Origin: Fonticula alba ATCC 38817
Lineage: Eukaryota; Protista; Nucleariida
Direction: 5' to 3' (one strand)
Assembly (NCBI GenBank): GCA_000388065.2
Contig: KB932201.1
Length of the DNA: 60,453 nt
In this document: one piece after another, positions 1 to 60,453 of the stretch
How positions within the stretch are numbered: position 1 is the stretch's first letter
How the letters are laid out: each line of letters begins with the position of its first letter
Notes under the pieces: model-generated
Databases searched by the model: none
What the model was told of the DNA's origin: nothing
Seen by the model: only the letters and a program-made list of their open reading frames with translations
Translations under genes and position numbers: made by a program

Positions 1-133
1 GTGTGTGTGTGTGTGCGCGCGCGTGTGCGTGCGTGGTTACTCCTGCCGCGCCTGAGGCGGTCTCCCCCCCTCCTCCACCACCCTCCCCTCTCTTCGCGCC
101 CCACCGCCCTCTGCGCCGTTCCCTGGCACCCCG

Positions 134-1926
134 ATGAACGAGCGCTGTGCGGTGATTCTCCTCCGCGGGAGCGGCGGCTTTGTCACGGGCCAAGATGGCT
201 CGGTGGCACTGGCCGACTCGCAGGACCCCTTGCCCGGGGCCTCATCCCCCACCTCCCCAACTCCCCTGAGCCCGGGCTCGGCGGCCGGCGGCCCGGGCGG
301 TGGCCTCGCCGGCACCGATTCAGCCTGCCTGCTGACAATCAACCAGGCTCGCGCATCGGAGTTCTCCCTCCTGCGCCGGCACTATCGCCATGGTTCGTAT
401 CCCCATCATCATTGCCACTCTCCTCCTGCCTCCGACCGATGCCTTCGCCCTACTTTCTTCAGCCTCTCTTTCTCAAGGTCCTTTCTGCGTTATTAACATC
501 ATTTTTGCACTGTCCGCCGTGTCGGCTCCGCAGTCATGGAGACAGACTGCGTCGCGTCGGCCATCCGTCTGACACGTGAGAGTGGCCTCCCCTTTTCAGT
601 CGTCCTATGGGACATTGATGAATTGCCCGCCTCCTGTCGGGCCACCCAGTGCTCGCCTTCCTCCTCCGCTTCGGCTACCTCGTCCCCCACGCAGGCCAGT
701 ACGTCAGGCTATTCGTCCCGGTCACCCCCCCCCCCCGACCCTGGCCCCGACCCCGACTCCCACTCCGACTCCGACTCTTTGCTTCTTCTCATGCTGACCT
801 TGCTTCCTCGTTCCAGATCATGCCCGTCCTGGTGATGCCGCCTCTTGCGAGGGGTGTGCCTACATTTCTCCCGTCGTTTCCACGCACAGCACCCCGGATC
901 CGGAGCTTCTCCTGGCACGGCTGGACGCGGTCCGGGCCCTGGATCCGTCGGTCGGCATTGTCTGTGCGTGTGCTGCCCTCTCGACCCTTCTGCCTCGGTT
1001 CTTCCGGTGAATTTGCAAACACTCACCCCCTCCCCTCTTCTTCGCCCTACAGGGCTCACCTCTTCCTACGAGGATGATCTGGCTACTGTGGCCATCACCC
1101 GCGGGCTGAACAATGTCGTGGTCCGCCCGCTCACGCCCCAGGCAGTTCGCACATTGGCCCTTTCGGCCACGGTGGCCTCCAAGCAGCATGATACTTGGCC
1201 ACCGGCGCTGGGAGACGGGGATGGCACTGAATCGCCGCGTGAGGCGCTGGCTCACCTGCAGCAGGCTGCTGCCGCCACCAGCCTCGAGGCCATTGACGGG
1301 TCGATCGACTACTCAAGCACATTGATTCCCTCTTGGTATCCCCTGTCTGGCGAGGACTATATTTACCCGAATGCCATCACAAACCAGTGCGTTGGGGGGC
1401 CCCCTTCCCCCGCCCATCCCCCTGGGCCCTCTTTTTTTTTTTTTTTTTTTACTGGTGCCAGTATGGCCACTGACTTTCCTCTCTTTCTTTCTCCCTCTCT
1501 TGCGCCCGTTTCCGGGCTCACATCCGCGCATCTACACACCATGTGCAGGGGCATCATGAACATCATGGCTATGTTTGGCAACCCCTTCGTTGAAGTGACC
1601 ATCTCCATGTTCCCGGAGTACGCACCCCATCATCTCCCCTCGCGGGGTTTCTTACTTTCCGGGCATTTCCGTCTGGCCGGCTCCTTTGCCCGTTTCACAC
1701 TCACTCCTTTGTTGTCCTTCTCCCTTCTCTTCCTGTCATCTCCACAGTCATAACTTCGAAGACACGGTCCTGAACAACTACCTGAAGTCCTGGAGCTTTA
1801 ATGCCCTCTCGTGCGCATCTTCCCCCTTTCCCCTTCGCTATCATTCATACACTACTGTGCCTCGGTTTGCCTCTTGTCTGTCCCCCTTTCATCTCATCCT
1901 TTCTCTCCCCCCCCCCCCCCGTCCCC

Positions 1927-2015
<89 letters not shown>

Positions 2016-4804
2016 NNNNNNNNNNNNNNNNNNNNNNNNNNNNNNNNNNNNNNNNNNNNNNNNNNNNNNNNNNNNNCCCGCACACACGGAGCCAAGTAAA
2101 CAAGCATCCCTCCCCCCCCCCCCCCCCCCCCCCCCGCCGGCCCCCTTCCTCCCCTCTCCCGAGCAGCCTCACCCAGACCCAGCTCCTCACGAGTGTTCTG
2201 TACATTTTCCAGAACCTCGACCTCCTCAGCACCTTTTCAGTCGACATGGACCGCTTCAAGCGCTTCGTCCTGGCTGTGCAGGCCAATTACCGCGACAACC
2301 CCTATCACAACTTTGCCCACGCGGTGGATGTCCTCCAGTCGGTTCAATGGTTTGTCCTGAACATGAGCCCCCAGCAGCGGGCCATCCTCCGGCCATTGGA
2401 TGTCCTTACGCTGGCCATCTCCTCGCTGTGCCACGACTTGTGCCACCCGGGGCTCAACAACTTCTATCATGTATGCTCTGCCTGTGATGTCATCTGCACA
2501 TGCGCGTTGCTCTATCCGGCCCATTGTGTCTCACTCTCCCGCTCGCCCTCCTCCTCCTTCTCCGCCTCCTCCCCCCCCCCTCCCCCCAACGGCTCCCATC
2601 TCGTTCCCGATGGCACGCAGGTCAATGCGCGCAATGCCCTGTCCATGCTCTACAACAACACCAGCGTCCTGGAGCACCTACATACGACCTTCACCTTCTG
2701 TCTACTCGAGCGGGCGGACCTCTTCTTCCTCGGGTCGCTGACCTCGGCCGACTGGGACTATTTCCAGCGCCATGTCCGGTCGGCCATCCTGTCCACGGAT
2801 ATGGCCATGCACTTTGAGTTCATCGGCAGCTGTCGAAACCGCACGGCCCCTGTCCTGCCGCCGTGCTCATCGAACTCCAGCAGCTCCGACCTATCCAGCA
2901 ATGGGTCGCTCCTGTCCAGCAGTGGATCGGCCGAGCTTGGCGATGCCGCGGCCGCCGGTGCCCAGCCAGATGCCGGGTCTTCTCTCTCCTCGGGGGCGGA
3001 TTCGCCGTCATCGTCGAGCCTGAACTCCGGCGGCCGGATGGAGCCGCTGTCCTCCATCAACAAGGGAGATGTGGACTTGGTGATGACCAGTCTCATCAAG
3101 GCGTCGGATTTGAGCAACACCGGTCGCGACTTCCCGATCGCCAAGGCCTGGTCGTATGTCCTGCGAGACGAATTCGTCTCGCAGGGACAATTGGAGAAGG
3201 AGCGCAATCTGCCGATGATTCCCTATGGTTCGGGAACCATGGACCTGTGGGATACCCAGCGGGAATTCATCGGCAAGGTGTCGCTGCCTTTCTACTCGGA
3301 AATCGCCAAGCTGGTTGATGTCTTCTACATTCCGGTCGGGCTGATGGAAAAGAACTTGGCCCTTTGGGTGGCTGTTGGTTTGGAGGAGGCCGCGCGTGCT
3401 GGCGATGCCGCAGCCATCGCGGCTCTCGGCGGAAGCGGCGGCCCCATCGGTGCCTCGCGTGACGCAGATGCCGGTGAGGATGACGATGCGGAGCACGCCG
3501 TTGCCGATCACGGGGCGCCCTGCATGTGTCCCCTCGAGCCGGGGTCCGCATCTGAGCATGCTCCTGCTGCCACTGTCACGGCCACGGCCACGGCCACGGC
3601 TTCGTCTGCCCCCGCCTGCCAGGCAACCATCACCGTGACTCAGCAGCAGGAGCAGCAGCAGTCGCAGCCATCGCGGCAATCATCGCCACCACAGCCGCCA
3701 TCCTCCCCGGGCGGGGAGGGGCTCAAGCGCCATGGTAGTCAGCGGTCGCCACCGGGTGCTGAAAAGTCCGACTCTGGGACCACTACCATTGTCACCGCCA
3801 CCGCCACCACGCCGTCGGGTTTTGTCCAGTCGGCCGGCTTCTCTGATCCCACCCTGCCGGACCCGGACTCCGGTCGGGTCTCGGCCCTGGTGGCCGCGGC
3901 CAACGCGCGCAGCCAGGATCCTGGCGTCGTTGTGGCCTCGGCAACCGGGCAGCGGAAGCCGGCCGGGCAGGTGACCGTGGCCTCCCCGGCCACCCCCCCT
4001 CCCACTGCCACCGCGGAAGATGGGACAGTCACGGTGTCGGCCGTGGCCACTTCCGGATCTGCGGCTGTGGCGTCGGCTTCGGTGGTCTCCTCCGCGGGTC
4101 CCGGGGCGGCCCCCTCTTTTGCCACGGTGGCTGCCAGCGGAGCGGTGCATGCAACCGCCTCTACGACGACGACCACCACCACCACCACCACCACCACCAC
4201 TACCGCCGCCGCCGGTGGACACGGCGGCGGCGGTGCCATGGGCTCGGCCAGTGGGACTCCCCTTCAGCGGTGGCCCTCCTGCCCGTCGGCACTGGCTTTC
4301 TCCGGCGCCTCGCCTTTCGGCCTTAATCAGGGCCAACAGGCGCCCGCCATTGGGGGACCCGGTGCCAGTGCGGCTGGCTCTTCCTCGACCGGTCTCCCGG
4401 CATCTGCTGTGGCCGTGTCGGCGACCGATCCGGCGGGTTTTCGCCCGGCCGGTGCCGGCGGGTCTGAGTCGGGTTCTCTCCCCCCGGGTGCCATAACCAG
4501 CACGGCTTCGGTGAATGTGCGCCCCTCCCCGGTGACCGGGGGGGGCGACATGGCTGCCGCTGGCTCGGCATCGGGGCTGTCCCCGCGCGCTGGCGGCCCG
4601 TCCTCCTCGGGGGGACCCCCTCCGGAGTCGGGTGTTACTACCTCCTCCCATCAGGCTCACATCCGCCGCCACCGTAAGACCGTACGTCCTGTTTGTGCTT
4701 CTCGGCTTCTCGGCTTCTCGGCTTCTTGCCCGTGTTTCATTCGTTCCTTTTCCGGGGGTGGCGGAGCGCGCATATCCAGCCCAGCTGTCGTCGGTCATGA
4801 CACA

Positions 4805-4860
<56 letters not shown>

Positions 4861-6259
4861 CACACGCACGCACATATTGACGACCTCTTCTTTTGCTTCT
4901 GCCTCCCCTTCCCTCGCCCTCGCCCTTTCCATGGGTCAGATTTCCCACCACCGGCGTTCCGATATGGAGGCCCTTTCGCGGACCCTCTCAAGCTACGAAA
5001 CGCCGAAGCATAGCGTGCACCTCGTGCAGGACGAGAGCAGCGGCATCCACCTGTACCAGCCCGGCAACGAGCGGGAGGTGGCTCGGGTCAATGAAGAAAC
5101 CGAGGCCCGTGCTCGCGACACCAGCCCCCTGCACTCAGGCACCATGCCGGCCCCTGGCTCCGTAAGTAGCTCTTCCCCTTGTCCGCCTCGAATTTCGCCC
5201 CTGAACCAGCATGTGTCTCCCCTGCGCATGGCATCTCCCTCGTCGGCGTCGTTCTCTGGCACGGTCGCTGCCGGGGGGCCGGGCCTCTCGGGCTCCGGTG
5301 CTGGCTCATCTACCACTCCGCCGCCGGTGCTGCGCCCCCCCCGGCGGGCATCCGAGTCGTCCATTAACACCTCACGGCCTACCCTCCTCTCGCCGGTGCC
5401 GACTCCTCGGGCCTTCCAGCCCTCGAGCCTCCTGTCGGCCGGCGGATCGCACCACCATCACCACCACATGGCCAGCAGCATGGCCGGGCCAGGCACCAGC
5501 TCCGGGGCCTCCTCCGGTGCATCGACTCCGACGGCTCTCTCACTGCAGCAGCAGCAGCTTCTTCTCCAGCAGCAGTTCCAGCACCGCTCCCCTCCTTCAA
5601 ATATCCGGGCTTCGCCCGACTCCTCGGTGGGCCAGCTGCACCTGCAGCCGCACTATGTGGCAGCCGGCGGGGCAGGGATACACGCCCCGTCGCCGCTGGC
5701 CGGTGGTGGTGGTGGTGGTGGTGGCGGCACCATGCGCCATACCCTTTCCCGGTCGGCATCCATATCCCACCCTCCCGGGTCTTCGCTGGACATGGCTGGT
5801 GGACGGGTGGTCGGCCTTCGGTCGACCTCGCCCCCGGGGTCCCCGTCGCCTGGGGCCTCGCGCCGGCCGTCGACCGCCATGTCGGCCTCCTCCTTGTCGT
5901 CGCTGAATGCCGGAGGGAGCTCGAACAATGTCTCGTACATCCGTCCTACTGTCGGTAATGTCACCGCATCGCACTCACTGTCCTCCTCGCCGGCCGCCTC
6001 ATCGGCCTCCTTCCTGTTGACGGCCATGTCTGCGTCGACGGCCGGTGGCGGGAATGCCGGGGCTTCGGCCTCCTCGCCGTCCCTTTCCTCAACTTCGGCC
6101 TCGACCGCCTCTCTGTCCTTCTCCTCCAGTAGCACCTCGGCTGGAGTTACTTCCGCCTCGGCCTCGGCCTCGGCCTCGGCCTCAGCCTCAGCCTCGGCTT
6201 CGGTCGTGTCGGCCACTGCTGGCAGCACTGTCAACAGTGCTGGCACGCCGCGGTCCTAG
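134..6259 (+). CDS. Class I (HD-type) 3',5'-cyclic nucleotide phosphodiesterase with N-terminal receiver (REC)-like domain and long low-complexity C-terminal tail, ~1573 aa
   Basis: Exons 134-392, 534-698, 817-963, 1053-1386, 1549-1617, 1748-1810, 2167-2470, 2621-4681, 4940-6259; all GT-AG with consistent phases. PDEase_I motifs NPYHNFAHAVDV, CHDLCHPGLNN, LYNNTSVLE, LSTDMAMHF, KASDLSN, LRDEFVSQG and TQREFI. The 5' end is uncertain because bases 1-133 look intronic and the gene may begin upstream of the window. Confidence 0.92.
1909..2134 (+). repeat. Poly-C tract (>100 C, interrupted by an N gap) in PDE intron 6
   Basis: Near-pure C run 1909-2015, Ns at 2016-2076, further C run about 2108-2134. 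Confidence 0.95.
4805..4870 (+). repeat. (ACGC)n tetranucleotide microsatellite in PDE intron 8
   Basis: Direct reading. It lies between donor GTACGT (4682) and acceptor CAG (4937-4939) and gives the spurious THAR repeats in the ORF track. Confidence 0.9.
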
Positions 6260-7608
6260 CCCTGCATGTGCCATCCCTGCACTGCATGGTGTCGCCCCTC
6301 CGATCCGCCCCCGCCCCGCCTCCTCCCACCTCCGCTCTCCCTCTGCATGTACCCTCTTGGTGGCTGGCAGAAAGAGAGAGGGAGAGAGAAAAAAAGAGAG
6401 AGAGAGAGAGTGAGAGTGTGCGAGACAGAAGGAGGCGCAGGGCGAAGGGTCGACATAGGATGGGCATTTGGCATTTCTCTTCCGGTTGTCTCTCCCGGGA
6501 CACAGTCTCCTTCCTCTTTCCTCCACACCATCCCCCACATCCCCTCTCTCTCCCCTCTTTTTTTAGCCTCTCGGTAGAATAATAAATCCTCACACATCCT
6601 TGAAATAGCTCACCAGCTCTCTCTCCTTCCTCTCTCTCTCTCTCTCTCTCTTTCCTTGTCTCTTCTTATTTCCATATTCCTCACATATGGCTATATCCGC
6701 CTCTCTCTCTCTCTCACACACACAGACACACAGAGACGCACACGAGCCCATGCGTGCACATGTTCCCACACCTGTCTTGAGGCGTGGCTCCTCCCCCCTT
6801 GAACGCCGCTATCCCCAAAAGTGCCTGCCACTTCCTTTTCCCCACAAAGACACCGAGATACCATATCATCGCGTTCAGCAAAGCCAGTGTGTTTCTATTG
6901 TGAGGAGCAGACCGGGTGCCGGGGACGGAAAGAGTGGCCAGGGCAGATCGTGGTCATGCCCATTGGTGAGCTTGCACGACCACGAAAAGCGGTGATGCCG
7001 GAGAGCAGGACAGAGAGCGAGCGAGAGATAGATGAAGAGAACGCGAGAAGAGGGCGGGCAGATGAACTCAGGTGATGGTGCGGGTCGTGGACATCGTCCC
7101 CCCGCTCCCTTTTTTCTTCCTCCGATCCCCCTTTCCGATGTCACTAGGTAGCGCCCACAGGCTGTACAGCAAAAGGCCAGCGAATGAAAGTCGCTATGTG
7201 CTGGCAAAACGGGAAGAGGGTGGGGGCGGGCAGGGAGAGCGCGAAAGGCACAAACCACCGGGCTTTTCCAGGAAAGCGCCTCCCCGCGATAGGCCGGCTA
7301 GGCCGGGGGGGGGGGGGGGGGGGGGGGCACCAAACAGGGAGGATGCAAAGGGGGCGCACACGCCTGTCCTCGCTTGTTCTTTTTTCTTCTTTTTTTGGAG
7401 GTCGAGCTGACTCACATGCCCTCGATCTTCTTCGGGGGGGGGGGGGGGGGTTCCTTTCCCCCTGATCGCACCTAGCATGCTCAAGGCCCCACACAAGCAC
7501 AGGCAGATGTGTATGTGTGTGTGTACACTACTGGTTGTGGCTATGATCACGCACGTGCATGCATACGGGCGCCTGCCAAGCACATACATGCCCACGCCTC
7601 CGTTTGGC

Positions 7609-8334
7609 CTAGATGTTCAGCAGCCGCTCGATGTTGGGCGTGGGCCGCGGGCGGCGCTTGTGGAAAATGGTGCGCAGGTACTCCTCGGAGAATTCCTGAT
7701 CATAGGAGCAGGCGCTGGGGAAGCGGTCCTCGGAATCCTCGTCGACTACCCCGCGTCCGGTCATGGGAACCAGTCCCAGATCGGGCATATCCTGCAGGCG
7801 GATGTGCGAGATGATGGCCGTGGCAATTTGGAACCCATGGCAGAAAGTCCGCGCCAAAAGGGACAGCTCGCGCACGGTGGACATGAAGTAGATGAAGTAG
7901 CTCATGGTCAGGAAGAAGGAGACAATGGTGGAGGCCTTCTTGACGAAGTAGAGCATCTTCTCGTAAGATGTAAGATGCAAGCAGCCAGCCAGACTGGCAG
8001 CCCCCAAAAGGCCGACCGCGGCCCCCCCGAGTCCCACGGTCCAGGCCGGAGACTGATCCACGGGAAGGGTGGCCGACACCTCTGACCGGCTGAGAGCCAC
8101 ATGCACTCCGGCCAGGACGACGATTGCCACCAGGAAGTCGCCCAGGATGCGGGCCAGCTCTCGGCGAAAGGCCAGGATCCGCGAGTGAGGAGTGGGCTGG
8201 GTGGGCCCCTTGGGACCGGTCGGGCCTACCGTCGAGTCATGGGCGAGCTCCTCATACTTGGTAGAGCGCGAGCCCACAAGCCATCCAGAGGACGTGCCCG
8301 ACGAGGGGGCGGGAGCAGAGGGGGGTGCCTTCAT
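7609..8334 (-). CDS. Hypothetical multi-pass membrane protein (~241 aa, ~4 hydrophobic segments)
   Basis: ATG at 8334 to TAG at 7609. Hydrophobic stretches ILGDFLVAIVVLAGVHVAL, WTVGLGGAAVGLLGAASLAGCL, TIVSFFLTMSYFIYFM and LARTFCHGFQIATAIISHI. An acceptor at 8394-8396 implies upstream exon(s). No family recognised. Confidence 0.7.
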   Translation of the reverse strand: MKAPPSAPAPSSGTSSGWLVGSRSTKYEELAHDSTVGPTGPKGPTQPTPHSRILAFRRELARILGDFLVAIVVLAGVHVALSRSEVSATLPVDQSPAWTVGLGGAAVGLLGAASLAGCLHLTSYEKMLYFVKKASTIVSFFLTMSYFIYFMSTVRELSLLARTFCHGFQIATAIISHIRLQDMPDLGLVPMTGRGVVDEDSEDRFPSACSYDQEFSEEYLRTIFHKRRPRPTPNIERLLNI

Positions 8335-8443
8335 TGTGGGACTGCTAAGCGGTGGGCAAGCAGAAGGGCAGCCGAGGATGAAGGTCAGACTGACTGGCAG
8401 TGAGAAATTAAAGGAGACAAAGAGCCAGCGAGCGATAGAACGA

Positions 8444-8457
8444 GAGAGAGAGAGAGA

Positions 8458-8489
<32 letters not shown>

Positions 8490-8512
8490 ACGAGAGAGAG
8501 AGAGAGAGAGAG

Positions 8513-8554
<42 letters not shown>
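8444..8554. repeat. Compound (AG)n/(AGAT)n microsatellite
   Basis: Direct reading; forms the pyrimidine tract of a minus-strand intron upstream of the TM gene. Confidence 0.9.
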
Positions 8555-9799
8555 CGAGGAAGAGGGCGCGCGCGCGCGCGCGCAAGAGGCAGGACATGCC
8601 AGAGCGGGCCTTCTACAAAGGAGACCGGGCGCCGGGAGGAGGCGTCCGGTGATCTGTCGAAGGAAGTCTTGGTGGGCAATGGGCACCGGGGCCCCGGGAG
8701 TTACGTACAGGATCGCCAGAGGGAATGCTGAAATGCAAGAAGGCTCGGGGTGGCAGGGTGGCAGGCGAAGATCCCGGTGAGAGAGCGGTAAGCAGGACGC
8801 AGAGACTGGCACCGCTAGTGGCAACCAAAGGGCAGGAAGAGATGCAGGAGGGGGGTAGGGTGGGGAGGGGGCGAGGCGGGGGGAGGGAGGAGGAAGGGGT
8901 CTGCCCGGGCGCTGTCGCGCTTTTCTCGGGGCAGGGCTGCCACCTCAAGAGGATGGCACAATGGCCAACGTTGGAAGATCGTGGCGGCACACCTTGACGG
9001 GGTGGCCGTCTGGTACCTGCCGAGGCCATGCCGGCAGACCACAGCCAGCCTCCTGGGCGTGTGTGACCCGCGCACCAGCATATTCAAAGAGGGGCGCCTT
9101 GATTGGGACACTGGCGCGCGGGTGCTTTCCCCTGGCCCGGAGTAAGATCTGACTGAGATGAAGCCGGCCCGGGGGGGGCGGGGGGGGGGGGGACGCGCCA
9201 GCCGCTTTGCCCAGAGGGGCTCGCCGGGTGAGGCCCGGGGGAGGTGGGCGTGAGCCGACCGCCACGGCCGGGCCCCGGGGGCGGGGCTGTGCGCAACCAC
9301 ACCACCTCGTTTGTCCTGACTGCCAAGGGGGAGACCGCACCTTGGGGGGGCTCCATGGTAGGGGGCGGATCGGCCCCGCCAGAGACAAGCCACCGAAGAG
9401 CCAAAGAATGGGGCACGCGCCAGGGAGGATGCTTATGATGGGTCTGCCCAGGGAGCCGCAATTGTGCCGGCTGGTTGGACATCAGCCAACATCTGGTACC
9501 CCACACAGAATCGGACCACGGAAGAGAGGAGGCAACGAGGCCGGGGGGGGGGGGGGACGGGCAGCCCGAGCACCGCAGGTTGTGGGTGAAATTACCCGCG
9601 GCTCCCAGAACTCCGGCCGCCGGTTCTGGGCCGGTGTTTGGCCGGCCCGTATTGGATGGAGACGTACTGCTGAGGGCACATGTCGGCGAGATCGCCGAGC
9701 CTATATCGTGGGAAGGGGGGCCAGGAGGAGCCGCCTGGAGCCATACGCGGGGGAGGTCGTCAGAAGGGGGCGAAAGCCGCACGGGGAGCGGACCACCAC

Positions 9800-9802
<3 letters not shown>

Positions 9803-9844
<42 letters not shown>
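9803..9844. repeat. (CAG)14 trinucleotide repeat outside any recognised CDS
   Basis: Direct reading. Confidence 0.9.
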
Positions 9845-9846
<2 letters not shown>

Positions 9847-11375
9847 GAGCAGGCCCAGTGTCCCGGGATAAGACCACCCACAACGCCCAAACCGATGGAG
9901 CCCGCATTAATCAAGGCCTCTAGCTGCCTTGGACATCTACCCCCCTCCCCCCCTCCCCCCCCTGAGGGCACATACTTTGAGTGTCCTCAGCTCCCGGGCA
10001 TACATGCAAACCACCGGCCAAGGCAGATAGCATGACAGCCAGGGCTGCCGGCGTGCGGACAAGGGTCTCGCCGAGCAGCCGAAGCAAACTTGGCTGCTCT
10101 CGCGGCACGCTCTTCAAGCAAGTGTGACAACAGCACCCGGCGTGCGGCTCGGGGAAATGGCGGGTGTGCGCCCTGGCCGATGCCATGCTGTGAAACCAAA
10201 CACGGCTATCATCCACTGGTGGGGTTTATCGTATTTGGCGGTGGCGCACACGCAGAGGCTACAAGGAGGCGGCCCCCCCCCCCCCCCGGCCCCGGCCCCG
10301 GGGTCAGCCACTTCTGCCGGGCGCGCTGTAGGGGGCGCCGGCCCGGGGCCGGCGGTCGTCGGGGTTCTTCTCGGCCGCGCGCGGCAGCCGCGGGCGGTGC
10401 GCCCGCCCTGCGCTTTTTGATGATTGTATGTTGTGGGCGTGTTGTGCACTCTGGGGAGGCTGCGGTGGGATTTATTTTTTTTCCCAATAAAATATTGCCT
10501 TTTCCTTGGCGCTCACCCCCGCAGCCGAGGCCTGTGCCACCTTTTTCTGGCCACTTTTCCTGACCCTCCCACGCCCCCCCCCCCCCCCCCCCCCCCCCCC
10601 CCCACCCCCGCCCCCCCCCGCCCCGCCCCTTGGGGGCGTGCCCGGGGGGCGGGACGGGGGGGCCCCCCCCCCCCCCCCCCCCGCCTAGTCCCCATCTCCT
10701 CCTACCAGGAGCCAGGGGCGACTAAGAATTCCTGCGCGAACAATCGCCCCTCCCCCCTCGCTCAAAGCACGAGCATGGGGAGGCGTATGGGACCCCAAGT
10801 GGGTCATTCGTCAGGGCATGAGAAGCCAAGCGCTGGGCGTGGCGTCGATGTGGAGGGGCCGTGAAGAGCAGGCAATCAAACATGTCAAAAGCGGGGGCAT
10901 GCGTCTGGCCCCTCCCAACGAGCGACGAGGTCCCCCTCGTTACTCTCGGTGAGCCGGCAGCTCCAGGCTTGGAGCTTCAACACCTCCCAGGTCCTCCCAG
11001 CCTGCCGTCGGTCCTTCGCCTCGCGGCCCCAGGGGGCTTCATCTTTGTACGCGATAGTCATTGGTCTGGCTGGTATGAAGGATCGGCGAAATCCTCCTCA
11101 AAACTGGCCCAAGGATCTCGAGGGAAAATTAACACGACCCCCCCCCCCCCCTCCCGCCCCCCGGTGCAGAGGAGATCAATTCATCCGAAGTCCCTTGGGA
11201 GGCATTTCGAAGATTCCCAGACCAAAAGGTAGATCGAGGGAGTTTCGGCCTTTGAGCGTGCCACGGGTCCGGGCCACGGAATTCCTCGTGGTGTTGTGCG
11301 GCCAAGACTGGCTGGATGGGAGGGGGGATGTCAGAATGCGCCCCTCTCCCATGCGCAGCGGAGTGTCCTTATTTT

Positions 11376-11377
<2 letters not shown>

Positions 11378-11449
<72 letters not shown>
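11378..11449. repeat. (GT)36 microsatellite
   Basis: Direct reading. Confidence 0.95.
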
Positions 11450-11455
<6 letters not shown>

Positions 11456-13608
11456 CAGCGTGTCCAATGGATGCGATCGCGTGGAAATAACTGCCACTCG
11501 TCCACGCGCCCGAGCGTGGAAAATAGAACTAATGGCAGACACATAGGAAGATGCACCTCGTGCGGTAGAGGGCTCTGGCTCGATGCAATCCCACAGGGCA
11601 AACCTCCCACGGTAGGCGCTGGCAACAGTACAACCAGCTGCTGAGATGCCAAGAGCACCCGGACAGGGGGAGGCGGCCAAAGAGATGAGCGAGACGCGCA
11701 CCCATATTTGTCCTTCCCAGGTCTGGCCGCCCCAGCCCCAGGGTCTGTGCCCTGTGTAGAGCCTCCCCTCCACGGGGGGCTACTCCTCCGGTTTCCCGGG
11801 AGGCACATATCCGGGAAGGGCATCAGCCAACTGGCCGACGAGGCAAAGGAGGGGGCGAGGAGCGGGGCACAGCCACCCACGAGCCAAGAAACAGGCAGGC
11901 CGAGCCAGAAAGAGGAGATCCGCCCCAGCGCGGAACCCCTGGGGGCTACAAAAACTCCCTCGTCCACAGAGAGGGGTAGGAGCGCCCCACCACAGCCGAT
12001 CCTCATGGATGTCACCACCATCGCTTGCCCTCGCCCTCTCCCGGGGGCCCCTTTCCACAGGACAGGAAACATGCGGCACATAACCCTGCCTGCTGTATCC
12101 AAACACAGAGCCAGTCCCCCTCCCCACACCTTGGATCGGCAGCCCAAGCGTGAAACGAGGGTAGAGCTACTTGCCCAGAGCCAGGAGAGAGGTAGACCCG
12201 CTTTCAAGCTCTCTCTCTCTCATCTCCCTCCTACTCGCCGGCTGGACACAAAAATGGCCAGGCCGAAGAGGGGAAGACCCCCCCCCCCCCCCCGAAGTAA
12301 CAGCAGGAAGACGAGATGTCCAACATGCGTCCTCACCCACAGGAGAGGCCCCAACCAGGGCATCCACCCGGACACCAACGCCAAGGACCAAAAATACCCG
12401 GATCGGAACTTATACGAATGCCCGCGTGACTGTGTGCGTGATGTGCCCATCTTGTGCGTGATCTCTCGCGGTTGTCAACCCAAATCCCAACGGGCGCACC
12501 AGGCCCCTTTTCAGGCAGGGGCGGTCCCCTCTCATCGTCATTAGCACCACCCTTTCGTGCCTGAGAAGGGCCAGCCCTGCGAACGTGCGGCAGCACAGGG
12601 CAAGAACATGTTTGCAGGCATTTTGGGGACCGGGAAGCGGGGGAGGCTGGGTGTGGTCGTCCGGGCTGCAAGCCCGGACGAGGAGACACCAACCGCATGA
12701 GGTTCCCCTTGGGGGGTTGAAAATCCAGGCCCCTGGGGCCCTGTTCCTCTGTCTTTTGTGCCGGGCACCCGGGTCGCCCTTTTTCCATTCGTCTTGGTGA
12801 CGACGGCCTGGCCCAGGGAAAGGACCCAACAGGCAGCACGAGGAAAGACCGCCCCGGGTGGGCCAAGCAACCGAGAGAGGGGACGCTCGGCCCCTCCCCC
12901 CCCCCTGCATTGTGGGAATGTGGGACCATTGGCAGTAGGTTGTTTACCCGGAAGATCTTTGTCCTTCCGTATGCCGGCATCCATCCTCGCTGCCGTGCTG
13001 TGATGGCGCACTCCTCGTTCGCCGCTCTCCGGGGGCGCCGGGCTTGCGTGGCCCGGCGCGGAAGATCGCCGAGTCGCGATGTCGCGGGAGCAGCGACAAA
13101 AGGAACGGCCAGGCCGCTGGCGAAGAAGGAGCAGACACACACCTCTACCCAACAGCCGTGCGCGCGTGGAGGGTGCGGCTCCAAGGCCACCGTGCCCGGT
13201 GAACAGGCCCGGGTTGCGGGTGCCTGCGCGGTTGGGCGAAAAAATGAGCACCGACCACGGGCAAGAAGGCACCCTGTCGCCCGACGAACAGCCACAGCCC
13301 CAAAAAAAAAAAGGAACTGCCCAAGGCCCCGCCGGCGAAAAGGAATGAAGGCATGGACAGGGGCGGAGACCCGGTGGCCCCGGCACAGATGGCCTACGAT
13401 TGAAGTGGCAAAAATGTGTGCATATGTGTGTGCATGCCGGGGGGGAGGGGGGGGGCCGGGAGGCGGCACACTCAGCACGCCGGCGATCTGGCATAGCACC
13501 CCCGTCCCAGATGTCGCACGAAGAGGATGCATACGACACCCCTGCAGCCGGGACAAACATCCAAGAGAACATCACTCCCACTCCTCCTTGCCTCCTCCCC
13601 CTCCACAC

Positions 13609-13646
<38 letters not shown>

Positions 13647-13739
13647 CTTCGTCCCCCGTTCCTCCTCCTCTGCTCCCCGCCAATCCACCTGCCCTTCATT
13701 ACACGCCCCCGCTCGCGGCCCACAGGCTTCATCACTTCC

Positions 13740-15428
13740 ATGGGCACTCACGTCCATGATGGCCATGCGGCGCTTGACCGCTTGACTCTGCCTCGGGATG
13801 GCTCGGACGCCGAGCTTTCCGGGCTTTTGCTTCAGGACATGGAGTGTGGCAACACCCCGGCCGCCATGAGCACCTCTCACTTGCTCGAGCGTCCGGCGAT
13901 CCTCCCCTGCGGGCATGACTGCCTGGCGGACGTACACAGTCCGCCGGTGAGCTGCGTCGTCGGGGGCCAGTGTTCGGCCGACCTGTGCCAGCCGCCGCTC
14001 GAGCTGCTGAGCATTACCTCGCTCGATGTGGTTGAGGCCCCCTTGCCGGCTGGGCACTTTGCGGTGTTTTCCTTCGGCATGTCAACCTTCCGGACAAGTG
14101 TACGCATCGCCTATTGCCTCGGTATTCATGCTTCGCCATGGTCACCCTCGGCCAGAGCTTTGCCAGATGTCCATATGGCTGCTATATTTACACATGAGCG
14201 CACACGCACATACACGCATTTGCGACTGCCCTCGGCATCAGGTATTTCGCGACGGTCGCTCGCCGCTTCCGGAGGGCAACCTATTGGCCTTTCTCCTTGT
14301 GAGGTCGTATGAGACCCAGTACCCGCTGAAGATCTCCCTCTATCGCCATCGGCGCCTGGCCAGCAGCAACGAGCTCATTGGCGAGGGGTATGTGGATGTG
14401 GCCCTCCTCCGACGGGACGACCGCCAACAGTTCTCCATTCCCTGCATCATGGTATGCCTGTCTGTTGTTAGCGCTGATGTTGCTGATGCTGCTGCTGCTG
14501 CTATACAAATACCGCTGGTGCTGCTCTTTTGCCCTCCCTCGCTGACCATGCGTCGCTTCATGCTCCGTGTTGGCCCTCTCCAAAAACGCCCGTCTGCCCA
14601 GTCCCCGACCGGTTCCAGCGAAGCGACCTTCACCTTGACGATCGCTGGCCGGCTGCTTTCCTGGCGTGCTATCCAAGAGTCCTTCTTCGCGCACGCTGAC
14701 GCGGCTCTCGGTGGCCAATGTCTTGAGGGTGCGCCAGTCCGCCGCAAAGACCACAATAGGCCCATGTCTCTTCACCCAGGTACTGACAAAGCCAGGCGTA
14801 GACGTACCTCTGGACCGTTTGGCCACCCTGCTCGACCAGTGGACAATGCATGTTTGCTCGGCCTTCGAGAACCTCGAAACGGCCGGCCCACTGGCCAAGC
14901 GCTACCTGCTGGTACATAGCTTGACGTATACGCTCCTACATGCACCGAGCCAGAGGGTTCTCGGGCTGCTGTCAGGAGATGCGCCCGCAAATGGGACTGG
15001 TACCAGCACACTGTCCTTGTCCTCGGGCGGCTCTTGCCATGTGCGCTCATCGTCTCCCCCCCCCTACCACGCCCTTTTTCAGTCTGACTCCCTCCCGGAT
15101 GATCCCGCGGCTGCCTATCCGGTAGCCGCTTCGACGGAGTACCTGGCCGAGTTGGACCGTGCCCTGGGCGAGGCTGGCGCTGATATGGTGCTCTCCCTGC
15201 CCGAGGAGATGACCCACGCGTATTCCGAGAACCCATTCATTGTTGGGGCCTTCTTTTCAGAGGCACAGGCGCGGCGAGGTCGCATCGCGCGAATCCTTCG
15301 CCGGCCACATCGCGCAGGGGATCTAAAGAGTACGCATCCCCCCTGTGCCAAGTCAAATATTGCCCCCCTCTCTCCTGGTGTCAGTGTTCTCCTGTGTGAC
15401 TTGTATGCATGCGCAGATATGTGTCTGC

Positions 15429-15459
<31 letters not shown>

Positions 15460-16902
15460 ACCTGACACCCGGTCTCATTTTCCTGGGGGGGGAGGCGGAC
15501 AGTCGGCCCACTGAGCGCCGCATGGCCGGCATTTGTCGCCCACAGGGAGCTATGGCTCCCCGCGGCGGTGGCATGCGCCCTGCTGGCCACGATCAGCCTG
15601 CTGGCACTCGGACCCCCGCAGCACCTGGCCGCTGTGGCCCTGGCTCTGGCAGCCGCGACCCTGACTAACCCCGAGTCGCGGTCGCACCTTGCCCCTCGGG
15701 CGTTGCTGGATTTGCTCCATCGATCAGGCTCCATCAGTGTCGTGGATCGAGCCACTGGGCTGGCCATGGTGGAGACCATCCCCTCGGCGGTGCGGCTGTC
15801 CATTCGGGCCCTCTACAACCAAAACCAGCTCCTTCGCCGAAGCCTGGAGTCGGCCACCATCCGGAATCTCTTCCTCCGGCTGAGCATCCGCCAGGGGCGT
15901 AAGTACAACGACCCACGCAGTGCCCAGTACATCGCGGGCTTTGTGGACTTCCATCAAATCAACATGGAAGACTTCGAGGCGCCGGCTCCCGGCCGGCCGG
16001 ATCAGCACTATGGCTATCAGACCTTCAATGAGTTCTTCTTCCGGCCTCTTCGGCCCGGGGCCCGGCCTATGGCCAGTCCCGGTGATGAGCGCATTTGCCT
16101 GGTCCCGGCGGATTGCCGCTTGACGCTCTTCCGAACGGTGAACGATGCCACGCGACTCTGGATCAAAGGGCGGAACTTCAGTTTGGAGGCCCTCCTCCGG
16201 CTGGACTTGGCCCCGGGCGGGCTCAGCCTGGATGCCAGCCGCTTCCATCATGGAGCCCTGGCCCTGTGTCGTCTGGCACCGCAAGACTATCACCGGTTCC
16301 ACTCGCCAGTGGCCGGCCGGGTGGTTGCGTGCATCGACGTGCCGGGGGCCCTGTATTCGGTCAATCCGATGGCCATCCGAGGCACGGAGATCGACGTGCT
16401 GACGGACAACAAGCGTGTGGTATGTCCTGACACTTGCTCCTCTCTGCCGACTTGCCCCACATCCCGTGCATCAGCTCGTGCTAACCGATGTGTCGCCCCT
16501 CTTTCCTCTCTCCCCACTCTCTCCACTCTCTCCACTCTCTCCACTGTCTCCACTCTCTCCACTCTCTCCACTCTCTCCACTCTCCCTCTCTCTCTCCCCC
16601 TCTCCTCCCCCTACCAGGTGCTTGTTATTGACTCGCCGGAATTCGGCCTGGTGGCTTATGTCATTGTGGGCGCCATGATGGTCGGGTCGATCGTCTTCAC
16701 CGGGCCCCACCGGGTAGGTGAGGAAATCCGCCGATTTGATGAAATCGGCTACTTTGCATTCGGTGGCAGCACAGTGGTCTGCCTCTTTGAGCCCGGGCGC
16801 TTCACGCCAGATTCCGACCTCGAGCGCAACAGTCAGCGCCCGATCGAGACTCTTGTTCGTGTCGGCACGTCCATGGGAACGGCGGCTGCTGGGCTGCGGT
16901 AG
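13740..16902 (+). CDS. PSD2: Phosphatidylserine decarboxylase proenzyme, Psd2-like with C2 domain, ~810 aa
   Basis: Exons 13740-14099, 14242-14451, 14602-14728, 14796-15329, 15503-16419, 16618-16902 with consistent phases. Motifs DRATG..VETIP, QGRKYNDPRS, TFNEFFFRPLRPGARP, PADCRL, RLAPQDYHRFHSPV and the self-cleavage motif FAFGGSTVV. C2-like LKISLYRHRRLASSNELIGEGYVDV. Start codon and N-terminal exons are less certain. Confidence 0.92.
16505..16585 (+). repeat. 9-bp tandem repeat (CTCTCCACT)n in PSD intron 5
   Basis: Direct reading, about 8 copies; appears as TLS repeats in the ORF track. Confidence 0.85.
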
Positions 16903-17543
16903 GGCAGTGTAGATGGCGCCTGGCCTTGGCGCCGCGTGCCCTCGGTCCCCCCTCCCCCCCCCCCTCCCCCGGTGCCCCAGTCTGAATGGCGATCAGGGCG
17001 TCCATTCTCCGCCAACAGCCGCGCTCGCACACACCAGCCGAGGCAACGAGCTATGGCGCGCACGTGAGGGAGCTGCAGACAGCGAGCAAAGAATAGACTA
17101 TTTGATCACGTGTGTTTGCTGACGAGTTTCTTGAGTTGTAGCATGTCGGCCAGCGTCTCCCGCCTTGCGGCCTGAGGGGCAGGGAAGACACAGCCGTGCA
17201 CCATGACAAGACCAGGCCTCTGACACACAGACCGGCCCCGGGCCCGAGCTCCCTCTCCTCGCCGGGCCAGGGCGCACGATGTGCGGATATGCAAGAGCTG
17301 CCCCCCCCCTCCCGTCCCAAGCCGCGCGCACATGGCCCCCGAGACAAGCTGGCGCGCGGCGCGGCACCTCCAGAGAGGAAGGCCAGCCCGAGAGGGGGCA
17401 GCAAAATAGCAGACACAGGCAAAATGCACTCGCTCTCGGCCCCAGCAATTCTCTTCACCCCCTCCGTTTCCACTGCGCGCGTGGAGAAAAAGGCCATACA
17501 CACACACACACACACCGCCCCATGCCGGAGGATGGCGTGGAAA

Positions 17544-17587
<44 letters not shown>

Positions 17588-18068
17588 CCGCCATGCGTGC
17601 ATCCCCCTTCGATGAACAGAGAGAGACAGAGAAGGAGAGACAAAGAGGAACACACGAGGGGGAGGGGGGGGGAGGGGGGCGGCACAACGTGTGGAAGAAC
17701 TTCTACATTCACAAAAGCAGCGATGGAACGAGGGGCAACTAAACACTGGAGAGGCAATGTGTATCACTTTGAGCGCCGAACCAGGCCCCGGGGTACCGCG
17801 GAATGCACGGGGAGGCATACACGGGCACACACGAGCGAGAGAGAGAGTGAAGGAGAGATGGAGGGGAAGAAATACGAAGAAAGAGAGGCCGTCGAGAGTT
17901 TGCGCGCACGCGGGGGGGGGGAACACGTTGTGCACGGGCACACGCGCGCAATGCCGGACTCTCTCCCTTGCTCGCACATCACACACCAGGGGAACACACC
18001 CCTGGCGCCCGCCAAAATCACATCTCCCAACCTAGAGAGGCAGGGACCACAAGGCAGCAACGGCGCAT

Positions 18069-19390
18069 TTACTTGCGGCGACGGCCCTTGGAGGAGGTGT
18101 CCTCAACAACATCGGCAGCATCGTCGGCGGTGGCGATGGCGCGAGTGTAGATGGTCTGAGCGTTGTGAGAAACGACGAGGCGGATCTTGCCCTCGGTGTG
18201 CATGCCCTACACGCGCGCGAAAGGGGAAAGGAGGAAGGGGCCACATGTGCCAGCGGAGGAGAGGGGATGTTAGGAGGGGAAACACGGCATGCGGGCGGTC
18301 AAAATCGCAAATGAAAGGAGACAAGGGAAGCGGACTGGCGCCTGGGAATGCGCGATGTCACGCCCCGGACGATGCGCGCGCACGCGCGCAAGTGCGGGGG
18401 AGACACGGCGGCAAACCAAGGCGCATGAGAGAGAGAGAGCCGAAACTGGGGCGCACCTTGAGGACGCTGCGAGCAACGGAGCAGTTGATCTTGTAGCGCT
18501 CAACAAGGATGGAGGGGGTGATAACCTTGGCGGTGGTCATCTCCTTGTTGATGCGGTCGATGGTCTCGGGGGAGAGGATGACAACGTTGTCAGCCTTGTC
18601 CTTGACCTTACCCTTGGACCACTTCTTCTTCTTGGAGCGGGACTGAGAGGCGGCGGCAGCGGCCTTCTGCTGCTTGGTCTTGATTTGCTTGGCCTATCGT
18701 AGATGCGGGCAGGGGGAGGAGCGAGAAGAGCGGGTCGTTAGTGGGAGGGGAACATTGGCACGGCCGGCACGAGGAGAGAGGCCACGTGCTGGTGGATGGG
18801 CGAGAGAGAGAGAGAGAGAGAGAAAGAGGAAGGAGAAACGGAGGGCCGTCGGATGCAACTCCAAAAAGATGCATCCGGTGGGGTAGACGACTCGGTTGGA
18901 AGTGGGAAATCGGAGACAGACGGCAACCAGCGGTGTGCGCCCCCACAACGGAGGCAGGACGACAACAGTATGTCGCCTCCAATGTGGTGCGCGACATCAG
19001 TGGGGCCGGAGGGGGAGGCACGGAGACCGCGGGCACAAGCAGAAAAGGGAGACATGGGTCCGCCCTGTCGTGCACATATGCGCCGCGCATCGACGACTGG
19101 GCGAGCCGCGCCCCTGAGAGAGGGGACGCATGCGAGCGCCTGGCCAGCCAGTCGACATGTATGCGCAGGTGCGCGCGGACAGGCGCGCACATGGACACAA
19201 TCTCCGAGCACGGGCACAACTGTCTGTCCAACTCCAAGAGAGCCATCGAGAGAGAGAGAGAGAGAGGGGAGGGGAGGGTGGGCGAGATGGGGCGAGGGAA
19301 GAAGGCGCAAATGCAAGGGAAACAGGGGGAGGAGAGGGCAGGAGAGCGAGAGAAAGAGCCAGAGGAGAGGAGGAAAAAACGACGAACCAT
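18069..19390 (-). CDS. RPS25: 40S ribosomal protein S25 (eS25), ~125 aa
   Basis: Exons 19390-19388 (ATG only, donor GTTCGT), 18693-18457 and 18206-18069. Protein has KKKWSKGKVKDKADNVV, ITPSILVERYKINCSVAR and SHNAQTIYTRA. Branch point ACTAAC at about 18737-18742. The first exon is the least certain part. Confidence 0.93.
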
Positions 19391-21690
19391 TCTTACTACC
19401 CACAAAGTACAGACAGAGACTGAAAGTATTAAGAATGTGTGAGAGAGACCACTGCGGCGTGGGTGGCGGTGGGCTATATCCACTTATAGGCGCCCACGAC
19501 CACACCCAGACGGAGTCCCTCCGGGCCGGGGCGTCGGGGAACTTGTCCGGCGCCCGTCGCCCCGCCCGGGGGGACCACAGACACACACACACACACTTAC
19601 AGCTTTCTCGGCTCCCCCTCCCCGCCGCCAGGGGCAGATGGGGGGGGATCTTTCGGCCGGTCCCCGCTCGGTGCCCCGTTCTCGCAGGAAGGAGGGGCGG
19701 GGGGGGGGGGGAGCCAGAGGGATCGCGTCCCGGCCACACGTTCACACTGCGTCCCCCCCCCCCCGGACCTCGCCCGTCACCCTTGTGCCGGGAGAAGGGG
19801 GCAACTGATCGAGAGGATCGCGCCGGGAGGACACCTCTGACAGAGGGAACTTCCTCCCCCCCGAGCTGCGCAGCTCGCGGTCCGCACGCACAATAGCCAG
19901 CCGTGGGAAGCCGCAGGGCCCCCGGTGATGCGCCCTGTCACGGCATACCTCCCAGCAAGCCTCCCAAGATGACCGTTGGTTGGTTATCCCATATCCCCGA
20001 CCCCCCCCCCCCACGGCCAGAGACAGCACGCCGGCACCGACTCCCCCACCCCTCGGTGCCACAGGTGGAGGCCCTCTGGGCCTCAATCCGAGAGCCACCA
20101 GCCAGCCGCCCCCGTCAGCTACAGCCCCTCGGTCAAGCCCGCACGCACCAAGGCCCACACTCCTACACCGGGGGCCGGGGGAGGGGGCAGAACGCTCGCC
20201 CCCCCCCCTCCCGCACACACCCTCTTGCCACCACCCCCCAGCCGCTGGCATCGAGTTCATACCGGATGGGGTCGACACCCGGAACGGGCGGGGGCGACCC
20301 CGCTCGCCACCTACACCGAGCTGACCACTATCGTCGCAGACAAATGTTCCAACACGGCCGGAGGTGGCGAGGAAGTCACTGCGTGAAGCTCGCCCAAAAA
20401 GCCGGCGGGCGTGAAGGCCGCCCCCTGAGAACCCGCAGACAACAGAACACCGGGGGGGGGGGGGAAGGGGCAGGGACCATGGGCGGGGAAAGAGGAAAGG
20501 GCCGTCCCACCCCCGGTGGAGGCACAGGCAGCGCATTCGGCCAGCCACTGAGCTCACCACAGGGGCTACGATTTTCGGAAGAAAAGACTTTTATTATGAC
20601 ATTTTTAATGAGGACACATCTCAAATATGATCCGCCTGACACCGGCGTGATCGTCCGCACAATTCCAAACAGCTCTGCCCCCTTCTCTTCCACACTTTCT
20701 GGGTGCCATTGGGGAGGTGTGGACCGCCCGGGGCGTCTTCGCTCAAAGAGAGGGCGTGCCGGCCCAACACGAGCGGGTCCCTGCGTCCCCGTTGCAGACG
20801 AGCCCGAGGAGAGGGATCTCCTGGCCGAGGTGGCGGGCGTCCTTCCAGGGGTGACGGCCATCACTCTCGGTCGACACTCTTGAGTCTGCTTGGAGTGGGG
20901 GTGGGGCCGGGCCCGGGCGCGGTTCAGTGTACAACCTGGCTCTTTCCGGGGGGCCGAGTGTTTGTTTGGGCCCATTTTCCCAGAGAGGTGTGCCGCGTTC
21001 CCCTTTCGGCTGGCGATGTTTCAGTCCGGGGCACTCGAAGGGCGAGGCCAGCCGGCCCCAGCGGCACCCCGGGGCCCATTGTGCGAGGCACCGGCGTGCG
21101 GGGCCTGGTGATGGGGGACCCTTTGCCGGCCCCACCCTGGAGGAGGCCTCTCGAAGGCGCTACTCGGAGAGACTGCACCCCCGGGCGTGCGTGCCTGCCA
21201 CACCTGCCCAGTGGCTCCGGCGCAGGAGACAGGGCGGCCGGGCTCGATCTTTCGTTCCCCGGGGCCCGGGGTGCTTCCAGCAGCCCCCCATCATTTGTCG
21301 GGAGAAGGCCCCGGGCCGCGGTTCCCTCCGGTGTCGATCGTGGTATGGAAGGGTCTCCCTTGTTCGCCCTTCCTACCGGGACGGTCTCCTTCCCAGGGCC
21401 CCGCCAATGGCCCGAATATTCCTCAAGGCGAAGGGGCAGATGCGCGTCAAGCGGGGCAGGGGCAGAGGAGAGCAGGAGGATTGGTGGGCCCTGGTGGATC
21501 AACAGCCGAGGATATGCNNNNNNNNNNCCCCGCCCCCCCCGCCCCCGCTTCGATGTGGGGGTTGCCCGGCTTGGGTGTGTGGGTCCATCCAAGAGGAGGC
21601 ACGCCCATGGCTTGCTGTGGAATTTGCGCGACCAAAGACCCCTCCATCTTTCCTCCCCCTCTCCGTGCCTCTCCTCCACACATCTTGCAT

Positions 21691-22798
21691 ATGGACGAAC
21701 AAAAATTCAAACTGGGGACATCCCCCTCACTGGGGCCCCTTGGCAGCAAGACTCTCGATGAGCCGCGCCTGTTCGAGGTGTCCTGGGAGGCTTGTAATCG
21801 CGGTGCGCTCTGGATGTCACCATGTGCCGGGGCCAGCTGGCCGATCTAACCTGAAGCGCCTTCGCCCTGTCTTCTGTCATCCGGGATTCTCCGTGCAGTT
21901 GGCGGGATTTACACTGTCCTGAAGACCAAGGCCGCGACTACTGTCGAGGAGTTTGGCGATCGGTACGTGCGACTTTCGAGTCCGGAAATGTCCACAAAGG
22001 CCCCCTCATCTTGGTGACCATGGGCATGCGGATCTCCTTCCCTCCTTCGCCTCCCCGCCCCCTCTCCCCCTCTCTCTCTCTCTCTCTCTCTCTCTCCCCC
22101 TCGCCTCCTCGCCCTCTCTTCCCGTCCTCCGTCGCCACTTCCTTACATCACCCCTCCGGTCGACCCAAAGCTACTGCCTCATTGGGCCGTATTCCAACAA
22201 CTCGCAGCTGGAGTTCGAGCCGGACTACCATCTGAATGGTGCCAGCCCGGCCCTGCGGCGGACCATCGAGGAGATGCGCGGCCAGGGTGTCGTCGTACAC
22301 TACGGCCGGTGGCTGATCAGCGGCTATCCATCGATCCTGCTCTTCGAGTTGGGCCCTGTGTCGGGGCGTCTCGGCGAGTGGCGGCACAACTGGATCAACT
22401 TGACCAAGATCCCCACCCCCGAGCAGGACACCGAGACCAATGATGCCATCCTTTTTGGATACCTGGTGGCCTGGTTCCTGGGGTCCTACCTGGCCCAGTA
22501 CCAACGGTACCTGGACGAGATGCGCCCCGGGGTTGAGGACGAGATCACCCCGCAGGTGATTGCGCACTTCCATGAGTGGCAGGTCGGCGTGGGGTTGGTC
22601 CTCTGCCGGGCGCGCATGTTCCGCATCGCCACCCTCTTCACCACGCATGCCACTCTGCTTGGTCGATACCTGTGTGCTGGTGACGTGGATTTCTACAACA
22701 CCTTCTCGCATGTACGTGTTGTATTCGGCCTTCCGGATAATGTGTACATGTTCGCGCAAATGCCCGTGCATATTGCCCATCACGCCCCGGTCGATACT

Positions 22799-22841
<43 letters not shown>

Positions 22842-23638
22842 AGCTGCTGCCTTGCAGAGTCCGCGCCCGTTAGGGGCAGCTGCGCGCCCGCCCTAGTCGG
22901 GACCGGGGACATCACCGGGGGGCCGCGTCTGTTCCCATTATCTCGCCCCAAGTGCCAACGGTCGCCGTGTTGGCGGACCGTCGTTTCCGCCGTTTTGTGG
23001 CTGACTGTGTCTGTCCTCGCCCCCCCGCCCCCCCTCCTCCCTGGCTGATACAGGTGAACGCCGACTTCGAGGCCTCCAAACGCCAAATCTACCACCGGTA
23101 TGCCATTGAGAAGGCTGCCGCCCACAGTGCACACACCTTCACCACGGTGTCCAAGATCACTGGCGATGAGGCCCTGTACCTTCTGGGCCGGGCGCCTGGT
23201 ATGTTCCTCCCCCCCCCTCCCTTGCCGCGCTTCCCCCTTGTTCTCGCCCCGACGCCCCCGCCCCCTCTGCCCTGCCCTCGCCCTTCTCCACGTCTTTCCT
23301 CCTGTCTCTTTTCGGCGTTTTGCCTCCCCTTTCTGTGCCCCCCCCCCCCCCCCGCCGCTCTCTCTCCGGCTCCCTGCTAGGTCCGGGCCACTCACCCGCC
23401 GCGCGCGCCCCACCAGACATCATTACCCCCAATGGCCTGAATGTGGTCAAGTTCAGTGCCCTGCATGAGTTCCAGAATTTGCACGCCCTGAGCAAGGAAA
23501 AGATCCATGACTTCGTGCGCGGGCACTTCTATGGCCATTACGACTTCGATCTCGACAACACCCTCTACTTCTTCACGGCCGGGCGCTATGAGTACCGCAA
23601 CAAGGGCGTGGACATCTTCATCGAGTCTCTCTCCCGTG

Positions 23639-23678
<40 letters not shown>

Positions 23679-26645
23679 CCTCTCTCCCTCTCTCCCTCTC
23701 TCCCTCTCTACACCTTGTGTCAGTACCCATGCCCAGGCCTTTCTAACTTCCTGAGTCCCCGCGATCCAGGTCTCAACCACCGGCTCCAGCTGTACGGAAG
23801 CCCCGTAACTGTGATCGCTTTCTTCATTTGCCCTACCCCGCACAATAGCTTCTGTATCGACGCGCTCAAGGGCCAGGCCGTAGCTCGACAGTTGCGCGAG
23901 ACAGTGGCGGAACTGCAGCAGGACATTGGCAAGCGCATTTATGAGGCAGTTCTCCGGTATGGCGTGATGCCCTCCATGTTCATATCCTTCTCCCCCCTCC
24001 TGCCCTTCCTTTCTCTCTCTCTCTCTCTCCCTCTCCCTCCCTCTCCCTCCCTCTCCCTCCCTCTCCCCCCTTCTCCCCCTCTCCCCCCTTCTCCCCCTCT
24101 CCCCCTCTCCCCCCTCTTCCCCCTTTATCTCACCATGTTTATCTCAAAACATGCAGCGGTCACATTCCCGATGCGGCCACCCTCATCAGCGAGTCGGACC
24201 GTGTCAAGTTGAAGCGCGGACTCTTTGCCACAGCCAAGCGTGATTCTCTTCCCCCGGTGACGACGCACAATGTTGCCAATGATGGCTTTTTCAGCCAGAC
24301 ATCCGGGGCGGCCACCACGCCGGACCCCATCCTGACGGCCTTCCGCCGGACGCAACTGCTCAACAAACGCAGCGACCGCGTGAAGGTCATCTTCCACCCG
24401 GAGTTCCTGTCCTCCACCAGCCCGCTTCTACCCATCGATTATGAGGACTTCGTGCGGGGCTGTCACCTGGGTGTGTTCCCCTCTTACTACGAGCCCTGGT
24501 GCGTGGTGGTATTTCTATTATCATTTCTCCCCACCCCTTTCCCTCTCCCCCTCTCCCTTGCCTCTTTTCCCTTTTCCTCGCCCCAGGTCTCTCCCTTTCA
24601 CCTGGTGTCTGTGACAAAAGTCTAACCTGCTGCAAATCGAACCCATTCTATCGACGAAATGCGCCTTCCCACCCTAAAGGGGCTATACCCCGGCCGAGTG
24701 CACGGTCATGGGTGTGCCGAGCATCACCACCAACCTGGCCGGCTTCGGATGCTATATGGAGGAGACTGTGCGTGCTTCAGGGCCGTCGACCGGGGACACC
24801 CCCAAGGACAGGGATCTCCGTGTCATATACTAATCCCCCCCTCCCACCCCCATATGTGCATGTATATATGCCCCCCCCCACCCCCCCCCACGACCGACCA
24901 TTCAGATCGACCGGCCAACCGACTACGGCATCCATATTGTCGACCGCCGTTTCAAGTCGGTCGAGGAGTCCATCAACCAAATGACCGAGTACATGCTGAA
25001 CTTCTGCCTGAAGACGTGCGTTCATGCTCCCGAGCCCCGGCCTAGCCTGGTGCACCCTCCCACTTGCATTCTTCTCCCTCATCATCGATCACCCCGCCTC
25101 CCGTCTGCTGTGGCTCATCGGCCACATGGGTCACGCCCCATCCATCCGCGCGCATGCATGGCACGAGATGGCATCCCTGACTGACTTGCGTCCATGAACA
25201 TGGCCAACAGCCGCCGCCAGCGCGTGAACCTGCGCAACCGGACTGAGCGTCTGGCCGACTTGCTGGACTGGCGCCGCATGGGGCTGGAGTACTCCAAGGC
25301 CCGATTCATTTCACTCGTGCGCGAGTACGGCAGCCTCTACCCCCCGGAGCGCCATGCCCTGGTGGAGGAAATCCTCCGGTCATCGCGCAACCCTTCCAAG
25401 CTGAGCCGACCCTTCTCGGCCCCCCCCTCGCCGAAGGCGGGGCACTTCCCCCCGGCGGGACCAATGTCGAGCGTGTGTATCCTCACATCGCGCCTCCTCG
25501 CTTTGCCATATGCCCAACTTAGTGCTGCCCGTAATGCTGTCACCATCTGACGCTTCTCGCCTGTGCTCCCCTCTCCCAATGGCTTCTTGCATACCCAGCG
25601 CCAGGATAGTTACGAGCCGATGGCCGGCTCTTCTGGCCACCCGCCGCGAATTCGCATCCAGGGGGCCCAGGGCGATCTGACGGCCGGTTCCGATGTGCCT
25701 GGGGGCTCGCCGGAGAAGGACCGGCGGTTTGGTGAGGATGTCGCGCCCCTGTCGGCTCAGCACCGGTCTGGCAGTGTGCCACGCCTACCGACACTGGACA
25801 TGGCCGCCGTTGGGGGGCTCATCAGCAGCCCGCCTGGGTTGTCAGCCGGACCTGGAGGTGGTGGCAGTGGCCTGCTTTTCAGCGGCCAAATGCCCGAGGG
25901 CTGCGAGTGTCTGCCGGAACTGGGACATTCCAGCATGTCGAGCGATTGCCCAGCCAATCGACTCCCCGGCATGGCACCCCTCTCCCCTCATCGACGGTCG
26001 TCCTCTTCTGGTGCCATTCCCGGGCTTGGGGGCAACTTGTCGGCTATGGGAAGGGACTCGTCAAAGGCGGCGACCGCTGCCGCCGCTGCTGCCAACACCA
26101 CAAGCAATGTCTTTAACAATGCCATCAGCGGGGCACTTAGCGGTGGTGCCTCCTCCGGTCGGCCGACCACCGGCATGACGACCTCCGGGTCTTGGGTGTC
26201 CTATGAGGACCTGGGGGAGGGTCTTGGGCCGGACTCAGCCGGTTCAACACGGCAGGGCACTTCACGGCGGGCGCCCACGTCTACCGGAACCACTCGCCGG
26301 AATGGCGGCAGCATGGCCGCCGCCACCGCCACCACCACCACCACCGCCATCGCCAGTGGTGCGGGGGGAAGCCCCCAGCGCCGGCCGGCGCCGACTGTGG
26401 TGGGCGACTTGCAATCGGCAGACACACGCGTCACTGCGCGAACGGGCTCCTTCGGCATGTCAGATGAGAGCGCTGGAGCGGCACGGGCCGACGACAATCT
26501 TGCCGATTTGGCAGCCAAGATGAGCGCTCTGTCATCAGGCGGTGATTCGGGGTCCACCGATGCGCATGCCGATATTTTGTCGGATGCAATGCGCCAGTCG
26601 TCGACCCCCCCGGTTCATGGAACCGTTTTGCCATGCAACCAGTAG
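21691..26645 (+). CDS. GSY: Glycogen synthase (GT3 family), ~1038 aa with extended C-terminal tail
   Basis: Exons 21691-21802, 21899-21962, 22171-22711, 23054-23198, 23417-23635, 23770-23956, 24157-24498, 24680-24767, 24906-25015, 25211-25472, 25599-26645. Motifs [99 protein letters not shown] and regulatory RPFSAPPSP. Confidence 0.97.
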
Positions 26646-27663
26646 TCCTGCTTTTGTGAGACATGTCCACCACCACCACCTCCTCCTATGTGAGTGTCAC
26701 GTCCAACTGCGTACACCTTGCGACCCACCACTATTCCTTCCCCCTCCCTCAACGGACGCATGTACACATACACATCCCCGAAGCATTTCCCAATCCGTGC
26801 ATCCTTCCCTCGACCGGCCGCTGTCCGAACATTTTCTTGACTTTACCTCTCAGCGCCGCAGGCGAGGGTATAGGCGACTGGGCTGGCCTCTTCCTCCCCC
26901 CTTCGTCAATGGCGGGCTTCATCAGACTGGAGGGAGAGGGAGAAGGAGACCGATTGTCTCGCAACAAATGCACGGCATTCCTGCACACTGAGCCCGGGGC
27001 AGAAGTCCGAGGGAAAGCGGTATCAGGTTGGTCCCAAGAGCAACACCAGACGCATGGCACCAGAGGGGCATGGGGACACTCTTCGCCCTCCGATTGTGGG
27101 TCATGGCAAGGCCAAGGACCGACCTGTGAGACGTGGTAGTCTGGCCGAGGAGGGGTGGGGTGGGGTGGGGGGCGGGGACGAAATATCCTGGTGCCCACCT
27201 AATTTCTAGTTCGGCCAGGCGGTATTTACCCTGTATGGTGATGAAGAGCGGGAGGGGCGGAGTGGGGTGGGGTGGGGGGGGGGCAGTATCGAAGGTATCT
27301 AGTTAGCGGAGAGGAGAGGCGAGGCAGAATGCAGGGTGTGTGCAGGGGGGGGGGGAGAGGAGGTGGGAAGAAAGAAAAGCCCGGGGAGTAGGAGCAAAGG
27401 ACGAGCGAGGTAGCGAAGGGTCGGTGGTCACAGCAGCCAGGGGAGAGGCAGGAAAGGGAGCAGGGAGAAAAAATAATGGGGGGAGGGAGCGCGAGGGAGG
27501 GGGGGCGAGGAAGGGGGAGACTTTGAGGATGGGGGACCAGAGGGGTCTGGGCCCAGGTGGTCCGAGAAAAGGGCATCCCCCAAAAGGGACTCCGGGGTGA
27601 TGAAGGAGCCACCCCAAAGGGAGGCCGCGCGGAGAACTACACGCTCCCCCCCCCCCCCCCCCC

Positions 27664-28228
27664 NNNNNNNNNNNNNNNNNNNNNNNNNNNNNNNNNNNNN
27701 NNNNNNNNNNNNNNNNNNNNNNNNNNNNNNNNNNNNNNNNNNNNNNNNNNNNNNNNNNNNNNNNNNNNNNNNNNNNNNNNNNNNNNNNNNNNNNNNNNNN
27801 NNNNNNNNNNNNNNNNNNNNNNNNNNNNNNNNNNNNNNNNNNNNNNNNNNNNNNNNNNNNNNNNNNNNNNNNNNNNNNNNNNNNNNNNNNNNNNNNNNNN
27901 NNNNNNNNNNNNNNNNNNNNNNNNNNNNNNNNNNNNNNNNNNNNNNNNNNNNNNNNNNNNNNNNNNNNNNNNNNNNNNNNNNNNNNNNNNNNNNNNNNNN
28001 NNNNNNNNNNNNNNNNNNNNNNNNNNNNNNNNNNNNNNNNNNNNNNNNNNNNNNNNNNNNNNNNNNNNNNNNNNNNNNNNNNNNNNNNNNNNNNNNNNNN
28101 NNNNNNNNNNNNNNNNNNNNNNNNNNNNNNNNNNNNNNNNNNNNNNNNNNNNNNNNNNNNNNNNNNNNNNNNNNNNNNNNNNNNNNNNNNNNNNNNNNNN
28201 NNNNNNNNNNNNNNNNNNNNNNNNNNNC
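27664..28228. other. Largest assembly gap (565 N); other gaps at 2016-2076, 21518-21527, 35123-35152, 38634-38643, 53536-53560, 57209-57218, 59743-59882
   Basis: Runs of N, mostly abutting homopolymer C/G or microsatellite tracts. Confidence 0.99.
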
Positions 28229-31200
28229 CCCCGCCGATGCCAACAGGCCCGGAGCCGAGGCAGGAGAGAGGGCTCCTGGGTGGGTGGGAAAGGTATCTTT
28301 CGCCTGCAGCCCGTGGCCCGTGGTCCGCGCACCGCCCCTCTCCCACCCAAGCCAAAGCATAACACCCGGTAATGCTGCCGCTGCTGCTGGCACCGATGCT
28401 ACCTGCGTGGAAGACGCCATCCGGAGCTTGACAAAATATATGGAATATTATGTAGCTAAAAAGCGACAGCTTCCTGGCACAACCGCATGGGGCCACACTA
28501 CGCCACCTAGGGGCTGCCCGGTCGATCCGCCAGGGACAAGGCCCCAAAGCACAGGAGGCGAGGCTGGCACTGCAGCATTTGACGGTCAGGGCCTCCCACA
28601 TGAGCCAACGTCACACAGTCACAGTCGCACCGACACCCACACCCACACCTACACACTCACACACTCACACGCTTCACATCCACAGGCAGGAGAGGACCGG
28701 CCTCCAGTCGAGGCAGGTGTGCCCGCGACAAGGGACACACCCTCCAGGCATCCCGGCCACCCCTCACACTCAGGCCTTCCGTCCATGTGTCGGTACTTCC
28801 CCGAGCGGAGAGCCACCCGACGTGAAGGCCCTCGCAGACTAGTCACGGTGGTCGCTCGGCTTGTGGTCGAGGCCGGACGGGCACCCCCGCCTCGCCCCTC
28901 CTTCCACCCCCTACCCCCCCCCCCCCTTGGCTCCTGAGTGTCCCACGCTCAGGCCCCCAGACACGCTCCCCCCCCGCCCCCCTCCCGTCCCCCCCCAAAA
29001 ACCCTCCCTCCGCGGCGGAGAGGCCCAACCAGGGCGGTTATCCCCGAGGAGGGCGGATCTGATGCCGGCAGCGCACCGCGCTGAAGAGGCCCTGTGGTGG
29101 GCGACTCATCTCCTCGTCAGGCGGACTGAGATCCGAGCACGACGGCGGTATCCGGCTCGGAGGGTCGCCTCCACCGGGCGAACGACCAGCAGGAAGACAT
29201 GGATTCTTCTGGCGGAGAGGTTCCTTGGCTGCAAAGTGCCGAGCCCCTTCGGCGCGATGGCGCCTCGGGAGGCACCGGCAGGAGGCGACCATGCCAAGGA
29301 GCTAATTTTCACCGGGCCCCAGGGGATTTGTGCTTTCTCATCTTAGGCCCCGGAACGAGCTAAACGCCCGATCCTCCAGGCCCTTCGGCGGGGGTTCGGC
29401 TAGGATATGACCTGCGTGGCAAAGAGGCCAGGGCAGGCGCCAGGGTTGCGGGGATTTGAGGAGGTCCCTCGACACCAGGCTCGTTGGGAGAGAGGACCAC
29501 CCCCTGGCACAATGGCGCGCAGGGACATTGCGAGGTGCTCGGCATTGTGGGTGGCATTTCCCCGGAGGCTGGAATCGCGGGGCAAGCCAGGGGCGGGGAG
29601 TGCGATTCCCGGCAAGGTACCATCTTTTCAGGCCGTCCTTTTGCATGAAATCCACCCCCCGTCCCTTAGCGCCGCCCTCTAGCATGTCCAAACGCCGGGG
29701 GCCAGCTCCCCGGCCGTGCTCCGCCTCCCCCTTCGTTCTTTCTCTCCCTCTCTCCCCCGCAGCCAGCCCCGGCCAGACCGACACCTCCGGAGTTTATTGT
29801 TGGCTGCGGGGCCGAGGACGACGAGCGGCGGCGCAGCGGGCGTGCCTGGGCCTCCTGCGTTGCTGGGGCCCCGTCGAGGGCGAATGCCAGACGGGTGATT
29901 GCCCACTGGCCTATGAGGCTTTTATCCAGGCGCTCTGAGCGACACAGCGATTCGACAGCAAGGCGACGTACTTGCACACGACGCGGGCGCGAGCACCGCG
30001 CTCCTCTCTCGGAGACTGAAAGCCAGCGTCATCAATCGGCTTCGAAAAAACCCCTCTCAGGCACCGCGCAGCCAACGCCCGAGATCAGGCGAACCATCCG
30101 AAACACGATTCAGTCCAGCACCCGGGCCCAGGGGGGAATATTTCCCGGACACTGGGATACGCTGGCGGTGTGCTTTCGCGATGAGGGATTGCCTCTCTTC
30201 TCGGTGGACATCGCCGGGCAGCCAGCGGGTAGGCTACAAAGTTGGTGGCCCTGCTTCTCTCCTCTCCGGAAGAGGCAACGCTTCGTCAGGTCCTCCGAGC
30301 GCGGCTCCAGTGGGGATGTTCTTCGGTATGATAGAATGAAGCAGGGATGCGGGCTGGCTCGCGAGTCGGGCATTATCTCCATCCTGGTGGATACGGCCAA
30401 CTGAAGTCAACAGCCTGCATTGGCTCGCGTCGAGCAAGGGATCAGCTCCTACACGGATGGGAGGGGGGGAGTGGGTTAGTGGGACATAAAAAGAAAGACA
30501 GGGACTGGAAGATGGGGCAGTGGTGATAGTGGAGGCAACTTGAGTGACGGGGTGGCGGGAGGAGCGAGAGTGACGCGGGCGGGCGCGAAGGAGGCATAGG
30601 AGATGGTGACAAAATGCGGGGGGCGATCATCGTACTGAGTTGTAAGGGGGCCAGTGGCGCTTGCTGATGACTTCTAGCAGGGCCTGGCGACGGGGTCTTA
30701 TATATATATGTATTTGTCCGAATCGCGGCTCCAGCACAGAGACGCGCGGCCGCGAAGGCCGCGATCAGCCTCCTCTCTTCTCGGGGACACGCCCAAGGCG
30801 GTGCCCATGCCCGGCGAGCAATCATATGCCAGTATCCGCCCTGGTGAGACACCGCCAGGGCCGAGGGACCTCCACAGGCCCCGAATGGGCATGCATCAGT
30901 GCCGGGCAGTATCCTGGGTGGCGTCTGTCCCGAGGGTGGGCCTCTCACCAACCGTTTCCCGAGGAATGCAGGCTACACGGCCCTGCTTGCCGGTTGTTTG
31001 GTGGCTTCGCCCTCATTGTTGTTCGACCTCCCCCCCCCCTCGAGAGACCCAGTGGGCCAACAGCTGCGAAGTGCATCACACGTGCCCCCGGCGGTGAGGC
31101 AAGGCGAGGTGACCTCCAGGTCGTACTACGACCCTGGGGCGCCTGGGCGCACATGCATCCAGGACGGGCGCGGTCCACATGGGCTGATCACTTCTCCGAG

Positions 31201-34200
31201 TGACGCCACGCAATTCACCCAGCGTGTCGGGTTCCGGAGGTGGGGGAGGAAAAATATACCGACGAACAGGAACTTCGCCCTGGAGGATCCCGGATCCAGG
31301 GGCAGGGTCTTCCAGGCAACCAGCGGGATTCCCCCAGGTGCGAGGCAGGCCAGGGATTTTGTGTGCCCCCCCCCCTTCCTCGTGTGGGCAAGCGAGGAGG
31401 CCCCGGGGGGCCTGGGGTTCGGGCAGATCCCAGCTCGGCTCAAGTGTCATGGAAGACAGGACAAACATCCGCCCGGCTGCACCGAGTGGCCCGGCGCAGT
31501 GGCTGTCACAAAAAAAGGGCGAGTAATGATGGAAAGCGCATCACCGGCTGACCTCGACAGCATTCTTCGGCATGTGCAGGCCTCGGCTTTGGGCCGAACA
31601 GGGCCGGAAAGGCCCACGCAAACAAACCGATCGCACTGAGGATGACAAGCCCCGGCGGAAGAAGGGGTACTGGGCACGGCTGCCCCCCCCCCCCCCCCGC
31701 CCCTCCGCCTGGCGGCTCCAAACTCCAACACCACGATTCCGGGCTCCGACAGTGTCCAGAGAGGGAACACCAAAGAAGGCCCGAAGATGAGGTGTGCCCG
31801 TAGACACGTCGGATGGCGCGCAAATCCAGCCCCTAATGTACAGGCCACTGTGGCCGGTCGACAAAATGCAACCGCCTTCATTTGGCCCCGGCACACCGTC
31901 TTGCCTCCGAGTGCCTTTCGTATGGGGACGCCTTCCTCCCGGTTCGACAACGGGGGGCAGCGCGCGGATGTGGCGCACGCAGACACACCGCATGATGGAC
32001 ACGGGCGAGGATGCAGGAGCCGAAGGAATGCCTGTGGCTGGTTCGCGGAGGCCCTGCCCAAAAAAAAGACCATCACAACACTAGATCTGCGAAGGCCCCC
32101 CTCCCCCCTCCCCCTGTCTCTCGAAGCCCAGACGAGATCTGGCCTTCTCGAGGGTGGATGATTATTTAAAAATTGACCGTTGAATGCCGCAACCACGCTC
32201 TTGGCCCAAGGGATTCCCAGTGGTGGTGGTGGTGGTGGCGGCGGGGGACACGCGGGGCATGGAGGCCAAGCCGTTCGAGTTTGGAGCCGCGGGGCGGACC
32301 ACGGTGGGCGAGGGTAGCGATGGGTTGGGAAAAACGGCCAGCAGGGGGCCGGGGTAGGGCACCAAAAGCAGGGATACACCCCAAGCTAAATGCCGTCGGC
32401 CCCAAGACAGATCACGTCAAGGCTCGTACAAGGAAAATGCGTCACGGGTTATGGCGGAAGGCCGAGACCATGAAGTACGATCTGCAAAAGGCCCCGGAGG
32501 CCGCGGGAGAGGCCGAGTTAAGGAGGATCTACATAATCAGATGCGCGGGAATGAATGGTCTACGATCCTGGCCGGCGATTTGTACTGAAAACGTCGCGAG
32601 AATCGTCCCTCCCCGAAACCCTAGTCATTGTCTGGGGCACAATCCGCGTAACGGTGCCCGCGTTCGTCGGGGGCGGAGACCGAACGGAATCCCATATTCG
32701 CCCTGCGGGGAAAGCATGTTTGGGGGAGCTTTTTCCCGTCTCCTGGGCGAGAGCCTCCCACACGCGGCCCCCCTGTCTCCGGTGGCTTTCCCTTCTTGCT
32801 GCCTTGGCTCGAGGGGGGGGGGGGGGGGGGGGCGCGGTCCGCCGGGTCAATGTACCCCGGCAATCTGGGCGAGAATGCGCCCGCAGGGGTGGCCCGCTCG
32901 TGTCGGGCCTGCTTACCACAGCATGGACGCTTCGAAAGATGCTCCTGTAGGCCACACACCTGCGGGAGGCGCCGAGCATTTGTTTGGAAACGGACGGGGG
33001 GGAGGGGGCGGGCGGGCGGGCCTTGCGTCAGTTGCTCAGGGCAGGCTTTTTCTCCATGCCCAGCTGGACAAGCCGTCCATCGACCCGTGTCTGGGCCTGA
33101 CCCAGTATCTTCGGCCGCTCCTGGAGCCCCCCCCTCTCGCCCGCGGGCGTGGATGGTATGCAGTCGTGGTGGCGTCCCGTGCTCTGTGGTTGCTGGATTA
33201 GGATAGAGAGAGTCCGGCTGGAGCAAGGTCCCTGCGGTTGTCCTTGCTGCTGGCCTGTGTGTCACGATGGGGAGTCAAGTTGTCCGCCCCCATGTTTCTC
33301 TCCCTCTCGCTCTCTCTCTGGCTCTCTGGCTCTCTCCCTCCCTGTCGCTCCTGGGCAGACCTGGGTCTTCGCCCGTTCCGGGGCCCGCCACCCTCCAGGA
33401 TTGGTCTAGCCTGGACCTCTGCCTCTTTCTCCCTACCGCTGACAGCCGTGCCTTCGGTCAGTCATCGTCGCTGCCAGGAAAGCCAGCCGAGTCTTCATCT
33501 GACCCGGCCCTGGGGCTGGGCCGAGTCCCGAGGCGGGGCTTCTCCCGTGTGCTGACGAAAGGCCACGGCTCGAGCGATATATCGGCCCCTGTGTCCGGGG
33601 CACCATTTCGCGCCCATGTCTCATCGGGGCTGAGAAATGGTGGGGCCGGGGCCCAGGCGGACCAGGGGGGTGGGAGGCGGTGCGCGTGGATGCGTGTGCA
33701 TCCGCGGCTCGAAACGCCAGAAGCCGGCCCATTCTGTTGCATGCCCCGCACACGGGTCAGCCTGTGTCGAAGTCTGCCTCCGACATCTGCCTCCCCTGGC
33801 CGTGAGAAACTCCCACCCGGGTTTGGGGTAATCCAGATGTTCAAGTACAGCTCGGCGCGGGAAACAGCCCAGTTATGCTCACGGCGAGCGTTTTTTATTT
33901 TAATTTTATTTCGGCCCTCGCCACCAGGAGGTGATCGGGTCCCCGTCCCGGAGGGGCCAGATCCACACCCGGTATTCCCCCCTGGCCCCGGACGCCTTCT
34001 CCTCCCTGGTGGGCCCCACGATCAACCATTTCCCCCTGGCAGGAGAGCTCGGGGGGACATACTCCGGAATTTTTATTCCCACACTCCGCCACCCCGAGCC
34101 CATTGTGAGCCTGGGAGCAATGTGTCCTGCTGGCAATCCCCCGTGAGGGGGTCTAGGGGTGGGAGGTGGGGGCGGAGGGGGGGCAGTGCTTGGGTTTCCT

Positions 34201-35446
34201 CTTCTCGCCTCCCGTCACCTCCTCCCAGGATGCTTCTGACCGTTATTCCAGAAGGCGAAACCGAAAACGTACCAGTGTCCTCATTTGTTTGCCGGAGGCA
34301 CTTGCACGGGGCAAGTTGCCGGGGACCATGCCTCCGACACCTGCCTGCCCGACCGGCTGCGCCCCCCCCCCCTCCCCCGATCTGAGCCCCTGTCGAATGC
34401 GCCCAAGCATGGACATGGGCGCGGATGGGGATGGGGGGGGGGGGGGGGGCAGTGTGCGCAGAGTGGGGACAGATGCCCCCGTCCCCCTCCTGCCTCTTCC
34501 GCCCCCTCTCGGGAGGAGACTGGGAGTGTGGCTGGGACAGGAGGGGGCGGCGGAGATGCGATCCCAACAGATCCGAGGGAAAGGCCCAGGCTACCCTCGG
34601 CCCACGAAGGGATCTTCCACCGCGGCAGCTATTTAAAGAGGATTGCTCTCGTACACTGGCCCATCTGGCCAGCACAACCGCCTCTGCTCCCCTTGATTCC
34701 ACCCTGCCTCGCCACGTCGCCACCTTTCCCCTCCTGTCGCCTTCCTACCGCGGTGCGCCCTCCTCCTGGTCCCGAGGGCACTTTCCGCCAAGCAGACTCG
34801 CAGATGTGCCTCCCGCCCCCCCCCCCGCTAACTCCTGGGATCCGGATCTCGGCCTTGATTCTCCTCCCCTCACCTGGCGTGCCTCCAGCCCCCTCGTCGC
34901 CTCCGAGCGGCTCGTTCCCCCTTCTCCTCGCCTCCGGCGCCTTTTCTCCCTGGTACGTTGTCCTCTTTGTCTTCAATGGTTGGTCGATCGCAAATCGTGT
35001 GTTGTGCATATCCTGCCGCCGCCCGCTCCGACCAAGGAACGCCCCTGCCTGGGAGCCCAGAGCCTACCTTTGGGAGGTGCTCGCATAAAGGCCAGTCTCT
35101 TTGGAATCTACATGTGGGATCANNNNNNNNNNNNNNNNNNNNNNNNNNNNNNGGGGATGGCCAAAGTGCGGATCCCCATCACGGCGGGCAATCAATGCAC
35201 GCTCCCTTCTCCATCACCACAGCCAGAGTGGATTTCTTGTCGCCATGGAGAGGGCCTACCCCCGGGCTGGGCCTCAAGGTGGCTGTTCCGGTCGCCGAGC
35301 ATGCGAACCCGTAAATGTACCGGCCAGCTAACCGGCCGGAACTAAACGAAAAGCCCCGCCTGCCTGCCCGTAGGGCCGATTTAGGACCCGCCGAAAACCC
35401 CAGGAAAACCCCACCACACAGACCGCCCCGAAGTGCCAACTGACAA

Positions 35447-35776
35447 ATGCCCCACATCAACCCTCTACCAATCAACGCCGCTCGCCATTACCATGCGAAT
35501 TGGCACATGCCCTTAGCTTCGTCAGCCATGTCGTGCTCTCCCTCGAGGCCCAAGCAGCTGCCCGCGCAGGCGCCATCTCCCACTGCACTGGACGCGCCTG
35601 GCGCCACTGCCACCGCCGCCGTCACCGCCACCGCCACTGCCAATGCCACTGGCTCTGCCCCCGAGCCCCGGTCCTGGGACAGGCTGCTGGCAACAGCCAA
35701 CTGCCCGATTGACCGGTCGTTGGATTCGACTTCCGCCACCGAGGGCGAAGACAGCAGCCCGAATGGCAGCCCGTCA

Positions 35777-35811
<35 letters not shown>

Positions 35812-37587
35812 GGTTCCGGGGGCCCTGGAGCGCGCCACCTCGCCCACGGGCCCCGGCAGGCGCACGCGCGAGCGCCGCATCAACCGCTGTTCCCCGGACC
35901 AGTGGAATGCCCTGGTCCGATGCTACGAAGAGAACCCCTTCCCGGACCGGAAGCGGCGCTTGGAAATCTCCGACGAGTTGGAACTCCCCATCAAGGTGGT
36001 CACATATTGGTTCCAGAACCGCCGGTCCAAGGGGTCCAAGCGGAGCGCCCTCCGGCCCATGGAGGAGGCCAAGCAAACCGCCCGGGCATCAGAGGTCCAA
36101 GAGAGCGACCTGGCTGCCGGTGCGCTGGGCCCCTCGCCCGAAGTCCGGGATGCCTTCTCCTGCCCGCCGGACATCATGACCCCGGTGTCGCTTGTTTCGT
36201 CGGTCGGACCGCCGCCTATGGTATGTGCCGCGCCCGAGTCGCAAAATGTCTTTCTTCCGAGTTGTGCCTGGCCCTGGTGGCTTCTCCTCGAGGCGATCCA
36301 CTAATTCCCTCGTGTCCTGCATATGGGCCCCTCGCCGGCTGTGTGGTTTCCTTGCTTGTGCATCTGTCCCTCCTCGCAGAGCGTTGTCCCCCTTCGCCGG
36401 GCCAGCTTTTCCGGCGGCTACACCTACGAAAGCATGGCCTCCAGCCGACCGAGCACCCTGATCCCGGACCGGCCATCCGCCCTCGCCACCTCGCCGCAGC
36501 TCTTCCATGCCCCGGCCCATTTGGCGCCCTTCCCGGAATATATCCCGGCGGCCGGGCAGTTCAACAGCTACTATGGGCTGACGGGGTCGACACCCCCGGC
36601 CATTTCCACTTCCATGGTCTTGGCACCGGCTCCCCTGCCGGCGCATCTCCGGCCCTTCGGCCAAATCCGCCCCACCTCCCCAGAGGGCCCGTCCTCGTCG
36701 GAGGATGTCTCGGCCTCGGAGCCCGACCTCGCACACCGGCCCTCGAGCGGGAACATCAATCATCTGGATTCCGAGAGCCTCGACCTCCAGGGCATGTCTT
36801 ACCCGGGAGCCACGCGGGCGGCGCCCCGTGCCGAGCATCATGAGCACTATTACCGGCAAATCAGGCCCTCGAGCAGTGGCGCCTACACGCAGTCAACTGC
36901 CGAGCTGGGCGCTCTGCCAGCCGGGGACACGCGTTCGCCCGGTGTTTCTAGCTCCGAGGATGCCCTTTCCTCGCCGGGCGCGCTGTCGCCCGAGTCGCAG
37001 ATGCATGATGGTGAGCACCCCGAGCAGCCGCACTATGGCTGCATCATCACCGAGAGCACCGGGCCTCACATGTCCCACATGATTTCGGGGCAATTTTGCG
37101 GACCGGAAGCTCAGGCCACCACGGCCCACACGACTCCCTCGCCTCCGGCCGAGCCGTTCGACGGCTTCCCCACGCCCTCCTCGACGCCGGTCCGGCGGCT
37201 CGATGGTGTGCCCCACTCCGGGGGCAAGTCATGGGGCGTGCACATGTCGGGAGGCGCGCACGGTCAGCATGGGAGCTCCCTGCCTGGGGGGATCACCATG
37301 TCGCCGGTCAGTATTAGCGAGTCCAGTCCGGACCTGGGGGCGGCGGATGAGGCTGGCGCGATGCGGGTCGTGCGTGCGTCGCACTCCTCCCAGGTGCTGG
37401 CTGGCCGCAGTATCGGGTATTACCCGCATACTGGGGCGAATTTCCTCAGCCGCCGAAGCAACATGGTGCCGATTTCCCCCTCCCGGCCCGGGGTCTGCTC
37501 TTCGCCCCGGCGCTCGGGCGTGCTGTCGGCCCGGGAGCGCCGGTCCTCCACATGCCCGCCCTTGCCACCTATGACGGTGGCTGCTGC

Positions 37588-37625
<38 letters not shown>

Positions 37626-38572
37626 AAGCGGCGGCGACGGCCGCCGGCCGGGCCCCAGAGTCTCCGCCGCCGGCACCCTCGACCACCCCGGAGCCTGTGT
37701 CCCTGTCGGCCGTCAGCGCCGAGGCGCCTGCCTGCCGGTCGATTCTCTTCTCCCCCTCGGGCAAGGATTCCACGCAGACCCCCCACAGGGGGCCGATCTC
37801 CTTCGCTCCTCTGTCTCCCGGGCTCCAGATGGTCGGCTTGCGGCCTCTGGATGCGCCGGCCGGCCGGCCGCCGACCAATGGCTCCTCGTCGTCGGACGAC
37901 GAGGAGGACATGGCCAATCTCCTTCGCCAGCAGAAGGACCAGCGCCCATGGCAATGGTGCCTGGAGCAGCAGCGCTTCGGGCCCCAGGCGCCGGGGGGCG
38001 CGCAGACCACCGGCACCGGGGTGCCAGCTCGACTCATGGACATCGATGCGCTGGAGCCCGGGGCCGAGGCCTCCTGCAGCGACGGCGGCAGCCCCCTCAG
38101 TGGGGGGACCCACGCGTTGCATTGCTCCGAGTCCAGTGGCTCCGAGTCACCTGGCCACCTGTCGGATTATTCGGATCCGGAAAGCGAGGGGTCCTTCCGG
38201 CGCGGCGCTGGCGGCCTGCAGGTGGCCTGCGTGTGCCCCACCGAGCCCGAGCTTCTGGCCATGGTCGGCGCCTGCCTCAGCAAGTGGTGCATTCAGAATG
38301 ACCTCCCCTCGGGCCCGGACACTGCGGCCCCGGTGTTCAAGGACGGGCGCTTGTATGTGTCGGCTGCTCGCACGGATGCCGTGCTGAAGCTGGTCCAAAG
38401 CATGATGGGCGAAGAGGCCGGCATGGCCGAAGTGCCAGCCATGCAGACAAGCATCACTCAGGTGCCCATCATGCGCCCTCTCAGCAGCTGCTCCGGGGAT
38501 GAGGCCCGGTCCGAGGCCGAAGTGGCTCAGTCATCGGGGCACTTTTCCCAGGTCGTCTTCATCGGCCGCTAA
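35447..38572 (+). CDS. Homeodomain transcription factor (non-TALE, Q50), ~988 aa
   Basis: Exons 35447-36220 and 36380-38572 (GTATGT..CAG, phase 0). 60-aa homeodomain at 35867-36046 with ENPFPDRKRRLEISDELELPIKVVTYWFQNRR. Start could be any of the first three ATGs. Confidence 0.9.
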
Positions 38573-41540
38573 AGGGGAGCATCCGGCATATCGGGCCACA
38601 GCCCAGCTCAAGAGGCCCGCACATCCCCCCCCCNNNNNNNNNNCCCCCCCCCGTCCTTCTAATCCTTCACACCCCGGGAGCCTCTCCCTGCTCTGTGGAT
38701 GTGTTGCGGCACAAAGGGAAAAAGTATCCCCCAGCCCAACACCGGTAGAGCCTGTCCTTGCATCAGCACTCCCAAAACGTCAATCCCCCTTCCTGTCCTT
38801 GTTTCCCTTGTCCCCGGTCCTGTGGCCGGGATCATCATGTACCCCTTCCCTTTTTTCCACATTTCGATATACACTGTGATGCTGGCATGCGCGCACACGT
38901 ATGCACGCCTGGCATTGTTGATCCAGCCGCCGTCTCTCGGCGCCCCTTGTTCCCGGTGCTTTTCTCCCCCTCCCCCAGGCAGGGGGGCAGACTGCCAGGT
39001 TTGAATCGGGCGTGATCCACTGATCACCTGTCCGGCCAGGGAAGCCCAAGAACATATGCCAACTCAAGTCACGGGCTCGTCGGGCGCCTCACCGGCGCAC
39101 AGGAGTCGGGCCCGGAGGCAGCCAGGGACAAACAATCCTCCCTCCTGTGTGGGCACTCAGCTGCCGGTTGGGGCGGTTATTTCTCCGAAGATCTGGAGCA
39201 AAGGTCGAGATCGTCTAACACCCCCGCAGCCTTGGGCTTTGCGATTTGGTGGACAAACTGGTCGGCTCGCAGTCACCTGGTCTGGCTGGAGGGACCGGGG
39301 GGAGGGGGGAGGGGAAAGACCGTGTTCCACGCGCGGGCGGAGGAGACGTTGCCCGAAGCCCACGCAGAGGCCATTTCGCCCTCCACGTGTAGGCACTCCT
39401 ATGGTGAGCTGCCGGGCGTGTGTCCTGGCCCGGAAATCGGCGCCCTGGCCTGCCGGGCCCTCTCTTCCCCCGGGCGAAGAGGGCCGGATGTCCTCCTCGT
39501 CCTCCTGCGCGCCGCCCTGTTCCCCTTCGCCAGGGCGCCGTGTTCTTCCAGCCTCAGCCTGGTCGACCTGGATATGGGCAACTTCCCCCCCCCCCCCCCC
39601 CCCCCCCCGGAGAGGCGGGGGATGGCTGGTGGGAGGGAGGAATGACTAAAGTCGGCCTCTTTTTTTCGTGCTCTCCTTGCAAGCCCTCTCGGGCCCATCC
39701 TGGGATCCGGGCGCCGGAAGGAAGACTCGCTCGGATGAGCTCATTAGCCGACGGGGGGGGGGGGGGGCGGGGGTGCCCGCGGGCAACACACGGGCGCCGC
39801 GCGCACGGCCAAGGCTATCCGAGGCCGGGCCCGGTGCTCGGATGTGCCGGGGCGGTCTTTGGAGAGGCACACCCGGGGCCAACATGCTCGCGCTGGGCCT
39901 CTGTGCTGGTGCCTGCATGTGCATCGAAGGAAGGACGTGGGTGTGTTGTGCACGCGCCGCGTCCCCCTGAGCGCGGGGGTGCTCTCTGGAACCGTCCCAC
40001 ACAGGGGGGCTGCTTTGGGAACCAATCCGATGCTCATATGTCGGCGAGGGCCGGACGGGGCAGGGGGGGCACTGCCTGCCCGAGGGGGCATCAGGAGATG
40101 TTTTTGTTTCGGCACCAAGCGCACGAAAGCACCCTCGAGGGAGGGATACACCGGGCCACCGGCGCTGGCTTTGAGGGGGAAACAGCACAGAAGAAATCCT
40201 TTGCGAAGCGTGATCTGCGACGTAAGCCAGACGGGCAGCGAAGTGACGGGGCTCTCAAGCGGGCGGCCCGCCGCAAGGGACATACACAGAAGGCGGCCAT
40301 GATGGTGCCGGTTGTGTTGATGACCTCGGGCTGCGGAGTCTTTGGGCGGGAAATGCTCGTCCTGCGTGCCGCAGCCCCAGGTCCAGAGCCATGATCTGTG
40401 GGGTCTGCAATCTCGGGCCCCCCTCCCGGCCTCTCGCTTTCCCTCCCTCCCTCCCTCTCTCTCTCTCTCTCTCTCTCGCCATCTCACACGGTCAGGAGGC
40501 AGACCAGTGGGGCATTCCCTCCCTCCTCCACTGGTTTGTGCTCTTTGCATTTCCCCCGTGCCCCCTTGCCCCGCGCCCCCCCCCTTGAAGAGCGGGGTCC
40601 GAATGGTTCTGGTGCTCGCATAGGCTTCTCTGTGTATCGCGTCATGCGTGGGCGCCACCTCGCGGAAAGGCAAGGGGGTCATGGGCCAACTCCACGGCCG
40701 GATTCACTCCGCGTTCGACCAGCAGCTGCGGACCAAGGAGACCCCGGTGTGGCCGGGGGTTCACCGGCCCGGGCCGAATCCTTTCCAGGGCTGCAAATGC
40801 AGCCGGGATGGTCTGGGCCGGGGCGATGTCTCTCGAGTATTTTCCCCGCCCTGAAGGGCCGCAGTTCGGCGGGGAGGAGGAAAGGGGAGGGAGGGGACCA
40901 GGGAGTTGGCGCTGGAGCGTGCGTGCGTAGGCGCTCGCGCTCGCGCGCTCCGAAGCACGACACAACCACCGGTGAATAGAGGCACTTCTCCAACGAAGAA
41001 TCGTGTTTGAGGGGACGGCACCACGACGCGATGCATGGAGTTTCGTCTGGGACCGCCCCTCCTGCGCGGGGCCGGGCCGCCATGCGCCGCAAGCCCGTGG
41101 CTGACCACGGAGCAACCAAAGGGGCGCGGATCCGGGCGCACGAGCATCTTCAAGTGCGCAGGCCTCCATATGCGGACTAGCACGCGGGGAGCCAGGCCGA
41201 AGGCGGGAAAGACTAAGCGGCAGGCCGAGTGGGGGGGGGGGGGGGGAGCGGAGGAAGGCAGGAGTGCCCTCGAAAGCCGGCCGTTTGGCCGACCGGGGTT
41301 CCCCTCTCCGGTGGCCGGTCCTCGGGCCTCGTTCGGAGTGAAGCGGTGAGGGGGCCACCAACTCTAGGCACAGGTGGCCATGACGGAGTTCGCTCGAACA
41401 CTCCTCAGGTGGGGGAGAAAGCGTTCGCACGCCAAGTGGACTCCCCCCCCCCCCCCCCCCCCTGCCGCTGGTCGCCCCCTTGAGCCGGGCCCGATGGAAG
41501 CCTCGAGTCTAGATGGCCACTCGTGGTAGCGCTTTCCCTC

Positions 41541-41576
<36 letters not shown>

Positions 41577-44500
41577 ACGAGAGAGGAAGGCCTTGGTACC
41601 TGGCCTCCGGGGACATGGTCCTCCCGAGGGCGATGGCCTTCCACAGCTCTCCCTCCGGAGACCCCAGTGGAGAATATAGGGCTGTTACCTTTTGCCTCCG
41701 TTGGCCTTCAAAAGCCATGTACACAGGGTCCCCCAGCCGGCGAACCCTCCCTCTCGCCCTCGCCACCGCTCGTCCGTGTGAGTGATGAGGGTCTTTGCGT
41801 GTTTGTGTGCATGTGAGTATTTGGCGGATGTCCGCCCGAGAATGGTCTTGCAGCATGGGGGTGTCTATTTGCAGAGCCACCGCGCTTGATGGGCGGCCCC
41901 CTTCCCCTCTCCCCCCCGCCCGCTCGAACGCCGAGTGTGAGGGTGGCGAACGGACGCACAGCCGGGCGAAGACCGCCGAGCCTGGTCGGGTGGACACCGG
42001 CCACTTCTGCAGCGCGAGGCAAAAGACCCGCGCGACTACCCGAGGGCCGGACAGAGGCAGGGAGGGGGGAGGGGCAAGGGGGGGGGGAGGGGGGGGGGGG
42101 GGGGGGGGGGGGGCGGTGCCCCAAGTTCGCGCCAGAGGCGTTGATTTCCTCCCCCTTTTTTCTGGCCCCCCCCCCCCCCCTCCCCCCTCGCCCCCCAGTC
42201 CGACCTGTTTCCGCGTTGCTCCTCGCCCTTTGTGAGACTCGGACCAGGGGTGGTGGCGAGCACCAGCCCCAAGCCTGGGAAAGTGGGCTGAAACACCCGG
42301 TTGTAGACCCAACCCCCGGGTGTCCCCTGCCCGGCGCCGCCCCCTGCGGGGGCATGTTTGTCTAAGCCCGCCCCCCTCCGTGTTGGGCCATGTCGTTGCC
42401 TCGCGACTTTGGCCCCAAAGGCCCCGCAGACGGTTGGCGCCGTTATTTTCCCGCGACCGGGTCGCTCTCCGGCGATGAGTGTGGCGCCCTCTACGCGAGG
42501 CATGGCTTCCTCCAGGCCGATTCTTTGCAGCGGATCTGAAGCGCGGGGCACCAGTTCGGCCCCGACCCCGGCCCCACTGGAGTCCTCACTTCATCGGTCG
42601 GGTCTCCCTCCGCCTTTCCTATTCTTTCGTGCATGTGCATGTGCATGTGCATGCGTGCGTGCGTGCGTGTGTGTGTGTGTGTGCTTGCACTCGCCCCAGG
42701 ATTATCCGGCTCACGCTGCCCTAACATGCTCCTCCTCTCGACCCTTCCTTCTCTTCCCTCTTTCTCTCTCTCTTGCCTTCCCCCTCATCTGTTCTGCTGT
42801 TTCATGGCTGGTGACGAGACATACGCCGAGCTCCTTCCGCCCAAGCTCATCTCTTGTGCCTTCTTCTCCAACGCATTTTTTCTCGCGATGATCCCTGTGC
42901 TTTGTCTCCACCGCGCCTCCGCCACGCATCCATGCCTCGGTCGAGCTTCCGAAGTTACACTCCCAGAAGTGGTACGCGCTTTCGGGCTGAGCATTTGAAG
43001 CAGCATAACGGACAAAAACGGCCCAGTTGCAAAGGAGCCTGGCAGAAGATGAGCCTTATTTTGAATGTAGAACTGGAAGATCGCATTTAAGCCCTCCGAC
43101 TACCCCTCTTGCCCCCCTTCCCGCCCCCCCCGCCCCCCCCCCCTCTCGCCCCCACTTCGGCCCGAGGTCACCCAGATGCTGGGCCGGATTCAAGCGGCCG
43201 GGCAGCAGACCCAAGGGGCTGGCGGCGGAGGAAACCTTGGAGCCCGCTCGACAGGGGGCCCACGTAAATAAGCACCCACAGGTGGGAACCTTCGCGCGTG
43301 CGAACACATGGAAGTTGTTCGACCGTGCCTGCTGCCCGCCCCCCCTCCCCGGTGATTTGGTCAACCCGGATGTTCGCTCACGCGCCGCCCCCCGGCCTCG
43401 GGGGGTGGGCCCAGGAATCCTTGTGCCCTCCTCTCCCCGGCTTGGACATCGCCACGCAGCAGATTGCATTTCGTGTTCCACAAAATACCAGCTGCGTAAG
43501 ATGGGAGCGTGGCCAGGAAATCGCTCGCCCCGGTCATGGCGCGCTCATACGTCGGCTCCCGTTACCGTCCATAGCTGAAAGCCATCTTTCAGTCTTTCCC
43601 CTTGGGCCTGGCCGCCTCCCTTGCCCTTCTGTAGGAATGGAACATGGACGCTGGTGAGGCTCCCCTGATGGGGGACGGGGGGCGCGGGGGCGCGGGGGCG
43701 GGGACCGAGCGGAAGGGGGCGGGAAGCGAGGGGGGCACAGAGGCCGAGGAGCTGGGGGGGGGGGGGGCGGGGGGGCGAGAGCTCAAATGAGCCTTCCTTT
43801 TCGTCCACCGAGCTTCCGTTTGCCTAGACCCGCCGGTGGGCCCCGACCGCCCTATGCCCCCTCATCCTCCTCCTCCTCCTCCGTGAGTCACAGTGGCAGG
43901 AGGAGGGTGGTGGCAGGGGACCGGCCGAAGGGCGGCAGACAGAGGTGAGATGCCTGAGGACCAGGCAGCAGAGAGCAAAGCGTGGCAATAGGCCCCTCTC
44001 GCCCCTTGGCCCGGGCGCGGAGAGCGATCGAGCGCATCTCCACCGCAGGCGGTTCATCCCATTCTTTCGGAGTTCTACCCCTGCCCCGGGGAGATCGACC
44101 GCATGCCTCGCGCCCAAGGAATCGAGCACGCGATGAGGAGTCCCTATCCCACCGGCCTTGGGTGTTCGGTCGGACACTGGCCCTCTCCGGTTTGCTGACC
44201 TCCAAGTCCCCCGAATATTGTGCTGACACGCTTGCAAGGTGAGCCCTGCCTCCAAAGACGTGGCTGCCACCAAGCGAAAAGCCACCACGCCCCTGCCACT
44301 CAACCGGCATCCTCAACACTCACACACCCACCCACCCATCCATCCTCCCTTGCCTCCCTTGCTGCCCTGCCCGCCTCCCTCTCCTCCCCAGGATCTACCC
44401 GTCGACGTCGGTCCACGTGTAGTCTGACTGCGGCCTCTTGCCCGAGCCCTCGATTCTTCTGTACGCTTCCCTCCCTGTCTCTCTCGCCCCTTTTCTCCGG

Positions 44501-46007
44501 AAGACATTGCCCCCTCGCCATCGGGGGTTTGTCCTCCCCCCTATCCCGCCACTCCCCGGCCCCCATGGTAGCTGTATCGCCTAATGAGTACATCCTTCCA
44601 GGCTCGGTATCTTCCGCAGCCCCGCCCCGGCACATCTCCTGTCCTCCTGCTCCTCGAGCTCTCCTCTTCCGCCCTCTCCGCCATCGGTTGTTTGCTGGAC
44701 GCCCCCCCCCCCCTTCGGCACTCGTTCCTCCCACCTCTCCGGCGCCCTGTCCGCCTCTTGTTCTCAAAGCCGCGTGAGCCCCACGGTATTTCGACCCTCA
44801 TTGCCAAGGTACCGCCACACTCATCCACAAGTACGCCCACAGTACGCCCATACACAGACACACACTCTGTCGGGAGGGGATTCCAAAGGCGTCTCCCTCC
44901 GCCCACCGCTCCCTTTCACCCATCAAATGGTCTGACAAGGTTCTTCCAGTCTCACGTCCCAAACTCTGGCTAAAAAAATCCGTTCTTTGGTAGAGACCAC
45001 CCATTCGTCCGCTGCTAGTCCTTCAAAAGAAAGCGAGAAAAAGAGAAAGCCCTCCTAGCAGGTACGCCTCTGGCACATTTGGTCATCGCCTCTTGCTCTG
45101 CCTCAGGAGGGAGGGAGGGAGGGGGGGGGGGGACATCGTACCTAATGGCACGAGGCAGGGCTACATATTTGGATTTAGGGAGAGGGGCAGGCGGCGCGGC
45201 ATGCGGGGGGGGGGGGGGAGGGGGGCCAGGAGAAGATCTATGAGAAAGGTCGGCCCCGGGTCCAGAGCCCCCCCTCCCCCCCAGGAAACACCGTCTCCAT
45301 GGACGGGGGGAGGGGGGGTACACACAGATGAGGACAGATATGTGCTGGTCCCGAGGCCCAGACGCCGGTCCAGGTTCCCCCAGTTTGTCGCGTCAGTGCA
45401 CCCCCTGCGCATTTCTCCCCGCCCAGTGCAGAGACATACGCCCCCCCCCCCCCCCCGGGGGGGGGAGGGGGTCCCAGTAGCAGCAGCAGCGGCAGCTCCC
45501 TCCCAAATAATTGGCCCCGCTTTCGGTAACAGCCGCCCAACTGACAAGATCCTTTCGAACTGCCGGTGCAACCTCCCCTCGGACTCAGCTCATCTTCTCA
45601 TGTACGTTGGCACACGCATAAATGGCCCCGGTCGCCATTCTTTGTCCGCCCTGACCCCTCTCCCCACGCAGAGGGGCTGCCTGAGGCGCCCCGCGGCGAG
45701 CCCGCCCGATGTTTCGCGGGGAGGGGGGGGGGGGGACGTTGTTTCGATCTGCCGCCCTGACTTGAGGGCGCCTTCGCCCCACTGCCCCGTTTCATCTTTC
45801 TCTCTTTGTCAATCCCTCCATCTGGACCTCTTTCGCTTTCCTTGTACGATCTAACTCCCCTTGTCGCCGCCCCCCCCCCCCCGCCCCCTGTGCCCTGGTC
45901 TTGTTCTCCTGGCGGACTTCCCTCTCCTGGTGCAGTCAGGGACTGGTCACTTGGTGATCGGCTTCCCCCGTCCTTGCGATCGGCAGTTTCCCCTTCCACC
46001 TGGGCCA

Positions 46008-47933
46008 ATGTCGTCCTCCATGTCGATGCCCACCGGCGGCACGCCGTACCTCACGATGGAGGATCACCTTCCCATGGCTGGATCGGCCCCCTTTGATAAG
46101 GAGGCCTTGGATTTCACCATGTGCGCCGAGGGCGCCAGCTCATGGACATACAATGTTGCGGGCAAAGGCTTCGGGGACTCCTTCAACGCCAACAACGAGG
46201 CGTCACTCATGATGAACGCCCTCGACACCGAGGCCCAAAGCCTGGCCACAACGACCCCCTCTCGCGGGAGCAGCCTCCACAAGCTGGCCTCGCCTCTTGA
46301 TCCTCTGACCGGCATCCAGTCCTTCGGGATGGATGCCATGCTCAATGGCGGGGCGCCTGGGTCGGATGCTCGTTTGCACGATGGTTCGCTCTTCTTCCTG
46401 ATGGATGGCGGCCAAGCGAGCCGGCCAAGCGAGCTGCCCAAGGGCATGGGGCTGGGCTTGAATTCGCCGAGGATCATGGCCGAGTCGCTCTTTGCCCCGC
46501 TGGATCACGGCCAGTCGGACGAGCTCTTGACCTCCTCGACGGCCCCGCTCGAGCCCATTGGCCAAAGCCTCGAGGGCATGTCTCTGGGCCTTCGGGCGCC
46601 GGCCGAGTCACGTCACTTGGCCCGGCCGGCCACGGCCCCGGAATTGGGGCCCAGCTACACCAGGACCCGCAGCACTGCCACCCCGGCCCCCATCGAGCCC
46701 GGCCCACGGCCAGGCACTTCCAAGTCGTCCCCCAAGGCCACGCTCAAGCCCAAGACCATGGCCAAGGGGCCGGCCCGGAATCCGGGGCCGAAGAGTGGAG
46801 ACCCTCTGAGGGAGGCCCTTCGTCAGCCGGCTTCCTCCACGCCGGCGCCCCTGAACTATCACCCCTACGTAGCGCCGATGCCGTCTCAGCACTACGGGTC
46901 CGACTCGACTGGCTATCTCCTTTACCCGGCTGCAAAGGCGCCACCGGCTCCCGGGCCCTATGACATGGCGCCAGGAGCCCAGCATCTCGACTTCCAGCCA
47001 GCCCCCGGGCCTGGTGAGCAGTATGACGGTCATGACTCGGGAGCTGGGCAATTCATCGCCCACGAGGGTCCCAGCCCGGGCTCGCTGGGCTCGACGAACG
47101 AGGACTTTGACCTCGGGTCGGGGCCCATGCACTCGGAGATGCGCGCCCCGCCCCCACCACCGGAGCCCTATGAGATGCCGCCACCCGCTGGGGCTTATGG
47201 CGGGCCGGCCGAGGCCGGGGGCTTCGATCGCCATGTCGCCTCCTCCGGTGGGACTTTGACCCACGCGCCGCATGGCATGCAGCCCGACCGGGGGTTCATC
47301 TTCGCACCGAAGCCCATCGATGCCACTTCGGCTGCGCGGCTGTCGAGGCCACCCCACAGATCCCAAGAGTCTCTCTGGCATCCGGCTAGCATGGAGCGTG
47401 GCCCGGTGTCGGATGAGGGCAAGGCCCGCTCGAAGGGCGACATGGGGTTCAGCCTCGGCCCCGACACCGATACTGGGCTTTACAGCATGGCGAGCGACCA
47501 GGCGCAACCAGCCGACATGGTCTTCGACATGAGCGACCAACCCTCCAGCATGGGGCGAGGCCCGGCTCGGATGGCCTCGCAGCATGCTCAGCACAGCACC
47601 GTGTTGTCGGAGGCCGGTGCGGTTTCGGCCTCTGGCATGTCGTCGCTGGCTCTGAACCCGCATCAACAGCATCAGCAGCATCATCAGTATCAACAACACC
47701 AGCGGCAACAGCAGCTACAGCAACAGCACCAACAGCAGCACCAACAGGCTCTGCAACAACAGCAGCACCAACAGGCTCTGCAACAACAGCAGCACCAACA
47801 GGCTCTGCAACAACAGCAGCACCAACAGCAGCAGCAACAGCAGCAGCAACAGCAGCAGCAACAGCAGCAGCAACAGCAGCAGCAACAGCAGCAGCACCAC
47901 CAGCAGCAACACCAGCAGCACCAACAGCAGCAC

Positions 47934-47976
<43 letters not shown>

Positions 47977-50900
47977 GCCAATACCAACAGCAACATCAAC
48001 AACACTATCATCAACCTCAACAGCAGCAGCAGCAACAGCAGCAGCAACAGCAGCAGCATCAACCACAGCAGCAGCTCCAGCAAGCTCAGCACCACCAGCA
48101 ACATCAGCAGCACAAGCAACACCAGCAGCAGCAGCAGCAGCTCCGTCACCAGCCTCCCAGCTACCACGCCCATCAGCACATGCACCACCACCAGCCTCCC
48201 AGCTACCACGCCCATCAGCACATGCACCACCACCACCACTCGGCCTTGCAGACCGTCACCGAGGAGGAGATCCCCTTCATGCAGGGCTTTCCACAAGCCA
48301 CCGGGGGGTATCGGTCGGCTCCCAGCAGCCGGCCTTCCTCGTCGGAGTCCTTTGACCAGGCATCGCGCTACTCGCTCGGCATTGCCGGCCCACCACATCG
48401 CAGCCACCCATCCGATGGGGGATTTCACTACGCCCGGGGGAGTGCGTCCAATCGAAGCCAATCCGCCGAGGGGGATTTCCATCCGGGCCAGTCGGGCGCC
48501 CCGCCATCCATCTCCATCACGATCGGCGAGCAGAGCTGCAGCGGGCCACTCTCGGCGCCGGTCTACTATCAGCCACATTTGGCTGCCGGGTCGGAGGCCC
48601 GGCCGTCCAGTTCCAACGACAGCAGCCCGTCCACCCACTTGCCGGTATGTCACCGCGCCAGCGCGCTTTTATTCTGCGTCGCTCCGCCCCCCCCCCCCTC
48701 GTTCCCTCGCCGCTTGAATCGCACTCTGCTCAAAGGGTCTCTCTTTTCTCCCCCGGCTCATCTGACACTTCCTTGTGCAGGATCACCCCGCCGCTGCCAT
48801 GTCCCTGGGCAGGATGATGCCACCGACCGGCCAGCCGGCCCCGGTGGTCTCGAGCCCGGGGGCGTCGGACTTCCGGACCGGGCAGCCGATGGGCCCGGCG
48901 CCAGTGCCGATGCCCGGCGGCCGACGCATGAGCGAGCCGAGCATTTTGCTCCACACCCAACACCGGCGCGCCTCCTTCTCGGCCATCTCCACCTCCAGCC
49001 ATGGCGGGGGCTATGCTGACCAAGGCCCATCGGGCTACTTGGGGCCCTTTTCCGCGGGCATGAGTGCCCCGTCCGCGGCACACTCCTCGCCCGGGCCTTC
49101 AGGGGATTCCTTCTTCGTGCGCCAGTATACCCCAGTGCCATTCGACAGCGGGGCGCGACTTGATCAGGCCTTCGAGCCTGCGACTCAGCGACTCGTCACC
49201 CCCGCGGCCGGGGGCACGGGCGTCGGGCCGTCGTCCGCCACCGCGACCGCGACGCCGACCGCCGGAATGGGCATCGCCCATTCCGACGCCGCCGGCTATG
49301 CCAACACTGCCGACGAAACCATGGCCGAGCTACCGGAGCATCCTGGCAGCAGTATCGGCATCCGGCGGGGGTCGCTCGGTCAGGAGGGTGTCCACTCGCG
49401 CGGGGGCACTCCGGCTGCTCCGATGGCCGACATGCCCCCGGGACCCCCGGCCATGGGCGGCACGGGTGCCTTCTATTCCGGCCACTGTGGCCCGGCCGGT
49501 GGCGAGCCCCATGCCCGAGCCGACAACTATGGCACTTTTTCGACCCCTGGCGTCATCATGCCGCCGATGTCCCTGGCCAAGTCGCACCTGGTGGCCGGCC
49601 GGCGGCACTCGGTGCACACGTTGCCAAGTGGCGAAATGGGACCCGCATCCGTCGGACCGGTGCCCCCGCGCGCGTCGTCTGTCACGCCCACCGAGTCCAT
49701 GGGTCCCTCCGGCCGGCATGCGCTTCTCCGGCCGCCGCACCATGATGTGCGGCCTCAGCCCGGGCTGCTGTCCGCTCCTCCGGCGAGCCCGGGCTCTCAG
49801 TCGCATCTGGCAGCACCGCCGGCCCCGTCGCCGCTGCCGCCGCTGCCGCCGCCGCCGCTGCCACCGCCATCTGCCAACCGGCAGCCCGAGCCCACGCCAC
49901 CGCGGGCGCCGCTCCTGCCCGCCAACGAGGCCACCCCCCCGCGGTCGATGTCATCGTCGACCCCTTCCGCCGGGCCATTGGCTCTTTCATCGCACCCGGG
50001 GCCCATGCGCTCGGGCCACCTACCGGGCCCCTTCCGCACGGTGAGCTGCGATACACTTCTCGCCGCCAGCAGCCAGGGGCTCTCTCTGAGCTCCACGGCC
50101 TCCGATGACCTCAAGTCGGCCGCCACCTCCTTCCGGATCTCCCTCGCCCGGGAGGCTCGCGAGGGCGACACCCCGCTGGAAGCCCTCACCGAACGGGCCG
50201 GCTCGACGTTGCGAGCCCTTGCATTGCCGCCGCCGCCGCCGCCGCCGCCACCGCCACCGCCACCGTCACCGCCGCTGCTGCTGTTGCCCCCGGCACCCTC
50301 GCCGACGGCCCACACCGCGGACAAGGAGCCTCCCGGCAGGCCTCCGGTCGGAGCTCCACTCCCACGGCCGCAGACATCTCCCCAAAGGTCGAAGTCCCGC
50401 CAGGCCTCATCGCTGGAAGAGGAGCCCGATCGGCGGCATGGCGCCAAGCCGCGTCGGGCCTCGGTTCCGGTGCTGCCCATTCACCGGGTCAACCAGCGCT
50501 CGGTGCCGTTTGGCGAGCTGTCGCCCGGCCTGGCGGCCCTCGAGCCGGCGACACATGCCCCCGGCCAAAGTGGCTTCTCCAGGGCCGGCCCCGCGGCCGG
50601 ACCCCACACCGACAGCCCGCCGTACGGCCAGTCGCAGCCACCGATGCCGCGGGGCCGGTCGGTGTCCCTCGGCCAGGAGGACCACCCCCAGTGGGCACCT
50701 GCGCGGCGGTTCTCCTTCAGCGACTTGCCCCTGGCCGAGGAGGCCTCCCATCGTCCGAGCCCCCCGGTACCGGGGCCGCTGATCATTCGGTCGATGTCGC
50801 TGGATTCGCCGTTGGCCCTGGCGCCGCTGCATGACAGCAACACCCCCCTCGAGTCATTGCCACCCGCCAGCCCGCAGAGCGCCCCGCCGGTGTCCGAGGC

Positions 50901-53460
50901 TGCCCCGGCCCCGGCGGCGCCCCAGCCGTTGTCCAAACGCCAGCGCGTGGACCGGTCGCCGGTCTTGCGCCCGGATGTCCACCAGCCGGACTTGGGTCCA
51001 TGCCAGGAGGGCACGCATCAGGCTCCCCCAGCCGGGACTCGGGGCAAGTCGGCGGAGGAGCCCGAGCGGCCGGGCCACCGCCCGAATGAGGAGAGGTCTT
51101 TGGACGAGATCGAGCGCGAGCAGGCGGCCCTGCGCCGTCTGCTGCAGGAGCAGCAGGAGGAGCTCAAGAAGCAGCAGCTCATCCTCAAGCAGCAGCTCCT
51201 GCACCAGAAGCGCCAGCAGGAGCAACTTCTCGTCAGCCAGAAGGCCCTCGAGCGCCAGCACATGCTCCATCACCACCATCAGCTGCTCCTGCGCCAGCAA
51301 CACAATCAGACCATCCAGCCGGCTGGGGCCTTTGCACCGAGCATCCATCCGGGCGGCAGCACCAGCGGCCCAATGCCCAATGCCCTGCCGGCAACGTCAA
51401 CCATTGCCGACTCGCTGGCACTCATGATGCAACTTCAGACAGCCATGGCGGTCGACAGCGCGACCTTCTCAACGCAGGGGCTGCGCGATGGGCTCCTGCC
51501 CTCCGGTCTGTGGGGCATGCCCAAGACCATGCCCACCAACCCGATGACGCTTCTCTCATCGTCGTCGTCGTCGTCGTCCTCCTCCTCCTCCTCCTCCTCC
51601 TCCGCCGCCGCCCTCTCATCTTCCTCTGCTGCCGCCGCCGGCGCCGCCACCGCTTTGGAGCCTCCACCGCCCCGTGTGCTGAAGCAGTCGCCGGCCGCCT
51701 GTCCGACCAAGGCCCCGGAGGCCAGGCTTCCCAGCCGGGCCGGAACCGGCCCGCGAGCCAGGACCCCCTCCCCCGGCAGCAAGGAACAACAGCCGGCAAG
51801 TCAGGACTGCCGTCGGGACGGGCGCCAGGCTGATAGCGCCGAGGGCGATGTTGAGGGCGGCTCTTCCAGCAGCGTCGCCAACAGGGCCAACCCGCCGGGG
51901 ATGGGGCCCAGCCCGGTCACCAACACACGCAGCAGCGACGGCGGCGGGACCGGCACCGGCACCGGCACCGGCACCGGCACCGGCAGCTCGGCTGGCAGGC
52001 CCGCGTCCACGGGCCAGACTCCTTTCGCCCCCTCGGACCGGGCTCAGCCCTTCCTTAATGAGGACCCAGGCCAGCTCCCTGGCCCGGGCACGTGCGGAGC
52101 CTCGAGCAAGGGCGGCTGCTCGGCCTCTCCCCCGGCGACGGCCCAAACCATGGACGACGGTCGGCAGTTTGCGCCATCGACCGGCAACTGCTCGGGCACC
52201 GACGCCGGGCACTCCTCGGCCGGCTCGCCCCCCTCGGATGCCTTGAAGGTCATCACCACAAGCGAGGGCAATGCCTGGGTGCTCCGACGGCGGAATCGCA
52301 CACGGGCCTCGCAGTCGGCGAACTACATCCGCCGGCCGATGAACGCCTTCCTGCTGTTCCGTCAGCACCGGTCCGCCGAGCTGGCCCAAGAGGCCATCAA
52401 CTTGCAGGAGCGCGAAATCCTCCGCATGGCCCAGGGCATCCCCAACACCGGGCCCGACAGCAGTGACACCCTGTCCGAGAGCCGGTCTCGGACCCCGTCA
52501 GTCGGCCCCGGCGGCGGCGGCGGCGGCGGCGGCGGCACCGGGTCGGCATTGACCGCCAGCGATCTCCTCACCGGGCCCGTGCAGCTGCGCGTCCTCTCCA
52601 CCAGCCCCATTGACTCCTCGGACTCGGCCCAGGAAACCCCCTCGACATCGGACAAGAGGCCCTCCCCCCGGCGGAAGACCACCCTCATGGTCAAGTCCCT
52701 CGGCATGAACAATCTAGACCTGAGCCGGGCCCTTGGCAATGAGTGGCGTCAGATGGACGACGCCAAGCGCGCCTACTGGTACCAGAAGGCCAATGAACTG
52801 AAGGAGGAGCATGAGCGCAATCATCCCGACTGGAAGTTCATGCCGCGGGCGCGCTCGCGGGCGCGCCCTCCGCTGGCCACTTCCTCGAGCGGCACCTCGA
52901 CTGCTGCTACTTCGCCCGGGCAGTTTGACGCGACACCCGGCTCCCAGGCCCCGGCCAACCTCAGGACCGACCTGGCCGCTCCCTCGCCGGGGGATATGCC
53001 ACAGCCCCCTCCATCCCCCATGAACGTCTACATGCCTGTCCAGGCATCGGCCGCCCAGGCACATGGGAATCTCTCCTGCACTTCCATGCCAACGCACGCC
53101 GCCCTCGCGGCCGGCGATGTGGCCAGGCCACCGTCCCTGGAAAAGGCCCCTCCCCCAGGGATGCCCTCTCATGGGCCAGTCGCCCTGGCCCGGGCTGAAG
53201 GCAGTGGCCCTGTCATGTCGCCCGCCTCGGCTCGGGACAGCATGGCGTCCGCGAATCCGGCGATCTTTTCATCGGCCCCCGATCCGATGGTCGGGCCCGG
53301 GTGCCCCGCAGTCCCGCCGAACCCCACGCCAGCGGTCAGCTCCCCCACTGCGGAAGCCGCTGGCAGCGGCCCGGACCAGCCTGCCCTGGCCCCGGGGGCC
53401 ACCCTGCGCCCCTCGGTGGAAGACCAGTTCGGGCATCGAGTCTGCAAGATGGAGATGTGA
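46008..53460 (+). CDS. HMG-box (SOX/MATA/Rox1-like) transcription factor with polyQ/H tract, ~2438 aa
   Basis: Exons 46008-48644 and 48781-53460 (GTATGT..CAG, phase 0). HMG motifs IRRPMNAFLLFRQH and NNLDLSRALGNEWRQMDDAKRAYWYQKANELKEEHERNHPDWKFMPR at 52327-52848. Confidence 0.9.
47661..48240 (+). repeat. Coding CAG/CAA/CAC-rich tract (polyQ/H) with nested 27-bp x3 and 42-bp x2 tandem units
   Basis: HQQALQQQQ x3 at 47739-47819 and HQPPSYHAHQHMHH x2 at 48147-48230. Confidence 0.95.
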
Positions 53461-54204
53461 CACACATATGCCGGTCGTCGGTCCGCCTTTTGAGCACTTT
53501 ATTTTTGTACTATTATCCCCCCCCCCCCCCCCCCCNNNNNNNNNNNNNNNNNNNNNNNNNCCCCCCCCCCGCCGCCCCTCTCCTCGCTTTCTCGGCCAGC
53601 GAGGGGAGAACGAAAGACCAGGGCCGAAGGATCGGGGACGGCAAATTTTGCCACCCAGTTTATTTTTGTCTATTTACTTTTGCCTGTCACCCTCTCCGTC
53701 GCCCCGCCCTCTCGCCCTCTCGCCCCTATTTCTGCCCCTCTGGCCCTCCAGGCCCCATGGCAAATGTACATCCAGATACCAGCACCCTCATCAATCCCCT
53801 GTTCTGCCACTCTGGCACCTCTCAAAAGGGGGCAGAGTATCCATATTTGTCTTTCCCTTCTTCTCTTTTTTCCGCCCCTTTTCCCTCAGTGCGCCCCGAT
53901 CCTTTGCCCACTGCTCGCCCGGGTGCGAGGGATCTCTCGCCACTCGCCAGCGTGACATCCATCGGAGGGGAACTCTGTATTTAGTCTAGGTGAGACAGGA
54001 GTATGAGTGTCGGGTTGGCAGAATTCGTGATGAGGAGGCACCAGAGGGAGGGGAGGAGGTGGGGGGGGGGGGGGGGGGGAGATACGACATAACGAAGGGA
54101 ACGAAATATTGAGAACGGACAAGAAACGTAAGCACTAGGCTACGACCTGAACCAGACGGAGGGGAGGCGAGGCGGGGGGGGGGGGAGCCAGCTCCGGCCC
54201 CGTC

Positions 54205-56178
54205 TCAGTCGTGCTTGGTGCTGTCCGAGGCCGAAGCCGAGACCGCGGAGACCGTGGACACCTTGGCCGGGTCAGGCACAACCCCGGCTCCGGTGGCCTT
54301 GCGTGGAGCCCGGCCCCGGAGGACCGCGCTGCCGAGGATGGCCACCACCGGGACCAGGTGGCCGAAGTAGCCCAGAGCCCAGTAGGCCCGGTGACAGGCG
54401 GCCGTGGACTTGAGCATGAACCCCACCAGGGCATAGGTGATGGTGATGTCGGCCACGATGAAGCGCACCGCCGAGACCACCACACCGGGGAGGTGGACAA
54501 ACACCGGGGCCGCCAGGGCCGCCAGTACCGGCTCGGCCAGCTGGTCCACGAACTCCAGGAAGAAGGTGGAGAAGTAGCCCGGGGCAAAACCGTGCCACAG
54601 GGCAAGGAAAAAGAGCGTGCCCAGGAGACTGAGATTTCGGTTCCCGAGGAAGCGCAGACGCTTGTACACGTACTCCTTAACCCAGGCATTGGTGTTGATG
54701 TTGAAGGAGTGCACATAGTGGTCGATGCAGGTGGCCGTCTCAAAGCGCCAGGGGTTGAAATTAAGCAGGGTATTGAAGTACACCTGGCTCCGGCCGCCCT
54801 CCGAGGGGAGTGGCCCGACCAGCAGGCCGGTGGGCTGAGGCGGCTGGTCCGGCTGGATGGCAACATCCGTTGGGCGTGCCTCAGCCCCCAGGCCACAGAG
54901 GACCACAGCCCCATGCGTCAGGCACCAGGTTCCCGCGTACCGACACAGCAGGCCGCGAATGGACACCCAAGAAAAGAGGAGGCGTCCAAACCAGGGCGTC
55001 TGGTAGAGGAAGCGCTCGGAGTCCAGGTCGGCCGTCGGGAAGCGCCCGCCGATGAAGGCATTGAGTCCCATGTACCCGGTTCCCATGAGGAAGTACATGG
55101 CTCCGAGCTTCCACTGGAGGGGGAGCTATTCCGACGAGTAGCAGGAGAGAGGAGGGGGGGGGAAGAGGCAGCAGTGTCAACATCCATAGTGTGTCGCTCG
55201 GTTCTTGTTACCGGACGAAGAGATCCCAACAGAAGGGATTGAGCAGGGCAGGATAGGAGGCATGGGGAAAGAGGGAGGCCCAGAGAGAGAGAGGCCCAGA
55301 GGGGTGGAGAAGCCGACGCACAGTGGGGTGAAGCGGCCCGGACATCATGGTGTTATAAGTGTTGTAGCCATACTGCGGTCCAACGAGGAAACCCGACCAG
55401 TGGTATGCGAAGCCCAAGTACTCCAGGACGTTGGGGCACCGGTCGATGGCGGCCTTGCGCTGATGGCGCCCTCGGCGCTCGGGGTTCGGCTCGTCAAGTG
55501 CATCGCATCGGTCATAGGCGAAGGCGATCATGCGCAAGCAGAGGACACACTGGGCCATGGTCCAGTCGATGTCATAGGCCGTGGCTGACGACACAAGGAA
55601 GTAGGCCAGGAGGAGCGACCCCTTTGGGAATCCCAGGACCAAAGCAAGTGCGGTTGTGTGGTTGGCAGTTGAGGGTTGCACATCTGTGAGGATGGGGCAG
55701 GGGACAGGAGGCAGCAGGGGGGGCGGCGGCGGGGGGGGGGACACGGTCGGACGAGGAGAAAGGGAGAGCAGGGCGTACGAAGTTGAGCAGCCACGTGGCA
55801 TACATGATCGCCGGCCGGGGAAGCAAGCGCACACAGAGGTATGTGGCCAGGATGGCGGCCAAAGAAAAGACAATGTCCCGGCCATAGCAGAAGAGGGCCA
55901 CCGAGATGCCCATCAAGGCCGAGAAAAGGTGCTGGTATTGGCCGGGCGAGAGCCGGGAGGGGAAGACAGCGCGAAGGGGGTAAGCATGACAGGTCGGCCG
56001 AATCAAGTGGACGTGTGGAATATCATCAACGCACCCGGAACATCACAGGGACGTTGGGCTGCAGGATGAAGATCTTGAATACAAGGGAGATTGGGTAACC
56101 AGCCAAGATGCCGAGCAGCAACTTGATGCCATCCGGCGAGGTCCCTGCCGCCAGGGCGAGGGAGTCGATGAGAGACAT
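54205..56178 (-). CDS. MBOAT-family lysophospholipid acyltransferase, LPCAT3/MBOAT5-like, ~505 aa
   Basis: Exons 56178-56035, 55931-55779, 55621-55322, 55125-54205. Motifs DIDWTMAQCVLCLRM, LEYLGFAY..GFLVGPQ, FNINTNAWVKEYVYKRLRFLGN and catalytic-His motif LALWHG..PGY. The exon 3 acceptor is less certain. Confidence 0.92.
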
Positions 56179-58139
56179 GGCAAAGTCACGCTGGGCGGGG
56201 GGGAGGGGGGACGAGGGAAGGAAGCAGGGGAAAGTCGAGTGACAAGCAGCAGAAGGAGGATCCCCAGGCAGGCAGACAGTCAGCAGGACGGGGAGAGGGG
56301 GGGGGGGAGGGGGAGGGAGATCCTTGTGGCATCATGAAGGGTGGCCACCCGGCAGAGCGTCACCCTTTGAAGCACTTGCCTCGCCCCTCCGCGCCTGGTC
56401 CCGGCAGCACACTCGCTGGGCCTGGGCCATCGGCAGGATCCAGGGCCTGACGGTCGTGGAAGGTCCCCCGTGCGGATCGGACGTCAGCGGCGGGCGCGGG
56501 GGACGTGTGCGTGCATGGGGGAGCGGAGGAACAGGAGGTCAGCACCGGCGACAAAAGGAAGGCGAAAGGGGCAGGGGAGGGGGGGGGGGGGAGGACGAGA
56601 GCGACGAACCGGAGTCCTGAGATCAACTAAGGGTGGGGGCGCGGAGGACTGGGGGGAGGGTGAGTTGAGGCTCCATCCAGGGGGAATGACGGCGGGGGGT
56701 GTCTTTTTCAGCGGGCCGGTTTCCCTCTGCCGCATGTGTTTAGGGGGGACAGAGGGGGCCGTCCCCCCCCCCCTCCCTGGGACAAGAAAGGGTGCAGGAT
56801 ATTGGCGCGCACGCGCGCGCGCCTGTGTGTACGCAGGTGTGCGAGCGCATGCCCGTGCATGCCCAGCCACGCGCGTTGCAGCTAGTCAAGCGCGTCCCCG
56901 CGGCTCCGCCCCCCTGGGGGAAGAGAGAACCAGGGCCGGGAGCCACCAGGCGTCCCTGTGGCCGCCGTACCCAGGGCGGCACCCTGCGTCACCCAGGCCC
57001 GTGGACAGCTCTCTCGCGGCCGCGCCTCGGTGTGGCCATGCCGCAAACGGTGCGGCAGTTTCCCTCCGTCCCCGGCGCGCCCCGGGGCCCCCCCCCCCCC
57101 CCCAGGCCCTTCTCCCTGCATGTCCGGCGGTGGCCGCGCCGCGCTGTGGTATGCCCTTGCCCACCAATGCCTGGGCCAGGGGGTGGGGCGCGTCCACGCG
57201 AACGCCCANNNNNNNNNNGAGGGCTAGGATTCTGGGACAGGCTCTGAGCCTGGCTAAGAAGAGCAACCACCCGGACAGATGGCGGCCCCGCAGAATCCGT
57301 GAGAAAATCCGGAGTGATTGGGGGTTGTGATCACCCTGCATTCGGGGGCATGATCATGGAATAGTATTTATCCACCCTTAGGGTGCCAGTGGATTTGGTA
57401 AAACCCTTGCCTCCTACGCGACTGCCCTCGCAAGCGCGCCTGCTCCCAGGCAGGCGGGGCGCAGGGAGGCGGATGGAGAGAGAGAAAGAGGGAGAGAGAG
57501 AAAGAGGGAGAGAGAGAAAGAGGGAGAGAGAGAGAGAGAGAGAGAGCAGAACCCCATTTTGCTGGCTCGAGAGTGAGGCTGACAAATGGGCAACCCCTGG
57601 GCCTGGCCATCCCGGGCCGCCCTCCATCAACCAGGCGCCTTGCTAGAGTGCAGCCAAGCAGCTTTTGTCGTGCGTACCCAACGGAACAGAACCTGCTGGG
57701 CTGGCATGTGTCCCCGCGCGTGTCTCTAGCATTGACACGCCCTTGTCTCTTCGAGCAACGGGGCGAGGGCTAGCCCGGCTCCAAGCACGGACGGGGTGCT
57801 CCTCGAAGGGAGGTATGGTGGAGGCCAGCCTGGGCAACGGAGAGAGGGCCGGGCATCACCCCCCGCCCGCCCCCCCTTCAGAGCCCCAGGCTCAGCGACT
57901 GAACGTGTCCCTGGCCCCAGCACGAGCACGGGGCAGGCAGGCAGGCAACGGGGCAGGGCCCAGGCGGGGGGCACCCGAGAACAGCTGACAACTGGGCTGA
58001 TCCCAACTTACGTCGCAAGTGTCCTTGCTCGTTTATTCGCATGTACGCCTTTTTGCACACATCTCTGCGCGGGGCGCCTCGGTGTCGTCCCCGCCCCCCC
58101 CCCCCCCCCCCGCACCCCTTTTGCCCCGGCACGGTGTAA

Positions 58140-58173
<34 letters not shown>

Positions 58174-58402
58174 GGAGTGCCCAGGGGGTCTGCTCTCGCC
58201 CTCTCCCGTTTGTGCGACCGGAGAGAGTTCATCTCCGCGACACCAACGGATTTGGCTTTTCGGCCGGCGTCAGGACCGGCCCTGCCCGGGCGCCGGGGGG
58301 CGTGTCGCCAGCAAGTCCTCCCCCGGCTCCCTTCTCGCCTCCTTTCGCCCGAAGGATCCTCCCCCCCCCTCCTCCTCCCCTCGCACACCTGCGCAGCCCG
58401 CC

Positions 58403-59672
58403 ATGTTTGCCCTCACCACTCGTGCCCTGACCGCCCGCTCGGGCTCCGTCGCCCTGCGCGCCGCCTACTCCTCCGCTGCCAAGGTGCGCCTGTCCGCGCT
58501 GCCGTCCGGCCATCGCCTCCTGTGTCGCGCCCCCTTTCCACTGACATCCCTTTGCTGGGCCCTTTGTCGGGGCCCCTGTCGCCTGCTCAGACCATCACCG
58601 TCCGCGAGGCCCTCAACTCTGCCCTCGATGAGGAGCTCGCCCGTGACGAGAAGGTCTTCATCCTCGGTGAGGAGGTTGCCCAGTACAACGGCCCGTACAA
58701 GATCACTCGCGGTCTGCTTGAGAAGTACGGCGAGAAGCGCGTCATCGACACCCCCATCACTGAGATGGTGCGTTGCCCTTTTTTTTTCTTCTTTCTTTTC
58801 CTCTCCCCCCTCCCTCCTTGGGGCCGCCCTGCGCCTCGCCCTTTCGCACATCCCTCTTGCCCCTCCCCTCCTCCGCCTATCTATCTATCTACAAACATAT
58901 ATATATTTCTCGCCCTGGCTTCGGGCTTGCGGCCTCTGACGTGTGCTGTCCCCCACCCCCGCCCACTCATACCATGTAATGGAATGCCACTGTCCCAGGG
59001 CTTCGCCGGTATCGCTGTCGGCGCTGGCTTCGGTGGCCTGAAGCCCATTTGCGAGTTCATGACTTTCAACTTCTCCATGCAGGCCATCGACCAGATTGTC
59101 AACTCCGCCGGCAAGACCCTCTACATGTCCGGTGGTCGTGGTGAGTGCCCGATTGTCTTCCGTGGCCCGAACGGCTCGGCCATCGGTGTCGGTGCCCAGC
59201 ACTCCCAGTGCTTCGCCGCCTGGTATGGATCCATCCCCGGCCTCAAGGTCCTGTCCCCCTGGAACTCGGAGGATGCCCGCGGTCTGCTGAAGGCCGCCGT
59301 GCGCGACCCGAACCCCGTTGTCTTCCTTGAGAACGAGATCATGTACGGTGTCCCGTTCGAGGTTTCGGAGGAGGTTCTGTCCGAGGACTTCGTCCTGCCC
59401 ATCGGCAAGGCCAAGATTGAGCGCGCCGGCAAGGACCTCACCATCGTGGCCCATTCGAAGCCCGTTGGTGACAGCCTGGCCGCCGCCGAGATCCTGGCCA
59501 AGGAGTATGGCGTCGATGCCGAGGTCATCAACCTCCGGTCCATTCGCCCGCTGGACATCGACACCATCATTGCCTCTGTCAAGAAGACCGGCCGCCTGAT
59601 GACCGTCGAGGGTGGCTACCCCATGTTCGGTGTTGGCTCGGAGATCGTCGCCCAGGTCATGGAGAGCGATGC
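58403..59672 (+). CDS. PDHB: Pyruvate dehydrogenase E1 beta subunit, mitochondrial (3' partial; last exon not in readable sequence)
   Basis: Exons 58403-58483 (Arg-rich presequence without acidic residues), 58591-58767, 58999-59672, then donor GTGCGT at 59673 running into the N gap. Motifs [60 protein letters not shown] and [12 protein letters not shown]. Confidence 0.97.
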
Positions 59673-60206
59673 GTGCGTCCCACTGCCCTCTGGATGGCAT
59701 TTTGCGCTCGCACGCACTAGCACACACACACACACACACACANNNNNNNNNNNNNNNNNNNNNNNNNNNNNNNNNNNNNNNNNNNNNNNNNNNNNNNNNN
59801 NNNNNNNNNNNNNNNNNNNNNNNNNNNNNNNNNNNNNNNNNNNNNNNNNNNNNNNNNNNNNNNNNNNNNNNNNNNNNNNNNNGGGGGGGGGGGACAAGTT
59901 CCGCCCCGAAGGACGGCCAGGACCGGTGGATCGAGGATCAGGGATCGGTAAAAAGACTGCCACCGATTTTGCGACGGGGCGCAGCTGATGGCCGGCGGCC
60001 GTCATCCCGCGCATGCACGTCTGGCACTTCTCGTGGCACATGGCACCCGCCGTCAGGACGAGAGGCAGGGCGGGGACCCTGTCCCCTGGTCAGGGAAGTC
60101 CAGAGGAGCGCGCCCCCTCTGAGGCTGTGGTCGGCCTGCGGCCGATCGACACCTGCCTCCCCGGCGGCAGCCCCTTCTCTCCAGAGGACGGACCATCTCC
60201 GTCAAC

Positions 60207-60362
60207 ACAACCCCCCCCCCCCCCGACCCCAACACCCCCCTCCCCCCCCCCCCCCCCCCCCCCCCCCACCCCCACCCCCGCCCCCCCCCCCACCCCCCTC
60301 CCCCCCTCCCCCCTCTTCCCTCCCCTCCCCCCCCCCCCCCCCCCGCGCCCCCCACACAACAC

Positions 60363-60429
<67 letters not shown>
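60207..60429 (+). repeat. Terminal poly-C-rich tract
   Basis: Direct reading; mostly C with sparse interruptions. Confidence 0.9.
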
Positions 60430-60430
<1 letters not shown>

Positions 60431-60453
60431 CCGGAGGGCTAGGATTCTGGGAC

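Follow-up and report, generated by a model that had tools for sequence, protein, structure and literature searches.

An expressed gene of Fonticula alba that joins a receiver-like domain to a class I cyclic-nucleotide phosphodiesterase

Gene structure and expression

The window analysed is a stretch of 60,453 nucleotides from contig KB932201.1 of Fonticula alba ATCC 38817 (assembly GCA_000388065.2), and the gene described here occupies positions 134 to 6259 on its plus strand. Over the 20 kb compared, the window and KB932201.1 are identical, and the neighbouring gene matches H696_00930. The gene is expressed and comprises nine exons encoding a protein of 1573 aa, the eighth intron being predicted. 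The public record (GCA_000388065.2) already calls this gene and gives a product of the same length as the nine-exon coding sequence from which predicted intron 8 has been removed, so only the reading of its domains is new. The neighbouring genes and open reading frames (ORFs) are a phosphatidylserine decarboxylase, ribosomal protein S25, glycogen synthase, an HMG-box ORF and a transketolase-family ORF, and no two-component genes were found in the surrounding window. The features of the gene, in window coordinates, are as follows.

40..133, plus strand: 5' UTR; transcript contigs extend to position 40 or beyond, and an in-frame stop codon precedes the ATG
134..392, plus strand: exon 1, aa 1-86; start codon at 134, low-complexity leader, then putative receiver beta1 and alpha1 (aa 64-86, nt 323-392)
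534..698, plus strand: exon 2; putative receiver beta2-alpha2-beta3 with D113 (611-613) and D115 (617-619); a loop insert begins at nt 623
817..963, plus strand: exon 3; the loop insert ends at nt 896 (aa 168), followed by putative receiver alpha3 and the beginning of beta4
1053..1386, plus strand: exon 4; putative receiver beta4 (T193, 1058-1060), alpha4, beta5 (R215-P216, 1124-1129) and alpha5 (to about nt 1174), then linker
1549..1617, plus strand: exon 5; linker from the receiver-like domain to the phosphodiesterase (PDE)
1748..1810, plus strand: exon 6; pre-catalytic segment (...YLKSWSFNAL...)
1811..2166, plus strand: intron 6; long poly-C runs and an assembly gap at 2016-2076; absent from the mRNA in all four runs
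2167..2470, plus strand: exon 7; N-terminal part of the PDE catalytic domain (positions 1-54 of Pfam PDEase_I) with H393, H397, H435, D436 and H439
2621..3418, plus strand: exon 8, first part; remaining PDE catalytic domain (profile positions 55-228) with E465, H468, T506, D507, H511, D610, E631, Q635 and F663
3419..4681, plus strand: exon 8, remainder; C-terminal low-complexity tail, with contigs unbroken to 4600
4682..4939, plus strand: predicted (probable) intron 8, GTACGT..CAG, 258 nt, holding a (CACG)n microsatellite
4940..6259, plus strand: exon 9; C-terminal tail, stop codon at 6257-6259

The seven introns between exons 1 and 8 all have GT..AG junctions and are spliced out precisely in transcript contigs from four RNA runs on two samples. 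The junctions supported by the contigs of the four runs (last and first exon positions) are 392/534, 698/817, 963/1053, 1386/1549, 1617/1748, 1810/2167 and 2470/2621. Translation of the joined exons 1 to 8 gave an ORF free of stop codons, in which the codon of W191 is divided by intron 3. An earlier reading of the DNA, made from the sequence only, had joined four exons between 134 and 1386; identical joins occur in the contigs of all four runs, and the peptide that it had proposed was regained from the joined exons, including ...LLRRHYRH/VMETDC..., the WD at 611-613 and VVRP (R at 1124-1126). The gap at 2016-2076 lies within intron 6 and has poly-C on both flanks. No hidden exon was found there, as the contigs run from exon 6 (63 nt) straight into exon 7 with 0 extra letters, and because of this direct join the gap leaves the reading frame intact. 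The order of the encoded protein is a low-complexity leader, the receiver-like domain (aa 64-231), a linker, the PDE domain (aa 376-713) and a long low-complexity tail.

The catalytic and receiver-like domains

The Pfam family PF00233 (class I cyclic-nucleotide PDE, HD superfamily; curated cut-off 24.8 bits) matched exon 7 over profile positions 1-54 (E 1.3e-15, 58.2 bits) and exon 8 over positions 55-228 (E 6.7e-32, 111.5 bits), and the two matches are contiguous on the profile. The metal-binding and catalytic set (HNxxH, HDxxH, E..H, TD, D and the invariant Gln) is complete, being made up of the residues listed above for exons 7 and 8. Of the 30 columns that at least 88 % of 129 relatives share, 28 are identical in the domain, and all catalytic His, Asp, Glu and Gln residues are kept. 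Roughly 75 Ser-rich aa (approximately nt 2830-3050) are inserted into the catalytic domain. To judge by its residues, the class I PDE is catalytically intact. The nearest solved catalytic domains, with similar scores, are kinetoplastid PDEB1, the cGMP-specific PDE9A and the cAMP-specific PDE4; by analogy the enzyme would hydrolyse cAMP or cGMP, with cAMP the more likely substrate.

The fusion of a receiver domain (REC, PF00072) with a class I PDE, as proposed by the sequence-only reading, is borne out by the transcript contigs, the REC HMM scores and the PF00233 matches, and it is expressed. The CheY-type pattern that had been recognised in the spliced N-terminus was recovered with REC profiles at scores far above those of shuffled sequence. 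The REC HMM was built from 5 E. coli receivers (cheY, cheB, rcsB, rcsC and atoC) and 27 receivers of PDE relatives. This mixed profile was used because a CheY search for diverse receivers gave only near-identical CheY. The native spliced N-terminus scored 20.0 bits in two collinear pieces (aa 76-116 and 181-231; shuffle maximum 4.3), and when a 52-aa insert was deleted the score was 32.4 bits in a single piece (shuffle maximum 6.2); the control comprised 3000 shuffles, the highest of which scored below one third of the native sequence. With an HMM made from the E. coli receivers only, the native sequence scored 11.1 bits (shuffle maximum 6.7) and the sequence lacking the insert 13.8 bits (shuffle maximum 7.3). 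Canonical receivers alone gave a weak score (4.1 bits native, 10.4 bits without the insert), so much of the receiver signal comes via the fungal family. Alignment of the spliced N-terminus to the REC alignment with hhalign gave an E value of 1.5e-5 over aa 77-230, and an HMM of the N-terminal domain of the family, from which the Fonticula sequence had been left out, gave 20.9 bits in one domain over aa 70-235 (shuffle maximum 3.7). In a PDB search the sole match of exon 4 was a CheY homologue, at alpha4-beta5, and the exon pieces take their expected places in the family alignment. These profile comparisons identify aa 64-231 as a homologue of CheY-type receivers. When the 150 nearest PDEs were searched with the spliced N-terminus by phmmer, nothing matched, and the N-terminal homology is detectable with profiles only. 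The insert, earlier estimated at about 50 aa and Ser-rich, is a disordered, Ser-rich stretch of 52 aa (aa 117-168) that is retained in the mRNA and lies in the beta3-alpha3 loop.

The N-terminal domain of one fungal relative was modelled with AlphaFold2 from a family-only alignment, which predicted a (beta/alpha)5 fold with a pLDDT of 91. The top 50 PDB matches of this model in Foldseek were 46 response-regulator or histidine-kinase receivers and 4 CheY-like atypical receivers of the CpaE/TadZ type. In this fungal member the N-terminal domain is, as modelled, a receiver fold.

The phospho-acceptor-position Asp at the end of beta3 is present in the Fonticula protein as D113 (nt 611-613), which aligns with CheY D57, and T193 is present at the end of beta4. 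After beta5, R215 replaces the conserved Lys and P216 is present. The Mg2+-binding acidic pair after beta1 (CheY D12/D13) has no counterpart, as aa 63-75 (SACLLTINQARAS) are devoid of Asp and Glu. The alignment agrees at each of these positions with the residues called earlier (Asp and Thr kept, Lys changed to Arg, acidic pair absent). Since the Mg-binding acidic pair is absent and Arg stands in place of Lys, the domain is most probably a pseudo-receiver whose control of the PDE does not depend on phosphorylation, a reading that the earlier work had raised as a caution and that is favoured here also from the residues of the pocket. The retained Asp and Thr, with the family-wide D-x-D, could mean that the receiver is still phosphorylated.

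Relatives and known receiver phosphodiesterases

The Fonticula PDE falls inside a clade of 36 rows with a support of 99 in a quick tree and 100/100 in a careful tree, on a long branch (1.4-1.7 in the two trees), and within the clade it is closest to environmental sequences and not to fungi. An N-terminal receiver-like domain is present in 24 of the 36 rows, and the named members belong to Mucoromycota, Glomeromycotina and Basidiobolus. Features found across the clade are an insert at the same loop after the beta3 Asp, the motif [KR]PL....TL.L and a D-x-D; most members retain the Asp and the Lys together with a Ser or Thr, and one acidic residue after beta1 persists in some. On the evidence of these trees and alignments, the Fonticula protein is a member of a Holomycota receiver-PDE clade that is distinct from amoebal RegA. 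The group spans nucleariid amoebae and early-diverging fungi, and standard annotation misses its receiver. The fungal members tested gave receiver scores of 15.8-24.5 bits against the Pfam cut-off of 30.2 and are therefore sub-threshold, so that the receiver is easily missed.

Receiver-like PDEs of early-diverging fungi with the same domain order as Fonticula, and from the same clade, include those of Apophysomyces (KAG0179237.1), Basidiobolus ranarum (KAK9760252.1), Mycotypha africana (XP_052936950.1) and Calcarisporiella (XP_069247210.1); the fungal receiver-PDEs are annotated merely as '3',5'-cyclic-nucleotide phosphodiesterase' or as hypothetical. The Fonticula protein differs from the fungal members in that its PDE domain is only about 40 % identical to theirs, it is without any acidic residue after beta1, it has Arg for Lys and its tail is about 860 aa long. 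Another close match to the PDE is a fragment from Parvularia atlantis (EP00160_P014592), and the best match in a protein-collection search with the Fonticula product was 41 % identical. Searches of the literature turned up no account of a receiver-PDE in Fonticula or in fungi.

The RegA-type proteins of Dictyostelium, Acanthamoeba and Naegleria, and that of Acrasis kona (KAL0486744.1, 'cAMP phosphodiesterase regA'), have an N-terminal receiver and a class I PDE, as in Fonticula, and likewise come from aggregative or free-living amoebae. The RegA-type receivers examined carry the full DD/D/S/K set, whereas that of Fonticula is incomplete. RegA is activated by a His-Asp phosphorelay (PMC11988041), and a BLAST survey found no RegA homologues beyond Dictyostelia, Acanthamoeba and Naegleria (PMC3906536). 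The Fonticula gene had been proposed to be RegA-like, and this stands for the architecture but not for orthology, as the Fonticula PDE lies in the separate Holomycota clade (100/100 support), outside that of the heterolobosean RegA proteins. The Acrasis 'regA' and the sequence of the heterolobosean Willaertia fall in a different, well-supported PDE clade, in a tree from which Dictyostelium RegA is absent.

Among opisthokont PDEs, animal PDE8 also has a receiver at its N-terminus, the function of which is unknown (PMC13095499). The architecture of PDE8 is REC-PAS-catalytic, of which the N-terminal receiver is common to Fonticula and the PAS domain is not. No PAS domain was found on the Fonticula exon pieces, and PAS was absent among 18 families in 67 relatives; the Fonticula protein is therefore not of the PDE8-type architecture. 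The catalytic domain of PDE8A is no closer than those of PDE9A or PDE4 to the nearest relative, and the 60 best-scoring PDB entries for the Fonticula catalytic exon do not include PDE8A. Orthology with PDE8 is rejected on account of the absence of PAS together with a catalytic domain no nearer to PDE8. One relative had a weak PDE8A_N match.

The N-domains of CpaE/TadZ, which appear high in the list of structural matches to the family model, have a CheY fold with an incomplete phosphorylation pocket. In plant PRR/APRR proteins and the N-domain of KaiA the scaffold of the CheY fold is also kept and the phosphorylation pocket is partly lost. These pseudo- or atypical receivers drive other outputs, whereas the output of the Fonticula protein would be a cyclic-nucleotide PDE.

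Possible role of the receiver-like domain

The best explanation, to which a probability of about 0.7 is given, is that this is an expressed protein of the Holomycota clade in which an atypical receiver, most likely a pseudo-receiver, is joined to an intact PDE. The receiver-like domain may gate or dimerise the catalytic domain through its long alpha5 helix and the linker. It would then act as a phosphorylation-independent regulatory or docking module, and it may be the remnant of an ancestral PDE that was controlled by a histidine kinase.

A possible but doubtful alternative is that the domain is a working phospho-acceptor, in which a hybrid histidine kinase and an Hpt protein of Fonticula phosphorylate D113 and switch the PDE as in Dictyostelium RegA, which would tie environmental sensing to cAMP/PKA in aggregation. 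The conserved Asp, Thr and Pro positions are consistent with this, as are the Asp, Ser or Thr, Lys and occasional acidic residue kept by other clade members, the established mechanism of RegA (PMC5055082, PMC11988041) and the wide occurrence of histidine kinases among non-animal opisthokonts (PMC6324907). The lack of any Asp or Glu at or near the Mg-binding positions, the Arg in place of the conserved Lys and the position of the 52-aa insert next to the active-site loop argue against it. In CheY, alteration of Asp13 and Lys109 causes a severe loss of phosphorylation or signalling. A broader and rather unlikely proposal is that the Holomycota receiver-PDEs, amoebal RegA and animal PDE8 all descend from one ancient histidine-kinase-controlled cAMP PDE, and that the Fonticula protein is still switched at D113, whether through a phosphorelay or through a new D-x-D chemistry, and controls cAMP/PKA in sorocarp formation; if true, cAMP/PKA control in Fonticula would parallel that in Dictyostelium.

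The degenerate residues of the receiver, the large low-complexity inserts in both domains, the low-complexity tail and the long branch in the tree would also fit a decaying relic, that is, an N-terminal domain without a regulatory role on a constitutive PDE with long disordered regions. This is improbable, because the hydrophobic core pattern and the family motifs still score 20-32 bits and the domain has been retained in Fonticula as well as in several fungal lineages of early divergence, a pattern that points to selection. It is very improbable that the N-terminus is an unrelated domain resembling a receiver by chance or composition. Pfam was silent on the separate pieces of exons 1-4 even at E<=10, and a protein-atlas search with exon 4 reached scores of only 0.70 and gave, as a lead only, 39 of 100 matches in the PF00072-labelled set. 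The Pfam result does not count against a receiver, since the single pieces are too short. None of the 3000 shuffles reached one third of the native score, the matches run collinearly through four exons, independent methods (the PDB match of exon 4, REC HMM, hhalign, clade HMM and family alignment) concur, and the homologous domain of a relative is predicted to fold as a receiver.

Receiver-PDE fusions stand at the junction of two-component signalling and cAMP in social amoebae. The RegA literature consulted places them only in Dictyostelia, Acanthamoeba and Naegleria, and Fonticula and early-diverging fungi add a separate clade. This clade is a set of proteins with which it can be asked whether histidine-kinase control of cyclic-nucleotide breakdown was ancestral to opisthokonts, and how such control may have decayed into phosphorylation-independent pseudo-receivers. 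The Fonticula gene is a candidate regulator of cAMP in an organism in which aggregation evolved independently.

Gene structure, transcripts and neighbourhood

The window was identified as GCA_000388065.2 KB932201.1 (identical across the 20 kb compared), in which a gene call with a 1573-aa product is present. The gene itself is thus already modelled publicly, and novelty is confined to the domain reading; the public call (window 3740-6259) records no Pfam family despite a strong PF00233 match, and the product was absent from the matches in two protein-collection searches. Introns were set as GT..AG joins between open frames of the window sequence, giving the exons listed below, and the coding sequence joined from exons 1-8 contains no stop codon.

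Exons of the receiver-phosphodiesterase gene (+ strand), all supported by GT..AG junctions and transcript contigs
134-392, exon 1
534-698, exon 2
817-963, exon 3
1053-1386, exon 4
1549-1617, exon 5
1748-1810, exon 6 (63 nt)
2167-2470, exon 7
2621 onward, exon 8 (5' junction)

RNA evidence came from four runs of two samples, which contained ~60 % of the words sampled from 134-3400, near the exonic share. Seven predicted introns, each GT..AG, were precisely absent from the transcript contigs, with no extra letters at the joins, and the exon 1-4 junctions proposed by the sequence-only reading were spliced identically in the contigs of all four runs. Transcripts extend 5' to position 40 or further upstream, and a stop is present in frame upstream of the ATG at 134. 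All four runs also gave one contig that tracks the window to 296 (246-296) and then continues into unrelated letters (CCAGCAGCGAGCTGCAGTTGG...), which could be a chimera, another transcript with the same GC-rich low-complexity stretch, or an alternative splice to a site beyond the stretch compared.

Intron 6 (1811-2166) contains an assembly gap (2016-2076) with poly-C runs on either side. Exon 6 is joined directly to exon 7 in the transcript contigs, so no exon is concealed by the gap and the frame is unaffected. The poly-C runs exceed 100 nt on both sides (window 1900-2140); being hard to sequence, they are the probable cause of the gap. Further downstream, 4682-4939 (predicted intron 8, GTACGT..CAG, in frame, holding a (CACG)n microsatellite) is, judged from its sequence, likely a further in-frame intron; its removal gives a product of 1573 aa, exactly the length recorded at NCBI for the gene called there. 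A product of 1573 aa also requires that a second short in-frame GTAAGT..CAG interval of 48 nt (5162-5209) stay in the transcript. With intron 8 spliced, the end of the X1 transcript contig would fall at ~5161, a hint of an isoform bubble at that point.

The neighbours in window 13740-26645 and 48775-59985 are ordinary genes, with no two-component genes among them.

Neighbouring genes in the window
13740-16902, +, phosphatidylserine decarboxylase H696_00930 (the ORF matches 'hypothetical protein H696_00930 [Fonticula alba]')
~18069-19390, -, ribosomal protein S25
~21553-26645, +, glycogen synthase
48775-53457, +, HMG-box ORF
57796-59985, +, transketolase-family ORF

Phosphodiesterase and receiver-like domains

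The gene encodes an expressed protein with an intact class I phosphodiesterase (PDE) domain and an upstream receiver-homologous domain. Positions 1-54 of the Pfam PDEase_I profile matched exon 7 (E 1.3e-15) and positions 55-228 matched exon 8 (E 6.7e-32). Aligned with 129 relatives, the window protein has the conserved residue in 28 of the 30 columns whose conservation reaches 88 % of rows or more, every metal-binding and catalytic residue and the invariant glutamine among them. The domain is split between the TD..H and downstream Asp motifs by a Ser-rich low-complexity insert of ~75 aa (window ~2830-3050), which recalls the simple-sequence interruption of Dictyostelium PDE4 (PMC11988041). The closest solved catalytic domains, kinetoplastid PDEB1, PDE9A and PDE4, score similarly and so point to no single preferred substrate.

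A hidden receiver had been proposed from the sequence. Pfam gave no receiver match to single exon pieces; the proposal stood for the spliced N-terminus, both with purpose-built HMMs and with hhalign. An HMM built from 27 receivers found in PDE relatives together with five from E. coli scored the native N-terminus at 20.0 bits, as two collinear matches at aa 76-116 and aa 181-231, and at 32.4 bits in a single piece after removal of the Ser-rich loop (aa 117-168), against shuffle maxima (n=3000) of 4.3 and 6.2 bits, respectively, and a top score of 6.7 bits on other stop-free window segments; a large share of this profile signal is owed to the fungal family. The E. coli-only HMM gave 11.1 bits native and 13.8 bits without the insert (shuffle maxima 6.7 and 7.3 bits). 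The hhalign match (E 1.5e-5, aa 77-230) ran across the insert, and the sole match of exon 4 to PDB sequences was a CheY homologue, at alpha4-beta5.

A clade of receiver-like PDE proteins in Fonticula and early-diverging fungi

Searched exhaustively, the PDE part of exon 8 gave 4074 relatives (top identity 41 %). PF00072 was found at E<=0.001 in 21 of 67 full-length relatives; receiver-PDE-receiver/Hpt architectures exist among PDE relatives, with Hpt in 7/67. The window PDE falls inside a 36-row clade in a quick tree of 129 catalytic domains (SH-aLRT 99) and in a careful 81-row tree (100/100), and its nearest tree neighbours are environmental sequences (96/82 support). Named clade members are early-diverging fungi (Mycotypha, Benjaminiella, Chlamydoabsidia, Apophysomyces, Radiomyces, Calcarisporiella, Ambispora and Basidiobolus); a fragment from the nucleariid Parvularia atlantis, too short for the tree, was among the nearest PDE matches.

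An N-terminal receiver-like domain was found in 24 of the 36 rows, the remainder being mostly fragment-like. PF00072 scored 15.8-24.5 bits where it matched (cut-off 30.2), with several members unmatched, so routine annotation would miss the receiver. Sources label the fungal members (numbered relatives P0135, P0140, P0167, P0170, P0181, P0185, P0189, P0190 and P0203) merely as PDE or hypothetical. A clade N-terminal profile built without the window sequence matched the window protein as one domain (aa 70-235, 20.9 bits; shuffle maximum 3.7), and the exon pieces fall in the expected columns of the family alignment. Large inserts occur in several members at the beta3-alpha3 loop, the site of the window's own insert, and a beta3 D-x-D plus [KR]PL....TL.L motif is common to the clade (D-x-D in most listed fungal members). 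The AlphaFold2 model of Chlamydoabsidia aa 1-150 from a clade-only alignment (pLDDT 91) has beta1-alpha1...beta5-alpha5 topology, and its top 50 Foldseek PDB matches were all receiver domains or CheY-like atypical receivers; judged from this one model, the fungal members probably share a receiver fold, which Pfam leaves below its cut-off.

The RegA-like architecture suggested from the sequence, a receiver-homologous domain upstream of a class I PDE, is supported by the profiles and Pfam. Membership of RegA was rejected, the window's clade lying apart from RegA-named proteins: those of Acrasis, with Willaertia, form a separate clade with canonical DD/D/S/K receivers, unlike the window's. Some RegA-like heterolobosean and environmental relatives (P0130, P0132, P0163, P0202) carry a second, C-terminal receiver-like domain. 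PDE8 (REC-PAS-PDE, PMC13095499) is only loosely matched in architecture, and membership was rejected on the absence of a PAS match in the exon pieces and in 67 relatives and of special catalytic-domain similarity. According to one survey, RegA homologues are confined to Dictyostelia, Acanthamoeba and Naegleria (PMC3906536), and the literature searched did not describe a receiver-PDE from Fonticula or from fungi.

Phosphorylation pocket and proposed regulation

In CheY, loss of the acidic Mg ligands or Lys->Arg-type changes cripple phosphorylation or signalling. In the profile alignment D113 takes the place of the phospho-acceptor, T193 that of the beta4 Thr/Ser and R215-P216 that of the Lys-Pro pair, and aa 63-75, the expected site of the Mg-binding pair, contain no Asp or Glu, bearing out the residue calls of the sequence-only reading (Asp and Thr kept, Arg for Lys, acidic pair absent). 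The acidic pair is generally degenerate across the clade, most listed fungal members lacking the canonical DD.

The main rival, that the receiver is a still-working phosphorelay target, draws on the retained Asp and Thr and on the commonness of histidine kinases among non-animal opisthokonts (PMC6324907); it is considered unlikely, given a pocket without either acidic Mg ligand and with Arg in place of Lys. Since both ligands are lost and Lys is replaced, a phosphorylation-independent pseudo-receiver is favoured from the residues present. RegA becomes active when its Asp212 is phosphorylated (PMC11988041, PMC5055082). The substrate, regulation and phospho-competence of the Fonticula enzyme are what we infer; by analogy with RegA the receiver-like domain would regulate the PDE, and as a pseudo-receiver it may work through allostery, dimerisation or docking.
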